From the NCBI GenBank assembly GCA_049584655.1, contig JBAUYF010000007.1:27288-91287 (forward strand): a stretch of 64,000 bases of DNA, written 5' to 3'. Source of the DNA: Thermoplasmata archaeon (GTDB lineage: Archaea > Thermoplasmatota > Thermoplasmata > Lutacidiplasmatales > UBA184). Under the pieces are notes generated by a model. The model was not told where the DNA came from and searched no databases. It saw only the letters and a list, made by a program, of their open reading frames with translations. This document shows positions 1-64,000 of this stretch, piece after piece. Within the stretch, counting starts at the first letter, position 1, and each line of letters opens with the position of its first letter. Both the position numbers and the translations under genes were made by a program.

Positions 1-174
1 TTCTTCCCGATGGTGCCAATAATTGATCCCAACGTTCGCCCCGAGGGCGGCCAATCGCAAGACAATCGCTCGACCAATCCCCGTCGCCCCACCCGTCACT
101 AGCCCCGACCGACCCGCGAGCGGCTCCGGCCCCACCCAATCGACGGTTCCGGTGGGCTTAGTCTTCACGGGCAT
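1..174 (-). CDS. SDR-family oxidoreductase, N-terminal fragment; gene runs off the window start
   Basis: Minus-strand translation from the ATG at ~174 gives MPVKTKPTGTVDWVGPEPLAGRSGLVTGGATGIGRAIVLRLAALGANVGINYWHH, which carries the classic TGxxxGxG Rossmann motif of short-chain dehydrogenases. A GGGAG Shine-Dalgarno-like element lies upstream. Confidence 0.5.
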   Translation of the reverse strand, partial: MPVKTKPTGTVDWVGPEPLAGRSGLVTGGATGIGRAIVLRLAALGANVGINYWHHREE

Positions 175-277
175 GACTCCCGTGTTCTTCTTCTGTTCGG
201 GGTAAAAAAACGCACGGCGGAGTCGCGAAGGGGCGCGCGCTCGCTCCACCGGCTGCGGGAATAACTTGCGCGGTGAA

Positions 278-463
278 CTAACTCGATCGGGTGGAGGCGA
301 GCGCGGTAACCAGGAGAATCGCCACGATCACGATCAAGAATAGGTAGAACCAGATGGACTGTAGCAAAAAGGCGACGGTCGTGTAATGGACCAAGAAGAC
401 GATCGAGATCAGTAGCGATAGGGGGAGGAAGACGACCAAGCCCACGCGAGAGGGTCGATTCAT
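278..463 (-). CDS. Small hypothetical membrane protein (~61 aa, 2 predicted TM helices)
   Basis: Internal Met of ORF 278..571. The sequence MNRPSRVGLVVFLPLSLLISIVFLVHYTTVAFLLQSIWFYLFLIVIVAILLV is strongly hydrophobic. Confidence 0.25.
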   Translation of the reverse strand: MNRPSRVGLVVFLPLSLLISIVFLVHYTTVAFLLQSIWFYLFLIVIVAILLVTALASTRSS

Positions 464-644
464 CCCCGATTCCTCAGATCGGTCGGTCTGATCCGCCGGT
501 GTCGTACAACCACGGGGCAGTGAAATCTTCGGACCGCGGTACTCTCGGACCCAACGACGGGCATAGACCAATGCCTCTAGCTCGGTTTGCGCGGAACAGT
601 CGTGGAAAAGACGTTAAGAATGGTCCCCAGGTCCACTCGCCCCG

Positions 645-1055
645 ATGGCACGTCCGAAAATCGAGTTCGTGTATAGTGGCATTCGCGTTCGCAATCTCGC
701 GAAGGCCGTGCGCTTTTACCGCAAGTTGGGCTTCCGTATTTACCGCCGGGGGAAGATGGAGCATGGAGGAGTCTGGGTCCATCTTCGATTCCCCGGCACC
801 GTGAGCCGACTTGAATTGAACTTCTATCCTCGCGGGAGTCGATTTTACGAAGCGATTCGCAAGGGAACGGAATTCGACCATTTCGGCTTCCGTGTATCCG
901 ATGTCGAAGCCTGGACCCGCCAATTGCGACGATGGCACTTTCCAATCGTGGCCGTAGTCCAGGAAACGCATGAGAATCTCGTGTACACACGCGACCCTGA
1001 CGGTAACTGGGTTGAATTCTTCGGCCCCGTCGCGTCGAAGAAATCCCTAAGCTAG
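645..1055 (+). CDS. VOC-family (glyoxalase/bleomycin-resistance/dioxygenase fold) protein
   Basis: 136 aa. Has the VOC pattern (..HLRF..LELNFYP..FDHFGFRV..DPDGNWVEF). It is a paralog of the gene at 14044..14520. It ends with a TAG stop. Confidence 0.8.
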   Translation: MARPKIEFVYSGIRVRNLAKAVRFYRKLGFRIYRRGKMEHGGVWVHLRFPGTVSRLELNFYPRGSRFYEAIRKGTEFDHFGFRVSDVEAWTRQLRRWHFPIVAVVQETHENLVYTRDPDGNWVEFFGPVASKKSLS

Positions 1056-1259
1056 CCCCGATCCGAAGACCACGACCCCAGAGTATTCATACTCCCGGTG
1101 AATTGTGAAAACTGGCCACGGGCCAGGAGGTTTCTGGAGATGACGGCGCGCTGTGATTCATTTGATACTCCGGAAACCGACTGAGTAACCCGTTACTCGC
1201 GTCGGTTCCGGCTCGCCCTCGAGCCGAACAATCCGAGGAACCACCACACAAAACACAAC

Positions 1260-2000
1260 GTGCCGAACGACGCGTACCTTGACGCGAGTGTACACTGGAA
1301 AGTTCGATCCGGAAACGCGACCCTGCATGAACAGCGCTACTCGGAGGTCGTCGAGTCGATACTCGATACGGGACTGGCCACTTCGGTGGTGCAGCAGATC
1401 GGTTCTGGAAAGGAAGCTGGCGTCTTCGCATGTCTGAACGGGCCGCATTTGATCGCCGTCAAGGCGTATCGCTTCTACCAGTCGAGCCACCGAGGGGGTC
1501 GACCGATCAAGCAGGAATCGATGGGCCGTCTCGCGTTGGAAGAGTTGGCGCTCTTGACGCAGGCGTGGACCGGAGGCGCCCGCGTGCCCCGCCCCGGTCG
1601 TCGCGTGGAGAACATGTTCTCGATGCAGTATCTTGGGTCGGTCGAGGGGCCCGCTCCCCGGCTCAACGACGTCGCCCTCGAGGCTCCGGAGGAGTTTCTC
1701 GCCGAGTTATTGGCCAGTACGCGCAAGCTCGCCGACGCGGGCGTGGTCCACTCCGATCTGAGTCCCTTCAACATCCTCGTTCACGACGGGCTCCCCTGGT
1801 TCATCGATCTGGGCCAATGCGTACGGGTGGATCGAGTCGGTACGTCCCCGTGGATCCGGTTGACGGAGGCCGGAGACGCGCTGCGAAGCGGATTCAAGAC
1901 GTTCGACCGCTATTTCCGGAAATATGATCTCCGTGTGGATGTCGAAGCAGAGGTAGCGGCTATCGTGACGAAACTCGATCGTTTCGGCGTCCTGCGCTAA
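1260..2000 (+). CDS. RIO-type serine/threonine protein kinase (short form)
   Basis: GTG start. Has an ATP-binding Lys region (LIAVKAYR), a catalytic loop VHSDLSPFNILV and a metal-binding FIDLGQC, all typical of the RIO family. Confidence 0.85.
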   Translation: MPNDAYLDASVHWKVRSGNATLHEQRYSEVVESILDTGLATSVVQQIGSGKEAGVFACLNGPHLIAVKAYRFYQSSHRGGRPIKQESMGRLALEELALLTQAWTGGARVPRPGRRVENMFSMQYLGSVEGPAPRLNDVALEAPEEFLAELLASTRKLADAGVVHSDLSPFNILVHDGLPWFIDLGQCVRVDRVGTSPWIRLTEAGDALRSGFKTFDRYFRKYDLRVDVEAEVAAIVTKLDRFGVLR

Positions 2001-2046
2001 TCTCGACCTTCCTTTCGTGCGGAATCCCCGGATTTCGTAGGCGAGG

Positions 2047-3297
2047 CTACCACCGAGCTCCCGGACTATCGCGACCGGAACTAACTCGGTCGTAGGACTC
2101 CACCGCACGAGCGAAGATCTCGCGTAGGCGCGGGGCCGCACGTTTGACGTGGCAGATGCGGGCCGTATGGTAGCCGGCCTCTCCCATACGTCGGGCGCGC
2201 TCCGGCTGGCTGAGGAGCGTCGCCATGCTCGTCACGAGCGCGCGTACGGAGCCCGGTCGCACGGCGTATCCGTTGAAGTCGTCATTGACGAGTTCCGCCA
2301 CCCCGGCCCCTTGGCTGACGACGACCGGGAGTCGATGCATCCATGCCTCAATGACCACGAGACCGAATCCTTCCCACGGGGCCGGATGGACGAAGAGACT
2401 TGCCCCCTCGTAGGCCGCCCGGAGGTCCTCATTCGAAACGTTCCCCGTGAGGATCACCGATTTCTCGAGCTTGAGATCTCGAATCTGCACGCGCAAGCGT
2501 TGCAGCCAGGCGTCTGACTTCGTCGGCTCGTTGATCTTCGATGCTTGCCGCGAGGAGAAACTCTCCCCCCCTACGAGTACCAAGCGATGGTCCGGAAATC
2601 GATCCCGAAGTTGGGCGAAGGCGGCGATGACCAAGTCGTGGCGTTTCACGGGATCCATGCGGCCGACGCATAGCGTGTACGGAGCGTGCCCGACCCCGCT
2701 CCGTGCTCGAAACTCCGCGATCGCCCGGTCGGAAGCGGGGCGATTCTCGTTCGGATCAATATACGGATAGACTTGGAACGCTCGTCCATGGAATCCGTGC
2801 CGGATCAATTCCTCGAGGCCCGCGCGGGTGCTCACGACGATGGCGTCAAATCCCTCCATCGACCGAAGGAAGAATCGACGCACGGGCTCCGGATAACCCC
2901 GAAATTCGAGGGGAATGTGCCAACGCATGAGCGCGGGTGAGGCCGACCCGATCATGCCGCCGACGAGGATCTGCTGAAAGTCGTTCACATAGAACAGGTC
3001 GTAGTCGTTCATGTGATGGAGCAAGTGCTGCGCGGTACGGTGGTTGTACTCCACGAAAGCCTGGTACTCTTCGGGGCGGAACGGTTCGAGTCCCCGGGGA
3101 CCATGAAAGGAACGCCAGACGGCTTCCTTGAACGAATTGTAGCGCTCGCGGAGATCGGCTTCGAGCGGAACGGTTTCAACGGTGTATCCTTCGTCGATCG
3201 TGAACTCCGTCGGAAGGTCCGGCCCTTGCTGCACGACCCACCGAGGATTGGGTGCAATCCAGTGGCCTAAGCCAGTCCGCAATAAGGATCGCATCAT
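2047..3297 (-). CDS. GT4-family glycosyltransferase, TreT/trehalose-synthase-like two-domain architecture
   Basis: The C-terminal GT-B domain has the EGFGLVVIEAW glycosyltransferase-1 motif. The N-terminal domain (FHG..EEYQAFVEYNHRTAQHLL..DLFYVNDFQQ) resembles TreT/sucrose-synthase-like GT4 enzymes. The ORF extends to 3429, but the likely start is the internal MM near 3297. Confidence 0.7.
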   Translation of the reverse strand: MMRSLLRTGLGHWIAPNPRWVVQQGPDLPTEFTIDEGYTVETVPLEADLRERYNSFKEAVWRSFHGPRGLEPFRPEEYQAFVEYNHRTAQHLLHHMNDYDLFYVNDFQQILVGGMIGSASPALMRWHIPLEFRGYPEPVRRFFLRSMEGFDAIVVSTRAGLEELIRHGFHGRAFQVYPYIDPNENRPASDRAIAEFRARSGVGHAPYTLCVGRMDPVKRHDLVIAAFAQLRDRFPDHRLVLVGGESFSSRQASKINEPTKSDAWLQRLRVQIRDLKLEKSVILTGNVSNEDLRAAYEGASLFVHPAPWEGFGLVVIEAWMHRLPVVVSQGAGVAELVNDDFNGYAVRPGSVRALVTSMATLLSQPERARRMGEAGYHTARICHVKRAAPRLREIFARAVESYDRVSSGRDSPGARW

Positions 3298-3629
3298 TGG
3301 AACCACCCCGCCCACGTTCGGAATGTAGTCGCGCCCGACCTTCCAGGGCCCCCGACGTGGCGGCGAGCGCCCACCGATTGGTTGGATCGGCGGCGTTTGC
3401 GAACTGATACAAATTCTGAGCATTCTCACCGATCCTACACCGGGCGGATCTCGTCGTTCCCTCCCCGGTACCTCCGGAGGTCTTTAGCTCATTTGGGCAC
3501 GGTACGAGCTCGGCGATCCTCACTGGCTTCAGTCGACGAATTAGATGCGGATTCGTGCTCTCGGAGAGGAAGTACACCGCGAGGATGTCGCCGGCCCACG
3601 CGCGAATCGCCGGCATTTGCCGAGCAGTC

Positions 3630-4082
3630 TCAATGGCGCGCGACCAAGCTTGCACGGTAAACGCCTAGGACGGCGATGGAGACGCCGACTCCTAGGAGTC
3701 CTACCGGTACCCAAATTTCGTGGGCCAGGGTGCCGATCGAGACGCCAATGCCGGCGGTTGTCCAGAGGAAGCCTGCGCCTGCGAGTGCGGTTGAGAGTTC
3801 GAATCGACCCGCTCCTACGGCGACGGCGGCGGCGAGAAAGAAGATGACGCCCAGCACCGCAAGAAAGGTGCCGAATCCGAGGAAGGTCATCAGGCCGGCT
3901 ACGGCGGTCAGAACGGCGAGGAGCGTGGCGGCGGTCCACCAAGCCACGGTGTCGGCGAGGTCTGGGAATTCCGAGGTTCGGTAGGATCCCGCGGTAGCGA
4001 CGCGTCCGCCGACTCGAAAGACGGGAGTGTCAGGGCGCGGTTCAGTGGTCACAGCGGTAATGCTCGGATTCCACACGCACAC
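3630..4082 (-). CDS. Hypothetical membrane protein
   Basis: 150 aa with about four hydrophobic helices and Gly/Ala-rich TM segments. Confidence 0.4.
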   Translation of the reverse strand: MCVWNPSITAVTTEPRPDTPVFRVGGRVATAGSYRTSEFPDLADTVAWWTAATLLAVLTAVAGLMTFLGFGTFLAVLGVIFFLAAAVAVGAGRFELSTALAGAGFLWTTAGIGVSIGTLAHEIWVPVGLLGVGVSIAVLGVYRASLVARH

Positions 4083-4138
4083 TTATCCTAAGCCGAACGG
4101 AGCGGAGTCCCCTAGCCTACGTGGCCGGGCGAGTCCGT

Positions 4139-4714
4139 TCAGAGAGCCAAATACAGGAAGTACGCCGCGAACGCCAGAAGGAAACCTGTCGCGACAACCA
4201 CGACGGTCGATTCGAGCTGTGGGCGCGACTGCACCCCCCGATGGACCGCCGTCGGGAAGACGACGATCCAGACTGCGATGGCAGAGAAGAGACCTACGAA
4301 CAGGACCAACCCTCCCAGAAAAGCGAAGGCGAGCCCAGCGGTGAGCCACCAAAGAATTTGAAACGGATTTCCGATGCCCAGTAACAACGCTTGCGCGTAA
4401 ACTCGGATGCTCGACGGGGTGGCTCCGGCGGGACCCCGCCTCGATCGGAGCAGCAGGATGGCGTACAGCGTCATGACGCAGGCTCCCGACAGGTAGACGA
4501 CCCGAATCTCGGCCGTCAGGCTGACGGAGGATCGGAGCAGAAAGACGACAGCTCCGAGTACGGCGTCGGCGCTCATGGCACCCGCTCCCGCTACCACGCC
4601 GTTGCGTAAGGACCGAACGGCCTGGCTCGAGATGAAGGCATTCATGGGACCCGGCGGGATCGTCAGGGAAAAGCCGAGGGCGAGCCCGAGCAGCAGGAAG
4701 TAACTCGTCTGCAA
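4139..4714 (-). CDS. LysE/RhtB-family amino-acid exporter
   Basis: 191 aa, 6 TM helices. The N-terminal LGLALGFSLTIPPGPMNAF motif is characteristic of LysE-type translocators. Confidence 0.75.
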   Translation of the reverse strand: MQTSYFLLLGLALGFSLTIPPGPMNAFISSQAVRSLRNGVVAGAGAMSADAVLGAVVFLLRSSVSLTAEIRVVYLSGACVMTLYAILLLRSRRGPAGATPSSIRVYAQALLLGIGNPFQILWWLTAGLAFAFLGGLVLFVGLFSAIAVWIVVFPTAVHRGVQSRPQLESTVVVVATGFLLAFAAYFLYLAL

Positions 4715-4794
4715 TGGTCTCCTCCGTCGTCGGCGAGATTATTTCACCGGGAGAATTCCCGCATCGGTCGGCTGACTCGGGATGGGGATGCGGT

Positions 4795-5571
4795 TTAGGT
4801 TCCGAACGTTCGGGTGACGCGAACAGTTCCTGCCAATACGAAGGCGGGCGCCAACAACGCGAGGACCGGCGCCGCGAGCAGCAAGTATTGCGCTCCCTCG
4901 AAGGGGGTAAAAAGGAAAATGAAGGGTCCGACCAGAACCAAAAGTAGGATCGCATAGAGCGCGCCCCCGCCAGAAAGAGCCGGTTGACCGTATCGGGCGG
5001 CGCTCAGAATCAAACCCGCCACAATACCCACGGCGCCTATCCAACCCAACCAGAAACCAATGAGTGCGATCGAGGCGCCGATGGGCTGCGTAGATTTGAG
5101 ACAGGAGTAGATGTGCCCCGGTTGACCTCGTAGGCACGAAACCATGCTATTCGCCGAGCCGAGCACGATGGCGGCGACAATGACGATGAGGAGGAACCCG
5201 ATGGATCCGATCAAACAGAGTATCGAGGCAACGCGAAATCCCCCCGACACCTTTCGGAGGGCCGAAAAGGCCCGTCGATACTCGAAGAGGGATACGAGGA
5301 AAAGCAGAGCTCCGGCGAGCAGGGCGATACTGACGACATCGATGAGCGAGTTGCCGTAGGTGAAGAATCCACCCGGCTCGTACGTGCTAAGCCAGAGGAA
5401 CGTTACCGGGAGAACGAACAATGCGATCGCTGCTGCCAATCCCAGACCGGCCCCGGTCCCGAGGCGCCGAACTCCTCGTTGGTCTTCCTTCAAGATCAGG
5501 TGGCTTGCGATCATATTGTCATGCTGGAGGGAGCTCCCCGGACCAGGGCGCGGGAGAGTCAGAGAGCCCAA
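4795..5571 (-). CDS. Hypothetical polytopic membrane protein
   Basis: 258 aa with multiple TM helices. No recognisable catalytic motif. Confidence 0.5.
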   Translation of the reverse strand: MGSLTLPRPGPGSSLQHDNMIASHLILKEDQRGVRRLGTGAGLGLAAAIALFVLPVTFLWLSTYEPGGFFTYGNSLIDVVSIALLAGALLFLVSLFEYRRAFSALRKVSGGFRVASILCLIGSIGFLLIVIVAAIVLGSANSMVSCLRGQPGHIYSCLKSTQPIGASIALIGFWLGWIGAVGIVAGLILSAARYGQPALSGGGALYAILLLVLVGPFIFLFTPFEGAQYLLLAAPVLALLAPAFVLAGTVRVTRTFGT

Positions 5572-5816
5572 CTCGGTGGCAATCGGGAATCGCCGGGAGA
5601 TTATCTACCCAACGGACCGGACGAAATGATACCCATCCGGAGGCACGCCCGGTAACTTAGGTAGGGCGACCCACGTATCCTAGAAAGTCAGGGCTCGGAG
5701 TTCGACGACCGTTTACGACCGAGCCGGAGTTCGTACGTAACCCGCTTCATAAGCCAAGTGGATGCGACCGCCACCGGGGGGCTCAACCGGCCCCGCAGTG
5801 GAGCGAACGTCGCGGC

Positions 5817-6740
5817 ATGTTCAATGTGGAAGTAGTCGTCGCGCTCGCGATTCTCGCCGGGCTAATGGCCGGCGGGAACTCCTACATCTTTGTACAGTTC
5901 TTCCCCCGTCGGGGGGGGACCCCCAATTTGGGCCGGGCGATCCTCGTAGCGGGGCTGCTCGGTTCGTCCCTTTGCGTCTGGCTTGCGGTGATGTGGGCCG
6001 TCGTGGTACCCAGCTTCGGAGCTTGGCTCGCGGTCTTCCTCGGTATGAATTCCATGATGGTGGCGGTTGGCGTCTGGTTCGTCGCCATCTTCCTTCGCGC
6101 AGAAGAAAGGATGGTGCCTTCCGGGAGCTGGGGTTGGGCGGCAACGTTGTCCCTCTTGGTGATCGGGAATGAACTATTCATGGGAACATCGTTCGTCGGA
6201 GCCGTGGGAGGTCCCGGCGCTCTCTTGGCGGGATCCACTCCGACCCTGATCTCGGGATTCACGGCGTCCGTCAACTCGTTGTGGTTCTTCTGGGCGATGC
6301 TCGCAAATCTGACCTGGCTCGTCCTCTGGCTCCCCCTCGCTCGGAACGAAAAGGAGGCGTTGCTTGGTCTGAGCTCCGTAACGATCGTAGGCCCCTGGGT
6401 GCTTTGGAGCCCGTTCTGGGGACCGCTGGCCCTCCTCCTAGTGGTAGTGATGGTGGCCCTTCTCGTACTTCGATCGTACCGCGCCACGACCCAACCCACT
6501 GTCCGCTACTCCAGGATCGTGACTGGGTCGATTGCGGGGCTGGTGACCGTCGCGGGGGGCGCGACCATTGCCGGGCTGACTGCTGATTCTCCATTCGGAT
6601 CCCTCGCGTGGGCATCGGCTGCCTTCTTCGTTCTCTTCTTCCAACTCCTGTTCTTGTCTCAGTCGGCGTTGAAGCATACGACGCCGGCCGCGGCCAGCAC
6701 CTCCCTACCACTCACGGCACCTAGCGCCGCCTCCGAGTGA
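5817..6740 (+). CDS. Hypothetical polytopic membrane protein
   Basis: 307 aa with about 8 TM helices. Transcribed divergently from 4795..5571. Confidence 0.5.
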   Translation: MFNVEVVVALAILAGLMAGGNSYIFVQFFPRRGGTPNLGRAILVAGLLGSSLCVWLAVMWAVVVPSFGAWLAVFLGMNSMMVAVGVWFVAIFLRAEERMVPSGSWGWAATLSLLVIGNELFMGTSFVGAVGGPGALLAGSTPTLISGFTASVNSLWFFWAMLANLTWLVLWLPLARNEKEALLGLSSVTIVGPWVLWSPFWGPLALLLVVVMVALLVLRSYRATTQPTVRYSRIVTGSIAGLVTVAGGATIAGLTADSPFGSLAWASAAFFVLFFQLLFLSQSALKHTTPAAASTSLPLTAPSAASE

Positions 6741-6839
6741 AAGCGAGTCGAGGGCGTCGAGAGCTGAGTGCTCCCGTTTGGCGAACCCACCGCCGATAAC
6801 GGGATCGAGCTCCTGCCCAGGCGGATGTAATGAGGGTCG

Positions 6840-7550
6840 GTGGCTCCTACCTATGGAAGTTCAATGCCGGCCTCATGTCCCGATTGCGGTGCCCAGGTGG
6901 AGTACGTCTCCGAGCCGGCACGCCTCCTCTCCGGCACCTGCGGGTCCTGCCATCACGAATTCACGATTGTGGGGGGTCACCTCGACGTCAAGCCCGCACC
7001 GGATGCCCGGTCTCGGGCGGAGGTCGGCGCCGAGGGGCCAGCGGCTCCGCAAGGGCCGACCTGCCCAGATTGCGGCGCCCCGACCGCGTTGAGGGTGACC
7101 TCCTCGCGTTCGATTGAGTCGGTCTGCTCCGACTGCGACTCGACGCGTATGTTCGTTCTATCGGACGGAAGTCGACCACCTGCGCGCGAGCCCCGATCCG
7201 ATCGGGGTTGGCGCGATGACGGGGATCGTCGAGCGCCTTCGGCCAGTCGTCCCTGCCGGCAATGCGGCGCCCCGCTGACTTTCACCACGGGTGAAGACGG
7301 GCTGTTGACGGGAGAATGCACCCAGTGCGGGAACCGGTTTACGCTCCCCGCACGCCGTGACTCAGGGGGCCCGCGCAACGATCGCCGCGAGCGCCCGTCA
7401 TTCGGACGCAGCCGTCCCTCCGGATATTCCGGGGGTCGGAACTTCTCCCGCGGCTCGGGGCGACCTCCATCCTACGAGCGAAGGGGCCGACGGAACGATT
7501 CGTCGGACGATGCGGAGGCGCCTCGCCGTCGGCGGCCGCGGCGCGAGTAG
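6840..7550 (+). CDS. Protein with three tandem 4-Cys zinc-ribbon modules and an Arg/Gly/Ser-rich (RGG-like) C-terminal tail
   Basis: Three modules: CPDCG..x15..CGSCHH, CPDCG..x17..CSDCDS and CRQCG..x16..CTQCGN. The tail is RRDSGGPRNDRRERPSFGRSRPSGYSGGRNFSRGSGRPPSYERRGRRND..RRRRPRRE. Confidence 0.6.
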   Translation: MAPTYGSSMPASCPDCGAQVEYVSEPARLLSGTCGSCHHEFTIVGGHLDVKPAPDARSRAEVGAEGPAAPQGPTCPDCGAPTALRVTSSRSIESVCSDCDSTRMFVLSDGSRPPAREPRSDRGWRDDGDRRAPSASRPCRQCGAPLTFTTGEDGLLTGECTQCGNRFTLPARRDSGGPRNDRRERPSFGRSRPSGYSGGRNFSRGSGRPPSYERRGRRNDSSDDAEAPRRRRPRRE

Positions 7551-7660
7551 GGCTTCTCTGGAATTCGCGAAGGGTCGTTGCGGGATTCTTGGTCGATTGA
7601 CCCGTGCTGAAGGAGCAGGACGCTCGGAGCGGGACCTGTCTGCCGACCGGGTGGTTCGGT

Positions 7661-8566
7661 CTAAGTGAATTCTTCCCGAGCGAAGAAATAGAGACCCGCC
7701 AGCGCCGTGAGCACGAAGTACCCCGCCATGATGATTAGCCCCTCTAGGTAGGTGGGCGCGTACGTCGTGACGGTCGTCGTTCGGCCCCGCGGGCCGGTCA
7801 TGGTGGAGGTCGACACGTGCGCCGGTAGGGTGGAAAGGAAGGGATACGTGATCACCTGCTGGGCATACGTGATGATGAACCACGGTTCGATCTTCACGAG
7901 CACGGTGATTAGTTCTTCGATGATCGAGAATCCGAACAAGAACAAGACGGCGACGACGAGGACGGCGTAGAGGCTGTTCTTGAACATGGAACTAAAGAGA
8001 AAGACAGCGCCGAGCAGGGCGAGCAGGTAGAGCACCGCGATGGCGAAGGATTCGAAGAGCGCTACGGGAAACGCATTCACCCCGAGGTAGACGGCTCCGT
8101 TCGCGAGGAGGATCGCGAGATAGACTACCACGGCAACCAGGGAGGCGATCAGAGCCGCGAGGAACTTGCCCACATAGACGCTGTCGCGACGGATCGGGAG
8201 GCCCATCAGGAAGTATCCGGTCTTGTTCTGGAACTCCCCTGCGATCGCGTCCCCGCCGAAGATGATCCCGGCGAAGATGATCACGACCGTCACCCCGCCG
8301 CCCCAGAACGACCCATAGAAGGCATCGGAACTCGCGGTCAACCCCGACACCGTGGAGGAGCCATGGAAGTACGCCAGTACGAACGAAATGATGGCACCGA
8401 TCGCCGCCACGATTGCCATCATCAGCACGAACCGACGGGATCGGAGATAGTCCCTGAGTTGGTACCGAGAGAGGATCAGGGCCTGCGTCAGCGTGTCGGG
8501 AACTGAACCGATCGCCCCGTCCCCTCGAGGCGCGTTGGCGATCGCCGTAGCCGACGGAGTGCTCAT
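7661..8566 (-). CDS. ABC-2 type transporter permease
   Basis: 301 aa, 6 TM helices. Overlaps the upstream ATPase gene by 4 nt. Confidence 0.75.
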   Translation of the reverse strand: MSTPSATAIANAPRGDGAIGSVPDTLTQALILSRYQLRDYLRSRRFVLMMAIVAAIGAIISFVLAYFHGSSTVSGLTASSDAFYGSFWGGGVTVVIIFAGIIFGGDAIAGEFQNKTGYFLMGLPIRRDSVYVGKFLAALIASLVAVVVYLAILLANGAVYLGVNAFPVALFESFAIAVLYLLALLGAVFLFSSMFKNSLYAVLVVAVLFLFGFSIIEELITVLVKIEPWFIITYAQQVITYPFLSTLPAHVSTSTMTGPRGRTTTVTTYAPTYLEGLIIMAGYFVLTALAGLYFFAREEFT

Positions 8567-9510
8567 GCGTCCCCCACCGAGATCTCACGCAAGTAGACCT
8601 CCTCCAGCGCCGATCGCGATTCGCGGAAACTGAGAAGCCCGAGATGGAGCGCTGCGATCTTTTCGAGCAGTACGCTCTGCTCGGCCCGTCCCCCTTTGAC
8701 TTGCAACGAGATCCGTTGAGAAGCGACGCGCGTGACGCCGGCCACCTCTGGCAGCCCGGCGATCGTGCCGTTTAGGACCGCGTCGTCTATGGGGGCAGCG
8801 AACTCGGCCTCGACCGATTGGACCCCGCCGCCTAGACGTCGCGTGACGTTCTCCAGGGAGTCGGCGAAGAGTAACTTCCCATGGTCGATGAGCGCTACGT
8901 CGTCACAGACGTCGACAACTTCGCTGAGGATATGACTGCTCATGAAGATCAGACGATGACCCTTCTTGAGACCACGAACGATGTCGCGGACCTCCGCCAT
9001 TCCCCGAGGGTCGAGCCCAGTGCTCGGCTCATCGAGGATTACGACCTCGGGGTCCGAAAGGAGCGCCGCGGCGATGTTGACGCGCTGTTTCATGCCCTTG
9101 GAGAAGCGGCCCACTTTGTGGGTGGCCCATTCTGACATCTTCACTTCCTCCAAGACGATAGCCGTCCGAGAGCGGATCTCCTCCGGCCGCATCCCGCGCA
9201 GGGCGCCGCTCATCTCGAGAGCCTCCCGGGGGGAGAGCGACGGGTAGATCTCGGGGGTTTCCACCAAGTCGCCGCAGGACGCGAGGGCCCGTCGACGATC
9301 CGCTTGGACGGATACACCGTTGATGAAGGCCTCCCCTTCGGTCGGAAAAATCAGGTCCGTGAACATCTTGAGGGTGGTGGTCTTTCCCGCCCCGTTCGGC
9401 CCTAGGAATCCCATACATCGGGCTCCTTCGACCTTCAGATTGAGATGGTCTAGCGCCGTGAACGCGCCGAACCGCTTGGTCAGATCTATCGCTTGAACGC
9501 TCGGTGACAT
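8563..9510 (-). CDS. ABC transporter ATP-binding protein
   Basis: Walker A GPNGAGKTT, signature LSGGMKQR, Walker B VVILDEPSTGLD. The likely start is MSPSVQ at ~9510; the ORF extends to 9606. Confidence 0.9.
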   Translation of the reverse strand: MSPSVQAIDLTKRFGAFTALDHLNLKVEGARCMGFLGPNGAGKTTTLKMFTDLIFPTEGEAFINGVSVQADRRRALASCGDLVETPEIYPSLSPREALEMSGALRGMRPEEIRSRTAIVLEEVKMSEWATHKVGRFSKGMKQRVNIAAALLSDPEVVILDEPSTGLDPRGMAEVRDIVRGLKKGHRLIFMSSHILSEVVDVCDDVALIDHGKLLFADSLENVTRRLGGGVQSVEAEFAAPIDDAVLNGTIAGLPEVAGVTRVASQRISLQVKGGRAEQSVLLEKIAALHLGLLSFRESRSALEEVYLREISVGDA

Positions 9511-9774
9511 AGTAGCCCAGTCGCGGGGGTTGGGTCCCGGGAGTTGAAAAGCGTAGCTGCCTATGCGCAGCGCAACCCCGCACGAAGCGCTACTCGCGGG
9601 GCACAAATTCCTCCCGGATCACGATTCCTGGACCACCAGTCGAAATAGCCCATCGCGTCAACCGCCGCGAGCTACGGTTGGCGGTCTTGTCCGAAAAGTA
9701 GAGGATCCCGGGCCCGGTGGATCCGCGGGCGGTTACCACCGCCCAGCTCGGCCGCGCGGGAGTTTCCCGGTAAT

Positions 9775-10185
9775 CTAGCGGAAGTGGCGCGAAACCGCGA
9801 TCAGGTAAATCGCCAGGATCAACGCCACGATGAATCCGAATGTGATGAACGCTCCGGCCAATCCGTAGGACACCATCTCAAAGATCAGGAAGATGAGCGT
9901 AAGGACCAGGGCCCATAGACGCAGATGCCAGAGACCCACCGCGAGGCCGAGAATAATCAGGCCCACGATGAGCACGATCAGCCCGCCAATGACCCCCGAG
10001 AACCCGAAATGCCCGAACAGGTTCCCTCCTCCGTACTTGACCCCAATCGAGGAACCCACGGCCAGGAAGAGGCCCAGCAGGAACACGACGAACCCATAGA
10101 TCCCGATCAACACGGCGAGGATTGCCACGCCCAAAGGTCGGGAGGGCCGGGTCTCGTAGACCGCCGTGGTGGGTTCTGCCGTCAT
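9775..10185 (-). CDS. Small hypothetical membrane protein
   Basis: 136 aa with 4 TM helices. Confidence 0.45.
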   Translation of the reverse strand: MTAEPTTAVYETRPSRPLGVAILAVLIGIYGFVVFLLGLFLAVGSSIGVKYGGGNLFGHFGFSGVIGGLIVLIVGLIILGLAVGLWHLRLWALVLTLIFLIFEMVSYGLAGAFITFGFIVALILAIYLIAVSRHFR

Positions 10186-10350
10186 TGAGTCTTAACCTCT
10201 CGAATCGTTGGGAACCCGAGGGGGCATATGAACCCTCGTTTTGGTGTATATTTCGAAAATCTTGCCGCCGAGCGGGTAATCCGGCCTTCTCTTAGGCGAT
10301 TATGTCAGAGGTTCGGCTTCCAAACCGTCTGTTCGGAGGGATTGTATAGG

Positions 10351-11670
10351 TTATACGTCATGGGCGCGCGACGGAGAGTCAGATCTGACTTTCTGGGCCT
10401 CCGCCGGGGTCGTGATACCTCCGGATGCGGCCGCGATCGCAGCGGAGGTAACATACGAAAGGACGAAAATGGTCGCCATCACCGTAACGATCCCGAGAAG
10501 CTCTACCCCCATCTGCTGAACGGCTGAAATCCCACCCCCGAAGAAGAGGCCATTTGGTAGGTTCGGGAACCCCGACCCTTGGGCGAAAGCATGCTGCGCG
10601 AACAGGGGAATCATGAGAATGCCGAACAGTCCACCGACCAAGTGACCCGGAATCAGGCCGACGGGGTCTGAAAACCATCGGACTCGTGAGACCAGGACCT
10701 CCGCGTAAACAAAGATCGGGCCGCACACCAATCCCAGTATCAGGGCGCTCGCGGGCGATACGAAGCCCGCAAGTGGGGTGATGACGATGAGCCCCATAAG
10801 AGTTCCATTGACGGCCCAGGGGAGGTCCGCTGAGCCGCCCCGGCGGAAGAACTGGACCGCCAATACAGATACCATCCCGGCGGCCGCTGCGATGAAGGTC
10901 GTCAGAACGACTACGATCGCTTCCGAATTGAACTGTAGGACGCTCCCCGGATTGAAGCCAAACCATCCAACCCAGAGAAGAAGGATCGATAGGGCGAGCC
11001 ACCCCGGACGGATAGACAATGGCGTTTGCGGGGAGGTAGTATAGCCTCGAGCTCTCTCTTCTCGCCAGACTTGGGCGAGGATGCCCAGGCCAGCGGCGCC
11101 GGCGGCCCCATGAACGACGAGGCCACCCGCAAAATCAACCATACCGATTTTGGCGAGCCATCCCGTCGGATTCCAGATCCAGGCCGCGGGGATCGTCCAA
11201 ATGATCCCAAAGTAGACCACCGAGTAGATCGCGAACGAGGTCAGCTTGACCTTACGCAACACGACGACGCCTACGAGCGCCAGAGTTACGGATGCGAATG
11301 CCGTTTCGAAGAGGAAGTAGGTCCCCATCGCCAGCCCGGTGCCGAAGTAGGCCGGCTGCATCGACCACCAAGGCGTATCGAAAGCGTTCGAGTAGTTCGG
11401 AGAGAATCCTCCCAGGAGGAGCCCGGGACTGTACACAGGGTTTCCGATGAGCCCCGACAGGGTGGGGGCGAACCCGAGGTTGAACCCCACGATCGCCATG
11501 ACGACGAGGGCGAGCCCGCTCATCAGCAGAGTTTTGAGCAGACTTCGGTCCAAGGATTCCCCTAGCTCACCGACCTCGAGGAAGCCGACCGCAAGGGTCA
11601 TGCAGAAGACCAGGAGCGCCGCGATGAGAACCCAGAGATTGTTGTCTAGGTAGGTCGGGTCGAATAACAT
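10351..11670 (-). CDS. amt: Ammonium transporter (Amt family)
   Basis: About 11 TM helices and Amt-family conserved blocks (DFAGG..VHG, GW.GFN.GS). The likely start is MLFDPTY. No glnK/PII gene is adjacent. Confidence 0.9.
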   Translation of the reverse strand: MLFDPTYLDNNLWVLIAALLVFCMTLAVGFLEVGELGESLDRSLLKTLLMSGLALVVMAIVGFNLGFAPTLSGLIGNPVYSPGLLLGGFSPNYSNAFDTPWWSMQPAYFGTGLAMGTYFLFETAFASVTLALVGVVVLRKVKLTSFAIYSVVYFGIIWTIPAAWIWNPTGWLAKIGMVDFAGGLVVHGAAGAAGLGILAQVWREERARGYTTSPQTPLSIRPGWLALSILLLWVGWFGFNPGSVLQFNSEAIVVVLTTFIAAAAGMVSVLAVQFFRRGGSADLPWAVNGTLMGLIVITPLAGFVSPASALILGLVCGPIFVYAEVLVSRVRWFSDPVGLIPGHLVGGLFGILMIPLFAQHAFAQGSGFPNLPNGLFFGGGISAVQQMGVELLGIVTVMATIFVLSYVTSAAIAAASGGITTPAEAQKVRSDSPSRAHDV

Positions 11671-11835
11671 CGTTGGATTCCTTGTTCTCGTCGGCTCGAA
11701 GACCGATCCGGGTCCAGACGCCCCGTGAAACACCGAATCGTCCCCTTTTTGAGCCCTCGCTTCGAGGCGAGGGGCCGCACTGCGGCTCTAAGGTTCCGGA
11801 CTGCGGAGCTCGCCGGGGAAAAATATCGGGCCGGC

Positions 11836-12429
11836 TCAGTCGGCCGATGCGTGGATCTGGGAACCCCAAGAGATGAGGGCGATTTCCGCGCCGATTCGCG
11901 GTGCGTCTACTTGCCGTATGCGTTGGAGGAGGTCTTTGCGCGCGGCGGGTGTGAGGACGGTGTCGAGCGTCCGATAGACCTCGTCCTCTCGTCCGTGGTC
12001 CTCCTCGATGCGATCGGCTTCCTTCCGAACCAGGTCGGCCATCTTGAGGGCGTCCGGGCCGGCGGGCGGTTTTCCTTCCTTCATCAACTGTCGGATCTGA
12101 CGCTCGAACTCCTCGGGCTTCCGCTGCTCCTTAGAGCAGCGTTCGAGAAACGCTTCCAGCTCCACTCGGCCGAGCTGGGCCAGCGCATCCTGCACCATGC
12201 GGTCGTTTACGAGGTGGGTTTCGATCAAGTAGCGATGATGTACGTCGAGCAAGCGCTCGATCCGCTTGAGGTCCATGCGCTTCGAGCGTTGAAGCACCTC
12301 GGCCGATTCTCGCAGACGGGCGGCCATCACATAGAGCAAGGTGTGCTGCCGATACATTTCGAGGATCAGGTCATCCTTTGAAAACCCCTCCGGCCCGCGG
12401 TGGGCTTGGGCGGAAGATGAGGCAGGCAC
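11836..12429 (-). CDS. Hypothetical protein, possibly hemerythrin-like (HHE) metal-binding fold
   Basis: 197 aa, all-helical. H/E pairs (HHRYLIETH, EEDHGREDE) are reminiscent of hemerythrin-like cation-binding domains. The assignment is tentative. Confidence 0.4.
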   Translation of the reverse strand: MPASSSAQAHRGPEGFSKDDLILEMYRQHTLLYVMAARLRESAEVLQRSKRMDLKRIERLLDVHHRYLIETHLVNDRMVQDALAQLGRVELEAFLERCSKEQRKPEEFERQIRQLMKEGKPPAGPDALKMADLVRKEADRIEEDHGREDEVYRTLDTVLTPAARKDLLQRIRQVDAPRIGAEIALISWGSQIHASAD

Positions 12430-12494
12430 GACCGCAATAGGAAATCTGGAGTATTTGGCAAAGAGCTTCGTCGGCGAGAGGCCGGGGTCTCGAC

Positions 12495-13421
12495 CTATAG
12501 CGTGAAATGCGACGTCCGCAGCGATTCGATCTGGTCCGAGATGATGGGCCGACCGAGCCGATCGCGAATTCGCCGACGCTGCCGACGCCGCTGCGCGCGT
12601 ACTGCGGCCGTCCAGGCGGCGACGTCAGGCGCGTCCCGTTCGGGTCGAATCCATTGGATCACCTGATCCAGGTCGTGGAGCTTCCCCAAGTCCCGCTGCA
12701 GTCGGACGAGCTGCTCCTGCGCGTCTACGGGACGAGATGTAGCGAGGGCTTCGCGGAAGAGCCGCATTTCGCGGAGCTCCTTGCGCAAGTCATGCAATCG
12801 AGGGGTCGATACGCGGGCGACGGCTCGGTCGAGCGATCGGGAGACCTCGTCCACGCGTCGGAGGAACTCGGCCTCTGTTTGCAGCATCCAGGACCGCGGG
12901 TCCGAGGCTTCGTGTGCTTCGCGGACCAGACCCCGCAACGCGGCGAACGTCTGATCGTCCGTCAGCGCTTGCGCGAACTTGGCCAGCTTGCGTCGACCGG
13001 CGCGAGCCTCCTTCCTAAGTCGCCCGCGCGCGTTCTGAATGCCCTCGGGGCCGATCGATCGCGAATTTCGAGGGGCTGACGGCAGAACCGAAAGACCGAC
13101 ATCCCGATCACGCACTTGCCCGCACAGTCGAGCAAACGTGTTCACCCGCGCCTGGACCTCCTTCGCGAGCTTTCGCGATTCCGGCGAAATTGAGGCACGC
13201 CAGGGGCGGAACAAGACTGACAGGCGACGCAGGTCCCGGTGCAACACGTGGAGCGGCTCCTCGCCAATGGTGGGACGGATGGCCAATGCCGCCACGCGGG
13301 ACTCGATCGACCCGACCAACGATTCGTACCGTTGGAAGGCGCGTTCTTGATCGTCCGCAGGAATCATGGGAGTTCGCCGACCCCTTTCCCTTTCATTTAA
13401 CTTGCTCTCGAGACTTCTCAA
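12495..13421 (-). CDS. CHAD-domain protein (conserved histidine alpha-helical domain)
   Basis: 308 aa, all-alpha, with repeated H..L..LR..R motifs (LHVLHRDLRRLSVLFRPW, LHDLRKELREMRLFREAL) typical of CHAD domains. Confidence 0.6.
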   Translation of the reverse strand: MRSLESKLNERERGRRTPMIPADDQERAFQRYESLVGSIESRVAALAIRPTIGEEPLHVLHRDLRRLSVLFRPWRASISPESRKLAKEVQARVNTFARLCGQVRDRDVGLSVLPSAPRNSRSIGPEGIQNARGRLRKEARAGRRKLAKFAQALTDDQTFAALRGLVREAHEASDPRSWMLQTEAEFLRRVDEVSRSLDRAVARVSTPRLHDLRKELREMRLFREALATSRPVDAQEQLVRLQRDLGKLHDLDQVIQWIRPERDAPDVAAWTAAVRAQRRRQRRRIRDRLGRPIISDQIESLRTSHFTL

Positions 13422-13797
13422 GGCGCAGAGCTGGTCAAATCGTGGTATAACCCCAGCAAGAGAGTTGCGGTAAACTTACCGGACCTCGACGATCGAATGG
13501 CGGATGAACCGAGACGCCGCGCCGTCGACCGATTCGACCAAATTCCTAGTAAAGGTCGCGCCAACTGACGGAAAATTAATCGTGTAGCTCACAGCGCTAC
13601 ATTTGAGGATTGATACTTGTCATGTTGTGCCGTGGCTCGGGGTTAATTGAGCCAATCCGGATTCCACTTTCCCAGTCAGCGTCTTCGCTAAATACCCCTT
13701 CGGAGCTGAACAATCGAGGCAAACCATGGACACGGAGGGAGACAATGCTGCAGATGCAGATAGCCCTGCAGAACGTAGCCATCCGGCGAGCCCATGC

Positions 13798-14056
13798 GGA
13801 CGCTCGCTTCCGCGGTCTTCAGGAGTACCATAACCTGGAGACCCCGCGCGAGGAGTCCTTGTGGCTCGTCGCGCAGGCACGAACCAACCGAACGACGGTG
13901 CCCGCACGGGAATCCGGCGAGTCCCGGTCACTCCGGACTCGGCTTGCGGAGTTCCTCCGCATCGGGGTCTGACACCGAACCTGCCCCTAGGGCACCGTCG
14001 AACCCTTTCCCCCGATTACACCGGGGGAACTACTGAAACCGGCTTAGGAGCGTCCT
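13798..14056 (+). ncRNA. Candidate structured ncRNA (RNase-P-RNA-like 3' motif); identity unresolved
   Basis: Lies within a 620-bp ORF-free gap. The 3' segment ACUGAAACCGGCUUAG resembles the P4 3'-strand consensus ACAGAA(A)CCCGGCUUA. The 8-nt segments GGACGCUC (13798-13805) and GAGCGUCC (~14049-14056) are exact complements and could form P1. Several stable hairpins lie in between. The S-domain conserved blocks were not convincingly found. Confidence 0.2.
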
Positions 14057-14520
14057 TTCGGAGTCCTCTTTCTCTTCAGACGGGCCTTGGCGGCTCGCTC
14101 CTTACGCTTCTCAGCGGCCGTGGGCCATCGGAAGAGCTCGATCCAATTTCCGTCGGGATCTTTGACGTCCGCCACCCATCCCTGGCTCACTTTGAGGTCG
14201 ACCTCAGTAGGACGCGCCCCGTGACCAAGAAGACGGTGATATTCCGCCTCCAATCGGGCGGCCGAAACACTTCCGAGGAGGAATCCAATGTGATCGAGTC
14301 CCTCCCCTGCAGCGTACGGGGCGGCGAATTTCGACTTGCTCGGGTACCAGTTGAGTTCCAGCCGTTGGTGCGACTTGGGATCCTCTAACAGTACCCAGAT
14401 TCCAGCGCCCCACTTTCTCAAGTCGCCTCGAGTCACCTCCCGCAGTCGAAGTCCTCTCGTGTAGAATCGGAGCGATCGCGCCAGGTTCGTCACTCGGATT
14501 CCGGTGTATCGCAGCGGCAT
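14044..14520 (-). CDS. VOC-family (glyoxalase-fold) protein, paralog of 645..1055
   Basis: 158 aa. Same motif set as the paralog (RFY, LELNWYP, LDHIGF, DPDGNWIE) plus a Lys/Arg-rich C-terminal tail. Confidence 0.8.
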   Translation of the reverse strand: MPLRYTGIRVTNLARSLRFYTRGLRLREVTRGDLRKWGAGIWVLLEDPKSHQRLELNWYPSKSKFAAPYAAGEGLDHIGFLLGSVSAARLEAEYHRLLGHGARPTEVDLKVSQGWVADVKDPDGNWIELFRWPTAAEKRKERAAKARLKRKRTPKGRS

Positions 14521-14808
14521 GGAGGCTCGAACGACTCGCTCAATTCAAGGTTTCCGCCTTAGGCCTGGCGCCCAAATTGGATTCACGAGAGATCCGTGGA
14601 GTTCGCCGGACGCCGCCTGGGAGATGTGTAGGGCATACAGTTCAATTCGCAAACTCCGGGGTGAGTGGGGAATCGAGCTTATGGGAGGTTTTGGCCCATC
14701 TCAGACGACTAGAACCGTTTCTTGTCAACCAGGTCTCCGGCAGCCTCGACATCGTCGCCATTGGAGAGCTAGGTCTATCTTGGTGAAAGTTTTTGATTTT
14801 GTGGGACG

Positions 14809-15144
14809 ATGGAGTTCCAAGCGACGCGCGCCCCGATCCCCGCGGAGGGGATTATCTGCCCCGGGTGTGGGGAGTCGATTCATCGGAAAACCGTCGCCTT
14901 TCAGTTGTCTGGCTTGCCTTTGATCCTCCGCTCCACAATGGGCGAGGCACGATACCACGGCATTGAGTGCCTTCGGGTCGACGCCCGCCGACGTTACCGT
15001 GCCCAGTTCGAGTTCAAGTCGAGCAATCGATTCGGCTGGCAGGCGCATGCGGCTACGAACGATGAGCGGCTCCTCACTCTGAAGCTGCTGTCCGAGTGGG
15101 CCGAGGCGCGCCGGACCGCTGAAACGAAGTTGCCCGCGCAATAA
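14809..15144 (+). CDS. Hypothetical small protein (possible CxxC zinc-binding N-terminus)
   Basis: 111 aa ORF with CPGCGESIH..C. Confidence 0.3.
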   Translation: MEFQATRAPIPAEGIICPGCGESIHRKTVAFQLSGLPLILRSTMGEARYHGIECLRVDARRRYRAQFEFKSSNRFGWQAHAATNDERLLTLKLLSEWAEARRTAETKLPAQ

Positions 15145-15267
15145 CGCCCTCCTCGGATTGTGAACGACCGCCCGCTCCATCGGAGTACGGTCCGCGAGAC
15201 ATCCGCCTAGACTCAAGTAACACTGCGGTCCCACCCCGAGGAGGCGGGGAGTTCACGTTCCAGCGCT

Positions 15268-16098
15268 ATGCCGTTTGTCGATGTCCATGGAGCACGTCTG
15301 TACTACGAGGTCCGGGGCGACGTAGGCGACCCGATCGTACTGGTCCATGGTTCCTGGGTCGACCACACGACCTGGAACCTAGTCGCCCCCCGGCTCTCGG
15401 AGTCATTTCAGTTATTGCTCTACGATCGACGGGGGCATAGTCAGAGCGGGCCTACCAGCGTGCGGGGCACGATCGTCGATGATGCGCTTGATCTTGCGGC
15501 TTTGCTCGAAAGTACCGGATTGTATCCCGCGCATGTGCTTGGTAGCTCCATGGGCGGTTCGGTCGTGCTGCGACTCGCGGAACGTCGGCCCGAATTATTC
15601 CGAAGTCTACTCGTCCACGAACCTCCCGTGTATGACCTCATCCGGAACGATCCGGGTTGGGCAGCCCAAATAGCCGCCCTTCGCGTGGATTTCGAACGAA
15701 TCGCCGACCAAATTCGCCGTGGTCAGATCGAAGAGGGGGCGCGGGATTTCTGGGAGACGTTCGGGGGCCCAGTCGGCAGCTGGGAGCGCCTCAGGCCGGA
15801 GCTCAAGTCGACTTTCACCGCGAACGCTCCGAGCTGGCTCGAAGAATTCGAGGATCCGGGTGCGACCAGCGCCGATCCGGTCGCGCTCAGCGAATTTCTC
15901 ATGCCCGCGTTACTAACGACGGGAGCGAACTCGGTCGCTTGGCAGCAGGAGATTTCGAACCGCTTGGCCGCGCTGTTTCCGAACGTGACCCGTCAAACAC
16001 TACCGAATACCGGTCACTTGCCGCACCTGACCAACCCCGACCTCTTTCTCGGGGTGGTTCAGGCGTTCTGTCTCGAGAGGACGGTTCCCGTCTCGTAA
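15268..16098 (+). CDS. Alpha/beta-fold hydrolase
   Basis: Oxyanion-hole HGSW motif, nucleophile elbow GSSMGG, and a C-terminal His in the NTGHLPHL context. Confidence 0.85.
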   Translation: MPFVDVHGARLYYEVRGDVGDPIVLVHGSWVDHTTWNLVAPRLSESFQLLLYDRRGHSQSGPTSVRGTIVDDALDLAALLESTGLYPAHVLGSSMGGSVVLRLAERRPELFRSLLVHEPPVYDLIRNDPGWAAQIAALRVDFERIADQIRRGQIEEGARDFWETFGGPVGSWERLRPELKSTFTANAPSWLEEFEDPGATSADPVALSEFLMPALLTTGANSVAWQQEISNRLAALFPNVTRQTLPNTGHLPHLTNPDLFLGVVQAFCLERTVPVS

Positions 16099-16131
16099 CA
16101 ACAACAGAACACGCGCGTCGATCGAGGGGGG

Positions 16132-16968
16132 CTAATTCCTGGATTCTGGCTTCGACATTCGAAACTCATCGAGCAGAGGCATGACTCCCTTGCCCAACCA
16201 CTGGCCTCCGTCGACGGCGAGTACTTGGCCGGTAATGTAACTCGCTTTGGGACTCACGAGAAAGCGGACCGCCTCGGCTACTTCATTGGGAGTTCCGAAA
16301 CGGCCCAAGGGGATTCCCGCTTCGACCGATCGAACCGTCGACTCCGAGGTCCAAAGTTGCTGGTCCGTTCCCGCCGTTCGAATCGGACCCGGCGCCACCG
16401 CATTGACCCGAATTCCGTATCGGGCCCACTCGACGGCTAATGTGCGCGTGAGCGCGAGAACTCCCGCCTTCGCGGCGGCCGAGTGAGCCGTCCCGGGTCC
16501 GGCCATCCAAGCATACGAAGCGACGATATTCACGATCGAGGCGCTAGGCGATGTTTTCAAGAGCGGAAATGCGGCCCGGGAGCACAGGAAGGTTCCGTCC
16601 AGCACGATCCCTACGACGGCCCGCCAGCCATTGGGCGTGATCGATTCTGCTGGGGCCACAAAATTTCCGGCGGCGTTGTTGATCAGTAGATCCAGACGGC
16701 CGTACTCCTGTTGGGTAGAGCGGACCATCGACTCCACTTGCTCGGCAATTCGGACGTCGGTCGGGACCTCGAGTACGCGCGCCCCCGCAGAGCGTAGCTG
16801 TCGCGCGCCGACATCAAGATGCTTCGCGGATCGGCTGGCAATGACGAGATCGTAGCCGTCCTGGATCAGCGAAGCGCCGATCGCCAACCCGAGTCCGGTA
16901 CCACCCCCGGTGATGACGGCAACGGGTCGATCTCGAAGTACGTCGGACTGAGGGGCCGGCGCTGGCAC
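16132..16968 (-). CDS. SDR-family oxidoreductase
   Basis: ITGGGTGLG Rossmann motif plus a YxxxK-type active-site region. 278 aa. Confidence 0.9.
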   Translation of the reverse strand: MPAPAPQSDVLRDRPVAVITGGGTGLGLAIGASLIQDGYDLVIASRSAKHLDVGARQLRSAGARVLEVPTDVRIAEQVESMVRSTQQEYGRLDLLINNAAGNFVAPAESITPNGWRAVVGIVLDGTFLCSRAAFPLLKTSPSASIVNIVASYAWMAGPGTAHSAAAKAGVLALTRTLAVEWARYGIRVNAVAPGPIRTAGTDQQLWTSESTVRSVEAGIPLGRFGTPNEVAEAVRFLVSPKASYITGQVLAVDGGQWLGKGVMPLLDEFRMSKPESRN

Positions 16969-17045
16969 TTCGGTCCGAGACCCGCGACGCCTAAAAACGC
17001 TCCTGCAACGTGCGCTCTAATCCCCCGAGCCAATCACCTAGTCCC

Positions 17046-17505
17046 GATGTCGTCCGAATCAGCCATCCCCAATCCCGATGCGCTCCGCCTGCGAGAGCGG
17101 CTAGACCTTGCCCTCGAGCGCATCTCGCACCTGCCGGCGTTCGACGGAGTCTACCTCGGTCCATGGTGGGAATTGCCCAGCCTATCTCATCAACTGGGGA
17201 TGGTCGGATGGAAGCGAGCGGTACTTCGACGTGTTGCCGGAGGAGGGGCGGAGCATTGGGGCCATTTGTTCCTGCTCTACTCAGCCGTTGGCCAAACCGC
17301 GGGGGTGGAACCGGAGTCCGATCCCCGAGTGCGATCGCCTCGATACGGCGCCGTACGGAAGGTCGGAGAAATCTCGAAGGTAGCGACGTTCCTGGTCCGA
17401 GCGAGTCACCCGGATGGTTCTCCCTTGCTCGATCTGTTTGCGGAACAGTCGCTGGAGCTTCTGCAGGGCGAAGGGAATTCCTCAACGGTCAGCGAGGTCG
17501 AATGA
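17046..17505 (+). CDS. Hypothetical protein
   Basis: Internal Met start of ORF 16819..17505. It avoids antisense overlap with the SDR gene. No recognisable motifs. Confidence 0.3.
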
Positions 17506-17512
17506 GGAGGAC

Positions 17513-17875
17513 CTAGCGTGTCCCCTTCCCACTTTGCTCCGGGTTGACCGGGCCGGCAAACAACGCGCGAAGGGCCTCCACGTCCTCCGAGCGCAGTCCG
17601 CTCCCCAACACGCCGTCCCACCTACGAATCGGCTCCCCGTTTCGGAAAGCGACCATCGTCGGAACCACATCGATCGAAAAAAGCTCCCAGAGCGGCGAGT
17701 CCGTATCGGTCAAATCGCCGATAGCCGATTGGAAATCCTGTGAGTGTTCGAGAGCCGCGAAAGGCCTCAAAAACGCTCGACAGAACGGACACCAATCCGC
17801 TGAGAAGCAAACTCCCCAACTGCCCTCCCGTCGAAGGCGCTGGCCGTCAAAGTCCGCCGCGCTCAGTCGTTCCAC
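17513..17875 (-). CDS. Thioredoxin-like protein
   Basis: 120 aa with a WCPFC active-site motif in a thioredoxin-fold context. Confidence 0.7.
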   Translation of the reverse strand: MERLSAADFDGQRLRREGSWGVCFSADWCPFCRAFLRPFAALEHSQDFQSAIGDLTDTDSPLWELFSIDVVPTMVAFRNGEPIRRWDGVLGSGLRSEDVEALRALFAGPVNPEQSGKGTR

Positions 17876-18005
17876 AGCGAGTTATCGCGAACGTCTCCAT
17901 AAGCTCGACCTGGACGCGGGACGACGACGCTCGCAGCCCTGGCCGATGTGGAAGCCACAGGGGAGCGGAGCGGGGGCTCGAGAATCAGCAGGTACTTGAG
18001 CCTCT

Positions 18006-19094
18006 TTGAATTGCATCCCACCGAGGGAATCCGAGATGACTTGGCCCGTTCCGATCGAGCGTAAGACCGAGCGAATGTTTCCGCGTCCGTTATCGGGGCG
18101 GATCGAACGTCATCCCTTTCCCAGCCGAGTCTTGCAAGACAACCCGCTTGGGGATCCGGCAGATCGCGAACTTCCGGTCTATATCCCTCCGTCCGGAAAG
18201 ACCGAGGGCCGTCCGCTTCTGGTCCTTCTCTCCGGTTACACAGGGGCGGGATGGATGCATTTCGAACGGTCCCGATGGTTAAACGAGACGCGTGTCGTCC
18301 TTTTAGACCGCTTGATCCGCGCCGGCCGGTTGGCGGAATCGGTCTTGGTCGCCCCGGACTGTTTGACGACACTCGGAGGCAGTCAGTATCTGAATTCGAC
18401 GGCGACCGGACAATACGAGGATTACCTCGTCCAAGAGATCCTTCCGTGGGTCCGCGAAAAATATCACACCGGACCAATGGGCGTCCTCGGAACTTCCAGC
18501 GGAGGATACGGCGCCTTGGTGATGGGCCTTCGCCACCCCGACCTATTTCCTGCCGTGGCGTCGAATGCCGGAGATTGCTACTTCGAGTACGGTTACTTGC
18601 CCGAGTTTCCCATTGACGCGCGCGAGATCCGACGGTCGGGGGGACCGGATAAGTTCCTCGCCCGAATCTTTGAACAACCCATCAGTGACTTCGGACCAAG
18701 AAACCCACTCGCAATCACGCTCGAGCAGGTGGCCTACGCTTCCTGCTACTCGCCGGTCGAGGCTGAGCCGGGGCGTTTCGACCTTCCGTTTGATCTCGAC
18801 TCGGGGGAGCTCGACCTTCCGGTTTGGGCGCGATGGCTGGCCTGGGATCCGGCCCGGATGATCGAGACGGATCGGTACCGAGAGGCGCTGCGCAAGTTAC
18901 GCTACGTGTACGTAGACGGCGGTACGCGAGACTAGTATTTTCTCGATCTCGGGGCCCGGGTATTCGCAGCGCGGGCGAAACGGCAGGGAGTCACCGTCGA
19001 CCATCAAGAGTTCGACGGCGTGCACGGCGATGGCGGTCGGCGTTACGAAGCGATGTACACGGGCGTCCTCCGCGCTTTGGGCTTCCCGTCTTGA
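18006..19094 (+). pseudogene. Esterase-family (PF00756-like, S-formylglutathione hydrolase/enterochelin esterase type) gene interrupted by an in-frame TAG at 18933-18935
   Basis: The N-terminal 309 codons have the LLSGYTGAG and GTSSGGYGAL nucleophile-elbow motifs. The same frame continues after the TAG for 51 more codons (YFLDLGARVFAARAKRQGVTVDHQEFDGVHGDGG..) and contains a candidate catalytic His before a TGA. TAG is used as a true stop elsewhere in this window, e.g. the gene ending at 1055. Confidence 0.6.
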
Positions 19095-19214
19095 AACTCC
19101 GATCTCTCAAACCGACGCAAGACCTAAGAGCCCGAGAATCGACCGTAGGGGCGTAATGCCGTCCGATCACGGAGGTTCGACGACTTTGCCCGGCGCCGAG
19201 GGGAGGGAACGGCG

Positions 19215-19367
19215 ATGATTCAGGACGGCAAGATCGTCTGTGATGAGTGTAAGTCGGTAATCACGCGCGTCACCGTCCTGCCCCCGGAAGGATGGCCCAA
19301 ACTCCACTCTTTGTGCTCGAAATGCTATGCCGCGGCACGCGACCGCGCCGAGCCACGGCTCACGTAA
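19215..19367 (+). CDS. Small zinc-ribbon protein (50 aa)
   Basis: Sequence MIQDGKIVCDECKSVITRVTVLPPEGWPKLHSLCSKCYAAARDRAEPRLT with CxxC..x19..CxxC. A strong GGGAGG ribosome-binding site lies 8 nt upstream of the ATG. Not in the supplied ORF track because it is under 60 aa. Confidence 0.5.
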   Translation: MIQDGKIVCDECKSVITRVTVLPPEGWPKLHSLCSKCYAAARDRAEPRLT

Positions 19368-19382
19368 GCCGTCGCCCTGCGA

Positions 19383-19934
19383 TTATGAGGTCGCGTCGAC
19401 GACCGCCGCCCCGAGCGATGCGGCTTCGTCTTCGATCCACGCGAGCACGACGAAATACCAGCTCATGGCGAGCAGTAGCGGGAGTTCCGGATGGGTTCGA
19501 CCGAGCGGGTCAATCGACACGAGGGCCCCCACGAGCCGACCGGATTGACGAACCGGCTCGATCTCGAGTAACTTCGTCTCTTTCGAGTCGCAAAGATTCC
19601 ACGCCGGCACCAAGAGGCCCGCGCGTCGAAAGGAGTAGGATGCGCCCCCCCGGATTTCTAAGAGATGAGACCGCGAATGGACGGTCATCCGGGCGAGGTC
19701 GACGTTCTGCCCCGGTCGACGCGCGGTGAGATGTGGGTTGAGAAAGCCGGAGCGCTTGAGCGTCCACTCGTCCCCGACGGTCGCCACATGCGCGAGCGAC
19801 CCAATGTGCTTTTCCCAACTCATGACCGCGACGGTCGCGTCGCCGGCCTTTAACGCGTACTCGTGCCGGTCTTCCGTCGATCGGACCCAACGAACGGTGT
19901 TGAGGTCGGCGGCAGCGAAGGCAGTGAGTTCCAT
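19383..19934 (-). CDS. Hypothetical protein
   Basis: 183 aa with no recognisable motif and a hydrophobic C-terminus. Confidence 0.45.
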   Translation of the reverse strand: MELTAFAAADLNTVRWVRSTEDRHEYALKAGDATVAVMSWEKHIGSLAHVATVGDEWTLKRSGFLNPHLTARRPGQNVDLARMTVHSRSHLLEIRGGASYSFRRAGLLVPAWNLCDSKETKLLEIEPVRQSGRLVGALVSIDPLGRTHPELPLLLAMSWYFVVLAWIEDEAASLGAAVVDATS

Positions 19935-20021
19935 CGGGGCGGCCCACCGTCGCGCCCGTTCTTAAGGGAACCGGCCGGGTTGCAGCCGATTCGGATTTTC
20001 CGAGCTCGCATGAGCGCGGAA

Positions 20022-20738
20022 TCACGATTTTGACGGCGAACTCCGACGAAGACCATCCAGGTCGTGCTTCAACAGATCGAGCTCATGGACCGCCACATCG
20101 CTTTCACCTTCCGAAGCGAGCGGAGTGAGGGGAATGGCCGCCCGGGCCGGAGGGGGAGGAGGCGGCGGAGGAGGCAAGAACGAAGTCGCCGGGCCGGCCA
20201 CGGATGCCGCCTTCACGGAGACCCCCCGTACGCCCCCCGGGTCCAACCTTCGAGACTTCGAAGAAATCACCGCCGGAGTACGGGGAGGGGGTGACGGAAG
20301 TGTCCGTAGGGATCCCGCGGAGGTCGATTTTCTTGGCGGGGCCGTTGGAGTTTCCTCCGGTTCATCCTCCTCGGCGAAATAGGAAATGACTCCGCCAACA
20401 CCGGCCACGATTCCGAGCACCAAGAACAAGATCCACAGATGGAAACCGCCGGCACCCACCGTCGGCTCGAGCGACCAGGTGAGAAGGGCTCCGACCAGCA
20501 GGATCCAGGATGGGAAGAGCAGCGGGAAGCAGCCCCCGATGCGGCGGAAGAAATCATTCGGGGCGCGCCGTTCTGCTGGATCCGGTCGACCATGTACATC
20601 GGGAAGGGGCCGACCGGTAACGCGGGGGGCGGGCGGGTCCGGGGAGGACGCAGGCGTCAGGGCGTCTTCGTCCCAATCGGGGGCATACATGCTGTGGGGA
20701 GCCATCGGCGCAATCTGGAATAATTCGAGGAGGGCCAA
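20022..20738 (-). CDS. Hypothetical membrane protein with proline-rich (PPPPPPPPP) segment
   Basis: 238 aa. Two or three TM helices are followed by an acidic and Pro-rich cytoplasmic region. Confidence 0.5.
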   Translation of the reverse strand: MALLELFQIAPMAPHSMYAPDWDEDALTPASSPDPPAPRVTGRPLPDVHGRPDPAERRAPNDFFRRIGGCFPLLFPSWILLVGALLTWSLEPTVGAGGFHLWILFLVLGIVAGVGGVISYFAEEDEPEETPTAPPRKSTSAGSLRTLPSPPPRTPAVISSKSRRLDPGGVRGVSVKAASVAGPATSFLPPPPPPPPPARAAIPLTPLASEGESDVAVHELDLLKHDLDGLRRSSPSKS

Positions 20739-21122
20739 TTCAATGTATCGCCGCTGTGGCGAGGCAGGGTGGCCCTGGTCGACTTCGACTCGTAAGGGGA
20801 CGGTCTACCGCCGAACGGGGCTGGGCTTATGCGGAACTACTTCCTATCCCGAAGCCGGAGGATTTCTGCCGCACTACACGTTGGCTCCCGCCTCGCCCAC
20901 TCGAGATCCAGAGAGGGAATTCGACCTTTGTTCTCGTTGCATGGTCGAACCCGAGATTATTCGGGTGGTCGCCGTAAAGAAATCCGGGCTTGCCTTGGGT
21001 TCCGATGCCAATCCAGCCGTTATCAAGGTCCCGCACACGTCCTACGATTTCGCGCCGCGACCAATTCCGTGCATCTCGTGTGCCCGGATACTATCCGCGG
21101 ACGACGATTGAACTCCGGAACG

Positions 21123-21488
21123 CTACCGCTTCGCGACGAGAAACAAGATCCCGCTGATCAAGAGGCAGAGGGAGGCCAGGATCGCAAGAACGCCGGACGC
21201 AAAACCTAACGCGAGCCATCCGACGACCGCCATTACCACGAGGATGATCCCGGCCGCCAAACTCTCGTCGCCCCATCGTGACCTTCCGAGAATCGCAAAA
21301 AATCCGGCGATAAGCCCGACGACAATGAAAACGATCGACTGATCCAGGGACGAGAACGACGCCCCCGCTCGATGAGTCGCGAGGAAAAAGGCGCCCTTGA
21401 AGAAGTCAAAGATGCCGTCTAAGACCAGTAAGGCAGCCCCCAGCAAGCCAAACAGCAATCCAAGCGGGCGGTCCGAGCGGTACGTCAC
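21123..21488 (-). CDS. Small hypothetical membrane protein
   Basis: 121 aa with 3-4 TM helices. Confidence 0.5.
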   Translation of the reverse strand: MTYRSDRPLGLLFGLLGAALLVLDGIFDFFKGAFFLATHRAGASFSSLDQSIVFIVVGLIAGFFAILGRSRWGDESLAAGIILVVMAVVGWLALGFASGVLAILASLCLLISGILFLVAKR

Positions 21489-21765
21489 AGTCCCTCCTCA
21501 GCTACCGCGTGCGCCTCCGGCTCGGGAGGATATAAACCGTTCACGCTCGGCCCCGACGGCATGTCGCATTCTAGCTCTCCGAATGACATTCGATCCGAGC
21601 GAGTTAGTGTCTAGCCCCGGAGCAAGGAAGCCTCCCCTTGCCCAAATCGGGAATCTCGACGAACAGTCGCGCCCGAATACGCAACTGTCGTGGCCCATCC
21701 GTCGTAGGAAAGGTCGGAAATCCGAGGGCAAGGTTTTTCATCTCGGCCCGGACTCCAAACGCCGC

Positions 21766-21872
21766 GGCCGGGATGGGGTAGCTTGGCCTATCCTGGGGGA
21801 CTGTGGATCCCTCGACCCGGGTTCAAAGAGAGGCGGGAACCACCCCACCTCTGGGAACTCTCGGTCCCGGCC
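21766..21872 (+). tRNA. tRNA-His (anticodon GUG) with genome-encoded G-1 and a ~31-nt insertion in the T-loop (putative non-canonical intron)
   Basis: The acceptor stem GCCGGGA/UCCCGGC is a perfect 7 bp. G-1 pairs with the C73 discriminator. U8, A14, G18G19, A21 and R26 are present. The anticodon arm is GGGGA-CUGUGGA-UCCCU (U33, GUG, G37). The T-stem 5' half CCGGG is followed by the canonical UUCAAA. The T-stem 3' half CUCGG sits 38 nt downstream with G53-C61 preserved. The inserted segment (~21828-21858) can form an AGAGG/CCUCU helix. Confidence 0.7.
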
Positions 21873-22775
21873 CTACCGCCGCCGCCCCGGCTTCTTCGCG
21901 CCCCTGCGGGACGATTTCTTACGGTTCGACGCCTTCGATGGACCGCGCTCAAGTTCGGCGAGTTTTTCGGGGAGCGCCGACAACGAGTAGTCCGCCCACG
22001 CGGCTCCCCAGCTTCGAAGATCTTCGGGGGTTAGTCCCCAACCGTGAAGCGACGATGCGCGCCCGATGGGAGTGACCCCTTCCACCGAAGCGGCAGCTTC
22101 CATATCGAATCGGGAGTCCCCGATCAAAAAGATCCGTGCGCCCGGATACCGCCGTCGGTACTCCTGGAGATGTTCCCGCTTCGTGCCTTGCGCCGAGCCC
22201 AAGACATCCTCGAACCAGAATCGCAATCCCTCGCGTTCGAGCAGCAAATCCGCCATCTCGGTTTCCGCTCCCGTCGAGATCACGAGGGTCCAGTGTTCTT
22301 GTGAGAGCCGTTTCAATAGCTTGGGCACCTCGGGGAACGGGCCCGCATGGGCATACGCTTCCGTTACCTTGCGGCCGTGGAACGTCCGGGCTGTGGCGGC
22401 TCGGAGCGTTGCCGGGGCATTTCCGTAGAGCTGGGACAGTTGAGCTTCGAATGGCATGCCGGTCGTGGCGAGGTAGTGAATGCGACCCTCTTCGATCGGA
22501 GTTCCAAAGGCGGTATGCATGACATCCGCGGCCACATGGCTGATGAGGGAGATATCGTCGAGAATCGTGCCATCCATGTCGAAGACGACGACTCCGCGTT
22601 CAACGTGAGTAGGAACAACTTCGCGCGGGAGGGTCGGGAGCCGGGAGATTTCGGAGAACTGGGAGGCGGCAGAGGAGACGATCGGGAGTTCGAGGCCTTC
22701 CAAGGGAGCGTCCGGAGGAGCGGGTTCCGGAGGTGGTGACGAGGAGTGAGAGGGCTTGCGGGCGCGCGGCTTCAT
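21873..22775 (-). CDS. HAD-superfamily hydrolase (phosphatase)
   Basis: Motif I VVFDMDGTI, motif II/III region, and a C-terminal Lys-rich tail. The true start is probably internal (near 22620-22640), because motif I normally lies close to the N-terminus. Confidence 0.75.
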   Translation of the reverse strand: MKPRARKPSHSSSPPPEPAPPDAPLEGLELPIVSSAASQFSEISRLPTLPREVVPTHVERGVVVFDMDGTILDDISLISHVAADVMHTAFGTPIEEGRIHYLATTGMPFEAQLSQLYGNAPATLRAATARTFHGRKVTEAYAHAGPFPEVPKLLKRLSQEHWTLVISTGAETEMADLLLEREGLRFWFEDVLGSAQGTKREHLQEYRRRYPGARIFLIGDSRFDMEAAASVEGVTPIGRASSLHGWGLTPEDLRSWGAAWADYSLSALPEKLAELERGPSKASNRKKSSRRGAKKPGRRR

Positions 22776-22892
22776 CGGCCGGGGGAGCCCAGCCCCCTCT
22801 TAAGAGCCGCCTCGCCCTTTACCTCGACCTATCAGGACTCACGAGTTGCCTTGGGTAACTCCGTCCGGCCCTTAGCACGAGCGAGGAATACG

Positions 22893-24248
22893 ATGCATCC
22901 GAGCCGAGCGATCCGAGGTCGAACTTCGCAGCTGTTGAGCAAGCGCCGGATAATTCTCGGAATATCTGGGTCCATCGCTGCAGTCGAAGTCGTTCGAATC
23001 ATTCGAGAGCTAATCCGACACGGTGCGGATGTTCAAGCTGTCATGAGCGCCGAGGCGACTCGTATCATTACCCCGGAGGCGGTCGCGTTCGCAACGGGTC
23101 ATCCTCCCGTGACCCAGCTCTCCGGCGCGGTGGAACATGTTTCGTTCCTTGGCCCGGGGGAAGATCGGGCCGACCTATTCCTCATCGCTCCCGCCACCGC
23201 CAACACGATCTCCAAGATCGCCCACGGTATCGATGACACTCCCGTGACTTCGTTCGCCTCCGTGGCCCTGGGCGGGGGCGTACCGATCCTGATCGCTCCG
23301 GCGATGCACGCGCACATGGGACGCAACCCGGCGGTTCAGGAAAGTCTCGACCGCCTACGCGGCTGGGGTGTCGGAGTTATTGCCTCCCAAGCCGCGGAAG
23401 GAGAGGAGAAGCTCGCGACGCCCGAAGAGGTTGCGGCGGCCGTACTCCATCGACTCGCACGCGGACCTTGGGTCGGTGGAAGCGTGATCGTTATCGGAGG
23501 TGCCTCACGGGAGTCGATAGATGAGGTCCGATCGATCACGAATGAGAGCAGCGGGACGTTCGCCGTCGCGCTTGCCACCCAAGCGCACTATCGGGGCGCC
23601 GATGTTCAGTTTTGGGCGGGCGCGTTGCAAGTGCCCGTTCCCACCTTCTTGTCTCGACAGTCTTGGCGAGGAGTCACCGACCTGATCGAGTTGGCTCGAT
23701 CGCATGCCTTGGAGCTCTCGGCCGCCCGAGCCGTGATCGTACCGGCGGCATTGTCTGACTTTTCAGTCTCCAGCCTCCCCGGGAAAATATCTTCCCGAGA
23801 ACATCCGACGCTCTCGTTGAAGCTGGATCGTGCGCCGAAGGTACTCCCCGAACTCCGGCGATTAGCTCCCCCGCCGGTACGATTGGTGGGATTCAAGCTT
23901 GAAGCGGACACCGCCCCCGCCGCACTCGAGCGGGAGGGTCGTGCGATGTTGGAGGAGGCGCACCTCGACTGGGTGATTGCCAATGACGCGAAGACGCTCG
24001 GAAATCTCAATGTCAACGCCTACGTGCTCAAGCGATCCGGGGGTGGCCACTGGATTCAAGGGCCCAAGGCAGAAGTTGCCGGGAAGATTTGGGACGACCT
24101 TGGGCGCGAAATCGCCGACATCCCATCAACGACGGCGGTGGCATCCGTGTCCGCTTCGGCGAGAACGGCTGACTCGCAAGGATCGCGTCACGGGTCGCTG
24201 CGACGCCGTGCGGCGCGGGGTGGACGGCGCCGGGCCCGTCGGTCTTAA
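22893..24248 (+). CDS. coaBC: Bifunctional phosphopantothenoylcysteine decarboxylase / phosphopantothenate-cysteine ligase
   Basis: N-terminal flavoprotein domain (ILGISGSIAA..APATANTISKIAHGIDD) and C-terminal CoaB domain (VIGGASRESIDEVRSITNESSG). Likely start MHPSRAIRG. Has an Arg-rich C-terminal extension. Confidence 0.9.
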   Translation: MHPSRAIRGRTSQLLSKRRIILGISGSIAAVEVVRIIRELIRHGADVQAVMSAEATRIITPEAVAFATGHPPVTQLSGAVEHVSFLGPGEDRADLFLIAPATANTISKIAHGIDDTPVTSFASVALGGGVPILIAPAMHAHMGRNPAVQESLDRLRGWGVGVIASQAAEGEEKLATPEEVAAAVLHRLARGPWVGGSVIVIGGASRESIDEVRSITNESSGTFAVALATQAHYRGADVQFWAGALQVPVPTFLSRQSWRGVTDLIELARSHALELSAARAVIVPAALSDFSVSSLPGKISSREHPTLSLKLDRAPKVLPELRRLAPPPVRLVGFKLEADTAPAALEREGRAMLEEAHLDWVIANDAKTLGNLNVNAYVLKRSGGGHWIQGPKAEVAGKIWDDLGREIADIPSTTAVASVSASARTADSQGSRHGSLRRRAARGGRRRARRS

Positions 24249-24280
24249 TAGCCGCGGCACCTGCGCGGCCGAGGTTTCGC

Positions 24281-25420
24281 ATGGTGAAACTGGCCGAATG
24301 GCGAGGCAAAGAGATTCTGCGCCGGTACGCCATTCCGCTTCCTCGGGGGCAGGTAGCCCGAACCCCCCAGGAAGCTGCGGAAGTCATCCGAGCCGGGCGC
24401 GTACCGCTCCCCGCCGTCATCAAGGCTCAAGTCCTGGCCGGAGGCCGGGGGAAGGGCGGGTTCGTCCGTTTCGGGAACACCGCCGAGGAAGTCAGTCTGG
24501 CGGCGGCCGGAATCCTCGGACTTGAATTCAAGGGCGAGAAAGTCAAAGAGGTTCTGATCGAAGAGAAGCTCTCGATCGGACGAGAGCTCTATGTTTCGCT
24601 AACTCTCGATCGGAGCCTCCGACTGCCGGTCCTTCTGACGAGCGCCCAAGGAGGAGTGGAGATCGAATCCGTCCCGGACGACCAGTTGGTCCGACAGTCG
24701 ATCCACCCGTTCACGGGGTTGGTCACTTACGAGAAGAGACGGGCGGGCCAATCGCTCGGCCTCTCCGGTGGTCCAGCCAAAGCGTTGAATCCCCTCCTCG
24801 ACGCTCTGTGGCAGATCTTCGAGAAGGAAGATGCCGAACTGGTCGAGATCAATCCGCTCGCCATTGTAGGTGATGGCTTGGTCGCCCTCGACGCGAAAGT
24901 AATTATCGAGGACGATGCCGGATTCCGCCACCCCGACTACGCGACAATACTCGATGATCGAACTCCGCTCGAAGAGATCGCGCGCGAGAAAGAGATTGCC
25001 TTTGTCCAATTGGATGGGAACATTGGCGTCATCGCGAATGGCGCGGGATTGACCATGGCCACGTTGGACGTGCTCAAGGAGTTCGGCGGTGACCCCGGCG
25101 TTTTCCTCGACCTCGGAGGGACCGACGACCCGGCGAAGGTCACCGAGGCGTTTCTCCTCATGGCCAAAGCAAAGCCGAAGGTCGTCTTCCTCAACATCTT
25201 CGGCGGGGTCACCCGCTGCGATACGGTCGCGCGGGGCTTAGTCGAGGCGATGAAGCAAGTTGTCCCCGCCGAGCGATTCCCACTCGTCGCTCGAATTCGC
25301 GGTAACAACGAGAACGAGGGCCGCGCAATCCTCAAGGAAGCAGGAATAACCTCCCTCTCCAATCTGAAAGAGTCCGCCCAGGCCGTGGTCGCGCTCGCCC
25401 ACCCGGGAGTTTCGTCATGA
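24281..25420 (+). CDS. sucC: Succinyl-CoA ligase (ADP-forming) beta subunit
   Basis: ATP-grasp N-terminus (MVKLAEWRGKEIL..) and CoA-ligase C-terminus. Overlaps sucD by 4 nt. Confidence 0.95.
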   Translation: MVKLAEWRGKEILRRYAIPLPRGQVARTPQEAAEVIRAGRVPLPAVIKAQVLAGGRGKGGFVRFGNTAEEVSLAAAGILGLEFKGEKVKEVLIEEKLSIGRELYVSLTLDRSLRLPVLLTSAQGGVEIESVPDDQLVRQSIHPFTGLVTYEKRRAGQSLGLSGGPAKALNPLLDALWQIFEKEDAELVEINPLAIVGDGLVALDAKVIIEDDAGFRHPDYATILDDRTPLEEIAREKEIAFVQLDGNIGVIANGAGLTMATLDVLKEFGGDPGVFLDLGGTDDPAKVTEAFLLMAKAKPKVVFLNIFGGVTRCDTVARGLVEAMKQVVPAERFPLVARIRGNNENEGRAILKEAGITSLSNLKESAQAVVALAHPGVSS

Positions 25421-26301
25421 GCGTTCTCGTCGACGAATCGACCCGCGTCGTAGTCCAAGGGATCACCGGTCACCAGGGGACGGTCCACACGCGACAGATG
25501 CGGGCCTTCGGCACCAAGGTCGTCGCCGGCGTCACTCCCGGAAAGGGGGGTTCCACGGTCGAAGACGTTCCGGTGTTCGATACGGTCCGCGAGGCGGTCG
25601 ACCGAACCGAGGCGAACGCGGCTTGCATTTTCGTCCCCGCACCTTACACAAAGGACGCACTCATCGAGTCGGTAGACGCCGGCCTCCGACTGGCCGTCAT
25701 CGTCACGGAGCACATTCCGTTCCACGATATGCTTGTGATGTACCACTACGCCCGCGCCGAAGGCGCTCGGATCATTGGCCCAAACTGCCCCGGCATCGCC
25801 GCGCCTGGGAAAGCCAAGGTCGGGATTATTCCAAATGTCGTGTTCCAACCCGGACGGATCGGGGTGATTTCGCGCAGCGGGACCTTGACCTATGAGATCG
25901 TGAACGGGATCAAGGAACACGGACTCGGCCAGAGCACCTGTATCGGACTGGGAGGGGATCCCGTCGTCGGAACTTCTTTTGTGGACGCGCTCCCGTTCTT
26001 CGAGAAGGACCCGGAGACCGACCTCCTCGTGCTCGTCGGCGAGATCGGCGGAACAGCCGAGGAGGACGCCGCCGAGTACATCCGAGATCACTTCACCAAG
26101 CCGGTCGTCGCCTACGTCGCCGGCCGCTCGGCTCCCCCAGGAAAGCGAATGGGCCATGCGGGTGCGATCATCGCACGAGGCAAGGGAACCGCGGAGAGCA
26201 AGCTCAAAGCTTTGCAGGCAGCCGGCGCCGTCGTGGCACGATTTCCCTACGAGATCCCCGACCTCGTAGCGCAGCGTTGGAAGGTATCGAATCGCCGATG
26301 A
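25417..26301 (+). CDS. sucD: Succinyl-CoA ligase alpha subunit
   Basis: CoA-binding [11 protein letters not shown] motif and the phospho-histidine region GHAGAII. Confidence 0.95.
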
Positions 26302-26345
26302 CCCCTGGGGATGGACGCCCGGCATCGGTCGAGGAAGCAGGCGAG

Positions 26346-26525
26346 ATGTGCGCCGTTCCCGGCTGCGGGGGCGAATCGGTCCGCCACCTTTCGTTGGCGG
26401 AAGCTCGAAAAGTGTTCACCTCGCTCCCCGAAAGGGGCCGACGAGCGCCGTTATGTCGAGACCATTACAAAGAATGGAAAAAGCGGACCAAGGAAGCCCG
26501 CAAGCTCGACCGACTGACGTGGTAA
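26346..26525 (+). CDS. Small hypothetical protein with CxxC..C..H motif
   Basis: MCAVPGCGG..LCRDHYKEWKKRTKEARK. The alternative start at 26277 would overlap sucD. Confidence 0.3.
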   Translation: MCAVPGCGGESVRHLSLAEARKVFTSLPERGRRAPLCRDHYKEWKKRTKEARKLDRLTW

Positions 26526-26848
26526 GGCGTCTCGAACGAGTTCTCCGATTCGCCAGGAACGGGTTTTGGGGACCCGAACCTCTCAGGTCCCCTACTTACT
26601 GTTTCCGCATCTTTTGCGCCCGCATGCGTCGGCGCATCCGCTTCTTGCGCCATTTCCACCGCATGTGGCCGCGTTTCTTCCAAACGCGCGAGCTACGTTT
26701 CATTCAGTTCTCGTCCAGAGCGGCGCGGGTTACTTTCGTCCGCTTATTAAGGTGCCCGAGGGACGCCCCGTCTGTCCGAGGTGAAACTCGTGCCTCGCCC
26801 GCCGCGGGCGCCCCGGCCCTTATGTAGGAGCCGCCACTCGGCTCGATT

Positions 26849-27265
26849 GTGCTGGACACGGCCGACCTCGAGGTGAATATTCTCGAATTCCACGGCAAGA
26901 ACTTCGCCTTCGATCGTTTGGCCTCCCTCGCCGAGGAGGAATTTGCGATCTTCCTGCGGACCGAGACCGAAAGCGAGAGCAAGTTGCGCCCGAAGCTCGT
27001 TCGCCTACGCGTCGTCGTGCCGCGCGAGTGGGTCCTCTTCGATTTGGCGGCCGACCTTTTGGTCTTGGGGCGTGACGGAAAAACGCCGGGCGCTCGCTCG
27101 ACCGAAGCGGCGATCGAGGCGGCGGCGGAAAAGGCTGAGTTCAAAGAACAAGGGATCACCTGGCGCCGCGCCAAGCTGGCGGACGGAGGGTTCGCGTACG
27201 TCCCCGAGGAGCTGGCCTCTCAGCTGCTCGAATCCGGCGGCCTCGCGTCGCTCGGCGTCCAGTGA
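26849..27265 (+). CDS. Hypothetical protein
   Basis: 138 aa, acidic, no recognisable motifs. Confidence 0.4.
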   Translation: MLDTADLEVNILEFHGKNFAFDRLASLAEEEFAIFLRTETESESKLRPKLVRLRVVVPREWVLFDLAADLLVLGRDGKTPGARSTEAAIEAAAEKAEFKEQGITWRRAKLADGGFAYVPEELASQLLESGGLASLGVQ

Positions 27266-27277
27266 CGCGACTCCAAG

Positions 27278-28417
27278 TCAGAGCACGCCCATCGCCGTCA
27301 GTTTCTCCGGCAAATAGTGCTCCGTCACGTAGTTGAGTCCGTACTTGGCCAGCGACTGCTGCTCCGCCTTCTTGCCATTTCGCAACATCAGCTCGATCTC
27401 GGAACGCCAGTCCGCGGTTGCAAAGCGCGGGTCGGTCAGTTCGGCTTGGAGGGCGCGCACGTCCTGCTCGGACAGCTTGTCGTGCGGGAGCGCGTAATTC
27501 TCGATATCGGACGCGGTGACCCCGAGGAACTCAGCGGCGGGCGTGGCGAGGTAGTGCGAGATGTGCGCCGTCTTGATCGCTCCGTAGGCGACGGAGGCGA
27601 AGATACGAAACGACCAGGGATCGCCATCCGTGAAGACGACGACGGGGAGATGCAGCTCTTCGTTCATTCGTTTGAGGAAGCGACGGGTCGATCGAGCCGG
27701 TTGTCCCTTCAAGTGAAGTAAAATCGCGTGGTAATCCTCATCGAAATTATTCTCGGCCAGTCGATCTACCATTCCTCCGCATTCGATCGCGATCACGAAC
27801 TTGGCATTCGTCGATAAGAATCGGATCTTTTCCTTCTCGACGTTGAACGGCAGCGCGTAGCCTCCATCGCCGACGTCGTCCTTGCAGTTAATCTTCTTGA
27901 CCGCCCCCTTGCGGTTCGTCTCCCGGATGGTCAGGTCGCCGAGCACCGAGGCGCCATTCTCCTCGGGATGAAGTCGGAAATCTTCCCGAAGGCGCTCGCA
28001 CAAGACTTCCAGATCCTCGATGAGTAGATTCGATTCATCCTCGCTGTGGAACTTCGACTCCTCCCATCCTTCCGAGATATAGTACAGCTCCCGCAACGTC
28101 GACGTCTTGTGGTCGCGGGCCATCTCGTTGATGAAATCTACGAGATAGAACGTGCGCAGCAGCATCAAGGCTCCATCGAGTTTCCGCGCGCTTCGAGTTC
28201 CGAGCGCTCGTCCGAGTCGCCACACACCCTCGCGCATCTGGAACTGGATATTCTGTTTCGTACGAAGCGGAAGGCGCATCCGGGGAATTTCTCCATCCGC
28301 GAGCTGCTGGTAGATTTGGGCGGCGAGTGCCTGGGTCGGCTGTAACGCGTCCGAGCGGATCGCCCGGTCGTCTTCCTCACTCGTCTTCTTCGACTTCGGC
28401 GCTGCTTTCCGCGGCAT
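27278..28417 (-). CDS. top6A: DNA topoisomerase VI subunit A (Spo11-like)
   Basis: Toprim/winged-helix architecture. [13 protein letters not shown] and the catalytic Tyr region are conserved. The start is likely [11 protein letters not shown], which overlaps the end of top6B. Confidence 0.9.
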
Positions 28418-30392
28418 CGTAGTCCACCTCCTCCCCATCCGGCGCAGGAAGGGTTTCGCCTCCGGCTTGGGCCGCCTCTATCACCGCACGCGGGAGCCGC
28501 ACGTCCCAATCCCCGGGGAGTGGCTCTCCGCCGAGCAAGTGTCCCTCATCGACGCCCGCCACGTACCACGAAAGGTCGTTCTCCTCCACCTCCGTCCGAG
28601 CCGGAAACGTGAGCGCGACTCGAGTACGATCGCTTGGGGCCAGCTTGGGGAGCGTCCACCAGGCCCTTCCGAGCTCGGGGTCTGTTCCTGCGGGCTCGGG
28701 TTCCCATCGCGCGATAGAGAAAACTTCGGGAGGTACTTCCGCGAAAAGCTCCAATACGCGCGCGCGCGGCGTGTAGTTCGTGATTTCCGTATCGAACCGG
28801 ATTCCTCCCGTGATTTCCGGAGTTGACGTCTCTAGATTCACAACATCCATGATCCGCGTGATGACCGGCGTGAGGTCCGGGACTGGCTTTCCCACCAAGT
28901 GGCTGGTCTTCTCGGCCAATTTCGGAAGGATCTTGAGGATGATCGCAAATTTCTCCGTGGCAAACTCTCGACGAGTCTTACGGGAGAGATGGGTGCGCAA
29001 GTGCCGGGCGGCGGCCTGGAGTCCGAGCAACAATTCCTTGTCGATCTCGGGGTCCTCTGCGACGGCCTCCTTGGCTTCGCTGGTGAAGGGGATTTTCGTG
29101 GAGGCGATGTGAACGAGCAGAAGACACGGCCCACTCGGGAGGCCACTGCCGCCTTTCTGGTCGAGGCCGTAGCGTCGCCAGTCCATGTTCTGGACCGCGT
29201 TCGTGATCGCACACGCCCCTTGTTGGAATAGCAGGGGAACGCGGTTGGCGAAACGAAGCAGCTGGATAGGTTGGTCGCCCGGCAGTCCGCCCCCGTACAC
29301 GAGGCCGACCTCGACGAGAAACGGAAACCCCCCACGGATCTTCGGAGCCCGGCTGACGGGCGGTGCAAAGAACTCCGGCCGTACATCGCCGAGAACATTG
29401 CGAAGCCCCCGTTTGATCAAGAGCGGCCCGATCGGAGACAAGGAGTCGACACTTGGCGCGACGAGGGGAGCAGCATGCAAGGCGGCTAGAAGTCGCTCCT
29501 GCATTTCTCCTAGGATCGAACCCGGCGCGGCCCGACCCGAGATGCCCGAACTAGTGAGCACCTCGCGGAGCGCCCGGGGCCCAACCCCAGCGAGGTCCTT
29601 CGTGAGCATTTCCGCACAGGTGCCCCGCTTCGAGTTCTTCAGAAGGTATCCGAGCTCTCCCAACTCCAGCCCATAGGGGTGAGGAGGAGTTTCCTTGGGA
29701 ACCGCCGGGAGTTCGGTTGTCGCTCGATTCCACGTGACGCGAGTTCCGTCGGGCTCCACGAGTACTATTTGCGCGTGGGGATTGACGATCGCCGTACCCC
29801 GTAGGTACTCAAATGGGGCTTGGCGTCCGCGCACGTACTTCGCTCGGATCAGGAGCTCGATCCGCGTTCCATGCGGTCGGTCCCAAAGGGCCACATCTTC
29901 CGACACGATACGAGGAAGATTCTTCTGGGTGTCGATCAGCAACTCCAGCACGTGCGCGGCTTCTTCTTCCTCGACTTTGGAGGTGATTCGAGCCGGACGC
30001 GCGGTCGTGAGGGCGGCGTAGAGGATGGCCGCCGAAATCCCGATCCCTTGCTGCCCTCGTGACTGACGATTCGCGTGGAAACGGGATCCGTAGAGAAGTC
30101 GACCGAACACATTGGGAATCTCGCGCCGGAGGATTCCAGGTCCGTTATCCTCGACGGCGACGCGAAGGCGGTCATTGCCTTCCTTCGTGATCTCGACCTG
30201 AATGTCGGGAAGGAACTGTGCGTCAGCGGCAGCATCCATGGCGTTATCCACGGCTTCCTTGACGGTCGTCAAGAGCGCTCGCTGCGGATTGTCGAAGCCC
30301 AAGATCTGGCGATTCCGCTCGAAGAATTCCGCGACGGAAATCTCACGCTGCTGGGAGGCGAGGCGTTCCGCGATCGTTCGAGACGGCGGCAC
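28377..30392 (-). CDS. top6B: DNA topoisomerase VI subunit B (GHKL ATPase)
   Basis: Bergerat-fold motifs (EAVDNAMDA, GxGxG region) and transducer domain. Has an acidic C-terminal tail. Confidence 0.9.
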
Positions 30393-30447
30393 GGGCTTCC
30401 CAGCTTGAAGGCAGGTCTATAAGCCCGACGTTAGAATGGTGGGTGAA

Positions 30448-31263
30448 CTACGGCGGCGCGGACGTCGGGGGTCGTGCATCGACGTCGCGCAGCACCGGCC
30501 GGAACGGCCTCCAATGCGCCGCATCGACGAGATCGATCTCCACCCGGAACAGCCGTTGCTCGGGCGAGGCTCCCTCGAACGGGATCGCTTCCATCGCGAT
30601 GGGCTCCCCCCGCGCGTCCCACGCGTTCGTGCCGCCTCCAAACACTACGCCGTCCTCGACGCCCACGCGATTGACGTAGATCATCGGGGTCGCGTTCTCG
30701 ACCGCCCGCGCGGGCAAGACTTTCTCGAACAATCGCCGTGAAGTTACGGGGGAAGCCGAGACGTTGATCAACAGGTCAGCCCCGGCGAGTGAGAGTCCGC
30801 GTGTGACTTCCGGAAAGAAAGCGTCGTAGCAAATCTCGACGCCGAGTCGGTGGGCTCCCAAAGGAAGCGGGGTGCTGCGATCCGTCGGCGTGAAGAAGCT
30901 GCCTTCCTCGAATGGTCCGTACGTAGGCAGGTAGCGCTTGACTTGCGCGAAGACCGACCCGGAAGGTAAAAAGAGAAGGGCTACGTTTTCGACCTCGCCC
31001 GCCCGGGTGGGTCGCCGGCGAGGGGCGCCAACCAAGATCGCCGTTCGGGAACGACTCGCAAGCTCGACCAGTCGCCGCCATTCCGAAGAGGACTCGAACA
31101 ACGCGAGCGCGTGGATTTGGTCACCCACCCGGTACCCGCTTAGAAACAGTTCGGGAAAGATGGCGAGGTCGGCGGGGGCGGCGGTGATGGACCGCTCTAT
31201 GCGGTCGATGTTCGCGGCGACCTGATGCGGAACCGGCGTCAGCTGGCCTAGGGTGAGGCGCAT
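30448..31263 (-). CDS. Carbon-nitrogen hydrolase (nitrilase-superfamily)
   Basis: Catalytic triad context: FPELFLSGY (Glu), a Lys region, and VEICYDAFFPE (Cys). Start MRLTLGQL is coupled by TGATG to the upstream membrane-protein gene. Confidence 0.85.
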   Translation of the reverse strand: MRLTLGQLTPVPHQVAANIDRIERSITAAPADLAIFPELFLSGYRVGDQIHALALFESSSEWRRLVELASRSRTAILVGAPRRRPTRAGEVENVALLFLPSGSVFAQVKRYLPTYGPFEEGSFFTPTDRSTPLPLGAHRLGVEICYDAFFPEVTRGLSLAGADLLINVSASPVTSRRLFEKVLPARAVENATPMIYVNRVGVEDGVVFGGGTNAWDARGEPIAMEAIPFEGASPEQRLFRVEIDLVDAAHWRPFRPVLRDVDARPPTSAPP

Positions 31264-31724
31264 CAGTAGAAGTACCGTCGCACGGCCAAAAGGTAGACGA
31301 ACAGCACGAGGAACAAGACGAACAAGACCGAGATCGATCCGATGAAGAACAGGTACGCCTCCGAGAGGAAGACCAACACGATCAATGTCCAGAGCGCCCA
31401 CGTCTCCTGGCGCCAGAGCGCCGTGGCGACGACCAGGAGCGTGATGCCCAGCGCCGAGAGTATGAGCGCCCCGAGGGTCGTTATGGAGTGCACGATGTTG
31501 AGCGAAACGGGGACGAGCGCCGGAAAACTCTCCGACATGAGAAAGAGGAGGCCCGCGAGGATAAGGAGCACCCCGGCGATGGCGATCAGGATGCTGAGAA
31601 TCCCGATGCCAATCGGGAGGCGCGGTCGGATCGGCTCGGGCTCCCAGCGCGGAGGCAGGTGGTCGATCTCGACTGCCGTCGAGGGGTCCGCAGACGCGGT
31701 AGCCGTGGAGCTCGCGGGGGCCAT
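31263..31724 (-). CDS. Hypothetical membrane protein
   Basis: 153 aa with 4 TM helices. Its stop overlaps the CN-hydrolase start. Confidence 0.6.
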   Translation of the reverse strand: MAPASSTATASADPSTAVEIDHLPPRWEPEPIRPRLPIGIGILSILIAIAGVLLILAGLLFLMSESFPALVPVSLNIVHSITTLGALILSALGITLLVVATALWRQETWALWTLIVLVFLSEAYLFFIGSISVLFVLFLVLFVYLLAVRRYFY

Positions 31725-31791
31725 CGTTCGATGTTCCGGGGATACATCGAGCCGTCGTACGGGACAAGTAGCTTTCGTTCGACGGGTCTGC

Positions 31792-32847
31792 TCAGAATCG
31801 ACGGGCGGCGGCGCCGCGCGCCAGTCGGTCGAGTAGCGTGTGATACGGCGAGGGTCGGATCGGCTCGAGGGCCTGGACAGCGCGCTCCGCCCACCGCGAA
31901 GCTTCTTCCGCCACTACCGTAGCGGCTCCCGTTGACTCGGTCAATTCATGCAAGCGCAGGAGATCCTTGGCGTGTTTGCGGCGGAGCCGGAACAGCCGGT
32001 CAAATTCTTCCTTCTGGCTCGACCCCAGTCGCTGATAAGCCTCGAGAGAGACGAGCGTGGGATTCCCCTCACGAAGGTCCGTGTAGAGCGGCTTCCCTAA
32101 CAGATCTGCATCGCCGAAGACATCGAGCAGGTCGTCGCGGATCTGGAACGCAATCCCCAGGGCGCGTCCGTACGTCGCACAGGCGTCAATGACATCCGAG
32201 GGGGCACCGGAGATCTCGGCCACTGAAGCGAGCGCAGCCGCGACGATCGCGGCCGTCTTGCGCTCCACGACCCGGAAATAGTGTTCCCGTCCTGAGGTCA
32301 GGTCGAACCGACTCGATTCCTGCAAGACTTCCCCTTCGACGAGGTCCGCGCATGCCTCGCCGCATCGCAAGATCACGGTCTTTGGATACTCCGCTGCAAG
32401 TTCGAAAGCCCGGACGAATAGGAAGTCCCCGGAGACAATAGCCATCGGAACGCCGAACGCACGGGGCATCGAGGGACGTCCTCGACGTAGCTCGGCGTGG
32501 TCGATCACGTCATCGTGGACGAGCGTGGCGGTATGGATCAACTGGAATGCGGCGGCCAAGGAGTGGATCGGGCGCGTTTCCTCGTGACCGAGGGCCCGGT
32601 ACAGTACTGCCATGAGGAGGGGACGGACTCGCTTGCCACCGGTGCTGCACGCGTAGGTAGCTGATTCGGTCAGCTGCGGATAGGTGGATCGGAGCACTTG
32701 GTGAAGTCGCCAATCGATATCGGAAAGGTCGTGGACCAGCGCCGGAAGAAGTTCGGAGATATGCTCGAGCGCCTCGACCCCCAGCGTTTCCGTAACGAGA
32801 ACTTCAAGAGGAGGCTCGGCTGGCTCGGCGGGGACCGGGGACGTCAC
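31792..32847 (-). CDS. idsA: Polyprenyl (geranylgeranyl) diphosphate synthase
   Basis: First and second Asp-rich motifs (LVHDDVIDHAELRRG and FQIRDDLLD). The GTG start overlaps the GGR stop (GTGA). The upstream part of the supplied ORF is spurious. Confidence 0.85.
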   Translation of the reverse strand: MTSPVPAEPAEPPLEVLVTETLGVEALEHISELLPALVHDLSDIDWRLHQVLRSTYPQLTESATYACSTGGKRVRPLLMAVLYRALGHEETRPIHSLAAAFQLIHTATLVHDDVIDHAELRRGRPSMPRAFGVPMAIVSGDFLFVRAFELAAEYPKTVILRCGEACADLVEGEVLQESSRFDLTSGREHYFRVVERKTAAIVAAALASVAEISGAPSDVIDACATYGRALGIAFQIRDDLLDVFGDADLLGKPLYTDLREGNPTLVSLEAYQRLGSSQKEEFDRLFRLRRKHAKDLLRLHELTESTGAATVVAEEASRWAERAVQALEPIRPSPYHTLLDRLARGAAARRF

Positions 32848-33944
32848 GCGGCGCTCCCGAGCCGAGTCGGTCGACGCAGGCGCATCATCGTGTCGAGACC
32901 GGAAGCCCCGATATAGCGCATGCCTAGCGCGAGTAACGGATTGTAGTGGACAATCGTGTCCCCCAAGAGCTTTATCCGATGCGCATTCGCGAGCGGCCCC
33001 GCCAGATGGGCGCGGAGGAGTGTGTCGTATTCCGCAAGGCTCGTTCCCTCCCGAACACTCTTGGCTGCGACGACCCCCGCATCTCGTCCGGAGATCATGG
33101 CGGTCGGGATACCCCCACCGTTGGTCGCCATCACCAGATTGGCCGCGTCGCCGACGAACAGGGCGCGACCCCGCACCGCGCTCGCCGGGGGTGGCCCGAT
33201 CGGAACCCACCAGCGCGTGAGGTCGAATGGTTCGTTCAACCCGAAACGCTGGCGGAAGTGCTCGAGCAGTCGACTTAGCGTTTGGCCGCGGGGGAGCCGC
33301 GCGACCCCTAACCCCACGTTGGCGTCGCTCTCCTTCGGAATGACCCACGCGTAGCCGCCCGGAGCCACCCGCCCGAAGTAGAGGGCGATCTCGTCCGCGA
33401 AGTGGCCCTCTACGGTCGCCGTGATCATCCGAAACATCTCACGAGGAATCGCGAACCCCGTTCCTCGCGCGACGGTCGAGATCGGACCGTCCGCGCCGAT
33501 GATCACCTCCGCGCGGACCGTCGTGCCGCCGGAGAAGGAGATCTCCGAGTCCTGCACACGCGTTACGCCGCACGGAAATCGCAGCTCTGCGCCCGCGCCT
33601 TCCGCTTGATACGCGAGGGCCTTATCGAACGCTCGGCGAGATACCGAGTAACCGTCCAGCGGGAACCGATAGCGACGCCCGTAGGGCGAAACGCAGACCA
33701 TCCAGTGCGTCGCGCGCAGGATCGTTTCGCTCGGTATATCGAACGAATCATCGATAACCTCGGGGCAATCGAACAGATCCTTGAGTTCGGTCGGTGTGGG
33801 GAGGAACTCCCCACACTGTACGGGATGGCCCAGTTCTGGGCGCTGATCGACGAGGAGCGTCTTAGCGCCGTTCCGCGCGGCAAATTTCGCCGCCAAGCTC
33901 CCGCCCGGGCCGGCTCCCACGACCACGACGTCGAAATGCTCCAC
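32844..33944 (-). CDS. Digeranylgeranylglycerophospholipid (geranylgeranyl) reductase, FAD-dependent
   Basis: N-terminal FAD-binding fold VVVVGAGPGGSLAA and a conserved GGR-family core. Paired with the GGPP synthase, which is the archaeal lipid-synthesis context. Confidence 0.9.
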   Translation of the reverse strand: MEHFDVVVVGAGPGGSLAAKFAARNGAKTLLVDQRPELGHPVQCGEFLPTPTELKDLFDCPEVIDDSFDIPSETILRATHWMVCVSPYGRRYRFPLDGYSVSRRAFDKALAYQAEGAGAELRFPCGVTRVQDSEISFSGGTTVRAEVIIGADGPISTVARGTGFAIPREMFRMITATVEGHFADEIALYFGRVAPGGYAWVIPKESDANVGLGVARLPRGQTLSRLLEHFRQRFGLNEPFDLTRWWVPIGPPPASAVRGRALFVGDAANLVMATNGGGIPTAMISGRDAGVVAAKSVREGTSLAEYDTLLRAHLAGPLANAHRIKLLGDTIVHYNPLLALGMRYIGASGLDTMMRLRRPTRLGSAA

Positions 33945-33950
33945 GGCCCT

Positions 33951-35549
33951 TCACGCCCCGACCGCCACGAAATGCTGTGCGGCGGAAGAGATCGCGGCAA
34001 GGACCGGCTGCGGGTAAATGCCCAGCGCCACGATCGCAAAGGTCGCGAGGCCGATCGCCATCGCGCGACCGTACCCGATTCCTCCGAGCGGTAAAGGATC
34101 GGCACCGGACGCGCCCTGAATACCTGCGGTATGCGGAGAACCCGCGATGGCACGGTCGGGTTGGTCCATGTACATCACCTTGAGGACGCGTGCGTAGTAG
34201 AAGACGGATAGGGCGCTATTGAGCAGCCCCGCGATCGCAAGATAGACGAAGAACCCTTGCGCCTGGATCGCGGACGAGAAGAGAATGAATTTCGACACGA
34301 AGCCGATCGTGAGGGGAACGCCGGCGAGCGAGAGTAGCATCAGCGCGAACGACGTACCCAGCAACGGTCGTCGAACCCCGAATCCCTTCCAGTCTTCGAT
34401 GAGGGGGCCGACGCCGAGCGATGCCGCCGCCGCCACGACGAGAAACGCGCCGGCTTTCATGAAGACATGGGCGAAGATCTGGAGGGTAGCACCCGTGATC
34501 GCCGGGGCGGTTCCGATCGTGATCCCGATCAGCATGTAGCCTGCTTGCGAGATCGACGAATAGGCGAGCATTCGCTTCATCGAGCGCTGCATCAAGGCCA
34601 AGACATTCCCCACGGTCATCGTCAGCACGGCCATCGCGCCGAGCGTGATCTGTAGTATCGGCCCGAGGTCCGTGGGGGTCGACCCATTTCCGATCGGACT
34701 TGTCGCGGAGCTTACAAAGAGGACCGGACCCAAGAAGACGAGGAAGAAGGCGAAAAGGCCGATTTTCTTTGTCCCACCGGCGAGGAACGCCGAGACATCA
34801 TTCGGCGCGCCGTCGTAGACATCGACCGCCCATGCGTGGAAGGGAACGGCCGTTACCTTGAACGCCAAGCCGGCGATCAGAAACCCATAGCCGACGAGTA
34901 CGAGGTTCGGCAAGCCGACGGAGCCGCCTTCGGCTCGGATCGCGAAGAGATTCGTCGTTCCATAGGCTCCGAAGATCAGTGACGCTCCGTAGAACGAGAG
35001 CACCGTCGAGAGCGCGCCGATAATGTAGAACTTCATCGCGGCTTCCATGCCACGCGGATCCTTCCGCAGGTAGCCGACCATCAGATACGTGGAGATCCCC
35101 GTGATCTCGATCGCGATCAGCAGAAAGATCAGGTCGGCTGCCACCGCGACCAAGAGCATTCCAAGGGTCGCGATCAAAAGAAGCCCGAAGAACGTCGCCG
35201 CTCCGGGGTCGCGCGAGGGGCGCGAGAGCGACGCGAGTGCTACGAGTAAGGCGCTGACGAGAAAGATCCCTTGGAAGATCAGACCCAACGAGCTGAACGT
35301 AAAGAGGGCAGTCAGTGAAGGATGGAGAGGATCGATCTGCGACGCGGGGATCGTCGCCATCCCGGAGAGCGGCGAAAAGCGTAGGTCCGCCACGACCAAC
35401 AGTAACGCAGCCAGTGTACCCACGACCGCGACCCCGCCGAGCACTTCGAGCCGCCGGACCCCGACGACCTCGAGGAGAAAGACGAGAAGCGCGGCCGCGA
35501 GGAGGATGAGCTCGGGCAGCCATGGAAGGGCGAACGAGGCGAGATTCAT
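33951..35549 (-). CDS. nuoN: NADH-quinone oxidoreductase / Fpo-like complex subunit N
   Basis: About 14 TM helices. Antiporter-like NuoN family, last gene of the operon. Confidence 0.9.
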   Translation of the reverse strand: MNLASFALPWLPELILLAAALLVFLLEVVGVRRLEVLGGVAVVGTLAALLLVVADLRFSPLSGMATIPASQIDPLHPSLTALFTFSSLGLIFQGIFLVSALLVALASLSRPSRDPGAATFFGLLLIATLGMLLVAVAADLIFLLIAIEITGISTYLMVGYLRKDPRGMEAAMKFYIIGALSTVLSFYGASLIFGAYGTTNLFAIRAEGGSVGLPNLVLVGYGFLIAGLAFKVTAVPFHAWAVDVYDGAPNDVSAFLAGGTKKIGLFAFFLVFLGPVLFVSSATSPIGNGSTPTDLGPILQITLGAMAVLTMTVGNVLALMQRSMKRMLAYSSISQAGYMLIGITIGTAPAITGATLQIFAHVFMKAGAFLVVAAAASLGVGPLIEDWKGFGVRRPLLGTSFALMLLSLAGVPLTIGFVSKFILFSSAIQAQGFFVYLAIAGLLNSALSVFYYARVLKVMYMDQPDRAIAGSPHTAGIQGASGADPLPLGGIGYGRAMAIGLATFAIVALGIYPQPVLAAISSAAQHFVAVGA

Positions 35550-35559
35550 GGCCTCCGCC

Positions 35560-37044
35560 TCATGGGAACCCGTACACCGGAGAGTTCGAGATCACGTTCA
35601 CCAAGAGCCCAGGTAAGATCCCGTAAAGCACGATCAGAGCCACGAGGATCGCCATGCCGGCGATCTCGTACCACGGGAGGTCATGGACCCGTTCGGAGAA
35701 TCCCTTCGGCGGACCGAAGAGCGTCCGCTGCATCATCCAGATGTAAAACGCCGCCGTTACCACCAGAATGATGAGGGGCAATAGGACCCAGTAGCCGATC
35801 GCATCCCAGGTGGCGAGGAAAGCGGAGAACTCTGCTGGGAAACTCACCAGCGCGGGAAGCCCTAAGGACGCGAGTGACCCGATCATGATCATCGTAGCTA
35901 AGGTAGGGCTCGCCGGCGTGATGCCGCCGAGCGTGGGGATATCGCGGGTCCCGAAGGTGTGATGGACGCTCCCCGAGGCCATGAAAAGAAGCGCGCTCAC
36001 GACTCCGTGGGCAAACATCAGAAGGACGGCCGCGAGCAGGCCGAGCGACGAGTAGACGGCGATCGCGAGCAGCACGATCCCCATGTGATTGATCGAGGAG
36101 TACGCGACCATTCGCTTCAGGTCCCGCTGCGCGAGCGAGACGAGCGAACCCCAGATGATCGAGGCAAACGCAACGACGTAGAGGAGCGGCGTCAAATGGG
36201 ACATGCCCTGCGGAAGGACCTCCACCGCCCACCGGATCAGCCCGTAGCCCCCGAGCTTGAGGAGGAGGCCCGCAAGAAGAACGGATCCGCCGGTCGGCGC
36301 TTCCACGTGGGCATCCGGCAGCCACGTGTGGAAGGGGACGATCGGGAACTTGACGCCAAAGCCGAAGAAGAGGGCGAGGAATATGAACGATTGGACGACG
36401 GCCGAGAGCCCTTGTGCGGCCGAGAAGATACTCCCAAAGTCGAAGGACGAGGCGCCCGAATAGAACGCCAAGACGAGCAGCCCGGTGAGCATGACGATGC
36501 TCGCAACGTGGGTGTAAATGAAGAACTTGATCGCCGCGTAGCGCCGGTTCGGCCCGCCCCAATAGCCGATGATGAAGAACATCGGGACGAGGACCGCTTC
36601 CCAAAAGAGGAAAAAGAGGAGAATATCGAGGGCGATGAACACCCCGAATGAGCCGAGACATGTCAGGAGAACAAGTCCGAACCAGGCACTCGGCCGCTTG
36701 GACTCGTTCCAGCTGTAGACTACGGTGGCGATCTGAAGGAATCCCGTGAGCAGGATCAGGATGAGACTGATCCCGTCGATCCCGACAGTGTAGTTGATGT
36801 GGAGCCAGTAGAGCGAGATCCATGCGTACGATTCCGTGTAATTGTAGAGCGGAACTCCCGTCGCACTCCGCCCGGCCCAGGAGCCGAATCCGAGGAACAT
36901 TGCGGCGATCTCGATCAGGAAGAGGATCGAGGTGCCGAGCGCCACGTACCGGGCCGATCGCCCCGAGGCGAAGGTCAGGACCGTCCCCAGGACCAGGGTA
37001 GCCAGCGTGAACGAGAGGATCGGGAACACGTCAGCCGCCCCCAA
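35560..37044 (-). CDS. nuoM: Complex I-like subunit M
   Basis: Antiporter-like subunit of 494 aa. Confidence 0.9.
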   Translation of the reverse strand: MGAADVFPILSFTLATLVLGTVLTFASGRSARYVALGTSILFLIEIAAMFLGFGSWAGRSATGVPLYNYTESYAWISLYWLHINYTVGIDGISLILILLTGFLQIATVVYSWNESKRPSAWFGLVLLTCLGSFGVFIALDILLFFLFWEAVLVPMFFIIGYWGGPNRRYAAIKFFIYTHVASIVMLTGLLVLAFYSGASSFDFGSIFSAAQGLSAVVQSFIFLALFFGFGVKFPIVPFHTWLPDAHVEAPTGGSVLLAGLLLKLGGYGLIRWAVEVLPQGMSHLTPLLYVVAFASIIWGSLVSLAQRDLKRMVAYSSINHMGIVLLAIAVYSSLGLLAAVLLMFAHGVVSALLFMASGSVHHTFGTRDIPTLGGITPASPTLATMIMIGSLASLGLPALVSFPAEFSAFLATWDAIGYWVLLPLIILVVTAAFYIWMMQRTLFGPPKGFSERVHDLPWYEIAGMAILVALIVLYGILPGLLVNVISNSPVYGFP

Positions 37045-38920
37045 TTTTCGATACGAGCCAGGGCGCGACGTAAAGCAGGATCAGGACGAAGGCGACGAGG
37101 CCCGTGACGACATAGGCGGCGTAGTCCGAGACAACTCCACTCTGCAGTGTCCTCGCCTGCCGCGAGAGAGCCGCGAACATCCGTTCGAACCCGCGAATGG
37201 TGCCGTCGATTACGTAGCGGTCCACGAAATCGGCGAGTCGCGCGAGGGCGTAGACCCCCTTCTCACCGATCGCGTCGTACGCGTCCTTCACGTAATACCG
37301 ATTGAGGAGCAACCGCCGAATCGACTGCGCAGGCGAACCCTCGGGTAGCACGTAGACCCGTCCATTGCCCCAGAGCACGAACGCCGTGAGTATACCCGCG
37401 AGTCCGAGCACGACTGATCCTACGGAGAGCAGGATCTCCGTTGTACCGTATCCCGGAGGAATACCGGCCCCCGTGAGGAGCGATGCGAATCCAGGAGAGA
37501 AGATCAAGAGACCCGCTACGACGGCGAGTGCCGAGAGGATGAGCATGGGGATCCGCATCGCCCAGGGCGCCTCGTGAGCCTCCGGAAGAGTTGGATCCCG
37601 CGGGGAATCCCCGCTGAACGTCAGGAACCATACCCGGAAAATGTAGTACGCCGTGAGAAAAACGGACGCGAAAGCGAGGAGGAAGAATGGCCAGTAGAGG
37701 GGGTGGCTCCCGAGCTGGAGATAGACCGAAGCCAGCACGTCATCTTTGCTCCAGAACCCGGCGAACGGAGGGATCCCGGCGAGCGCCAAGCCACCGATCG
37801 CAAACGCGGCCGCGGTGAATTTCATCGGCTTGCGGAGCCCGCCCATCTTGAACAGGTCCTGCGTGCCGATGGCGTGAATGACGGCGCCCGCGGAGAGGAA
37901 AAGAAGAGCCTTGAAGAACGCATGGGTGAAGAGATGGAACATCCCGACCATCGCAAAGCCGGCGCCGACGGCCATCACCATGTAGCCGAGTTGGGAGATC
38001 GTCGAGTACGCGATGACCCGCTTGATGTCGGGATGCACGACCGCCATCGAGGCGGCGTAGAACGTGGTGAAACCGCCGATCGCGACGATCGCGAGCGAAT
38101 CGATCGACGTGAAACCGATGAAGAGCGACGTGACGGCCAGCAGGTAGACGCCCGCCGCCACCATCGTCGCCGCGTGAATGAGCGCCGAAACGGTGGTCGG
38201 CCCTTCCATGGCGTCGGGCAGCCAAACATCGAGGGGGAACTGGGCGGACTTACCGGCAGCGCCGGCGAGGATCATCAGGCCGGCGAGCGTGATGAGTGGG
38301 GCTGTGCTGGTGGCGCCGACGAGGAAGGATTGCCCCCCACTCACGAAAATAAATCCATTCGCGGCCCAACCGCCATTCGGGCCGGAGAGGGCGTAGACCT
38401 GGAAGTAGATGAAAATCCCGAGCAGAAACAACACATCGCCGATCCGCGTGACGAGGAACGCCTCCTTGGCCGCACTTGCCGCGCTGGGCCGGGAATAGTA
38501 GAATCCAATGAGGAAGTACGAGCAGACGCCGACCAACTCCCAAAAGACAAAGAACTGGAGGAGGTTATCCGCCAGGACCAGTCCGGTCATAGCTGCGAGG
38601 AACAGCGAGAGCTCCGCGTAGTAGCGGGGGAGACCCTCCTCGTGATGCATGTAGCCGATCGAATACAGCATGACGAGGAATCCGACCACCGTCACGACGA
38701 TGAGCATCAGGGCCGAGACCGGGTCGACTAGGATCCCCATCACGAGGGAGAATCCGTTCGGGAACGTGCCGGGAGACCCGGCGAGGTGGATCCACGTGTA
38801 GCTTTGTTGGAAGTAATGGCCGGGACTCAGGATCTCGGCGACCGCGACGAGCACGCCGATGACCATCGAAACGCCGGACGCGCCCACGGCGATCCATCCG
38901 CCCCACTCGAGGCGGCGCAT
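37031..38920 (-). CDS. nuoL: Complex I-like subunit L
   Basis: Antiporter-like subunit with a long C-terminal amphipathic helix region. 629 aa. Confidence 0.9.
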   Translation of the reverse strand: MRRLEWGGWIAVGASGVSMVIGVLVAVAEILSPGHYFQQSYTWIHLAGSPGTFPNGFSLVMGILVDPVSALMLIVVTVVGFLVMLYSIGYMHHEEGLPRYYAELSLFLAAMTGLVLADNLLQFFVFWELVGVCSYFLIGFYYSRPSAASAAKEAFLVTRIGDVLFLLGIFIYFQVYALSGPNGGWAANGFIFVSGGQSFLVGATSTAPLITLAGLMILAGAAGKSAQFPLDVWLPDAMEGPTTVSALIHAATMVAAGVYLLAVTSLFIGFTSIDSLAIVAIGGFTTFYAASMAVVHPDIKRVIAYSTISQLGYMVMAVGAGFAMVGMFHLFTHAFFKALLFLSAGAVIHAIGTQDLFKMGGLRKPMKFTAAAFAIGGLALAGIPPFAGFWSKDDVLASVYLQLGSHPLYWPFFLLAFASVFLTAYYIFRVWFLTFSGDSPRDPTLPEAHEAPWAMRIPMLILSALAVVAGLLIFSPGFASLLTGAGIPPGYGTTEILLSVGSVVLGLAGILTAFVLWGNGRVYVLPEGSPAQSIRRLLLNRYYVKDAYDAIGEKGVYALARLADFVDRYVIDGTIRGFERMFAALSRQARTLQSGVVSDYAAYVVTGLVAFVLILLYVAPWLVSKIGGG

Positions 38921-39029
38921 CTTGGTGCCGAGCAGTCCGATGAGGACGAAGGCGAGGGCCGGGAGGAGCGGGACGAGGAAAGCGCCTCCGAATACCCAAT
39001 CGAGCGACCCGTTCGTTGTTCGATCCCTC

Positions 39030-39347
39030 CTATAGTTTGAGTTGCGTCGCTTCGCCGACGTTGATCGAACCGCGGAGCCGGTTGAGGGCGAGCACGATCG
39101 CGAGACCTACGGCAACCTCGGTGGCGGCGAGGCCGATCAGTACTACGGCGATCGATTGACCGTTCAAGCCGGACGGCGCGGGGAGAAAAGCCGCAAAGTA
39201 CACGAAATTGAGGATCGTGGCATTCATGCCGATCTCGATGGCGATCAGGAGAAGAATGAAGTTCCGGCGCGTCAGGATCCCGAAGATTCCCACGCCGAGC
39301 AAGGACGCGGAAAGCGCCAGAAATCCCGCCAACGGAAGGGTCGTCAT
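39030..39347 (-). CDS. nuoK: Complex I-like subunit K
   Basis: About 105 aa with 3 TM helices (MTTLPLAGFL..). ATGA overlap with nuoJ. Confidence 0.85.
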   Translation of the reverse strand: MTTLPLAGFLALSASLLGVGIFGILTRRNFILLLIAIEIGMNATILNFVYFAAFLPAPSGLNGQSIAVVLIGLAATEVAVGLAIVLALNRLRGSINVGEATQLKL

Positions 39348-39832
39348 TCGCGGCCCTCCCGAACAAGGTACAGCGCGCCGCTCAAGGCCGCGAGCATGAC
39401 CAGGCCCAGCAGGATGAGCCACGCGCCATTCGCATTGAACAGGTTGGCGGAGAGAAGGGTGGGGTCGTAGGTCTGGATCGACGTCGAGGATTGCGGAAGC
39501 TCGCTCAGTACCGAGCCGACCATGATGACCACGAGCACGGCGAGCGCGACGGGGATCGGGCCGATGCCCGTCGCCGCATCGCGGGAGAAGATCCGTTTAC
39601 GCGTGACCATCACCCCGAAGAGAAGGAGAATCGTGACGGCGCCCGCGTAGACGCCAAGTTGGAGTACTCCGAGGAAAGGCGCCTCGAGGAGGAAGTAGAT
39701 CGCCGAGAGATCGATGAAGAAGAGCGCGACCCAGAGGATGGTGTGCACAAGCTCGCGGACGAGCAGCGCCAAGATGGCCGTGACGACGGCGACGACGCCG
39801 AGCGCGGCGAATGCCACCAGCTCCAGGTTCAC
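39344..39832 (-). CDS. nuoJ: Complex I-like subunit J
   Basis: About 160 aa with 5 TM helices. Likely GTG start adjacent to the nuoI stop. Confidence 0.8.
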   Translation of the reverse strand: MNLELVAFAALGVVAVVTAILALLVRELVHTILWVALFFIDLSAIYFLLEAPFLGVLQLGVYAGAVTILLLFGVMVTRKRIFSRDAATGIGPIPVALAVLVVIMVGSVLSELPQSSTSIQTYDPTLLSANLFNANGAWLILLGLVMLAALSGALYLVREGRE

Positions 39833-40632
39833 GAGTGAGTCCCCCAGAAGAGACACTCCTTGGGGCAGACCGAAATGCACGTACCGCATCGGACGCAGTC
39901 GGAGTCGTTGATGACCGGCTCCTTCCAGATTCGCTTCGTTTGCTTTTCACCGGGCTTCGGCTCCGGCTTCGGGATGTCGAGCATCGTGATGCACTGTGTC
40001 GGGCAGTCCCGCGAGCACGCGTTGCAGCCGATGCAGAGGGGGGGGTCGAGCAGGATGGCGTCCTCGTTGGCCGGACGCTCCAAGCGGATCGGGTTCATGG
40101 GCAGCTTGCGCTCGAAGATCTCGAACATCTTTTGCGGCGTGTAGACCATCTCCGAGCGCCGCGTCACGGAGAGTTCGTACTTCGTGGTCATCGTGAGGCA
40201 GCCCTCGGGGCACGCGTCGGAGCAGAACCCGCAGTAGCTGCATTTTCCGTAGTCGATCTGCGGGCACTTTTTCGGGTGCTTGGGGTCGCCGCCCGGGACC
40301 GAGACCATCTCGATGCAAATGTCCGGACAACTGAAGGCACAGAGGTTGCACGAGATGCAGGTGTTGATGTTCAGGGCGTGCACCCCGCGATAATTGTCCC
40401 ACACCTGCCCGACGCCGAACGGCTTCCCCGAGGCAACGCGCAATTCGTCCCGGAATTTCGGATCTTCGAGCCGCTCGAACGGATAGACGATCGTCGACGG
40501 GCGGATGAGGCTCTTCGCAAACTGCCGGGCGGCGGTGGCCAGCGGTTTGACAACGTAGAGGATCGGGTTGTCGTCGCTCGCCGTTTTCTGGGTGCTGTTG
40601 GTTGCCATGTGCTCCGTTCCTTTAGCCACCAA
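39829..40632 (-). CDS. nuoI: Complex I-like subunit I fused to an additional C-terminal 2x[4Fe-4S] ferredoxin domain
   Basis: Four CxxCxxCxxxCP motifs: CISCNLCAFSCP and CSYCGFCSDACP in the NuoI core, then CIGCNACSRDCP and CVRCGTCISVCP in a C-terminal extension. Canonical NuoI has two. Confidence 0.85.
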   Translation of the reverse strand: MVAKGTEHMATNSTQKTASDDNPILYVVKPLATAARQFAKSLIRPSTIVYPFERLEDPKFRDELRVASGKPFGVGQVWDNYRGVHALNINTCISCNLCAFSCPDICIEMVSVPGGDPKHPKKCPQIDYGKCSYCGFCSDACPEGCLTMTTKYELSVTRRSEMVYTPQKMFEIFERKLPMNPIRLERPANEDAILLDPPLCIGCNACSRDCPTQCITMLDIPKPEPKPGEKQTKRIWKEPVINDSDCVRCGTCISVCPKECLFWGTHS

Positions 40633-41752
40633 TGCTCGGGACGCAACCGAATACGGGTAGGCATTTCACGAGGACTACGACGGCCGCGAGAACGACGCTG
40701 AGGAGGGCCAGTGGGATCATTCGGTTCCACCCCACGCGCAAGAGCTGGTCGGTGCGCACGCGCGGCAACGAGGCCCGGATCCAGACGAAGACGCCAAACA
40801 CGGCGTAGGTTTTGATCATGAACCAGAAGATGCCCGCGAGGGGAAAGTTGGTGAGCGCGCTCGGGACGTACGACGGGAGCGTCCATCCGCCGAGAAACAA
40901 CAGGACGACGAGGATGCTCCCGACGAGGGCGCGGAGGTAATCCGCGAGCATGAAGAACGCGAAGAGCATGCCCCCGTACTCGGTGTTCCAGCCCTCGACA
41001 AGCTCAGCTTCGGCCTCCGGTAGGTCGAAGGGAATGCGTTCCATCTCGGCGAGCATTCCGGCGACGAAGACGATCAGGGCGATGAAGAGGGGTCCCCAGA
41101 ACCAGTAATTCTGTTGTTCGAGCACGATCGTGTTCAGATCGAAGCTCCCGGCAAGCACGATCACGGCGACGACGGCCAGAAGCAGCGGCACCTCGTAGGC
41201 GATCATCTGCGCCGCCGAGCGCATGCCGCCCATGAGCGAGTACTTGTTGTTGCTCGACCACGCACTGATGAAAATGAAGAGGGGAGCGAACGAGAAGATC
41301 GCCAACGCGAGGAGCAAGCTCAGCGGGAGCGCCCCACTGTTCCATCCGGTCGAAATCGGGAGGACGCCAAAGATCACGAGCGACGTGACCATGTAGGCCG
41401 TGGGTCCCGAGAAGAAACCGAGAGCGTCGGCCTCGCGCGGCTTGAACGTCTGCTTATGGAACAACTTGAGCCCGTCCGCAAAATTCTGCAACAGGCCGGC
41501 GTAGCCGACATGCATCGCGCCCCGCCGGTCCATGAAGCGGCCCAAGAGCTTGCGTTCCCACCAGATGAGCAGGATCGTGTTGAGCATGCTGGCGGCGAGC
41601 AGGATCGCGGCAAAGATCAGGACCGCGATCGTGAGAATCAAACCGCTGTTCGTGATCCAGTCGCTGAGTGGGGCCGGGAGCACGGAGCCGAGGGCATGGA
41701 AGAGGGTGTTCGAGAGGAAGAACGCCACCGAAAACAACGAATCAGAGGTCAT
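40622..41752 (-). CDS. nuoH: Complex I-like subunit H
   Basis: 8 TM helices and NuoH/ND1 conserved blocks. Confidence 0.9.
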   Translation of the reverse strand: MTSDSLFSVAFFLSNTLFHALGSVLPAPLSDWITNSGLILTIAVLIFAAILLAASMLNTILLIWWERKLLGRFMDRRGAMHVGYAGLLQNFADGLKLFHKQTFKPREADALGFFSGPTAYMVTSLVIFGVLPISTGWNSGALPLSLLLALAIFSFAPLFIFISAWSSNNKYSLMGGMRSAAQMIAYEVPLLLAVVAVIVLAGSFDLNTIVLEQQNYWFWGPLFIALIVFVAGMLAEMERIPFDLPEAEAELVEGWNTEYGGMLFAFFMLADYLRALVGSILVVLLFLGGWTLPSYVPSALTNFPLAGIFWFMIKTYAVFGVFVWIRASLPRVRTDQLLRVGWNRMIPLALLSVVLAAVVVLVKCLPVFGCVPSIGG

Positions 41753-41768
41753 CGCGCCGGCTCCCTCC

Positions 41769-42914
41769 CTAGCGGTCGGACTCCCCGACGCAGACGTCCA
41801 CGCTGCCCATGATCGGCGGAATGTCCGCGACGCGATAGCCGATCATATACTGCTTGGAGGCGCTCAAGTTCGCAAAGACGGGGGACCGGAATTTCACGCG
41901 ATACGGATGTTCCGCCCCTTCGTTGACCACGTACGCCTGCGCTTCCCCATGCGGCTCTTCGACCGACGAAAAACCGATGCCCTTGGGGTAATTCCTCTTG
42001 AGCAGGTAGCCCTCCTTACCGACGGGGGCGTAGGGGGCACCGAGCCAGCGGGGCAACGGAGACGCCAGTACGGGACCGGGATGTTTCTCGAGCCAAGTTA
42101 GGATCTGGCGAATGATGTTGACGGACTGTCGAAGTTCCTCCATCCGGACAAGGTAGCGGCCCGTCACATCCGCGCTATCGGCCTGGGCGACTTCGAAATT
42201 AACCTGCCCGTAGGCGGAATACGGCCGATCGCGGCGCAGGTCACGGGCGACGCCGGCCGAGCGGAGCATCGGTCCGGTGACTCCGTGCGCGACACAGTCA
42301 TTGGCCTTGAGCACACCGAGACCATCGCACCGCCGGCGAAAGATCGTCGATCCCATGCACAGGCGGTCGTATTCGACGAACCGGTCGTCCAACCAGTCGA
42401 GAACCTTCCGCGCCTGGTCGATGAATCCGTTGGGGAGGTCGTTGCGAACGCCGCCCACGCGCATGTATTCGTAGGTCAATCGACCGCCGGTGTAGCTCTG
42501 GAATAGGTCGAGAACCAAGTCGCGGTCTCGCATCCCATAGAGGAACGGGCTCATCAGCCCCAGGTCCTGCACGAACGCCGCGTACCACATCAGATGCGAC
42601 GCGATGCGTTGGAATTCATCGGACATCGTCCGAATGAACTCGGCCCGTTCCGGCGGATCGATATGGAGCGACTTTTCGGCCGCCAGAATATAGAGATGCT
42701 CCCAGGCCATGCCGGCAACGTAGCAGCAACGGTCCATCAGCGTGATGACCTCGTTATAATGGCGGTCCTCGCTGATCTTTTCGATCCCGCGATGCAAGTA
42801 GCCCATTTCCGGGTCCACGTCGAGAATGATCTCGCCATCGATCTTGACCCGAAGGTTCCAGAGACCATGGGTCATGGGGTGCTGAGGCCCCATATTGATC
42901 CACATTTCAGACAT
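41769..42914 (-). CDS. nuoD: Complex I-like subunit D (NiFe-hydrogenase large-subunit-like)
   Basis: Likely start MSEMWINMGPQHP. Conserved NuoD blocks throughout. Confidence 0.9.
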   Translation of the reverse strand: MSEMWINMGPQHPMTHGLWNLRVKIDGEIILDVDPEMGYLHRGIEKISEDRHYNEVITLMDRCCYVAGMAWEHLYILAAEKSLHIDPPERAEFIRTMSDEFQRIASHLMWYAAFVQDLGLMSPFLYGMRDRDLVLDLFQSYTGGRLTYEYMRVGGVRNDLPNGFIDQARKVLDWLDDRFVEYDRLCMGSTIFRRRCDGLGVLKANDCVAHGVTGPMLRSAGVARDLRRDRPYSAYGQVNFEVAQADSADVTGRYLVRMEELRQSVNIIRQILTWLEKHPGPVLASPLPRWLGAPYAPVGKEGYLLKRNYPKGIGFSSVEEPHGEAQAYVVNEGAEHPYRVKFRSPVFANLSASKQYMIGYRVADIPPIMGSVDVCVGESDR

Positions 42915-43383
42915 GGCGCGTCTTGACCTCCAACTCCTCGGGCTCGTGAAGTTTAAACGACCGAAGCAGCGGATGGAATTGGTATCCATCCGGCATCAGT
43001 AAATGGCGGAGGTCGGGGTGATGGTCGAAGGTGATGTCGACCATTTCCCAGGCCTCCCGCTCATGCCAATTGGCGGACGGCCAGACCGGCGTCGCGCTTT
43101 CGATGTGGGGGTTGTCGGCCGGGAGATCAGAGGAGAGAAGCAGGTATTGCTTTTCCACGTCGGACCACAGAACGTAGAACGCCTCGCGGTGGTCGACCCA
43201 GTCGATTCCACCGACCATCGACAAATGGCGGAAGCCGAGCTGATCGCGTAAGGCGCGGAACACGTCGAGCGCACCTTCCCTGCGAAATCGAACGCGCCCA
43301 ACAAATCCTTCGAACGGCTCGACCCCGAGGAGGCGGTCTCCCACGATGGGAGTCAACCGTCCCGCCACGTCGTCTGGCTGCAT
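42907..43383 (-). CDS. nuoC: Complex I-like subunit C
   Basis: 158 aa. NuoC/30-kDa-subunit fold. Confidence 0.85.
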   Translation of the reverse strand: MQPDDVAGRLTPIVGDRLLGVEPFEGFVGRVRFRREGALDVFRALRDQLGFRHLSMVGGIDWVDHREAFYVLWSDVEKQYLLLSSDLPADNPHIESATPVWPSANWHEREAWEMVDITFDHHPDLRHLLMPDGYQFHPLLRSFKLHEPEELEVKTRHV

Positions 43384-43421
43384 CTCTCGCTTCCTGGTGT
43401 CTTCGGTTCAGCGCGGAGGGG

Positions 43422-44039
43422 TTACTCCTTCCGTTCGCGGATGAGTTCTTCGAGCACCAAGATCCCGTCCAGCATTGCCTCCGGACGGGGCGGGCAACCC
43501 GCAATGTAAACGTCGACGGGAATCAGTTTGTCTACGCCCGGAACCACCGAATAGGCGGTGCGGAACGGTCCGCCGCCGGTCGCGCAGTTCCCCATCGCGA
43601 TGGCCCACTTCGGCTCCGGCATCTGTTCGTACAGCGTGATCAGCTTGTGGGCGACCTTCCACGTCACGGTGCCGTTAACGATGAGCAGGTCGCACTGTCG
43701 CGGCGAGGAGCGGGGCACCACCCCGAACCGCTCTGCGTCCCATCGCGCCCCGAACGCCGAGGCGAATTCGATCGCGCAGCACGCGAGTCCCCAGTGCAAG
43801 GGGAAGAGGGAATTCCGCCCGGCCCAATTGAATACCGGCCGTACGACCTTGTCATGGGCTTGCTCGGCCAGCAAGGAGGTCAAGGCTTCCTTCGCCGCCG
43901 GGACGAACTCTCGGGCGCGGAGCGTTTCGATCTCCACGAAAGGAACGGCGGGCGCACTCGCCATGGGAAGTTCGTCCGAAGGGGCGGGAGGAGTCGCTAA
44001 CTTGGAGGCAGGGGAAGGAGCTGGGTTGCTGCTGCTCAT
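43422..44039 (-). CDS. nuoB: Complex I-like subunit B (N2 cluster-binding)
   Basis: The CCxxE..GxCxxxGG..C..GCPP cysteine pattern is present ([24 protein letters not shown]). Start MSSSNPAPS overlaps the nuoA stop (ATGA). Has an N-terminal Pro/Ala-rich extension. Confidence 0.9.
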
Positions 44040-44401
44040 ACCACCCACCGCTTTTCCCCGGACAGCGCGTAGTAGATTCCCGCGATGACGAGCGCCGCGA
44101 ACGCGAAGGCGATGAAGACCGGGTACCAACTGCTGTTGATGCCGCGGAAGGTGAGACCCCAGAGGGCGAGGATGAATCCGATCACATCGACGGCGACAAA
44201 CACGATCGCGAACGTATAGTGCTGCGTGGGGAAATCGATCTGCGCCTCTCCCTCGGCCTCCTCCCCGCACTCATAGGTCGTCAGTTGCAGGTACGACTTA
44301 CGACCCCGCGCGCTCAGTAGGTGGTTCGCCGTGATCGACCCCACGCCGAAAATCGCGGCGACTAATGCGAATACCAGGAACGTGGTGACCCCGGCGTCCA
44401 T
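44036..44401 (-). CDS. nuoA: Complex I-like subunit A
   Basis: 121 aa with 3 TM helices. First gene of the operon. Confidence 0.85.
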
Positions 44402-44674
44402 CCTATTCCTCCTTCCGGTAGCTCAGACGATATTCTGACCCTTTGAGCGTATTTAAGCGATGCCCGCAGTCGGCGGAGAACGACTCGAACTTCGAGGACT
44501 CCATGGGCTCAATTGCCCGGCCGTCGGTCTGGATAGCTCACGTTGAACCTGCTACGTGGCGGGCCAGTTGACTCTCGGAATTCGCGGTGAACCGCTCCTC
44601 GGGAGCGGCGCCCTGAGACTCAATACCTCGGATTGGGAATGTTGCGCGGCCGCTGAAAGGCCCCGACGCCGCCG

Positions 44675-45463
44675 CTAAGGATGGAAGTTCGGTTTTCGTT
44701 TCTCTTGGAACGCGCGAATGCCTTCCGGAAGCTCTCGACCCTGGGCCGCCTCCACCATCCCGCGGCGCTCCAGCATCATCTGAGATTCCAGGCTCTCGGA
44801 AAAAGCGGAGACCATCAGTCGCTTCATCCACCCCCAAGCGAACGTCGGTCCATCGGCGAGCTCTTGCGCCCGTTCCAGCGCCCGGGACGCCAATCGCTCG
44901 GCTGATACTATCTCATGGATCAACCCAAGCTCCCGCGCTCGCTCAGCCGAAATTCGTCCGTTAGAGAACAGGATCTCCTGGGCCAATCCGATCCCGAGGT
45001 AGTGGGGCAGGAAATAGGTCAATCCCCCGTCCGGCACGGCTCCTAGTCCGGGGAATGCGGGTACCATGACGGTCGACTCCGTCCCGATTCTCCAGTCCGC
45101 CGCGAGTGCCAGGGAGAGACCGCCTCCGGCGGCCACTCCAGGGAGCGCGGCCAGGACAGGCTTGTGCATTCCCACGATCTCTCGAATCGCGAGCTCTTGC
45201 TCGCCCGTGAGCTCGTGGAACAGCTCGGCCAGGCGACCCTGGCCCAAGTGCTCGTGCATTGTGGCGACGTCTCCCCCGGCACAAAATGCCTTCCCGGCCC
45301 CGGTCAAGAGGACAGCTCGAGCGGTGGAATCCATCGAGGCTCGCTGGAGCGCTTGGCGAAGTTCCCTCATCGAGGGTACGTCCAGCGCATTCAATCGTTC
45401 AGGCCGGTTGATGCAGATCCGAAGGACAGCGCCCCGATGCTCGACTTCGACCGAACCGTTCAT
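44675..45463 (-). CDS. Enoyl-CoA hydratase/isomerase (crotonase) family protein
   Basis: Crotonase-fold oxyanion-hole segments (LTGAGKAFCAGGD, AALPGVAAGGGLSLALA). Confidence 0.85.
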   Translation of the reverse strand: MNGSVEVEHRGAVLRICINRPERLNALDVPSMRELRQALQRASMDSTARAVLLTGAGKAFCAGGDVATMHEHLGQGRLAELFHELTGEQELAIREIVGMHKPVLAALPGVAAGGGLSLALAADWRIGTESTVMVPAFPGLGAVPDGGLTYFLPHYLGIGLAQEILFSNGRISAERARELGLIHEIVSAERLASRALERAQELADGPTFAWGWMKRLMVSAFSESLESQMMLERRGMVEAAQGRELPEGIRAFQEKRKPNFHP

Positions 45464-45509
45464 GGCGCGTCTCTAAGCTCGAACTTCGATAGAGCTCGAT
45501 AGGTTCCGC

Positions 45510-46763
45510 CTACCCAGTCGAACCGGAAGTCGGTGGGGGTTTCTTGCGGGGGTCCTGGCTTCCGGGCGCCGGAGAACTTACGATTGGGTTGCGGGTGACG
45601 CCCACCGTTCCTTCCGGCGGGGGCGCGAACTCATCCGGGTTGGGAAGCTGAGGCCCGGGAGATGCCGCTTTGGCCCCGCGTCCGGCCGTTCCGTAGGGGG
45701 ATACGATCGAGGCGGACTCGGCCGACTCGGCTTTGATCTCGTCCTCGATGCTCTTGATCTCGGTGAGCAGTTCCTCTTGCTGCGGGATCGGGCCAAGAAC
45801 GTTGTCCATCGAACCGATCTGCCTCTCCAGGTCCTCGAGGGAGTTCAGCGGCCGATCCGGTACCGTGCGCGAGGTTCCCAGGTACTCGGAGGCGCCTTCC
45901 ATCAAGCGTGAAAACTCGAAGGGGAAGAGAATCTTCGTGGCCTGTCCGTTCCCTACGGCGGTAACGGTGTCCAGCGAAAGCACTGTCAAGGCCTTGGCGT
46001 CCAACGTGCTCGCGCCGAGTGCGAGGATTCGGAGGCGCTGGGCTTCTCCTTGCGCCTGAAGGATCGTGGCAACCCGAGCCCCCTCGGCTTCCAGGATCTG
46101 AGACTGTCGAACTCCTTCGGCTTGCAGGATTCGGGACCGCTTCTGCCCTTCGGACACGAGAATCGCGCTTCGCTTCTCTCCGTCCGCTCGGAGCACGGCG
46201 GCGCGACGTTGACGTTCGGCGGAGGTTTGCTCCTCCATCGCCGTCTTGACCGGTCCAACGGGATCCACTTCCTTGATCTCGACCGCTTCGACGCGAACGC
46301 CCCAGCGGTCCGTGGCTTCATCCAGAATATCGCGGAGTCGGGTGTTGATCCTCTCGCGGTTGTACAGAATCTCGTCCAGTTCCATATCGCCGATGATCGA
46401 CCGCAGCGTCGTTTGGGCGAGGGCTACCGTGGCGACGTGGAAGTCCTGGACCTGGAAGATCGCTTTCGGTGCATCGACGACTTTGATGTAAATGATCGCG
46501 TCGACATTCGTGGGAGAGTTGTCCTTGGTGATGACCTCTTGGCGAGGAACTTCCAGCACCTGCGTACGTAGATCGATCTTGAGTACGACCGACAGCGGAC
46601 TGACGATATTGAACCCCGGGTTGATCATCCGCTTGTACGACCCCAAGAGGGTGACAATCCCCTGCTGGTAGGGGTTGATCGTGTAAATCATCCGGCTCAG
46701 GAGCACGAGGATGACAATCACCACGACGATCGCGATGAAGATGATAGTCGTGTAATCGGCCAC
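45510..46763 (-). CDS. SPFH/band-7 (stomatin-like) membrane protein
   Basis: N-terminal TM helix, an SPFH domain (..QEVITKDNSPTNVDAIIYIKV..) and a coiled-coil region. Has a long Pro-rich C-terminal tail. Confidence 0.85.
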   Translation of the reverse strand: MADYTTIIFIAIVVVIVILVLLSRMIYTINPYQQGIVTLLGSYKRMINPGFNIVSPLSVVLKIDLRTQVLEVPRQEVITKDNSPTNVDAIIYIKVVDAPKAIFQVQDFHVATVALAQTTLRSIIGDMELDEILYNRERINTRLRDILDEATDRWGVRVEAVEIKEVDPVGPVKTAMEEQTSAERQRRAAVLRADGEKRSAILVSEGQKRSRILQAEGVRQSQILEAEGARVATILQAQGEAQRLRILALGASTLDAKALTVLSLDTVTAVGNGQATKILFPFEFSRLMEGASEYLGTSRTVPDRPLNSLEDLERQIGSMDNVLGPIPQQEELLTEIKSIEDEIKAESAESASIVSPYGTAGRGAKAASPGPQLPNPDEFAPPPEGTVGVTRNPIVSSPAPGSQDPRKKPPPTSGSTG

Positions 46764-46840
46764 GTCCGCCTCGTCCTAAGTTAGGTTCCCTGGAAGACCG
46801 AAAGGGGTGTAACCTTTCCCCCTGTGCGCACCCATTGAAA

Positions 46841-47311
46841 TCATGGGGGAGTCGGAGGAGCCTCGATCGGGGTTACCGTCAGGGAAACTCCTTCTCCCTT
46901 GACAACGCGCACATGGGTCCCCACCGGAATAGGAAAGTTCGCCCGCGCAGACCAGATTTCCGAGTTGACCCGTACTTTTCCGCGCAGCGTATCTGGGACG
47001 ATCGGGACAATCACGATGGCCTCCTGGCCGGCCAATCCTGCGGAAGTCGTGCTGATCGGCCAGTGGGTGGGGGCAACGTAGCGGTAGTACGGGATCTCGC
47101 AGAGCGCGGCCACTAAGGCGGCCACGATGACCACGACTGGCCCGCCATAGCTATCTAACAAAAAGCTCGGCACGAAAATGTAGAGAAGACCGGCAGCCAG
47201 GAGCACAGAAGCAGGGATGAACAGAAGCGCGCCCGGATGCACCAGTTCAAACAAGAAGAGGGCGGCCCCGGCAGCGACCAACGCGATCCCGATGGTTTCG
47301 TAGATTGCCAT
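46841..47311 (-). CDS. NfeD-family short-form protein (stomatin operon partner)
   Basis: Two or three TM helices followed by a C-terminal OB-fold beta-barrel domain (GKVRVNSEIWSARA..VRVVKGEG). Confidence 0.75.
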   Translation of the reverse strand: MAIYETIGIALVAAGAALFLFELVHPGALLFIPASVLLAAGLLYIFVPSFLLDSYGGPVVVIVAALVAALCEIPYYRYVAPTHWPISTTSAGLAGQEAIVIVPIVPDTLRGKVRVNSEIWSARANFPIPVGTHVRVVKGEGVSLTVTPIEAPPTPP

Positions 47312-47411
47312 ATCGGTGCCCGGGGAGAGGGATGGTGTCCTTAAGGGCTTGACTCCGCGACCTTCCTATCTTCCGAACTCGACCCGATGGGTCGTCGCGC
47401 GCGAGGCGTTC

Positions 47412-48089
47412 TCAACGGATGTACGTGGAAGTGGTGGCCAGGTCGAAGTTGGTCACGACTTTGAGCCGGCGTCCATCGCCGCCCGCGGAGTACTGCAAGA
47501 AGGGGTACATGCGCCAGAGATCGCCTTCCGCCATTCGGGTGGCGGGATGATCGGCGCCAAAGGCGGAGCGGGTCACATGCGCGGTCACGCGTCGCACCCC
47601 GGCTTCGTCCAGATAACCAAGAGAGTGTAGATACTCATGGGCCAGAATCACATAGACGAACGAATTGAACTCGAGAGGCGAGGTGGCGTGCTCGCGCATC
47701 GCCTGGACCAATCCTTCATTCATCACGATCAAATTCCCCGTGATCTGCCAATACGCTCCGAGGCCCGGAGGCAGGTTCGACAGCCCAAGTCCGAGGCCTG
47801 GCCGCTCGCGCCCCAGTACGTGTTGGACGGCGGCCCGGACGACCTTGAACACGCCGTTGTAGTCCGCCTGCCCGTCCAATCCGTGAAGCATTCGAAATGG
47901 ACGCTCGGCGGCCGCTGGCGGAGGCGGGGCGACGGTCGAGGGTCGGTCCCGGCCCCGGGGACCCTCCGAAAGTGAAAACGGAATCCTCGTCATCATGTGT
48001 ACACCGGCATTCCCCCACTTATAGGGGACCTTACGGACAAGAAACCTAGGTACTCCATCGGTCGCTGGCTCGGTGCGGTCCGACATCAT
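47412..48089 (-). CDS. Putative zinc metallopeptidase-like protein (HExxH motif)
   Basis: VILAHEYLHSLGY contains HExxH. It lies upstream of, and is co-oriented with, the NfeD-stomatin pair. The start is uncertain; the ORF N-terminus may be over-extended. Confidence 0.5.
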   Translation of the reverse strand: MMSDRTEPATDGVPRFLVRKVPYKWGNAGVHMMTRIPFSLSEGPRGRDRPSTVAPPPPAAAERPFRMLHGLDGQADYNGVFKVVRAAVQHVLGRERPGLGLGLSNLPPGLGAYWQITGNLIVMNEGLVQAMREHATSPLEFNSFVYVILAHEYLHSLGYLDEAGVRRVTAHVTRSAFGADHPATRMAEGDLWRMYPFLQYSAGGDGRRLKVVTNFDLATTSTYIR

Positions 48090-48138
48090 TCGGACGCCTC
48101 CGGCAACCTATTTGCTTGGGGACGGTCGGTCCGGTGCA

Positions 48139-48927
48139 ATGCCCCGGCCGGAAGAGATACTGTATCCGACTACGAAGGAGCGTTTTGAAGACCGGCGCAA
48201 TGAGGGAGAGCAGCGGCGACTTCGAGGCGAGTTCTTCGACCACTCGACCCTCCTCGCCGTCTCGCGGCTCGTAACACAAGGTCAGTTCGATGCGCTGGAC
48301 TATCCGATCGCTACGGGCAAGGAGGGGGGGGTCTTCCGCGCCACCAGCGGAGAGACGTTCCGGGCAGTGAAGGTGTATCGGATCGGGAACTCGATCTTTC
48401 GACGTTTGCCCCCGTATGCGATCGAAGAGCTCCGCAAGGAAGCCAGCGACCGCAATTTCGCCGGCTTAGTGTTCGCATGGACTCGGCGGGAGCACACCAT
48501 TTTGCGAAGACTATACGCGGCCGGAGTCCGGGTGCCTCAGCCGTATGGGTACCGTCGAAACGTCCTCGTGATGGATTTCATCGGGACCGAAGGAATCGCG
48601 GCGCCTCGGCTGAAGGAATCCGTGGTCTCGGATCCAGCCCAGCTGTATGAAGACCTCGTCACCCAGGTCCGCCGAATGGTCGTCGACGCACATCTCGTCC
48701 ATGGCGACCTGTCACCGTACAACATTCTTCTGGCGCAGGATCTTCCCGTCTTGATCGACGTGGCACAGTCCATCTCGAGCCTGCACCCGCAAGCGAAGAC
48801 CTTGCTGGCGCGCGACATTGCCAATTTCGCGAAGTACTTCCGACGGTTGGGCTTGAAGTCGGACGCGCGGGAGATGTTCCAGTCGGTGGGGGGAGATACG
48901 GTGTCCCTCCCGCGAGGTACGACCTGA
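48139..48927 (+). CDS. rio1: RIO1-type serine/threonine protein kinase
   Basis: ATGKEGGVFRA P-loop-like region, catalytic loop LVHGDLSPYNILL and metal-binding IDVAQS. The supplied ORF starts at 48073. Confidence 0.85.
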   Translation: MPRPEEILYPTTKERFEDRRNEGEQRRLRGEFFDHSTLLAVSRLVTQGQFDALDYPIATGKEGGVFRATSGETFRAVKVYRIGNSIFRRLPPYAIEELRKEASDRNFAGLVFAWTRREHTILRRLYAAGVRVPQPYGYRRNVLVMDFIGTEGIAAPRLKESVVSDPAQLYEDLVTQVRRMVVDAHLVHGDLSPYNILLAQDLPVLIDVAQSISSLHPQAKTLLARDIANFAKYFRRLGLKSDAREMFQSVGGDTVSLPRGTT

Positions 48928-48929
48928 CG

Positions 48930-49499
48930 ATGCCCGTCCTCCATGTTCGGGTGCCGGAAGACCGGATCGCTGTTCTCATCGGGACCGGAGGGAAGACCAA
49001 GCAGGAGATTGCGGCCAAGACGCACACCGAACTGCAGATCGATCCCGAAGACGGCCAGGTACAGGTCTCCTCGCCCGATACGGATCCCATCGCCGCGCTC
49101 ACCGCGCGGGATATCGTCCTCGCGGTAGGCCGAGGATTCTCGCCGGAGCGGGCGATGCGGCTGTTGAAGGACGACACGTACCTGGGCGTGATCGATATCA
49201 AGCAGGTGACGGGCAAGCACGAAAAGGACGCGCTTCGCCGCATCCGCAGCCGTGTGATTGGAGTCCGGGGCCGTGCGCGCACCCGCATCGAAGAGCTTTC
49301 GGGCTGCTCGGTCAGCGTCTATGGTACCACTGTCGCCCTGATCGGCCAAGAGCGCCAGCTCGAACGAGGATCGCACGCAGTCGAACTGCTGATCCGGGGA
49401 AGCGAGCACTCTACCGTCTTCCACATGCTCGCGCGCAATCGCCGAGACGACGCGCTCGAGACGGCGACTCTACCGGCCGAACTGGACGACGTGGAGTGA
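48930..49499 (+). CDS. KH-domain RNA-binding protein (archaeal Dim2/Pno1-like), conserved partner of RIO1
   Basis: Two KH modules (IAVLIGTGGKTKQEIAAKT; VIGVRGRARTRIEELSGC with GxxG loops). Confidence 0.8.
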   Translation: MPVLHVRVPEDRIAVLIGTGGKTKQEIAAKTHTELQIDPEDGQVQVSSPDTDPIAALTARDIVLAVGRGFSPERAMRLLKDDTYLGVIDIKQVTGKHEKDALRRIRSRVIGVRGRARTRIEELSGCSVSVYGTTVALIGQERQLERGSHAVELLIRGSEHSTVFHMLARNRRDDALETATLPAELDDVE

Positions 49500-49503
49500 G
49501 TCC

Positions 49504-50778
49504 GTGGCCAAGACGGTCCCGCTTGACGCCCGGACTCTTCAGTGGGCTCGCCGGCTATTTGCTCGGTACTATCGCTCCGCCCCGATCTCTCCTCCAGCCC
49601 GGTTGGCGCGGCGGGAATTCGCCGCCTTTCCGTTCGCCGAACAGACGCTCATGCGTCGCCACGCATCCCTCCGTTCCGCGGAGGAGTTCCACGCCTTCCT
49701 CAGTCGGGAGAGCCCGCGTCACGTCTACTACTCGTCGGCGTACTACCGGCACCCGGCCGACCCCAAGATGGCGGACAAGGACTGGTTGGGTGCGGACCTC
49801 ATCTTCGACCTCGATTCGGACCACCTCCGCGGAGCCGGCGAACTGGATTACCCGGGCCAGCTACGTCTCGTGAAGGAGCGGCTGAAACAGCTGTTGGACG
49901 ACTTCCTTTTCGGCGATTTCGGAGTCGATCCCGCCCAAACCTCGCTCGTGTTCTCCGGGGGACGTGGATACCACGTCCACGTGCACGATCCGCCTTTTCA
50001 GAGCCTGACCAGCCCCGAGCGACGGGAGATCGTTGAGTACGTGCTAGGGATGGGGTACGACCCCCTTTCCGCCGTCGAAGAAGTACGCGAGGGGGACGGG
50101 GGAGTAGGAGATGCCGACGGGTCGGCGGTCTCAGAAGTATTGGCGAATGCCTCCGGCCGTCGCACGCGAGCGCGGTCGTTTAAACGGCTACCCGCCCCCG
50201 ACGCGCCGGGATGGAAGGGTCGAACGACGCGCGCCGTGATCCGCCTGCTCGAGCATTGGGATGCGATCGGAGCGGAAGGCGCGACACAGGAGTTGTTGCG
50301 TATGAACGTCGAGCCGGTGCGCGCTCGCCGATGGGCCAAGTGGTTGGTGACGGACGGGGGCGGTCGGAGGATCCGGGAAACTCGGTCGCTCGAAGTCTTC
50401 CCCAAGGAGGTTCCGAAAGACTTCCTGGATGTTGTGCTTCCGCAAGCCGCGATCGAGCTGCAGGGAGAAACCGATGCGCCGGTCACCACAGACATCCATC
50501 GCTTGATTCGGCTACCCGACTCGATTCACGGAGGAACCGGGTTCCGTGCCAAAGCGATCGAGCGTGCGTCCCTGGACGAATTCGATCCGTGGCGCGACGC
50601 CCTCTTTCCCGCCGCCAGGGAGGAGCGTTTCTCGGTACAGCTGACGGAATCGATCCGATATCCGTTTCAGCCGGATGCCATCGTCGGCCGCTCGGGCGAT
50701 ACCGTGGACGTCGTCACGCCGGCGGCGCTGTTTCTGGTGCTGCGGGGCGAAGCGGTGCTTCCGCCCGAACCGGCATGA
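49504..50778 (+). CDS. priS: DNA primase small (catalytic) subunit
   Basis: GTG start. Catalytic aspartates in ADLIFDLDSDH and the GGRGYHVHV motif. Has a C-terminal extension. Confidence 0.85.
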   Translation: MAKTVPLDARTLQWARRLFARYYRSAPISPPARLARREFAAFPFAEQTLMRRHASLRSAEEFHAFLSRESPRHVYYSSAYYRHPADPKMADKDWLGADLIFDLDSDHLRGAGELDYPGQLRLVKERLKQLLDDFLFGDFGVDPAQTSLVFSGGRGYHVHVHDPPFQSLTSPERREIVEYVLGMGYDPLSAVEEVREGDGGVGDADGSAVSEVLANASGRRTRARSFKRLPAPDAPGWKGRTTRAVIRLLEHWDAIGAEGATQELLRMNVEPVRARRWAKWLVTDGGGRRIRETRSLEVFPKEVPKDFLDVVLPQAAIELQGETDAPVTTDIHRLIRLPDSIHGGTGFRAKAIERASLDEFDPWRDALFPAAREERFSVQLTESIRYPFQPDAIVGRSGDTVDVVTPAALFLVLRGEAVLPPEPA

Positions 50779-51718
50779 CCAAGCGCCCGATCTTTTCGAT
50801 CGACGCTTCGATCTGATCGCCGGATTTGAGCTTCCGGCTCTCGTTACCAAATTCGTAGCCCGGAACGCCGCCAAGGCTGCCGAGCGAGATCACATCCCCC
50901 GGCTCGAGCGTGATGCCGCGCGTGATATGTTCGAGGATCTGCGGGATCCGGAAAATGTAGTCGGAGGTATCGCCCTGTTGCCGAATGACGCCGCCTACCT
51001 TGAGTTCCATTCGGAGCGGATACGGGTCGCCGACCTCTTCCTTCGGCACGATCCACGGACCGACCGCCATCGAGGCATCGAATCCTTTTCCCATGACCCA
51101 GTCGGGCGGCGAGTCGGGCGGATACTGAAGGTCCCGATATCCCATGTCCAGCGCGATCGTGTAGCCGGCAATGTAATCGAACGCCTGGGCGGCGGCGATG
51201 TGCTTGCCCTGCTTTCCGATCACGGCGGCGAGCTCGAGCTCCACGTCGGGAAAGGTCCCCGCGCTGTGGAGCACGAGAGGTTCGCTCGGGCCGACGAGGC
51301 TGTTGAAGAAGCGGGTGAAGAGGTACGGCTGCTTCGGCATGGGCGCGTGCTTCTCGGCGACGTGACTCTTGGAGTTCGAAGCGAGAAGGTAGATCTTGGA
51401 ACCGTTGATCACGGGTGCCAGGAGGCGTATCCCTTCCTCGGCCTTGAATAAGTAGCGCGCCCCCGTCGCGGCGCGAGGGGTCCAGCCCATCTTGCGACGG
51501 CGGTCGATGTACTCTTGGATCTTGCGAGTGATCTCGACGGATTCGGCTCCCCCGGAAAAGAAGACCCGCATGTCGCGGAATCGACTCGGGTCCGCGCCCT
51601 TGATGGGATTTACTCCGAAATAGTCGCGGCAGGCCGTATCCAGATCGATGAATTCGTTCGCGTCGGTGATCATTCCGAAGTGGAATTGATCGCCGAGCAG
51701 GAAGTGAACGAGCTTCAC
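50714..51718 (-). CDS. Fumarylacetoacetate hydrolase (FAH) family protein
   Basis: Two-domain FAH-family architecture. Its 3' end overlaps priS convergently by ~65 nt. Confidence 0.85.
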   Translation of the reverse strand: MKLVHFLLGDQFHFGMITDANEFIDLDTACRDYFGVNPIKGADPSRFRDMRVFFSGGAESVEITRKIQEYIDRRRKMGWTPRAATGARYLFKAEEGIRLLAPVINGSKIYLLASNSKSHVAEKHAPMPKQPYLFTRFFNSLVGPSEPLVLHSAGTFPDVELELAAVIGKQGKHIAAAQAFDYIAGYTIALDMGYRDLQYPPDSPPDWVMGKGFDASMAVGPWIVPKEEVGDPYPLRMELKVGGVIRQQGDTSDYIFRIPQILEHITRGITLEPGDVISLGSLGGVPGYEFGNESRKLKSGDQIEASIEKIGRLVMPVRAEAPLRPAAPETAPPA

Positions 51719-51751
51719 GCGTCGCTACCCGGAGGTCCGGGAGCGTGAGGG

Positions 51752-52471
51752 TTAGATAACGGTGGGGGGGGCGGAATTCGTCCCCGGCCCCGAAGGCTCT
51801 CGTCGAGGGGCGTAGGATAGCAGGTGACCGTCCCCTAACCGTTCGAGAGCTAAGAGAGTGAGCGCAACGGTCTTCTCCGGATCCGGGCATTCGGGGCCCG
51901 TCATCAGGGGCGGAGCCGATGAGCCCCCGATGAGGATCGGGGCTACGTAGACAGTGAATCGGTCGAACGAACCGCTGCGCAGAACGCTCGCGAGCACGCG
52001 CGACCCGCCCTCGACCATCAGGCGTCGGACTCCGCGGGCATGGAGAAGGCTCCAGAGCCGCGGGATCTCCACGGTGTCTCGCCCCGCCACCACGGTTTCT
52101 ATCCCTGCGGGGAATTTCCGGGTAGAGCGCTCGCTCACCGCCACGAGTGTGGGAAGCGCGCCGTCGAGAACGCGAGCTTTCTCCGGCACTCGGCCCCGAG
52201 AGTCCAAGACGATGCGCAGCGGCGGTGGGTGGGGTGGCTCATTGACCAGTTCCCAGTGGACCCGCAAGGAGGGATCATCGAGAATAACCGTCCCCACGCC
52301 GACGACGATCCCGTCCGATTCGGCTCGAAGTCGCTGGACTCGCGCAAGATCCTCCGGTCCAGACAAATAGGCGCGTCGACCGTTCGCGTACGCTAAGCGT
52401 CCATCGGCCGAAACGGCACAATTGACCCATACCGCCGGCCGAGCCTCCGCCGCCGACTGCGACGATTCCAT
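51752..52471 (-). CDS. RibD/RibG C-terminal-domain reductase (riboflavin-pathway pyrimidine reductase-like, DHFR fold)
   Basis: Start MESSQS. Conserved blocks: WVNCAVSADGRLA..GIVVGVGTVILDDPSL..LMVEGGSRVLASVLRSG.. Confidence 0.75.
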   Translation of the reverse strand: MESSQSAAEARPAVWVNCAVSADGRLAYANGRRAYLSGPEDLARVQRLRAESDGIVVGVGTVILDDPSLRVHWELVNEPPHPPPLRIVLDSRGRVPEKARVLDGALPTLVAVSERSTRKFPAGIETVVAGRDTVEIPRLWSLLHARGVRRLMVEGGSRVLASVLRSGSFDRFTVYVAPILIGGSSAPPLMTGPECPDPEKTVALTLLALERLGDGHLLSYAPRREPSGPGTNSAPPTVI

Positions 52472-52479
52472 GATGGAAG

Positions 52480-53967
52480 TCACGGTCCCGCAGCGCGCAG
52501 GCGAACGATCTCTGCTTCGACATCGCCGACCGGTTCGTGGGCCGCTCGGAGGTCTTCGAGATTTATTCCCACATTGGCCAGCGCGCCCTCGCTGGTGGCC
52601 CGAAGTAGTGCGAGGGACGTCACGAGGTCGCTTTCCAATGCCGCCTTTACTCGACTCCGCATATTCCCGAGGGTATCGCTGAGGTGACGTGCGAGCCGAG
52701 CCGTCTCGAGCGGAACTTCCGCTGCCTTGCGAAGGCTTACCACCCAAACCTTCTGGACCACGGAGTCGTGCGGGCGTTCTTTGAGGTCCCGTCGCGCCGA
52801 ACGCACGGATTCGTACGCCGCCGAATCTTCCCCGACGAGCTCCAAGAAACGAGCACGGGCGGCTCGGGCGGAGCTCAAGGCCGGTTCGAGCACTGGGTCT
52901 TCTCCGCCTTTGGGGATCGAGTAGGCTAGCGCCATCTCTCCGAGAGCGGCCCCCATCGCCCCGGCCGCCGCCGCCGCACTCCCTCCGCCCGGAGTAGGAG
53001 TACGGGCGGCGATCCGCTCGACGAACTCTCGGAACGGTTCGGCGGCCATGCCGCTGGTTCCGGACGTTCCAACCGAGCGGACTTTCCGTTCTAAAACTGC
53101 GGATCGGTCGAACCGATTGAGCTGGAGATAGTACTCCGCTGCGTCGAACAGAGCGTCTTCGGGGATGAGGCCCACGACTTCGGACTCCTCGATCGTCACG
53201 CCGAAACGTGCGGCTTCTCGTCGCACGAACTCGAGTGCCCGGGGGACGGACGTCCGACGGTAGTCGGTCAGATTCATCGAGACTTGGGCTCGTTGACGTT
53301 CCTTGATCTCGAAGCCGAGTGCTTTGACCTCCACCAACCCGCCGTCACGGGCGCGAATGGCCTTCGCAATCTTCTTGGCGATCGCCACGTCCGGGGTCGA
53401 CAGATAGGCGTTGTAGGCGATCAGTACAGGTCGCGCGCCGATAGCTACCGCACCGGCAGTCGGGTGGATTCGAGGTTCTCCGAAGTCCGGTGTGCGTGCC
53501 GGATCGGATGCGATCGCGTCCCGGATTCCCTCGAATTGACCTTCGCGCACGCGTGCGAGGTCGGCGCGCTCCGGTCGCTGGGCGGCCAATCCGTAGAGGT
53601 AGACCGGTATCTTGAGCTCTCGAGCGACCCGCTCGCTCAATTGGCGCGCGAGCCCCACCGCATCTTCCATCGAGGACTCCCCTAGTGGCACAAAGGGGAC
53701 GACATCCGTTGCGCCCATCCGGGGATGCTCTCCGTGGTGATGCGTAAGATCGATCAGTTCGGTCGCGACGCGCATCATTCGAATGACTGCCTCGACGAGA
53801 TCGTTGCCCTCGCCGGCGAGCGAAATGACGCATCGGTGATGGTCGGCGTTGCTCTCGATGTCGAGGACTGTGACGTGCGGAACCGCGCGGGCGGCATCTG
53901 CGATCCGAGTGATGATCGCGGCATCGCGTCCCTCGGAAAAGTTGGGGACGCACTCGAACATGGTCAT
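52480..53967 (-). CDS. ftcD: Formiminotransferase-cyclodeaminase (glutamate formimidoyltransferase + cyclodeaminase domains)
   Basis: The N-terminal formiminotransferase domain starts MFECVPNFSEGRD. The C-terminal cyclodeaminase domain has GGGSAAAAAGAMGAALGEMA. Confidence 0.85.
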   Translation of the reverse strand: MTMFECVPNFSEGRDAAIITRIADAARAVPHVTVLDIESNADHHRCVISLAGEGNDLVEAVIRMMRVATELIDLTHHHGEHPRMGATDVVPFVPLGESSMEDAVGLARQLSERVARELKIPVYLYGLAAQRPERADLARVREGQFEGIRDAIASDPARTPDFGEPRIHPTAGAVAIGARPVLIAYNAYLSTPDVAIAKKIAKAIRARDGGLVEVKALGFEIKERQRAQVSMNLTDYRRTSVPRALEFVRREAARFGVTIEESEVVGLIPEDALFDAAEYYLQLNRFDRSAVLERKVRSVGTSGTSGMAAEPFREFVERIAARTPTPGGGSAAAAAGAMGAALGEMALAYSIPKGGEDPVLEPALSSARAARARFLELVGEDSAAYESVRSARRDLKERPHDSVVQKVWVVSLRKAAEVPLETARLARHLSDTLGNMRSRVKAALESDLVTSLALLRATSEGALANVGINLEDLRAAHEPVGDVEAEIVRLRAAGP

Positions 53968-54998
53968 GGATCCGGCCCGCCGTACGTTTCAAGCAGCGTT
54001 TGACGCGCGCGCGCGTCCGCCGGCGAACTCGTCACCACCGGCCGTTTCCGAGCTCGTGCCACGGCCGCCTTGACACGATCCGGAGAAAATCCGTGTCCCT
54101 CCACGAGAATCCGCTCTACCGCGGCCTCGTCCACCGGTCCAAAATAAGGCGCGGCGGTTGCCTCCACTGCGGGATGGCGGAACAGTTCCGCAACGGGCTC
54201 CACCTCTTTGGGATCGAGGCCGGCCTTCATCAGCGTTGCCTCCCAGCCCAGATGTTCTTGCACCAACTTCAGCGCCCGTTTCGGCCCTATCCCTTTGGCT
54301 CCGTCGTTGAAATCCGTTCCCACGAGAATCCCGATCAGAATTAGCTCATCTCCGCTCACTCCAAGCTGACTCAGCAAGTCGTCCCGGTTCACGAGCTGGG
54401 CGCCCGGGCTCTGACCGGCCCGCCCCCGCGCAGCGAGGCCCCGCACGAGCCGAGGAGCGCCAAAGAGGAGCGAATCATAATCTTCGGAGGCGGCTGCCCA
54501 AACGGATCCGCGCGCTGCCATTGTCGCCGCCTGGGCTTCGCCTTCCGACGGCGCTTGCACGGAAGGTACTCCCAACGCAGTCAGCAACTCCCGAACTTCC
54601 TCGACCATGGATCGCGTGAGCCGGGAAGTCTGCGCGGCCTTCTTGCGCGCAGTTTCGAGATCCCCGGCGGCGAGTGCTTCACTCCACTGCGCCTCGGCGC
54701 GCTCTTTGGCGAGTATCCTCGACCGGATCGTTCCGGCCTTAAGATCCGGCGGGCGACCGTCGAAGACCCATACCGGAAGGACGCCTTGGCTCAGGAGCGA
54801 TGAGGTGCGATAGAAAACCCCAATCAGATGGCTGGTGGGGTGGCCCTCCGGATCCGTGAACGGCATCCCATCGCGCTGGCGAATCGTCGCGAGGAATTGG
54901 TAAATGGCGTTGTAGCCGTCGACAGCCAAGGAGCGCCCGGAGAGGGCGTCCCAAGGAAGCTCCTGCGGGCTGACCAACTCCCGAAACGGAAGGCCCAC
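53964..54998 (-). CDS. fen: Flap endonuclease 1
   Basis: XPG-N and XPG-I domains (AVDGYNAIYQFL.., DYDSLLFGAP, GTDFNDGAKGIGPKRA H3TH). The likely GTG start is internal to the supplied ORF. Confidence 0.85.
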   Translation of the reverse strand: MGLPFRELVSPQELPWDALSGRSLAVDGYNAIYQFLATIRQRDGMPFTDPEGHPTSHLIGVFYRTSSLLSQGVLPVWVFDGRPPDLKAGTIRSRILAKERAEAQWSEALAAGDLETARKKAAQTSRLTRSMVEEVRELLTALGVPSVQAPSEGEAQAATMAARGSVWAAASEDYDSLLFGAPRLVRGLAARGRAGQSPGAQLVNRDDLLSQLGVSGDELILIGILVGTDFNDGAKGIGPKRALKLVQEHLGWEATLMKAGLDPKEVEPVAELFRHPAVEATAAPYFGPVDEAAVERILVEGHGFSPDRVKAAVARARKRPVVTSSPADARARQTLLETYGGPDP

Positions 54999-55116
54999 GA
55001 TCGAAGCGAAGCGGCGCGGAGTACTTGTGGTTGCCGTCGGAAAGTTTTGGTGGCGGTGCTGGAACGTGCGCGAAGGGTGAAGTACCGGAGGCCGTACTGC
55101 CGGCGCGAGGAAGGCG

Positions 55117-55902
55117 ATGGAGATCAAGTGGCAGGATGAGGCAGGATCCTCCGGGCTCGAACCAGGCGCCGTCATTGTGTCGAGCTTCCCGAGCGCGGGA
55201 CTCGCCGCGACCGTTGCGGCGCATTACATGGTCCAAGCCCTCAAACTCCCCCGCATCGGAATCTTCGACGGGCCGGACATGGCGCCCATCGCCGTCGTAC
55301 AGGACGGCGTGGTGAATCCTCCGATCCGAGTCTACGGGCAGAAGGATTTTGCCGCGATCCTCTCGGAGTTTCCTCCGACTCCCGCCTTGGCGTCCGCGCT
55401 GGCGACGACGATCTTGAACGGCGCAATCCAGCGCAAGGCGCGGATGATTGTGTGTTTTGAGGGGGTGGTCCCGCACCCGTTGGAGGAGGGTCAGGATCCG
55501 GCCGCGGAGGCCCCCGATGAAAAGGTCTGGGTTGCTTTTGCCCGCAAGGACCCGGCTATCACCAAGACGTTCGAGCCCACCCAGGCAGGACTGCTGGAGG
55601 ATGGGGTACTCGGCGGAGTCTCCGGAGCGCTGCTCGTCCAGGGTATCAACCGCTCGATTCCCGTCGCCGTGTTACTCGTCAGCGCACGGGCGGTCGAAGG
55701 GCTTCCCGATCATCGGGCGGGCGCGGCGTTGATCGAAACGTTCGATCGGTTGCTCCCGGAGCTCAAGATCGATACGGGGCCTCTAAGAGTCGAAGCGGAG
55801 CGCATCGAACGAGCGCTACGCGCCGCGATGAAAACGCACGGAAAATCGGAAGCGGCGGGAAAGGCTATCGTCGAGCCGGCAAGCGCGGACATGTACCGGT
55901 AA
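55117..55902 (+). CDS. PAC2-family proteasome assembly chaperone
   Basis: 261 aa. N-terminal segment VIVSSFPSAGLAATVAAHYMVQAL is consistent with archaeal PAC2/PbaA-B proteins; assignment is tentative. Confidence 0.75.
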   Translation: MEIKWQDEAGSSGLEPGAVIVSSFPSAGLAATVAAHYMVQALKLPRIGIFDGPDMAPIAVVQDGVVNPPIRVYGQKDFAAILSEFPPTPALASALATTILNGAIQRKARMIVCFEGVVPHPLEEGQDPAAEAPDEKVWVAFARKDPAITKTFEPTQAGLLEDGVLGGVSGALLVQGINRSIPVAVLLVSARAVEGLPDHRAGAALIETFDRLLPELKIDTGPLRVEAERIERALRAAMKTHGKSEAAGKAIVEPASADMYR

Positions 55903-55928
55903 GGGTCCCCCGCGGCCGACGCCCCCGG

Positions 55929-56094
55929 CTAATAGGCGTCGGTATAGGTCAACAGGTAGAGGACGCCCCCGACCATCACGGTGAGGAGGATCAGGATCGA
56001 GATCGGATTGGAGGAAAAGACCGCGACCGTCAACCCGATCAACACAGCGGGGAGGAGGATCGCCAGGAGGAATGTCCAGAGCTTTCCGTCCATC
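55929..56094 (-). CDS. Tiny 2-TM membrane protein (54 aa), possibly co-transcribed with the FtsZ-like gene
   Basis: Sequence MDGKLWTFLLAILLPAVLIGLTVAVFSSNPISILILLTVMVGGVLYLLTYTDAY. It lies 86 nt downstream of the FtsZ-like gene on the same strand. Not in the ORF track because it is under 60 aa. Confidence 0.35.
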
Positions 56095-56180
56095 GCAACC
56101 GCGAGGAGCCCGAGCTCCTCTTAACGATTCTAGCTCGAGGCGAGAGCGCCCCGACCGTCGATGACTCGGTTACCCACTCC

Positions 56181-57104
56181 TCAGTGGAGCGCCTCGGGGG
56201 GACGCGGAGGAGATTCGATCTCGAACGTCAACTCGGCCTCGTGGAACGACGGGCTGGCGGCAGGGGTAGGGGCGTAGGGGCCTAGTCGGGCGGGGCTCTC
56301 GGGCGGAAGCGAAACTTCGATCGTCAGGGGAGCCGACTCGGGGGGCTCGTTCATCGCCCGCCGCGCTCCGAGGGGCCGGGCCGCGGCCGCCGCTACGAGT
56401 GCTTCTGTGGGAATGAGATAGGCTTTCTCGATGTGACTCGCGATCGTTTCCGCCCAGTGTTGGTCCAGCTGGTTGAAAGGAAGCTTGCGCTGCCGCGCCG
56501 CCAGGTACTCGTTGTCGAGGACCTGGAGATTCGCACACCCACGTTGTTGCTTCGCGACGAACTCCTCCACGAAATGCAGGCGCGCCAGCCCACGATCCGC
56601 AACGGACCGGCGGTCCCCTTCCGCGAGGAAGGGCTTGATCACAAAGGCGGAGAGGATTTCGCACTGCCGTGCGGCGGCGCCAAGTACGTAAGGGAACGCT
56701 CCCGTTCCACTGCCGCCCCCCAGACTGCCGACGACGGTGACGAATGTGGCGCCCTCAAAGATTCGGTCCAGCGCCGGCTGCGCGGCGTGCGCCAGCATAC
56801 CGCCGACCACCGTGGAGCCACCGGTATCGGTCTCGACACCCGAATCGGGACCCAAGTAAACGCGTCGATCGAACTCCTCGAAACCCTGGACGCGGGGATC
56901 GCAGTTGATGGCTACGGTCTCGAGATAGCGAAGATGTCGGCGGGCGATGGCCCGGCCGACTTGGATAGCTCCGCCGCCGACAGCGGCCAAAACGAAACGG
57001 ACGTCGTGACCGAGCCGCAAGTCCTCCAACCCTTCGACCGCCGGGTCGGACGGCTCTTCCAGGTTGATCTCTCGGTTGGGTCCATCTCGTGCGGCCTCGT
57101 ACAT
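56181..57104 (-). CDS. FtsZ/tubulin-superfamily GTPase consisting only of the N-terminal GTP-binding domain plus a Pro-rich C-terminal tail (FtsZ-like-1-type architecture)
   Basis: T1 AAVGGGAIQVG, VAINCD, tubulin signature GGGSGTG (T4), T5 IKPFLAEG and H6 LQVLDNEYL all align to FtsZ. The sequence ends after H7. There is no T7 NxDxxD synergy loop and no C-terminal domain. The tail ends ..EAELTFEIESPPRPPEALH. A GGGGAG ribosome-binding site lies 7 nt upstream of the ATG (MYEAARD); the supplied ORF is over-extended to 57449. Confidence 0.75.
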   Translation of the reverse strand: MYEAARDGPNREINLEEPSDPAVEGLEDLRLGHDVRFVLAAVGGGAIQVGRAIARRHLRYLETVAINCDPRVQGFEEFDRRVYLGPDSGVETDTGGSTVVGGMLAHAAQPALDRIFEGATFVTVVGSLGGGSGTGAFPYVLGAAARQCEILSAFVIKPFLAEGDRRSVADRGLARLHFVEEFVAKQQRGCANLQVLDNEYLAARQRKLPFNQLDQHWAETIASHIEKAYLIPTEALVAAAAARPLGARRAMNEPPESAPLTIEVSLPPESPARLGPYAPTPAASPSFHEAELTFEIESPPRPPEALH

Positions 57105-57141
57105 TGCAACTCCCCTGCGTCGTGTCTTCCCTTGCCGCTCC

Positions 57142-57669
57142 CTATCGACCGACGACCCCCTTTCGCTCCAAATCGCGGGCACTCTCTTGGAGGGCACCGA
57201 CTTGAGCCCGCTGTTCGGCGGCTTGCTGGACCGACGTGCGCGCGCGTTGGACGAGTTCGACGACCTTGAGTTCGAGCTCGGCTCGACGCACGAACTCGGC
57301 GAGGACATCGCCGATCGGGCGGTCGTTTCCGACAAGTCGAGCGTAGGCGCCCAGGGTTTCGATCTCATCGCTTCGCAGTCGAACGGGAACTTCGACGATT
57401 CCCGTAGGGTCCAAGCGGGCCGGGGGTGTGGCCGACAGCGCCCGAGCACGCAAGAAGCTGCGCAGCGCCTCTCGCATCAACTCCGAGCGGCTGGCAAACT
57501 CTCCGTTCGAGACGAACGAATCCAGCAGCTGGAGCTCTTTGCGGTTGCACCGTAGGGCGATGCGCTCATCCTCGCGACCCGCCAGGCGGTCTGCCGATTC
57601 TTTCGAACCTTCAGATGCCTTGTTGGGAGCGTTGTCGAACACGACTGGGCGCTGGTATGCAGAATGCAA
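57142..57669 (-). CDS. Ribbon-helix-helix (CopG/Arc/MetJ-type) DNA-binding protein with possible second RHH-like repeat and coiled-coil C-terminus
   Basis: Beta-strand RIALRCN followed by helices KELQLLDSFVSNGEFASRSELMREALRSFL. A second similar unit is VPVRLRSDEIETLGAYARLVG. The C-terminus (ELVQRARTSVQQAAEQRAQVGALQESARDLER) is predicted helical. It lies 37 nt upstream of the FtsZ-like gene. The start codon is uncertain (TTG at 57669 or GTG ~57642). Confidence 0.6.
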   Translation of the reverse strand: MHSAYQRPVVFDNAPNKASEGSKESADRLAGREDERIALRCNRKELQLLDSFVSNGEFASRSELMREALRSFLRARALSATPPARLDPTGIVEVPVRLRSDEIETLGAYARLVGNDRPIGDVLAEFVRRAELELKVVELVQRARTSVQQAAEQRAQVGALQESARDLERKGVVGR

Positions 57670-57671
57670 CT

Positions 57672-57679
57672 ATTTAAAG
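57672..57679 (-). promoter_or_regulatory. Archaeal TATA-box-like element (TTTAAATA on minus strand) upstream of RHH-FtsZ-like operon
   Basis: Matches the TTTAWATA consensus. It sits in a locally AT-rich 220-bp intergenic region. Confidence 0.3.
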
Positions 57680-57887
57680 AGATGCCATGGGCTGCGCCGA
57701 GCATTGCACCGGTACGTCCTAGCAGGAGTTCTATGACGTGTCGAACAAATTTTGATAGGCCGGAACTAGCGTCGATCGTGAAAATCTCACTGTATAACCG
57801 CTCCAAATTTTCGCAAAAAAAACACGCGCGAAGGTGCGACGTTGGAACGAACTACATTCAATCGCGCGCAGGATCGCGGTCGACTCT

Positions 57888-58739
57888 CTAATCGACTCCC
57901 GCGATGCCGTAGATCTGGATCGCGGCGAGAATGGTCGACGGGTATCCTTCGTAGGTCAGGTAGATCTCACACGCCCCCGGCACCACGAAGCACCAACCAG
58001 GAGCGCCGTGGAAGTCGTCCCCGTCGACGCAGGGGTTGCCGGAGTAACCCGGGGCGCAGTCCCCGCTGTAGTCGAGCGGGGTTCCCGGGGTGTGCGTGTA
58101 CAGGATGAACGTATCCCCATTGTTGACCACGCCGGAATAGTTCAGGAGCGGTACGAAAATCCCGAGCCGATTGTACAGTGTGCTATAGGACCCCGAGGGG
58201 ATGAACGTCCCGCACTCCCCGAGGTGGGGCGCGTTAGGGGCGGGTCCCGTGGAACTTCCCGGGAACCAGGTCATGGCCGCCAATGATCCTTGTACCAAGT
58301 AGGTCGTGTAGTTCTGCCCCAGAGCATTGGTCGCTCGGCAGACGAACGAGAACTGGATCTCATCCAGCGAGATATCATCGGGTGTGTGTTGGGTAAAAAC
58401 GATCTGCGTGGAATTCATCTGGGAGTAATTCCCGGTCGCCGTAGTATCACACTGATACGTGATCGCGTTTCCCAACGTCCAGGTGTGCGGGAGCACGTTG
58501 TTGACCCAGGGAAAGTGATACGAATCGAATGTACAGTCGGTCGGATCTCCCCAGACGGGATTCGAAGTGCCCGATCGAACCAGGTAGGAAAGCGTGGGAG
58601 CGGGAGTGGGAAGGTTGAGGTGGAACTCCCACAAGATCGAGCCGACGGCCACCGTCAGGCCGACCAGGAGGACCATCGAAATGATGGTGCTCACGGCCCG
58701 CAACGGCCCAACGCGCCGACGGGACCACTTTCGGACCAT
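57888..58739 (-). CDS. Archaeal type-IV-pilin-like secreted protein (class III signal peptide), N-glycosylation-sequon rich
   Basis: N-terminus MVRKWSRRRVGPLRA|VSTIISMVLLVGLTVAV fits the [KR]G/A-[VA][ST]..I..VLL class III signal. It has at least 5 N-x-S/T sequons and several Cys. Confidence 0.65.
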   Translation of the reverse strand: MVRKWSRRRVGPLRAVSTIISMVLLVGLTVAVGSILWEFHLNLPTPAPTLSYLVRSGTSNPVWGDPTDCTFDSYHFPWVNNVLPHTWTLGNAITYQCDTTATGNYSQMNSTQIVFTQHTPDDISLDEIQFSFVCRATNALGQNYTTYLVQGSLAAMTWFPGSSTGPAPNAPHLGECGTFIPSGSYSTLYNRLGIFVPLLNYSGVVNNGDTFILYTHTPGTPLDYSGDCAPGYSGNPCVDGDDFHGAPGWCFVVPGACEIYLTYEGYPSTILAAIQIYGIAGVD

Positions 58740-58963
58740 CGGCGTAAATACTTGGACTCGAGGGATATCTACTTTGCCTTGGCCGGGCTTTCCTCTCGAG
58801 AGCGAGATTCGCCCTCGTCGCGGATCCGGCGTCTATCGAGTGAGGAAGGGCGAGGAAGAAGAGCGGCCTCTCCCCGAGTGAGTGTGTGTCAATACGCATT
58901 GATATGCAGGCCGACTATTGACGATTTGTAAGTCGTTATTTGTCGTTTCCACTCGGCTATGCT

Positions 58964-58972
58964 TTTAAATAG
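58964..58972 (+). promoter_or_regulatory. TATA-box-like element (TTTTAAATA) upstream of pilin gene 59030
   Basis: Sits about 60 nt upstream of the ATG. A GGAGG ribosome-binding site lies 10 nt upstream of the start. Confidence 0.3.
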
Positions 58973-59029
58973 GGGAGGCTTTCCATACGCATACCTGCGG
59001 GTCGAAGGACCCTCGGAGGAAAAAGGCGA

Positions 59030-59623
59030 ATGCACGTATTTGGACGGAAAGCGAGAAGTTGGAGAAAGGGGCGCAAGCGGGGAGTATCCCCGATCATCGC
59101 TACGATTTTGCTCGTGGCGATTACCGTGGTACTGGCTGCCGTGCTCTATATCCTCATCTCGGGATTGACGAAGGGACCCGGCAACACGCCGCTTAGCACG
59201 GCGTTTGGATTCGGAACAGCGACCCAAGTGAACCCGACAGCCACTACGGCTGGCGAGTGCACAGCAGCTCACTTCTGCTATGAGATCGCGATTAGCGAAG
59301 CGAGCGGCGGGCTCACGGCGAACGATATCCAGCTGAAGCTGACCACGAATACGGGCACGATCATTGCGGTGAACGACTTCTATGTCGATGCCGCGAACTT
59401 GGCCGTGAACGGTTATCTCGCGTCCGCCGTCAACCCCTCCGGGGCATGGGCGTCGACCGCGGGAACGGGTGGAGCAGCCGTCGAAATTACGGGCACGACC
59501 GTCATGACCGGCGCGATGGTCATGTGGATCGATATTACCGCGTCCGTATACGGCACCGGCGCCATCTTGACCGCGTTCGGACAGGGGTCGTTCTCGTCTT
59601 CGGTCTCGACCACCCTCCCGTAA
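59030..59623 (+). CDS. Archaeal type IV pilin (class III signal peptide)
   Basis: N-terminus MHVFGRKARSWRKGRKRG|VSPIIATILLVAITVVLAAVLY is a textbook archaeal prepilin signal. The rest is Thr/Ala/Gly-rich. Confidence 0.75.
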   Translation: MHVFGRKARSWRKGRKRGVSPIIATILLVAITVVLAAVLYILISGLTKGPGNTPLSTAFGFGTATQVNPTATTAGECTAAHFCYEIAISEASGGLTANDIQLKLTTNTGTIIAVNDFYVDAANLAVNGYLASAVNPSGAWASTAGTGGAAVEITGTTVMTGAMVMWIDITASVYGTGAILTAFGQGSFSSSVSTTLP

Positions 59624-59753
59624 GTCAGTCGCAGCACGTCTAGACCAACCCTTTCCAATTCCCATTTTTCAACCGCCATTGCGGCGACCTTAGCGCCCGC
59701 GCGTCGGCGATCCAAACGCTTGCGCTGGGAACGTCTAAATAGGCCCCCTTGGA

Positions 59754-60980
59754 ATGATTTACCGAGAGGTCGTTGTGAGAAGGGCCAGTCGACGTGTTGC
59801 GCTTCGAACTCAGAATTTCCGACGCTCTCGGCGGTCCTTCCGCCGGAACGGCCGCGGGGTATCGGAGGTCGTCGCGACGATCCTGCTGCTCGGTCTCACC
59901 GTAACGTTGTTCTCCTCTATCTTTTTCTTCGTCAACACGTTTCCCCGACCTCCTTCCCAATCTGCCAGCCAGTTCCAGGGGTCGCTGCTCTTTACGCCGA
60001 ACGGTGGCTACATCACGAACGTCCTGATCTTGCACCTCTCCGGTCAAGTGCTGAGCTCGCCCGTGACGACGATCTACATGCGATCCTCGGCGAACCCGGG
60101 CTTCTACAGCGCCCAATACACGGTCGCGCAGGGGCTCAATGGCTCCAACTACTGGGCGCTCGGTCAGACCTGGAACATCTCGCTCACCTCCACGGGACCG
60201 CAGCCCGGGCCCTCTCCCAACGGCGACCCCGTCCCGGACAACATGACCGTCTACATCCTGTCGGGAACGCAGTTGATTTTCACTGTCACGCTCCCCGGTC
60301 AAGTGCCGGCGCTGGCCCCTTACTTTACGAATTTCGGAACCAAGCCGTCTCCCCCCGTGGTGGCGCAGGCCTTCAATATAACGATCTTCGTCTCAAGCAC
60401 CGATCTGAACACGCACTCGGTCTACGTGAACATCTCGCAGCTTCCGGGAGTGTCGGGCGCCTTGCTAAACGCCCAGAAGATGACGAAGGGCAGCTTACCG
60501 GGGGAATACTACTACAACGTCCCCGCCGGGGTGACTTCGAATACGGGGACCTACTACGTGGTGTTCAACGCTACCGATGCCATGACAGGCCTTCGGGGGG
60601 CGCAGGGCTTCGCCTTGACGATCCAGACGCCCAGCAGCCCATCCACGCTGCTCACCGTGGGGGCCGTCAACTTGACGGCTGTCTATCACGGAGGCACGAA
60701 ACCGGCGTACTTCTCCGCGATAGTTTCGGACCTGGCCGTCTCCGGGGGTACGGCGAACGTCACGGTTTGGTTCAACATCACGATCAACGGAGGCGCGTCC
60801 ACTACGATCGGCACGGCCGTCACCGGAACGGTGGGCCCGGGCGGGACCATCACCTTGAATTCCGCAGCGTTCAAGACGGCCGCGACGAGCGCCGCGGGTC
60901 AGAAATGGGTCCTGCTGGTCACGGCGACCGCAACCAGCTTGGGGACCGCCACGGGAACGATCTCGGGCGTCCTCAGTTAG
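59754..60980 (+). CDS. Large type-IV-pilin-like protein with extremely Arg-rich leader and ~10 N-glycosylation sequons
   Basis: ..RRNGRG|VSEVVATILLLGLTVTLFSSIFFFV class III signal after a ~35-aa leader containing 11 Arg. Sequons include NGS, NIS, NMT, NFT, NIT, NAT, NLT and NVT. A TATA-like CTAAATAG lies ~15 nt upstream of the ATG, so the true start may be downstream. Confidence 0.65.
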   Translation: MIYREVVVRRASRRVALRTQNFRRSRRSFRRNGRGVSEVVATILLLGLTVTLFSSIFFFVNTFPRPPSQSASQFQGSLLFTPNGGYITNVLILHLSGQVLSSPVTTIYMRSSANPGFYSAQYTVAQGLNGSNYWALGQTWNISLTSTGPQPGPSPNGDPVPDNMTVYILSGTQLIFTVTLPGQVPALAPYFTNFGTKPSPPVVAQAFNITIFVSSTDLNTHSVYVNISQLPGVSGALLNAQKMTKGSLPGEYYYNVPAGVTSNTGTYYVVFNATDAMTGLRGAQGFALTIQTPSSPSTLLTVGAVNLTAVYHGGTKPAYFSAIVSDLAVSGGTANVTVWFNITINGGASTTIGTAVTGTVGPGGTITLNSAAFKTAATSAAGQKWVLLVTATATSLGTATGTISGVLS

Positions 60981-62089
60981 CCCTGCGGACCCTTGTTTGC
61001 GGAGCGTAGCGGAGCTGACTCCGCACTATTCGGAAGCGAAACTCCGCACTTCCAGCATGACGTCTCGTTCGGATAGACGACGGCTTGGCAGTTTGGACAA
61101 CGGCGCTCGTCGACCGTCGAAGCGATGCTGGACCCCGCCGCGGTCCCCGGCGGCGCTGCGAGATTAGTCGGGCCCGATCCAGGATTCGCCGGCGGGGCCT
61201 GGGCGTTTGATTCCGCTCGGGCCGCTTCTTCCTTCCGGTTCGCTTCTCGCCGCTTGAACCAGATGTAGACGACCAGCGCGAAGAAGAAGACCCCGCCCAC
61301 GTAGAGGAAGACCTCGACGTAGAGACCCAGAATGACGCCCTCGAGGGTGGTGAAAAAGTCGCCCGTTACGGGACCCTCGATCCCTCCGCTGTAGCCGTTA
61401 TTCTCGTTCAGGAAGATCCAGTAGTTCGGCGTGGACTTGTTGGTGGACGCGTTGATGTTCCGGACCGCCAACCCCATCTGGAACCACCAGACGTTATTCC
61501 CGTTGAGCGCCAGGGGGATTTCGACCAGAGTCGTCCCGTTCGTATTCGGGGGGAACGTGTAATTGCCTACCACCAACGGGTAGGGGGTTCCGCAATTGGA
61601 CGAAGGGGGAGGAGAGGAGCCCGTGGCGCCCGGACAAGTGCTAACCCAGACGTTCAGCCATTGAGGGGTCCCATTTCCCGGGGGGATGTACTGGGGGTAG
61701 ACGGAGACGCTGAAATTGTAGGTCCCCCCGCTGTTGCCGAGGAAAGGTGATACCTGGGCATTCTGGAGCACGGAATTGCCGTTGCCGTTCGGCAAACTGG
61801 GATCCGAGCTACCCGGAGACGACGGAGTTCGCAATTCCTGCGCGTAAAAAACGGTGAAAGCGGGAGTTGCGATCAGGAGGGCGACGATCCCCAAGGTCGC
61901 GAGGTACCGGGGTCGCTTCATTCCGCCCAAGATGGGGACCGCGAGGCCGAAGATCAGGAACGCGGGGATCGCGATGAGAACGCCTAGGTAGGCGAGTGAC
62001 GCAAATAGGACGAGCGTGGCGAGGGCAATGAGAGCGATTCTTCCCCACCGAGTTGCGACGAAAGCCCTAAAGCCGCCCTTCCGCTCCAC
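60977..62089 (-). CDS. Membrane glycoprotein-like protein with C-terminal cytoplasmic zinc ribbon
   Basis: Two N-terminal TM helices, an extracellular Ser/Pro/Asn-rich domain with many N-x-S/T sequons, a third TM helix, then CPNC..x11..CWKC. Convergent 4-nt overlap with 59754..60980. Confidence 0.55.
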   Translation of the reverse strand: MERKGGFRAFVATRWGRIALIALATLVLFASLAYLGVLIAIPAFLIFGLAVPILGGMKRPRYLATLGIVALLIATPAFTVFYAQELRTPSSPGSSDPSLPNGNGNSVLQNAQVSPFLGNSGGTYNFSVSVYPQYIPPGNGTPQWLNVWVSTCPGATGSSPPPSSNCGTPYPLVVGNYTFPPNTNGTTLVEIPLALNGNNVWWFQMGLAVRNINASTNKSTPNYWIFLNENNGYSGGIEGPVTGDFFTTLEGVILGLYVEVFLYVGGVFFFALVVYIWFKRREANRKEEAARAESNAQAPPANPGSGPTNLAAPPGTAAGSSIASTVDERRCPNCQAVVYPNETSCWKCGVSLPNSAESAPLRSANKGPQG

Positions 62090-62140
62090 AGACGAGCGGA
62101 GGCGAGTCGGCCTTCCTAATTAAGCAGTGGGGGGCGGACC

Positions 62141-63460
62141 ATCGTCGAGACAGCCGGAACTGACCCTCGACTCGCGCTGATCATCCTCGACGGCCTCGGA
62201 GATCTGCCCCATCCCGACACGGGCGGGCTTTCTCCGGTCGTAGCGGCTCGGACGCCGAATCTCGACCATTTACTCACGCTCGGGCAGTCCGGACAAGTCG
62301 TTGTGATCGGCCCTGGTGTGGCGCCCGAATCGGACGCAGGCGTCCTGGCGCTTCTCGGGTACGACCCCGTGCGCGACTCTCCGGGACGCGGCGTGCTCGA
62401 AGCCGAGGGGGTTGGAATATCCTTGGGCTCGGGAGATGTGGCACTCCGGCTAAACTTCGCCACGATCGATGGCGACGGCCAGGTCCTCGACTCGCGGGTC
62501 GGTCGATCCCTCGGGACCGCCGAAGCTGCCGAACTGGCCCGGTCTCTGACCGAAGCCGATACCCTCGGCCCGGAAGGGATTCGCGCCGAGGTCCGAGCCA
62601 CGGTTGGACATCGCGGCGTCCTTTGGCTCCACCCAGTGTCCGGCGATAGGCTCTCGGAGCAAGTGTCGAATTCAGACCCCTTCTACGAAAAGGTCGGAGG
62701 GATGGGACAGGCGCGAACCGCTCTCCAGCCGCGTCTCCTAGTTGTGCAGCCACTAGACCAATCGCCGGAGGCCGCACGGACCGCCCATGCGATCAACGAG
62801 TTTACTATGCGGGCCGGGAAAATTCTTGCCGGACATCGCGTGAACGCCCGCCGTGCGCTGGCGGGCAAACTGATTGCCAACGGCATTCTGCTTCGCAACG
62901 CCGGGCGACGGATCCCCGGAGTGCCCGCGCTCTTCACGCAAAAATACGGTATCGAAGGCGCCGCGGTGACCGAGATGCCCGTCGAACGCGGAATCGCTCG
63001 ATTGCTCGGGCTTGCCGACCTCTATGTGGGTCCAATGGGACCAGATCGAGCCGCCGGCTTCCGAGAGCGAGCGCTAGCCACGCGGCAAGCACTCGAGAAG
63101 TACCCGTTCGTCTACGTCCACCTCAAAGGCCCCGACGAGCCGGGGCATGACGGCAACGCTCGGCTCAAGCAAGAGATCGTGGAAGCGATTGATGCGTCAT
63201 TCTTCGGCCCTTTCATGAGCGGCCTCGATTGGAGCCGCACTCGTATCGCAATCACGGCCGACCACGCCACGCCGTGCATTCGAAAGGGGCATTCCGACGA
63301 CCCGGTGCCCCTCTTGATGGTCGGAGAGAGAGTCCCTCCTCCTAGCGCATCGGCCGCCCTGAAATTTGGGGACTCCACGTCCGCGCACGGGGATCTCGGC
63401 ACGCGACGCGGGAACGAGCTCATGGGGCTCTTACGTAGTCCCCGAAAAGAGACCCAGTGA
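62141..63460 (+). CDS. apgM: 2,3-bisphosphoglycerate-independent phosphoglycerate mutase, archaeal type
   Basis: The conserved N-terminus LALIILDGLGDLPHPDTGG.. lies upstream of the supplied ORF start (62303) in the same frame. Metal-binding blocks are present, e.g. HLKGPDEPGHDG and DHATPCIRKGHSDDPVPLLM. No ATG/GTG/TTG exists between the in-frame TAA (62117-62119) and the conserved block. Confidence 0.8.
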   Translation: MVETAGTDPRLALIILDGLGDLPHPDTGGLSPVVAARTPNLDHLLTLGQSGQVVVIGPGVAPESDAGVLALLGYDPVRDSPGRGVLEAEGVGISLGSGDVALRLNFATIDGDGQVLDSRVGRSLGTAEAAELARSLTEADTLGPEGIRAEVRATVGHRGVLWLHPVSGDRLSEQVSNSDPFYEKVGGMGQARTALQPRLLVVQPLDQSPEAARTAHAINEFTMRAGKILAGHRVNARRALAGKLIANGILLRNAGRRIPGVPALFTQKYGIEGAAVTEMPVERGIARLLGLADLYVGPMGPDRAAGFRERALATRQALEKYPFVYVHLKGPDEPGHDGNARLKQEIVEAIDASFFGPFMSGLDWSRTRIAITADHATPCIRKGHSDDPVPLLMVGERVPPPSASAALKFGDSTSAHGDLGTRRGNELMGLLRSPRKETQ

Positions 63461-64000
63461 CGCATAGCGCGGCACTCCGAGTCGATCGTAGGCGTGGGGA
63501 AGAGATTCGCGAACGATTGGCTGCGAGCGGCGCGTTACGAACTGACCTTGAGATCCGGCGAGAGGGCGACTATCTCGTGCTTCCGGTCTTGGAATCGACG
63601 ACTCGAGATCCCGCTTGGGGAGAGTGGGTCGAAGCCGAATTCGAGGCGCTTCCTCATTCTTCCGTCCGATCATATCGGGATCTGCTCTCGTGGACGGAGG
63701 CGGACGCGCAGCTCCTTCCTCGATCCTTCGACGTCGTGGGGGACATCGTCCTGATTCGTGTTCCGGAGGAGTTGCGCGGCCGCTCTACCGAGATCGGCGA
63801 CGCTCTGCGCCGATTTGTCCCAGGTACGCGATTGGTGGGAGCCGATTTTGGCGTGCATGGCGAGGCGCGACGCCGTCGCTTGGTCGCGATCGCCGGGACC
63901 GGGCCTTGGCGGACGCGGCATCGAGAAAACGGGATTGAAATGGAGGTCGACGTCGACCGTGCGTACTTCTCCCCCCGCTTGGCTCGCGAACACGAACTCG
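63457..64000 (+). CDS. trm5: tRNA (guanine37-N1)-methyltransferase Trm5/Taw2 family, 5' partial (runs off window end)
   Basis: GTG start overlapping the apgM stop. The N-terminal region GEEIRERLAASGALRTDLEIRREGDYLVLPV and the FDVVGDIVLIRVPEEL..MEVDVDRAYFSPRLAREHEL blocks match the Trm5b/Met-10+ family. The frame is open to the window end. Confidence 0.7.
   Translation, partial: MTHSAALRVDRRRGEEIRERLAASGALRTDLEIRREGDYLVLPVLESTTRDPAWGEWVEAEFEALPHSSVRSYRDLLSWTEADAQLLPRSFDVVGDIVLIRVPEELRGRSTEIGDALRRFVPGTRLVGADFGVHGEARRRRLVAIAGTGPWRTRHRENGIEMEVDVDRAYFSPRLAREHEL

Follow-up and report, generated by a model that had tools for sequence, protein, structure and literature searches.

Between a divergent CHAD gene and a convergent VOC gene (14044-14520, with its stop codon at 14044-14046) lies a block of DNA that is predicted to fold unusually well, and the question it raises is whether it specifies a non-coding RNA, a protein or both. 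We analyzed it within a window of 64 kb from an uncultured Thermoplasmata archaeon with a genomic G+C content of ~60%. A preliminary description had called the block an ORF-free, highly structured gap in a tightly packed genome and had tentatively proposed an RNase P RNA. Gene density is not unusually tight, since long ORFs (from a crude set) cover ~79% of the window, and the block is not ORF-free: it holds a conserved + strand ORF of 75 codons with a coding pattern of substitution (Table 1). Gene calling picked up this ORF on each of the six contigs with the identical neighbouring gene, and the NCBI entry for its product reads hypothetical protein. We found nine distinct relatives, eight of them at the same genomic position, and the flanking CHAD and VOC genes are common to most of these loci. 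With about 10 sequences, all from a small number of uncultured soil lineages, the family is small. A degenerate DNA pattern search of genome_contigs led to two Thermoplasmata MAGs, two pattern scans of metagenome_contigs gave no further relatives, and the element is thus restricted to a narrow clade of a few soil Thermoplasmata.

Table 1. Features of the locus, numbered from the first base of the window
Feature	Position	Strand	Remarks
Palindrome TGTAGC-N7-GCTACA	13583..13601	.	~115 nt upstream of predicted transcription start
Promoter block TTTCCnnGTnnnCGnnnnCGCTAAATAC	13668..13695	+	Conserved; TATA-like TAAATA at 13689-13694
5' leader GAGGCAAACCATGGACACGGAGGGAGACA	13716..13744	+	Predicted; 29 nt; Shine-Dalgarno-like GGAGGGAGAC at 13734-13743
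Small ORF, 75 codons	13745..13972	+	ATG to TGA; publicly annotated as hypothetical protein
Small hairpin CUGCAG-N12-CUGCAG	13748..13771	+	Codons 2-9, right after start codon
Long hairpin, 41 base pairs	13774..13881	+	Codons 11-46; apical loop AGUACCAUAA at 13824-13833
3' multi-stem domain	13894..13999	+	Closed by helix X (13894-13902) with Y (13991-13999)
P2	13908-13910 with 13984-13986	+	Inside 3' multi-stem domain
Hairpin A	13918-13941	+	Inside 3' multi-stem domain
Hairpin B	13945-13961	+	Inside 3' multi-stem domain
Hairpin C	13962-13978	+	Inside 3' multi-stem domain; loop holds stop codon TGA (13970-13972)
C/U-rich motif AACCCUUUCCC	14001..14011	+	Conserved; UUUCCC 14006-14011 predicted partner of GGGAGA 13737-13742
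Terminal hairpin UUCCCCCG-AUUACAC-CGGGGGAA	14007..14029	+	Purine-rich 3' arm resembles Shine-Dalgarno-like sequence
Supposed P4 3' strand (14032-14047) and P1 3' strand (14048-14055)	14032..14055	.	Chance resemblance, outside element

The substitution pattern indicates purifying selection on the protein across the first two thirds of the ORF. Eight homologues have 72-76 amino acids and 55-86% identity, and one more has 96 amino acids. Frame 0 is the sole frame open in all nine sequences, with conserved stops in the other two. The minimum numbers of changes at the three codon positions of codons 5-47 were 8/11/25 (p = 0.004), and the excess at third positions persisted inside paired columns (3/7/18, p = 0.007). 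N-terminal replacements are mostly conservative (I/V, H/Y, Q/R, D/E), and a 3-nt indel in one orthologue (L014) keeps the reading frame. Codons 48-75, by comparison, are near-neutral at the protein level (dN/dS about 0.2-1.4). In L018, the most distant relative, the ORF is longer (96 codons) and begins with TTG instead of ATG. Its substitutions relative to the window show no preference among codon positions (10/11/11), and this makes the case for coding weaker in that lineage. We also considered three other accounts of the conserved sequence. An upstream ORF of 35 codons, running from an invariant ATG at 13726 to an invariant TAA in the apical loop, was rejected because variable sites occupy its first codon position. 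Antisense coding was likewise set aside, as the sole frame in which third positions match the variable sites has a stop between 13782 and 13819. Recent horizontal transfer does not account for the low divergence, given how far the flanks and the last third of the ORF have diverged.

The product itself belongs to no known family: a search of the 75-amino acid sequence against Pfam, NCBIfam, PADLOC and PDB profiles gave no usable match, and a profile search of 1.84 billion representatives returned the family itself plus one protein, P0009, from which a search returned only P0009. The AlphaFold model consists of four short helices with poor confidence (pLDDT 63). The sequence is hydrophilic and arginine-rich (12 Arg, 8 Glu) and lacks a hydrophobic segment of the length that a membrane helix requires.

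The small gene appears to have a promoter of its own. CGCTAAATA is unchanged in all nine sequences, the distant L018 included, and the conserved leader starts 21 nt from TAAATA both in the window and in L018, whose spacer sequences are unlike. Judging by the spacing known for archaeal TATA boxes, we infer that the conserved block around TAAATA is this promoter. Sequence conservation starts at 13716 and CGGAGGGAGAC is invariant in nine of nine sequences; transcription probably begins near this position. On the same reading, the AT-richer proximal part of the block is a promoter and regulatory region that also serves the divergent CHAD gene. The start codon of the small ORF lies at a fixed distance from the Shine-Dalgarno-like sequence. 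In a crude scan, GGAGG-like motifs preceded only about half of the long ORFs, many of them at dubious starts, and the use of Shine-Dalgarno pairing in this lineage is putative.

The claim that the block is highly structured proved correct, far beyond chance. The predicted transcript (13716-14040) has a folding z of -6.34, compared to a mean of -0.15 (sd 1.19, minimum -3.28) for 194 control windows of 325 nt each taken across the 64 kb on both strands, so that it is by a wide margin the most structured 325 nt of the window. The interval 13798-14057, with a folding energy of -133 kcal/mol, has z = -6.85 on the + strand and -4.1 on the - strand, and the better folding of the + strand fits the presence of G-U pairs in a + strand RNA. 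The predicted transcript of ~330 bases is folded almost end to end, and this fold is retained across related soil archaea, with the same helices recovered in separate folds of each orthologue. Moreover, synonymous change is suppressed: pS in codons 5-47 was 0.03-0.26, whereas the flanking genes gave 0.51-0.78 for the same genome pairs (CHAD dN/dS values involving the window were left out), and in the long-hairpin codons it was 5-20 times below that of neighbouring genes. Suppressed synonymous change together with covariation shows, at the level of sequence comparison, selection on the RNA. By eye, we saw no motifs matching an archaeal bulge-helix-bulge intron or a C/D-box RNA.

Two hairpins lie within the first two thirds of the coding region. 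The small CUGCAG hairpin is predicted by RNAalifold and by most single-sequence folds, and four orthologues have its register one base off (UGCAGG/CCUGCA). The long hairpin (-58.1 kcal/mol) has z = -4.84 on the + strand and -2.94 on the - strand. Across the alignment, 93.8% of its cells are paired, compared to 33-48% with slid partners, and seven of eight orthologues keep more pairs than a random placement of the same substitutions (P = 0.001-0.064). In L018, we observed two compensatory double changes in this hairpin, GC to AU and UA to AU. The shuffle control was not significant here because the sequence is too conserved, and an inverted-repeat finder did not detect this hairpin because it cannot handle bulges.

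The 3' multi-stem domain carries the covariation. Its architecture is identical in separate minimum free energy folds of all eight orthologues, and a covariance model built from six sequences recovers the divergent L013 (38.8 bits, E = 1.7e-7). In the model-guided alignment, double changes occur in 13 of 35 pairs, compared to 1-3 pairs in slid controls, a count that leans towards the structure since the pairs were counted on a model-fitted alignment. None of 500 shuffles reached any of five measures of covariation. Helix X/Y is 100% paired, with four of nine pairs compensatory; the cognate duplex of L013 has an energy of -21.6 kcal/mol, whereas its X with the Y of other orthologues gives -7.8 to -16.6 and its Y with the X of others -8.1 to -17.9 kcal/mol. 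Two of the three perfect hairpins reported in the preliminary description fall in this domain, GAGTCC-CGG-tcact-CCG-GACTC at 13919-13940, which has one bulged C, and GCGGAG-ttc-CTCCGC at 13946-13960; the third, CCCCC...GGGGG, is present at 14009-14027. Folding z-scores and the separate folds of the orthologues support the general idea of that description, a conserved structured RNA, as do the compensatory base changes that it had proposed looking for in relatives.

Downstream of this domain, AACCnTTTCC is retained in all eight orthologues, including L013 and L014, which have a different downstream gene; this 3' untranslated motif is conserved, while the adjoining coding part is not. In the RNAalifold consensus fold, the C/U-rich motif pairs with the Shine-Dalgarno-like bases. 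GGGAGA pairs with UUUCCC at a probability of 1.0 in L011, close to 0.9 in L013 and 0.43 in the window; in the other five the value is at most 0.3 and GGGAGA pairs elsewhere. Neither strand of this helix varies, which leaves no room for covariation. In the thermodynamic ensembles of all eight orthologues, the bases of GGAGGGAGAC are predominantly paired. That the 3' motif pairs the Shine-Dalgarno-like bases with P > 0.4 in only three of eight orthologues is a weak point of any model in which this motif occludes them. The terminal hairpin occupies the terminal position in every orthologue with a different sequence in each, its 3' arm being GGAAGGAGA in L009, GGGAGAG in L016 and GGGGAGGGGGA in L015, and in most orthologues T-runs lie further downstream.

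The explanation we prefer, at slightly better than even confidence, is that the locus encodes not an RNase P RNA but a structured mRNA for a small protein, possibly a dual-function RNA, with a fold that restrains translation. The TATA-like box would start a + strand transcript near 13716, made up of the 29-nt leader with its GGAGGGAGAC, the 75-codon ORF and a structured 3' end that reaches at least 14029. Two constraints would act on the same bases, purifying selection on the protein and maintenance of a defined RNA fold over nearly the whole RNA, and the 3' multi-stem domain would enclose the variable C-terminal codons, with the stop codon exposed in a loop. Once the RNA has folded, the ribosome-binding bases may be sequestered, by the 3' C/U-rich motif in one arrangement and by the 5' arm of the long hairpin in the other. 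We propose that this pairing would keep translation at a low level and that a helicase, a binding partner, temperature or 3' trimming would relieve it by opening the fold. A further, non-coding role may come from the stability of the fold, and the RNA would then be a dual-function one.

A rather less probable reading, although one that we take seriously, is that the locus represents a new family of ~330-nt structured RNAs of soil Thermoplasmata, in which the fold is the primary product of selection and the ORF is secondary or lineage-specific. If so, the invariant apical loop, the leader and the C/U motif would be contact sites for a partner. L018 fits such a primacy of the RNA: its protein sequence drifts without codon-position bias in the substitutions, and compensatory substitutions that replace amino acids preserve its base pairs.

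It is less likely again that this is a purely non-coding structured RNA of ~330 nt with an ORF that is tolerated and untranslated, in which GGAGGGAGAC and UUUCCC would form a closing helix. Such an RNA would accommodate L018, with its even spread of changes, its TTG in place of ATG and its radical replacements (G24E/L25I with T33F/P34R), which are exactly those that preserve two base pairs. It would also accommodate a dN/dS near 1 in codons 48-75 while the RNA helices there covary, aligned stops (UGA/UAA/UAG) that could equally be a URR loop motif, and a protein with no relatives beyond the clade among 1.84 billion representatives. However, the excess of changes at third codon positions, overall and within paired columns, argues for coding, as do the single frame open in nine of nine sequences, the mostly conservative N-terminal replacements and the fixed distance of the start codon from the Shine-Dalgarno-like sequence.

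We consider it improbable that the ORF is an ordinary small protein gene whose structure is a functionless by-product of high G+C. Short perfect hairpins are common in DNA of ~60% G+C, and the long hairpin did not stand out from its shuffles, but high G+C leaves unexplained a folding z-score of -6.3 where the minimum among control windows of the same genome was -3.3, the 13 compensatory pairs that 0 of 500 shuffles reached, synonymous sites 5-20 times more conserved than those of neighbouring genes, and a 3' untranslated motif that is conserved next to coding sequence that is not.

There is little to recommend the idea that the long inverted repeat acts as DNA, for instance by binding a dimeric protein, by forming a cruciform or in recombination. 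Its arms of ~50 nt are very highly conserved and so is the unpaired apical loop, but several conserved + strand G-U pairs would be A-C mismatches in DNA or in the - strand, folding is stronger for the + strand, on which most one-sided changes are also compatible with wobble pairing, and the covarying 3' domain and promoter geometry indicate a transcript.

The proposal of a minimal RNase P RNA we regard as virtually untenable: ACUGAAACCGGCUUAG (14032-14047) does resemble the consensus of the conserved CR-V/P4 3' strand, and complementarity over 8 nt could close an RNA of 259 nt, but no RNase P model matches even at E ≤ 10, both supposed 3' strands sit at the end of the VOC gene and are not conserved, the core of the supposed RNA is a protein-coding ORF, and the element is limited to a narrow clade, whereas RNase P RNA is, to our knowledge, near-universal. 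Specifically, the sequences taken for the P4 strand (ACTGAAACCGGCTTAG, at 14032-14047) and for P1 (GGACGCTC at 13798-13805 with its complement GAGCGTCC at 14048-14055) are present as reported. The P4 stretch overlaps the 3' end of VOC and the complement falls in its last codons; the interval 14032-14055, which spans the VOC stop codon and last codons, differs completely in L011, L009, L016, L015, L007, L013 and L014. Rfam searches assigned no RNase P, SRP, tmRNA or other family to the 64-kb window at gathering score, to 13200-14300 at E ≤ 10 or to five orthologous loci at E ≤ 5, and gave only noise (CRISPR-DR, mir-2796, Ms1 at 10-16 bits). The element is like archaeal RNase P RNA (Rfam RF00373 and its clan) in length (about 260-330 nt), high G+C, several hairpins and a 16-nt stretch similar to the P4 3' strand. 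It differs in having no covariance-model match, resembling stretches that are unconserved and overlap another gene, a coding core and a distribution confined to a few soil Thermoplasmata.

The structured mRNA that we favor has partial likenesses to two known systems. In the Gerdes-lab model of hok/sok, a small ORF reportedly lies on a compact structured mRNA whose 3' element folds back onto the 5' initiation region, and these bacterial type I toxin mRNAs are said to show nucleotide-level conservation and covariation within the coding region. Here we likewise found a small ORF on a (predicted) compact, strongly structured RNA, with nucleotide-level conservation and covariation inside the coding region. 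A fold-back of a 3' element onto the 5' initiation region is predicted strongly in only three of eight orthologues. In contrast to the small hydrophobic, membrane-active toxins, the product is hydrophilic and arginine-rich. By eye, no - strand TATA-like box for an antisense promoter occurs within 13716-14060, and the sequence gives no sign of an antisense RNA. The host is an archaeon, and we know of no type I system established in archaea.

Dual-function RNAs, such as SgrS/SgrT, SR1/SR1P and AzuCR, are small RNAs that also encode small proteins (PMC12612679, PMC12310071), and we count the archaeal 'spRNAs' of Methanosarcina mazei (PMC11456600; bioRxiv 10.1101/2025.10.28.685009) among them. This locus shares with them a conserved small ORF under protein-level selection (putatively translated), a short independent transcript (predicted) and RNA-level features. 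Known dual-function RNAs, however, mostly separate the coding from the base-pairing parts or are modestly structured, whereas here a 41-bp hairpin is formed by the coding sequence itself and the covarying 3' domain overlaps the C-terminal codons.

Few archaeal transcripts are documented as selected both as a coding message and as a defined RNA fold, and here the two signals coincide at the same bases, with coding periodicity on one side and strongly suppressed synonymous change and compensatory pairs on the other. Since the family consists of about 10 sequences with no functional link, its immediate reach is limited. The model of a ribosome-binding site hidden by the fold is testable. The locus is also a warning for annotation, in that an RNA element can go unseen behind a 75-amino acid "hypothetical protein", just as a gene can behind a "structured intergenic block".

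We also noted a palindrome upstream of the promoter. The GTGTAGC...GCTACA block is retained in eight orthologous loci, where the surrounding intergenic DNA is unalignable. Its left arm is altered (TGTCGC) without compensation in L015 and L007, a pattern more in keeping with a DNA site than with an RNA hairpin, and the palindrome is a candidate regulator-binding site.

The preliminary description treated the gap between the CHAD-domain and VOC genes, which from the positions and strands of the two genes lies upstream of the former and downstream of the latter, as an ORF-free structured block. It is not ORF-free: a plus-strand ORF of 75 codons, with the Shine-Dalgarno-like sequence GGAGGGAGAC just before it (13734-13743), is called as a gene on 6 of 6 public contigs and is present in NCBI as a hypothetical protein. 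The VOC protein is identical on these six contigs (e.g., JBAUXN010000013.1, assembly GCA_049584295.1, NCBI label "Thermoplasmata archaeon"), and their intergenic DNA varies at only 5 positions, so they were of no use for comparison.

More divergent relatives were few. A protein search with the ORF yielded seven more clusters (72-76 aa, 55-86% identity), profile searching of 1.84 billion representatives contributed a single further member, the more distant P0009 (96 aa), and one orthologous locus, L016, was obtained by a DNA pattern scan. We found the ORF between CHAD and VOC at the orthologous loci L007, L009, L011 and L016, as in the window. At L012 the contig is cut at the ORF and only VOC is seen, downstream; at L013 CHAD is retained and VOC replaced; at L014 the downstream gene differs and the contig is too short to show the upstream side; and at L018, the most distant locus, the gene upstream bears no relation to CHAD. 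Since the neighbours vary in L013, L014 and L018, the conserved unit is the small element itself. It falls into no Rfam or protein family, and is a new variant, narrowly distributed, of a known kind of object.

When the orthologous loci were aligned, intergenic DNA was mostly unalignable apart from a few blocks (see table), and the hairpin past the post-stop block had a different sequence in each orthologue. In archaeal promoters the centre of the TATA box lies about 26 nt before the transcription start; from this geometry and the position of TAAATA, we predict that the transcript starts at about 13716, where conservation begins. Both CGCTAAATA and the 21-nt spacing are kept in distant L018. 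The palindrome, whose left arm varies in L015 and L007 with no compensation, is probably a regulator-binding site. The block on the CHAD side has a TAAAT core identical to that in the small gene's box and looks like a CHAD promoter, in which case the CHAD leader would be very short.

Features of the gap and its flanks (window positions)
Feature	Position	Strand	Basis or remark
CHAD-domain gene	12495-13367	-	other side of gap from VOC
TAAAT-containing block AGCAAGTTAAATGAAAG	13390-13406	-	just upstream of CHAD start codon (13367); kept in L011, L009, L015, L007
Palindrome TGTAGC-N7-GCTACA	13583-13601		between divergent CHAD gene and small gene; conserved in 8 orthologous loci
Conserved block ending in CGCTAAATAC	13686-13695	+	alignment
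Predicted leader GAGGCAAACCATGGACACGGAGGGAGACA	13716-13744	+	begins 21 nt after TAAATA; alignment
ORF	13745-13972	+	alignment
Hairpin CUGCAG-N12-CUGCAG	13748-13771	+	directly after start codon
Long hairpin, 41 bp, codons 11-46	13774-13881	+	invariant 10-nt loop
Helix X/Y, closing 3' domain	13894-13902 with 13991-13999	+	folds and covariation
Post-stop block GGCACCGTCnAACCnTTTCC	13991-14010	+	alignment
C/U-rich motif AACCCUUUCCC	14001-14011	+	pairs with Shine-Dalgarno-like GGGAGA in consensus fold
Terminal hairpin	14007-14029	+	purine-rich 3' arm, like Shine-Dalgarno-like sequence in several orthologues
VOC gene	14044-14520	-	Pfam Glyoxalase/VOC

Of the three frames, frame 0 alone is open in every one of the nine sequences, with stops at conserved places interrupting the other two; the frame-0 stop falls in the same column in eight sequences, varying as TGA, TAA or TAG, and L014 carries a 3-nt insertion in the ORF. 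Over codons 5-47, minimum changes at the three codon positions numbered 8, 11 and 25 (chi-square P = 0.004), or 3, 7 and 18 in base-paired columns only (P = 0.007), and amino-acid replacements were largely conservative. Counting against coding are the dN/dS of codons 48-75 (about 0.2-1.4) and the ORF of L018, which has TTG for ATG at its start, runs to 96 codons and has its differences from the window distributed evenly among the three codon positions (10/11/11). Also on that side, we found no family match for the small protein in Pfam, NCBIfam, PADLOC or PDB, and its AlphaFold model has four helices at a pLDDT of 63. From these sequence measures we conclude that the main clade has a coding ORF whose C-terminal third is under weak constraint. 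A purely non-coding RNA in which the ORF is tolerated is a serious alternative; L018 and the near-neutrality of the C-terminal codons speak for it.

Synonymous sites of codons 5-47 are conserved 5-20 times more than those of neighbouring genes: the proportion of synonymous differences was 0.03-0.26 in these codons, compared to 0.51-0.78 (dN/dS 0.04-0.15) in a 197-aa gene, VOC and a 111-aa gene in the same genome pairs. Recent transfer does not explain this low divergence, given how far both flanks and the last third of the ORF have diverged. The promoter-like box and the small ORF with its coding signature are conserved, and nucleotide-level constraint is strong.

The strong structure in the preliminary description held up, and its listed sequence features were all found to within one base. 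Folding z was -6.85 for 13798-14057 on the plus strand (-4.1 on the minus strand) and -6.34 for the predicted transcript (13716-14040, plus strand), compared to a mean of -0.15 (sd 1.19, minimum -3.28) in 194 control windows of 325 nt taken from both strands along the entire 64 kb. This background distribution, together with the covariation described below, makes it unlikely that the element is an ordinary gene whose structure is incidental; the strand asymmetry of folding argues against a palindrome acting at the DNA level.

The RNA fold is conserved, with compensatory changes in its 3' domain. RNAalifold on eight transcripts and a separate fold of each orthologue agreed on five elements. The long hairpin (-58.1 kcal/mol; z = -4.84 on the plus strand vs -2.94 on the minus strand) had 93.8% of its cells paired, compared to 33-48% in slid controls. 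Its covariation is thin because the sequence barely varies: the only double changes are two in L018, where G24E/L25I in one arm is answered by T33F/P34R in the opposite arm, and the shuffle control was not significant. More pairs survived than with random placement of the same substitutions in 7 of 8 orthologues (P = 0.001-0.064; not mutually independent), and the lower stem can refold as two local hairpins in three orthologues.

Through helix X/Y, codons 50-53 are tied to the conserved block in the 3' untranslated region; the domain closed by this helix contains hairpins A and B (both noted in the preliminary description), hairpin C, with the stop codon in its loop, and a short helix. Each orthologue folded alone reproduced this architecture, and a covariance model of six sequences recovered L013 (38.8 bits, E = 1.7e-7) and, weakly, L014. 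In the model-guided alignment, 13 of 35 pairs changed on both sides (slid controls, 1-3), and none of 500 shuffles reached any of five measures; these counts come from a model-fitted alignment, a concern reduced by the independent single-sequence folds. In helix X/Y, 100% of cells were paired and four of nine pairs were compensatory. For L013, the cognate X/Y duplex (-21.6 kcal/mol) was clearly stronger than mismatched ones (own X with other Y, -7.8 to -16.6; own Y with other X, -8.1 to -17.9).

The preliminary reading was partly right in that a conserved structured RNA is present, but its specific identification as RNase P RNA is rejected. Rfam 15 gave no match in the whole window at gathering score, four noise matches (10-16 bits) in 13200-14300 at E ≤ 10, none of them RNase P, SRP or tmRNA, and nothing in five orthologous loci at E ≤ 5. 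The supposed P4 3' strand (14032-14047) includes the VOC stop codon (14044-14046) and the P1 3' strand (14048-14055) codes the last VOC residues; both are unrelated sequence in orthologues.

We consider the element most likely a structured small-protein mRNA, predicted to be kept in a poorly translatable state. Computed ensembles have the GGAGGGAGAC bases mostly paired in each of the eight orthologues. Pairing with the 3' motif has a high probability only in L011 (1.0) and L013 (0.9), and one of 0.43 in the window; in other orthologues these bases pair instead with the long hairpin's 5' arm. The start codon is usually unpaired, and the codons right after it lie within a hairpin. Translation would be limited by this fold. 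The transcript possibly has a second, RNA-level role, making it a dual-function RNA, a reviewed class (PMC12612679) whose loose definition it fits on the coding side only; archaeal small-protein RNAs have also been described (PMC11456600). In logic it appears to resemble most closely the hok-type type I toxin mRNAs, which likewise combine a small ORF and compact fold with covariation within coding sequence and with a 3' element folded back onto the initiation region (here predicted with high probability in only some orthologues), but two defining features differ, since the peptide here is not a hydrophobic one and no antisense RNA can be seen.

At the VOC side, a plus-strand gene lies in VOC's place downstream of the small gene in L013 (2578-3110) and L014 (566-712). 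Both loci keep the AACCnTTTCC motif, terminal hairpin and T-run, which thus belong to the small gene rather than to VOC. The VOC C-terminal tail is Lys/Arg-rich (window 14044-14100; L011, L009, L016, L015), and its AAA/AAG codons form plus-strand T-runs. Since these sit 40-60 nt past the terminal hairpin, the 3' ends of the convergent transcripts probably overlap, and transcription of the small gene may stop at the T-runs.

We also noted that the CHAD orthologue of L007 (3747-4752) consists of two overlapping ORFs (142 and 209 aa), possibly a frameshift, pseudogene or assembly error. L018 (818-1154), on a forest-soil contig, has a different, larger 3' domain with its own closing helix, and its contig ends 17 nt past the stop, before the position of the C/U motif. 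The next most structured 325-nt windows among the background controls (z about -3.0 to -3.3) start at 33661 (+), 33001 (-), 35641 (-), 34981 (+) and 661 (-), several grouped at about 33001-35965 and another at 661-985. Finally, an ATG at 13726-13728, invariant in 9 of 9 sequences, begins an ORF of 35 codons in a frame different from that of the small gene (13726-13833, plus strand), which stops at an invariant TAA within the long hairpin's apical loop. Substitutions there are not distributed as expected for coding in that frame; base-pairing of the ATGG at 13726 with apical-loop CCRU could instead form a pseudoknot.

Follow-up and report, generated by a model that had tools for sequence, protein, structure and literature searches.

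A probable bulge-helix-bulge intron at T-loop position 59/60 of the tRNA-His gene in a clade of high-GC Thermoplasmata

Introduction

Bulge-helix-bulge (BHB) introns at non-canonical positions of tRNA genes are well known, and position 59/60, within the T-loop, is an uncommon but known site for them. For instance, 59/60 BHB introns have been documented in the tRNA-Cys and tRNA-Pro genes of ARMAN-2 (PMC3239211). The reference geometry is that of the canonical archaeal intron, in which a central 4-bp helix takes in loop nucleotides 1-4, the first two anticodon bases among them, and the 5' bulge is formed by the last two exon nucleotides and the first intron nucleotide (PMC4090602). According to reviews, strict BHB motifs are needed by the euryarchaeal alpha4 and homodimeric alpha'2 endonucleases (PMC4033280; PMC4090602), and the Thermoplasmatales are among the orders whose EndA carries a structural alpha' unit, that is, the alpha'2 type (PMC5829648). 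In line with such narrow-specificity endonucleases, a 2014 review recorded Euryarchaeota(-type) tRNA genes with introns at the canonical position only (PMC4090602). Our search of the literature for a T-loop or tRNA-His intron in Thermoplasmata or Thermoplasmatota found no description, although one may exist beyond the literature covered; the word "intron" does not occur in the paper describing the Lutacidiplasmatales (PMC9287336).

Here we describe a locus within a 64-kb stretch of archaeal DNA, the whole of which we refer to as the window. Comparison of its sequence with those of relatives leads us to read it, with a probability of roughly 0.9, as a functional tRNA-His gene bearing a spliced BHB intron at position 59/60.

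Anatomy of the gene

The gene runs from an encoded G-1 to the discriminator C73 and is interrupted once, inside the T-loop. Its parts are as follows:

21766-21872, + strand: tRNA-His(GUG) gene including G-1, from G-1 to C73 (direct reading of the sequence)
21766-21827, + strand: 5' exon, comprising G-1, acceptor 5' strand, D-arm, anticodon arm, variable region, T-stem 5' strand and T-loop nucleotides 54-59 (ARAGORN cloverleaf without the insert; invariant or nearly so in 63 aligned genes)
21766, + strand: encoded G-1
21767-21773, + strand: acceptor 5' strand, GCCGGGA
21774, + strand: U8, followed by G9
21780, + strand: A14
21785-21786, + strand: G18G19
21790, + strand: A21
21801-21807, + strand: anticodon loop, CUGUGGA, with the anticodon GUG at 21803-21805
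21817-21821, + strand: T-stem 5' strand, CCGGG
21822-21827, + strand: 5' part of the T-loop, UUCAAA
21828-21858, + strand: predicted 31-nt intron, GAGAGGCGGGAACCACCCCACCTCTGGGAAC, at tRNA position 59/60 (its deletion restores a canonical tRNA-His; same-site inserts in relatives)
21859-21872, + strand: 3' exon, comprising U60, T-stem 3' strand, acceptor 3' strand and C73 (sequence, ARAGORN without the insert, alignment)
21859, + strand: U60
21860-21864, + strand: T-stem 3' strand, CUCGG
21865-21871, + strand: acceptor 3' strand, UCCCGGC
21872, + strand: discriminator C73

The window sequence has CGAC between the anticodon arm and the T-stem 5' strand, and does not encode CCA after C73.

With the insert in place, ARAGORN at default settings called no tRNA in the whole window, and Rfam at its gathering threshold found none; at default thresholds, therefore, neither program detected any other tRNA gene in the 64 kb. 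ARAGORN's intron mode likewise found nothing in the window, and a relaxed run (-ps90, introns up to 60 nt) still missed the tRNA-His gene. A permissive Rfam scan of 21650-21990 (E up to 10) gave no partial tRNA match, only two chance matches, to a lncRNA and to a miRNA family. Elsewhere in the window the relaxed ARAGORN run made 13 low-quality calls, for example c[56040,56116] Gln and c[15632,15725] Gly, which we regard as spurious. Once 21828-21858 was deleted, ARAGORN returned a tRNA-His(gtg) of 76 nt with a 7-bp acceptor stem, a 5-bp T-stem, the T-loop UUCAAAU and G-1:C73. The G-1:C73 pair is invariant in all 63 aligned genes, and in the same 63 every position of the spliced model's T-stem and acceptor stem is paired. 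In the D-stem, ARAGORN's model of the insert-deleted sequence has three standard pairs and a U13xU22 mismatch, the latter common to 60 of 63 relatives in the alignment.

Much of this had been anticipated in a preliminary description, which placed a tRNA-His(GUG) gene with an encoded G-1:C73 at exactly 21766-21872, proposed an intron of about 31 nt at 59/60 and named ARAGORN as one means of checking it. The insert proves to be exactly 31 nt long and has same-site counterparts in at least 64 genomes. Each tRNA feature listed there—acceptor stem, U8, A14, G18G19, A21, CUGUGGA and T-arm—could be located, with the U13xU22 mismatch of the D-stem to be added. The warning that standard scanners miss or mis-model such genes was also well founded, both in the window and, as discussed below, in relatives.

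Distribution among relatives

One genome per species was scanned with a pattern that starts at the anticodon arm and stops at UUCRAA, short of the insert, and is thus blind to the intron. At least 119 loci were recovered, and inserts were called from the distance between the T-loop and the complementary T-stem and acceptor 3' strands. Among the matches listed, 64 genes have an insert of 21-40 nt at the identical site (32 nt being the commonest length) and 53 do not. At least 58 of the insert-bearing genomes are high-GC Thermoplasmata metagenome-assembled genomes (MAGs), including named Lutacidiplasmatales. Put the other way round, among the matches listed the insert is present in all 58 genes whose exons lie 0-5 nt from those of the window and which lack the anticodon-stem and T-stem changes of the Methanomassiliicoccales type; the loci of these 58 genes are 60-75% GC and are titled Thermoplasmata archaeon. 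Again among the matches listed, the intron was not found in Methanomassiliicoccales (5-6 differences), low-GC Thermoplasmata MAGs (8-9 differences), Methanomicrobiales, Thermococci or most DPANN matches. The presence of the intron tracks phylogeny. The closest relative among the matches listed (L021) has a 31-nt intron and shares 75% nucleotide identity with the window over 5.4 kb, and its HAD hydrolase, CoaBC, SucC and SucD proteins are 83-91% identical to those of the window.

Several loci outside this group deserve mention in their own right. Inserts of 21-40 nt at 59/60 also occur in L059 and L072 (52% GC) and in L071, L089 and L110 (39-55% GC, Thermoplasmatota or Thermoplasmatales MAGs), with 4-bp central helices, unrelated hairpin sequences and different tRNA-His exons; L044 has exons similar to those of L071, yet no insert. 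The distribution in these lower-GC lineages indicates one of two histories, an old intron later lost in some of them or gains at 59/60 on more than one occasion. The tRNA-His of a Candidatus Micrarchaeota MAG (L106, JAADIF010000030.1) has an apparent insert of 85 nt at 59/60. Finally, archaeal tRNA-His genes identical to the Methanomethylophilaceae type appear in gut bins labelled Firmicutes bacterium CAG:194 (L047), Bacteroides ovatus (L068) and Dialister hominis (L074), and an intron-bearing Thermoplasmata-type tRNA-His appears in "bacterium" DX1.bin10 (L052); all four look like mis-binned or contaminating archaeal contigs.

Conservation, promoter box and neighbourhood

Across the 58 high-GC genomes the exons have a mean pairwise identity of 97.7% and fall into 12 distinct mature sequences, with 33 genomes sharing the mature sequence of the window; variation is confined to the segment from position 9 through the D-loop, except for one T-stem change from G.U to G-C. 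The introns of the same genomes average 65% pairwise identity, and all 58 are distinct.

Upstream of the gene lies a further conserved element, and the neighbouring genes are as follows:

21728-21741, + strand: BRE/TATA-type box, gcAAGGTTTTTCat (-37 to -26 from G-1; conserved in 63 loci)
21123-21488, - strand: small membrane-protein ORF neighbouring the tRNA-His gene (ORF list)
21873-22775, - strand: HAD-family hydrolase gene, convergent with the tRNA-His gene (ORF list; Pfam Hydrolase, HAD and HAD_2 for the identical gene in L001)

The consensus of the box over 63 loci is gcAAACCTTTTCtt, in flanks that are otherwise unrelated and 60-75% GC; the AT fraction reaches 0.83-1.00 at -37, -36, -32 to -29 and -27. 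From its position, composition and conservation, the box is probably the BRE/TATA promoter of the lineage. A weaker conserved signal lies near -13 and at -10 and -9.

Downstream, the stop codon TAG of the HAD gene (21873-21875) directly abuts C73. In 40 of the 64 intron-bearing loci the tRNA gene likewise meets a convergent ORF tail to tail with zero spacing, a "CTA" trailer marking the end of an ORF at least 150 codons long. The transcripts of such abutting convergent genes must, as a result, either overlap or end within one another. CoaBC and SucCD follow beyond the HAD gene, and among the matches listed the order tRNA-His, HAD, CoaBC, SucCD is found in 56 intron-bearing loci and in no intron-less locus. 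Farther away in the window, the minus-strand ORF at 20022-20738 (238 aa) contains 10 prolines in a row together with predicted membrane segments; at the equivalent position L001 has a 227-aa gene with no Pfam match.

These patterns bear on the pseudogene scenario, which the preliminary description had itself raised: a tRNA-His broken by a T-loop insertion, with histidine decoded by an intact gene elsewhere. In its favour, standard scanners are silent at the locus, and the search of the host's own genome for tRNAs covered 64 kb. Against it, exons 97.7% identical across 58 species stand amid unrelated flanks, a promoter-like box is conserved at a fixed distance, and the 58 inserts all differ, yet keep their hairpin and their pairing with the exon through compensatory change. 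Furthermore, there is a single tRNA-His locus per genome among the matches listed, including a 2.18-Mb record titled "chromosome: 1" (L069, OY970259.1). With exons, promoter box and splice motif all retained in 58 related species, we consider a pseudogene very unlikely; the locus is probably the sole tRNA-His(GUG) gene of its host, whose own genome was seen over 64 kb.

A splice motif in the T-arm

The T-arm and the insert together can adopt an arrangement equivalent to that of a canonical intron. The T-stem (49-53/61-65) provides the outer helix, U54-A57 pair with intron positions -3 to -6 as the central helix, the bulges are A58 A59|i1 and i-2 i-1|U60, and the intron hairpin is the inner helix. 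In the window the elements are:

21822-21825, + strand: central BHB helix H, exon strand U54 U55 C56 A57 (pairs with 21853-21856)
21853-21856, + strand: central BHB helix H, intron strand GGGA (64-gene tally and pair counts on the alignment)
21826-21828, + strand: 5' splice-site bulge, A58 A59 / G(i1), with the predicted cut between 21827 and 21828 (geometry rule of PMC4090602)
21857-21859, + strand: 3' splice-site bulge, A C / U60, with the predicted cut between 21858 and 21859 (A-N|U in 61 of 64 genes)
21829-21852, + strand: intron hairpin h', AGAGG/CCUCU, a CxA mismatch, GGG/CCC and the loop AACCAC (the window's own fold and RNAalifold on the alignment)

Cleavage at these sites would give the spliced-exon junction ...CGACCCGGGTTCAAA|TCTCGGTCCCGG... 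and the circular-intron junction ...CTCTGGGAAC|GAGAGGCGGG..., and the predicted spliced T-loop, UUCAAAU, is the T-loop of 44 of 53 intron-less homologues.

The central helix of the window consists of U-A, U.G and C-G with an A.G mismatch at A57, that is, three standard pairs. Pairing at its four positions in 63 relatives is as follows:

U54: paired in 63/63 (50 U.G, 13 U-A)
U55: paired in 63/63 (56 U-A, 7 U.G)
C56: paired in 63/63 (all C-G)
A57: paired in 43/63 (A-U), mismatched in 20/63

The unpaired A57 cases comprise 17 A.G, 2 A.A and 1 A.C in the 64-gene tally, which includes one duplicate sequence. A.G at A57 is thus the commonest deviation in the central helix, and it is the one seen in the window. 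The bulges read AA|N in 64 of 64 genes and A-N|U in 61 of 64. A strict hBHBh' motif is present in 43 of the 63 relatives; judged by its sequence, the window itself has a near-canonical hBHBh' with one non-Watson-Crick position in the central helix, rather than a strictly canonical one. In essence, position 59/60 of a 7-nt T-loop is the structural twin of position 37/38 in the anticodon loop.

We decided the helix register on comparative data and not on minimum free energy. Folded as a single sequence, the RNA prefers a GGGUUC/GAACUC helix with a misfolded D-arm (-54.3 kcal/mol, against -39.6 kcal/mol for the BHB cloverleaf), and this preference of the energy model for a non-BHB fold of the isolated RNA counts against our reading; single-sequence energies cannot settle the register, however, because the model penalises the two bulges. 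The GUUC/GAAC register chosen by the energy model is not conserved, since the majority of introns end in GAGAC and would leave a C56xA mismatch, and read as a BHB it would yield a defective spliced T-arm 3 nt too short. The switches from U.G to U-A at positions 54 and 55 fit only the pairing of U54-A57 with intron -3 to -6. Two proposals of the preliminary description are therefore to be amended. Of the two helices that it drew, AGAGG/CCUCU stands as part of the intron hairpin, in which 9 of 10 pairs covary, and GUUC/GAAC falls with its register; the motif is of BHB type, as it suggested, but "relaxed" does not describe a near-canonical hBHBh' that is strict in 43 of 63 relatives.

To quantify the pairing, we imposed the cloverleaf and hBHBh' structure on the 63-sequence alignment and counted pairs. 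Standard pairs fill 93.5% of cells; sliding the 3' partners by 1-3 columns lowers this to 27-68%. Double-sided changes occur at 13 pairs; the observed values on five measures were reached on none of them by any of 500 shuffles. For the intron hairpin the paired fraction is 89%, and 9 of its 10 pairs have changed on both sides in a compensatory manner. Without an imposed structure, RNAalifold closed the acceptor stem and T-stem across the insert and predicted the intron hairpin; it did not predict the short central helix from the alignment, as expected because its energy model penalises the two bulges. Same-site inserts, near-invariant exons and compensatory change together amount to far more than chance.

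The same pairing weighs on the idea that the 31 nt are never removed, and that the mature tRNA carries an expanded T-loop or an extra arm. The insert does form a stable hairpin, but a T-loop could not survive the conserved pairing of its U54, U55 and C56 with the insert. On both strands the junction lies exactly 2 nt beyond the four-position helix, as a splice motif demands, and removal of the insert gives the T-loop UUCAAAU of relatives. To our knowledge, no functional cytoplasmic tRNA has a T-loop of about 38 nt. Retention is accordingly a most improbable alternative to splicing.

Consequences for annotation

ARAGORN calls a tRNA-His in all 53 intron-less loci and gives some tRNA-His call in 27 intron-bearing ones. 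The Rfam tRNA model, which scores 48.9 bits on the intron-less homologues L005 and L028, has no match in the four intron-bearing relatives examined. The three ARAGORN calls inspected by coordinates or drawing (L085, L073) are 91 nt long, against a true gene of about 108 nt; in the model at 4013-4103 of L085, the intron hairpin is taken for the T-arm and the real T-stem 5' strand for a long variable arm. That this 91-nt tRNA-His is the correct one seems to us barely conceivable, even with ARAGORN calls in 27 intron-bearing relatives to speak for it. In L085, the one model inspected, the acceptor stem has two mismatches and a G.U, and the "T-loop" lacks the TPsiC consensus. The model also leaves the invariant downstream CUCGG-UCCCGGC-C unexplained and is not produced by ARAGORN for the window itself, whereas the 7-bp acceptor stem and 5-bp T-stem of the spliced model pair fully in 63 of 63 genes. 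The 91-nt model is an artefact, and public annotations built with ARAGORN may hold it.

In practical terms, annotation based on ARAGORN or Rfam will report tRNA-His as missing from these archaea, or supply a false 91-nt model. Either outcome affects how complete the genomes of a widespread soil lineage are judged to be, and what is inferred about its codon usage. tRNAscan-SE 2.0 looks for non-canonical introns by default in its archaeal mode (PMC8450103). According to the Lutacidiplasmatales paper, tRNAscan-SE 2.0.5 found tRNAs for all 20 amino acids in the type genome (PMC9287336); that software therefore probably recognises the tRNA-His gene already.

Host and source

The host, to judge from the sequence, is probably an uncultured high-GC Thermoplasmata archaeon in, or close to, the Lutacidiplasmatales. 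The HAD, CoaBC, SucC and SucD proteins of the window are 64-81% identical to those of four MAGs (AcS5-58, SubAcS10-22, AcS13-54 and SubAcS15-120) that share its intron and synteny. The available text of PMC9287336 lists AcS5-58, SubAcS10-22 and SubAcS15-120 among the MAGs of the Lutacidiplasmatales (= TMEG / GTDB UBA184); AcS13-54 is placed there by the isolate-name scheme only. The window is about 62% GC, against about 69% given for the Lutacidiplasmatales in that paper.

The SucD protein of the window also occurs in three further assemblies and on the 338-kb MAG contig JBAUXN010000013.1 (GCA_049584295.1). Over 12.9 kb this contig matches the window at 99.9% identity; it has an identical tRNA locus and therefore represents the same species assembled independently; it encodes Topo VI A and B subunits, which makes the host archaeal. 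Although the source is a metagenome-assembled genome, a chimeric insertion introduced by assembly or binning can be set aside, given this independent copy and homologous inserts in 63 other assemblies from many studies (among the matches listed).

A model for maturation

Starting from the observed anatomy, motif, conservation, covariation, promoter box and synteny, we infer transcription, the RNase P step, EndA cleavage, RtcB ligation and CCA addition from what is known of archaeal tRNA splicing (PMC4090602, PMC3239211, PMC5829648). The conserved promoter would drive synthesis of a pre-tRNA with the 31-nt intron between T-loop nucleotides 59 and 60. In this precursor the T-stem, 49-53/61-65, would act as the outer helix and nucleotides 54-57 would pair with the 3' part of the intron as the central helix, while the rest of the intron would fold into a GC-rich hairpin, placing both junctions in 3-nt bulges on opposite strands, that is, in a bulge-helix-bulge. 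EndA would cut within both bulges; joining of the exons, and probably closure of the intron into a circle, would fall to an RtcB-type ligase. The spliced product would carry UUCAAAU, a normal T-loop. Processing by RNase P would spare the encoded G-1, and CCA would be added post-transcriptionally.

The near-strict motif is consistent with the strict-BHB requirement of the euryarchaeal endonucleases, although the A57.G in the window's central helix counts against our reading when set beside the needs of alpha4 and alpha'2 enzymes; the A.G variant may call for an enzyme of broader specificity. No EndA or RtcB gene is present in the window or in the loci of relatives examined. When M. jannaschii EndA, its sequence confirmed against PDB 1A79, served as tblastn query, the window and all loci yielded chance matches only, and a database search with the catalytic domain of A. 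fulgidus EndA gave 48 matches, none linkable to the clade.

It is also conceivable, if rather unlikely, that selection, and not mere tolerance, has kept the intron in a gene that is probably the sole tRNA-His of this order-level clade of Thermoplasmata. One possible role would be to break up the segment from the T-arm to the 3' end that mobile-element integrases use as an attachment site; another would be a maturation checkpoint, with T-loop folding delayed until splicing. Were selection at work, a "strict" alpha'2-type endonuclease would routinely cut a T-arm BHB even with an A.G mismatch, and the textbook link between endonuclease type and intron position would be contradicted.

Comparison with known systems

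The interest of the locus lies in clade-wide fixation combined with a practical annotation problem. A non-canonical-position intron is fixed in at least 58 Thermoplasmata species with a motif near the strict form, which fits the idea that intron position is free provided that the BHB is strict. The 58 distinct natural introns are, moreover, a ready covariation data set for the BHB motif, and they illustrate a tolerated deviation, the A.G mismatch at the fourth position of the central helix.

Against the intron-less tRNA-His of Methanomassiliicoccales and other Thermoplasmata, the mature sequence is 5-9 nt apart; these share the T-loop UUCAAAU, G-1 and C73, and the insert is absent from them. 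Like the canonical 37/38 intron with its hBHBh' motif, the predicted intron has a 5-bp stem as outer helix and a 7-nt loop whose nucleotides 1-4 enter a four-position central helix, with the cut after loop nucleotide 6 and the intron hairpin as inner helix (PMC4090602). Unlike the canonical intron it lies in the T-arm instead of the anticodon arm, and ARAGORN -i and the Rfam tRNA model therefore miss the intron-bearing gene.

The 59/60 introns of ARMAN-2 are like it in insertion point, in short length, in the exon-intron pairing that makes the BHB and in the canonical T-arm restored by removal. The differences are equally clear. The isoacceptor here is His and the host a high-GC soil Thermoplasmata; the motif is a strict or near-strict hBHBh', whereas that of the ARMAN-2 tRNA-Cys is a relaxed hBH; and while the ARMAN-2 introns are part of a genome-wide burst of tRNA disruption, the intron described here is fixed across at least 58 species.

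What the first reader, a model, noticed from the sequence alone, without database searches (positions are those of the whole stretch)
55929..57680. RHH DNA-binding protein + FtsZ/tubulin GTPase lacking the C-terminal domain and T7 loop + tiny 2-TM protein: candidate cytomotive/segregation or membrane-remodelling cassette
The GTPase (56181..57104) aligns block-for-block with the FtsZ N-terminal domain (T1 GGGxxxxG, VAINCD, T4 GGGSGTG, T5 PFxxEG, H6 VLDNEYL). It stops after H7, so the T7 NxDxxD catalytic loop and the whole C-terminal domain are absent, replaced by a Pro-rich disordered tail ending in a hydrophobic/acidic peptide (EAELTFEIESPP). This matches the domain architecture reported for the FtsZ-like-1 family (N-domain only). 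The partners differ from what I recall for that family: a ribbon-helix-helix protein 37 nt upstream, apparently with two RHH-like units plus a coiled coil, and a 54-aa 2-TM protein 86 nt downstream. An RHH centromere-binding adaptor plus a tubulin-like GTPase is the logic of TubR-TubZ type III partition systems. Alternatively the RHH could recruit the GTPase to DNA or act as its transcriptional autoregulator. The cassette is preceded by an AT-rich region with a TATA box and sits beside a pilin/surface-protein cluster.
Basis: partly seen in the sequence, partly recalled or inferred. Interest (0 to 1): 0.8.

Follow-up and report, generated by a model that had tools for sequence, protein, structure and literature searches.

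The report
Half-FtsZ operon in soil Thermoplasmata
A group of uncultured soil and peat archaea carries a conserved three-gene set: a DNA-binding regulator, a cell-division-type GTPase (FtsZ) that has only its front half plus a short conserved tail peptide, and a tiny membrane protein. This is an undescribed branch of the FtsZ family whose function is not yet known.

Summary
On the minus strand lie three genes:
- an RHH gene, 57142-57642, most likely 166 aa;
- a 307-aa FtsZ-superfamily protein, 56181-57104;
- a 54-aa two-helix membrane protein, 55929-56093.

The GTPase has the FtsZ N-domain with loops T1-T6 and helix H7. After that come only a variable Pro-rich linker and a conserved E[AV]ELTFE[VI] peptide. 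It has no T7 motif and no C-terminal domain, and this is not a frameshift.

The trio recurs in 104 species-level Thermoplasmata genomes. It also recurs in divergent relatives (37-42% identity) that sit in a different gene neighbourhood. None was found on plasmids or in viral contigs.

The TubZRC partition reading is not supported.

The closest precedent is the archaeal cdrS-ftsZ2 operon, because the RHH domain consistently matches the CdrS model, though weakly. A 9-bp near-palindrome, TGTYCGACA, brackets the TATA box. One copy overlaps the start codon and another lies 105-106 bp upstream. This motif travels with the cassette, which points to autoregulation.

Most likely this is a self-regulated, chromosomal FtsZ paralogue that modulates division or the membrane. 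It is a new variant of a known kind, and its biochemical role is unproven.

The parts
57739..57747 (-). Distal copy of the candidate operator TGTTCGACA (extended form TGTTCGACACGTCA, 57734-57747), 106 bp upstream of the proximal copy
   Evidence: This 9-mer has only two copies in the 64-kb window. The distal copy is conserved in 75 of 76 unique related promoters. Spacing is 105-106 bp in 67 of 76, and 22 of 76 have a third copy 21 bp further upstream.
57671..57678 (-). TATA box TTTAAATA of the RHH-GTPase operon, starting 36 nt before the GTG start codon (near-leaderless mRNA)
   Evidence: Read from the sequence. A TATA box (TTTAAGTA in most relatives) starts at -36 in 70 of 76 unique related promoters.
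57633..57641 (-). Proximal operator copy TGTTCGACA, overlapping the start codon (GTG TTC GAC AAC = M-F-D-N) and the predicted transcription start
   Evidence: The conserved MFDN is followed by a variable N-terminal segment of the protein. This suggests the constraint acts on the DNA rather than on the protein.
57142..57642 (-). RHH DNA-binding protein (166 aa; the mechanical ORF runs up to TTG 57669). It has one N-terminal ribbon-helix-helix of the CdrS type, a middle segment, a 50-residue C-terminal helix and an invariant end DLER[KR]GVVGR.
   Evidence: Pfam RHH_1 E 9e-4; NCBIfam CdrS E 5e-5. All 8 of 8 diverse homologues hit the CdrS model. 405 homologue clusters, mostly 166 aa. AlphaFold model. 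Local Foldseek matches to ParD/NikR RHH domains, not significant.
56379..57017 (-). FtsZ-type GTP-binding N-terminal domain plus core helix H7 (residues 30-242 of the 307-aa protein encoded at 56181-57104)
56241..56378 (-). Variable Pro-rich disordered linker (residues 243-288)
   Evidence: pLDDT mostly at or below 50, none above about 66. Columns are not conserved in alignments A1 and A4.
56217..56240 (-). Conserved C-terminal peptide EAELTFEI (residues 289-296). Acidic and hydrophobic residues alternate, as in an amphipathic beta-strand.
   Evidence: E291, L292, T293, F294 and E295 are invariant in alignment A1. E[AV]ELTFE[VI] is present in most of the 89 sequences. The pattern resembles the C-terminal peptide of archaeal FtsZ, but lacks its GID motif.
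56118..56125 (-). TATA-like box (GTTAAGAG), starting about 32 nt upstream of the membrane-protein ATG; probably that gene's own leaderless promoter
   Evidence: An element of the form YTTAAG / CTTTATGAG lies at the same distance in nearly all related loci. In some lineages opposite-strand genes are inserted between the GTPase and this gene.
55929..56093 (-). 54-aa membrane microprotein: two hydrophobic helices joined by a conserved FSSNP turn, ending in YLL[TS]Y
   Evidence: Alignments A3 and A6. 289 homologue clusters of 54-56 aa, all in the same archaeal group. It always lies just downstream of the GTPase, even where the wider gene context differs.

Best explanation
This is a chromosomal, vertically inherited module specific to a group of uncultured Thermoplasmata, including UBA184 / Ca. 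Lutacidiplasmatales. It is related in design to the archaeal cdrS-ftsZ2 operon.

1. The CdrS-like RHH protein binds the 9-bp near-palindrome TGTYCGACA. One copy overlaps the transcription and translation start. Another lies ten helical turns upstream, with an optional third copy two turns further. Through these sites it autoregulates a bicistronic RHH-GTPase mRNA. The long C-terminal helix could link DNA-bound dimers and so loop the DNA.

2. The GTPase is a 'half FtsZ'. It keeps a complete nucleotide pocket (T1-T6, H7), so it should bind GTP. It lacks the T7 loop and the C-terminal domain, which form the other face of an FtsZ protofilament and complete the active site of the neighbouring subunit. 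It is therefore unlikely to build canonical head-to-tail filaments or to hydrolyse GTP on its own. The most plausible role is that of a nucleotide-dependent modulator of FtsZ-type assemblies or of the membrane, for example an end-binder that offers its GTP face to the T7 face of a full-length FtsZ.

3. Like FtsZ, it carries a disordered linker and a conserved C-terminal peptide that should dock onto a partner by beta-strand addition. Candidate partners are SepF, the neighbouring 2-TM microprotein, or the RHH protein.

4. The microprotein has its own promoter and is the likeliest membrane receptor or co-factor.

Shown: the fold, the motifs, the truncation, co-conservation of the three genes, and the conserved promoter and operator layout. 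Inferred: DNA binding to that motif, GTP binding, lack of self-polymerisation, the partner of the tail, and the cellular process.
For: - Fold and motifs.
- The truncation is genuine and conserved.
- The family is a tight, isolated clade. Only 15 of 1.84 billion cluster representatives score below E 1e-30. Scores then drop sharply to canonical FtsZ at about 1e-12.
- The trio is present in all 80 GTDB loci whose contig reaches far enough. It is also present in divergent members that sit in a different context, NDK-Sua5-MetAP upstream and RNA polymerase or CysRS downstream.
- The RHH and GTPase genes overlap or abut in those lineages. In the window a GGGGAG Shine-Dalgarno-like site precedes the GTPase ATG.
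- Operator: the only two copies in the window are at this promoter. Layout and spacing are conserved in 76 unique promoters. Distant lineages have TGTCCGACA or TGTCGGACA in two copies downstream of their TATA box.
- The RHH domain is CdrS-like in 8 of 8 diverse members. CdrS-ftsZ2 co-transcription and its wide synteny are published, and CdrS is a sequence-specific regulator.
- The tail peptide is conserved and resembles the extended, SepF-binding C-terminal peptide of archaeal FtsZ.
- Chromosomal core context; absent from viral and plasmid collections.
Against: - There is no experimental or expression evidence.
- I could not establish whether the same genomes encode full-length FtsZ1, FtsZ2 or SepF, so the 'modulator of canonical FtsZ' step is untested.
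- The CdrS match is far below the model's cut-off (23 bits against 100), and RHH domains cross-match easily.
- The tail has TFE where archaeal FtsZ has the nearly invariant GID.
- In some lineages the T3 and T4 loops have decayed (GGRSGTG, GGEAGTE, GGETGSS). Nucleotide binding may therefore not be essential to the function.
- An invariant P-x-E (P232, E234) near the end of H7 could be a minimal substitute for T7. In that case self-assembly would not be excluded.
- The membrane protein's cytoplasmic ends are only about 4-7 residues, a small surface for docking a peptide.
Confidence: 0.5

Rival explanations
1. The locus is the lineage's own cdrS-ftsZ2 locus. The half-FtsZ is the orthologue of FtsZ2 and has lost its C-terminal domain. 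It still acts as a core division protein alongside FtsZ1, rather than as an extra paralogue.
For: A CdrS-like RHH lies directly upstream in an operon, the same layout as cdrS-ftsZ2. The tail follows the archaeal C-terminal-peptide pattern. The gene is single-copy, in the core genome and vertically inherited.
Against: The N-domain shows no particular affinity to any canonical FtsZ group. The nearest representatives are a mix of bacterial and Altiarchaeum FtsZ at about 1e-12. Losing the T7 face is hard to reconcile with a role in ring constriction. Other Thermoplasmata lineages listed by Pende et al. usually have two FtsZ genes plus SepF, but this group was not in their table. I built no phylogeny.
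Confidence: 0.15
2. A chromosomal DNA-segregation system of the TubZRC kind. The RHH protein bound to its repeats acts as a centromere complex, and the GTPase tail captures it.
For: There is a DNA-binding adaptor, a tubulin-superfamily GTPase with a conserved C-terminal tail, and repeated DNA sites. In several known partition systems the centromere-binding protein also represses its own operon (my own knowledge).
Against: There are only 2-3 sites, placed exactly around the TATA box and the start site, which is operator geometry. The cassette is never found on plasmids or viral contigs. The GTPase lacks the T7 loop and C-terminal domain needed for treadmilling filaments. TubR is a winged-HTH protein, not an RHH (my own knowledge). 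There is no detectable similarity to TubZ, and PhuZ scores only E about 0.9.
Confidence: 0.07
3. A toxin-antitoxin-like or conditional division-inhibitor pair. The half-FtsZ poisons FtsZ polymerisation, and the RHH protein both represses the operon and neutralises the inhibitor through its C-terminal region.
For: The RHH gene comes first, genes are adjacent or overlapping, and a palindromic operator sits at the promoter, as in type II TA modules. There are weak ParD-type matches: 3 of 8 members to TIGR02606, plus local Foldseek matches. An isolated N-domain could cap filaments (inference).
Against: The locus is stable, single-copy and syntenic in over 100 species, with no sign of mobility. No known toxin fold is present. 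PADLOC and PHROGs give nothing for the GTPase. A conserved third gene and an FtsZ-like linker plus peptide are not features of TA modules.
Confidence: 0.1
4. A GTP-independent scaffold or decaying relic. The fold is kept for a structural role unrelated to nucleotide switching or to FtsZ.
For: The T3 and T4 loops have degenerated in some lineages, while the cassette and tail persist there.
Against: In the main clade every nucleotide-contact loop is nearly invariant across 89 sequences. Mean column identity is high (67-72%) across the main clade despite roughly 55-60% pairwise identity to the window protein.
Confidence: 0.05

Closest known systems
Archaeal cdrS-ftsZ2 operon (Halobacterium / Haloferax; Darnell et al. 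2020, PMC7439475; Liao et al. 2021, PMC8406309)
   Same: A small RHH regulator is encoded immediately upstream of, and co-transcribed with, an FtsZ-family gene. The RHH domain of this family matches the CdrS model in all 8 diverse members tested. CdrS binds a symmetric DNA motif.
   Different: CdrS is about 60 aa, whereas this protein is 151-168 aa in relatives (166 aa here), with an added middle segment, a long helix and a conserved end. FtsZ2 is full-length (GTPase domain plus C-terminal domain), whereas this protein stops after H7. There is a third conserved gene, the 2-TM microprotein. The CdrS match is far below the family cut-off. The operator here overlaps the protein's own promoter, which implies autoregulation; this is not what is described for CdrS.
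Canonical FtsZ (bacterial FtsZ; archaeal FtsZ1 and FtsZ2)
   Same: N-terminal GTPase domain with loops T1-T6 and helix H7, 20-26% identity, rmsd about 2.9 A over about 200 columns. The overall plan is the same: folded part, then disordered linker, then conserved C-terminal peptide.
   Different: No T7 NxDxxD motif, no H8 onward and no FtsZ_C domain. TIGR00065 scores 59.9 bits against a cut-off of 295. The tail reads ELTFE rather than the archaeal GID or the bacterial D-I-P-x-F-L motif.
FtsZl1 / 'FtsZ-like' (Pfam Tubulin_2) family of Makarova & Koonin 2010
   Same: A divergent member of the FtsZ superfamily without a recognisable FtsZ C-terminal domain.
   Different: FtsZl1 proteins are about 1000 aa, with a long coiled coil and an alpha-helical C-domain. 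Their alignment to FtsZ is reliable only as far as H5. They sit with vWA, GTPase and OmpA genes and carry Tubulin_2. This protein is 307 aa, hits PF00091, aligns through H6 and H7, and has different neighbours.
TubZRC type III plasmid/phage partition systems
   Same: A tubulin-superfamily GTPase with a functional C-terminal tail, encoded next to a DNA-binding protein that recognises repeats.
   Different: TubZ has both domains and treadmills. TubR is a winged-HTH protein, and tubC is an array of iterons on a mobile replicon (my own knowledge). Here there is an RHH protein, 2-3 operator sites, a chromosomal core locus and no TubZ similarity.
Separately expressed FtsZ N-terminal domain (Oliva, Cordell & Lowe 2004; recalled from memory, not read here)
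   Same: It shows that the N-domain is an independently folding, nucleotide-binding unit whose GTPase activity needs the T7 loop supplied from the other part of the protein.
   Different: That was an engineered fragment. This is a natural, conserved gene with its own linker, peptide and partner genes.

Membership tests
FtsZ/tubulin superfamily (PF00091 GTPase domain) | Rossmann-type N-domain with the tubulin signature loop GGGTG[ST]G and loops T1-T6 | tested here: met
   PF00091 scores 40.8 bits against a gathering cut-off of 33. GGGSGTG is at residues 129-135. All loops are conserved in 89 relatives. AlphaFold model plus Foldseek give FtsZ at E 2e-11.
Canonical FtsZ (TIGR00065 equivalog) | Full-length match including the T7 synergy loop NxDxxD and the C-terminal (FtsZ_C) domain | tested here: not met
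   59.9 bits against a cut-off of 295, with only residues 42-177 matched. No FtsZ_C hit. The model ends in H7 followed by disorder. No C-terminal domain in any reading frame.
Canonical archaeal FtsZ | C-terminal SepF-binding peptide centred on a nearly invariant GID motif (Pende et al. 2021) | tested here: not met
   The tail is E[AV]ELTFE[VI], with TFE in place of GID. The pattern of alternating hydrophobic and acidic residues at the end of a disordered linker is similar. SepF binding itself cannot be tested with these tools.
FtsZl1 (Makarova & Koonin 2010) | About 1000 aa: N-terminal FtsZ-like domain, extended coiled coil and alpha-helical C-domain; Pfam Tubulin_2; neighbours vWA, GTPase and OmpA | tested here: not met
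   The protein is 307 aa. There is no Tubulin_2 hit at E up to 1. The neighbours are an RHH protein and a 2-TM microprotein. Family definition taken.
CetZ / TubZ / PhuZ / tubulin | Best sequence or structure match to these families, including their C-terminal domains | tested here: not met
   The PDB sequence search lists only FtsZ down to 1.7e-5. PhuZ scores E about 0.9, and there are no CetZ, TubZ or tubulin hits. The top 50 Foldseek hits are all FtsZ.
cdrS-ftsZ2 operon | CdrS-family RHH protein (NF058555, cut-off 100 bits) | tested here: inconclusive
   It is the best and only consistent NCBIfam hit for 8 of 8 diverse members. Scores are only about 23 bits, E 4e-5 to 1e-2.
cdrS-ftsZ2 operon | RHH gene immediately upstream of, and co-transcribed with, an FtsZ-family gene | tested here: met
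   The gap is 37 nt here, with a Shine-Dalgarno-like site. The genes overlap or abut in L086, L092 and L097. One promoter lies upstream of the RHH gene. Transcripts were not observed.
cdrS-ftsZ2 operon | The downstream gene is a full-length FtsZ2 | tested here: not met
   It is truncated after H7. Orthology to FtsZ2 was not tested by phylogeny.
TubZRC type III partition | Located on a plasmid or phage; iteron array (tubC); TubR winged-HTH adaptor | tested here: not met
   Chromosomal core context. No relatives in IMG/VR or PLSDB. There are 2-3 sites at the promoter. The adaptor is an RHH protein.
Type II toxin-antitoxin (ParD/CopG antitoxin) | RHH antitoxin paired with a known toxin fold; patchy, mobile distribution | tested here: not met
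   The partner is always the FtsZ-like gene. The locus is syntenic and vertically inherited in 104 species. Only weak ParD matches.

The most novel reading that the evidence does not exclude
The half-FtsZ is not just a modulator. It is a minimal cytomotive protein that assembles without a C-terminal domain. The invariant P-x-E at the end of H7 would act as a stripped-down T7, or the C-terminal beta-peptide would insert into the next subunit. The resulting polymer would be tethered to the membrane by the 2-TM microprotein and dosed by its own RHH repressor. That would be a new kind of tubulin-superfamily polymer, and a natural demonstration that the N-domain alone can carry out FtsZ function.
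Probability: 0.12. Interest if true: 0.85.

Novelty: new variant of a known kind. Interest (0 to 1): 0.6.

Why it matters
All well-studied members of the FtsZ/tubulin superfamily polymerise through two faces, and one of them is built from the T7 loop and the C-terminal domain. This is a naturally occurring N-domain-only FtsZ, conserved in over 100 species. It keeps a full GTP pocket, an FtsZ-style linker and docking peptide, a dedicated regulator and a dedicated membrane microprotein.

It offers a direct test of what the GTP-binding half can do alone: capping, switching, or a new mode of assembly. It also bears on how archaeal division is regulated outside the halophile models.

The promoter with its defined 9-bp palindrome gives an immediately testable regulator-operator pair, and extends the cdrS-ftsZ theme to another archaeal class. 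The host group, including Ca. Lutacidiplasmatales, is recovered widely from soil and peat metagenomes but is uncultured. Heterologous work would therefore be needed.

Tried and rejected
- Frameshift or split gene: rejected. Length is conserved and there is no FtsZ_C domain in any frame.
- FtsZl1 membership: rejected.
- Internal duplication of the RHH unit: hhalign of the two halves gives 0.7% probability. The AlphaFold monomer does not show a second RHH or any pairing within the chain (pTM 0.38, so weak evidence).
- Foldseek of the RHH model: nothing significant, only local matches to ParD and NikR RHH domains.
- Mobile-element origin: no relatives in IMG/VR or PLSDB. PHROGs gives nothing for the GTPase or the microprotein, and only a weak 'transcriptional repressor' hit for the RHH protein. 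PADLOC gives nothing.
- Regulon search: a scan of metagenome contigs for paired operator copies returned mostly unrelated DNA. Only 2 of 120 hits were cassette promoters, so it was uninformative.
- Finding the donor lineage: the nearest canonical FtsZ representatives are a mix of Altiarchaeum tandem FtsZ and unnamed or bacterial-type tails. There is no clear affinity. One archaeal-type hit (P0184) lies beside cdc6, with no RHH gene adjacent.
- Whether the same genomes have FtsZ1, FtsZ2 or SepF: not resolved. Two papers on the host group mention no division genes, and the table in Pende et al. does not include this group.
- The AFDB fold library was not available.
- One literature search was wasted on over-broad terms. 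Two further searches for a prior description of such a truncated archaeal FtsZ found none. This is absence from the held library only.


Full report
**What is there.** Three genes lie head to tail on the minus strand.
- An RHH protein. The mechanical ORF is 57142-57669. The real start is most likely GTG 57642, giving 166 aa.
- A 307-aa FtsZ-superfamily protein at 56181-57104.
- A 54-aa membrane protein at 55929-56093.

The gaps between them are 37 nt and 87 nt. The window is 62% GC and is a piece of archaeal chromosome. It carries a complex I operon, topoisomerase VI B, succinyl-CoA synthetase, RIO1 kinase, FEN1 and archaeal pilins. The closest public relative of the GTPase (96% identity) is from a Thermoplasmata MAG.

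**The GTPase.**
- It passes Pfam's Tubulin gathering score (40.8 bits against 33).
- It is far below the FtsZ equivalog cut-off (59.9 bits against 295).
- It matches solved FtsZ structures only over residues 40-177.
- A profile of the family aligns to an archaeal-type FtsZ with 98.3% probability over residues 25-212.

The AlphaFold model, built from 65 homologues, is confident (pLDDT above 90) from residue 30 to 240. It shows the full FtsZ N-domain (S1-S6, H1-H6) and a long H7 (210-242), then nothing ordered. The best 50 Foldseek matches are all FtsZ, at about 200 columns, 20-26% identity and about 2.9 A.

Across 89 non-identical relatives the nucleotide-contact loops are nearly invariant:
- T1: VGGG[AG]
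- T2: INCD
- T3: DTGGS
- T4: GGG[AST]G[ST]G
- T5: PFxxEGxRR
- T6: LDNE

There is no NxDxxD motif. Canonical FtsZ queries find no C-terminal domain in any frame of 97 related loci or of the window. Family length is fixed at 302-321 aa. The truncation is therefore real.

After H7 comes a variable Pro-rich linker and then a conserved peptide, E[AV]ELTFE[VI]. Its residues alternate between acidic and hydrophobic, as in an amphipathic beta-strand. An invariant P232-x-E234 sits near the end of H7 in every member, including the most divergent. Its role is unknown.

**How isolated the family is.** An exhaustive HMMER pass over 1.84 billion cluster representatives found only 15 with E below 1e-30. The full-length ones are 302-321 aa and 41-53% identical to the query over the matched stretches (37-49% in alignment A4). 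After them, scores fall sharply to ordinary FtsZ at about 1e-12. The nearest canonical hits are a mixture (Altiarchaeum, bacterial-type tails), so no donor group stands out. In GTDB, 104 species-level genomes carry a relative. Nearly all are labelled Thermoplasmata, among them UBA184 and Ca. Lutacidiplasmatales.

**The cassette is real.** In the 80 GTDB loci kept, the RHH gene, the GTPase and the microprotein gene are together wherever the contig reaches far enough. That alone is weak evidence, because the whole neighbourhood (PAC2, FEN1, FTCD) is syntenic too.

The decisive cases are divergent members at 37-42% identity.
- L086, L092 and L097 lie in a different context. NDK, Sua5 and methionine aminopeptidase are upstream, and RNA polymerase genes or CysRS are downstream.
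- They still have a 151-160-aa RHH gene that overlaps or abuts the GTPase gene, and a 56-aa membrane gene after it.
- These genes are homologous to the window's (alignments A5 and A6).

The three families have similar numbers of sequence clusters (457, 405 and 289). In some lineages other genes have been inserted on the opposite strand between the GTPase and the microprotein gene. One is an unknown gene of about 190-218 aa, and in L095 and L096 it is a PIN-MazE pair. The microprotein gene stays in place. Nearly all loci have a TATA-like box about 25-32 nt before its ATG, so it probably has its own leaderless promoter.

**The regulator and its operator.** The RHH protein has one N-terminal ribbon-helix-helix.
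- Pfam RHH_1 gives E 9e-4, just below the cut-off. Several homologues carry a precomputed PF01402 hit.
- Its best NCBIfam match is the haloarchaeal cell-division regulator CdrS. All 8 diverse members tested hit that model, and one also hits aCcr1.
- The scores are far below the family cut-off, so this is a resemblance and not membership.
- The suggested second RHH unit is not supported.
- The model predicts a 50-residue C-terminal helix. The protein ends in an invariant DLER[KR]GVVGR.

Upstream, the 9-mer TGTTCGACA occurs exactly twice in the 64-kb window. One copy is on the start codon (GTG TTC GAC AAC). The other is 106 bp upstream. The TATA box lies between them, starting at -36.

In 76 unique related promoters:
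- the TATA box starts at -36 in 70;
- the distal copy lies 105-106 bp from the proximal one in 67, which is ten helical turns;
- 22 have a third copy 21 bp further upstream.

Divergent lineages carry TGTCCGACA or TGTCGGACA, a perfect 9-bp palindrome, in two copies about 24 bp apart downstream of their TATA box. One lineage has TGTTCGACA at +1 and +24.

A short palindrome that keeps its position at the promoter while the RHH protein diverges to 30% identity is what an autoregulatory operator would look like. The proximal copy would block initiation. The in-phase distal copies and the long helix suggest looping between bound dimers. This is inference from comparing promoters across genomes; binding has not been shown.

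**Comparison with known systems.**
- *cdrS-ftsZ2.* This is the closest precedent. An RHH gene is co-transcribed with an FtsZ gene, the arrangement is conserved widely in archaea, and CdrS binds a symmetric motif. Here the regulator is longer, the FtsZ is halved and a third gene is added.
Those proteins are about 1000 aa with a coiled coil and a helical C-domain, carry Tubulin_2 and have other neighbours.
- *TubZRC.* This is not supported. The locus is in the chromosomal core, it is absent from IMG/VR and PLSDB, the sites have operator geometry, and there is no similarity to TubZ.
- *The tail.* It resembles the C-terminal peptide of archaeal FtsZ, which binds SepF in an extended, sheet-extending conformation. 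It has TFE where those peptides have a nearly invariant GID.

**Most likely mechanism (confidence about 0.5).** This is an autoregulated operon for an accessory FtsZ paralogue.
- The protein should bind GTP.
- It lacks the protofilament face that carries T7, so it should neither polymerise in the canonical way nor hydrolyse GTP alone.
- It could offer its GTP face to a full-length FtsZ and act as an end-binder or modulator.
- Its tail would tie it to a partner: SepF, the microprotein or the RHH protein.

The weakest links are these. I could not check whether the same genomes encode full-length FtsZ and SepF. The T3 and T4 loops have decayed in a few lineages. The invariant P-x-E leaves room for a non-canonical mode of assembly.

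**Rivals.** Four were considered: orthologous replacement of FtsZ2 (0.15), a TA-like inhibitor pair (0.10), TubZRC-like segregation (0.07), and a GTP-independent scaffold (0.05).

**Novelty and score.** I found no description of this family in the held literature. It is a new, narrowly distributed variant within the FtsZ superfamily, with a new three-gene context and a defined candidate operator. It is not a new kind of system. Interest is 0.6: a specialist would find a conserved natural half-FtsZ with its own regulator and membrane partner surprising and easy to test, but its function is still inferred.

Noticed in passing
window 57888-58739 (-), 59030-59623 (+), 59754-60980 (+), 60977-62089 (-): Cluster of archaeal type IV pilin-like genes. 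Pilin_N hits were found for two of them. Next to them is a 370-aa membrane protein with a C-terminal CxxC...CxxC zinc-ribbon-like end and no Pfam hit. The cluster lies beside the cassette only in the main clade, not in the divergent lineages L086, L092 and L097.
   Followed up: partly
L070 5376-5939 (-), L084 8863-9519 (-); also L072, L079, L081: In one subclade an opposite-strand gene of about 190-218 aa, of unknown function, is inserted between the GTPase and the microprotein gene. In the same subclade the T3 loop of the GTPase has degenerated (LGIPTS instead of DTGGS).
   Followed up: partly
L095 9036-9702 (-), L096 3859-4525 (-): A PIN-MazE toxin-antitoxin pair is inserted between the GTPase and the microprotein gene. 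The GTPase there (314 aa) no longer scores as Pfam Tubulin, yet the trio persists.
   Followed up: no
window 56103-56120: A perfect 7-bp inverted repeat, GAGGAGC-n4-GCTCCTC, lies just upstream of the microprotein ATG and overlaps its TATA-like box. Other loci have G+C-rich inverted repeats further upstream in the same intergenic region. These could be terminators of the RHH-GTPase transcript or translational elements.
   Followed up: partly
P0124, P0130, P0134 (L089-L091): Divergent family members have degenerate signature loops (GGRSGTG, GGEAGTE, GGETGSS) and have lost T3, while the linker, tail peptide and both partner genes are retained. This suggests nucleotide binding is dispensable in some lineages.
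   Followed up: partly
window 53964-55175 (-) and 55117-55902 (+): The mechanical FEN1 ORF (403 aa) is 35-70 aa longer than the called homologues (335-369 aa), and its 5' end overlaps the divergent PAC2-family gene. The true FEN1 start is probably downstream.
   Followed up: no
window 33951-42989 (-), 28377-30392 (-), 45510-46763 (-): Housekeeping context: a complex I (nuo-type) operon, topoisomerase VI subunit B and an SPFH/Band 7 protein. This confirms a chromosomal rather than a mobile setting.
   Followed up: yes
whole window: The GTPase, the RHH protein and the microprotein each have no identical copy in the 5.8-billion-protein collection. The best matches are 96%, 93% and 93% identical. 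The source appears to be a close relative of MAG MFD06594_ilm_asm_bin23, not that MAG itself.
   Followed up: no
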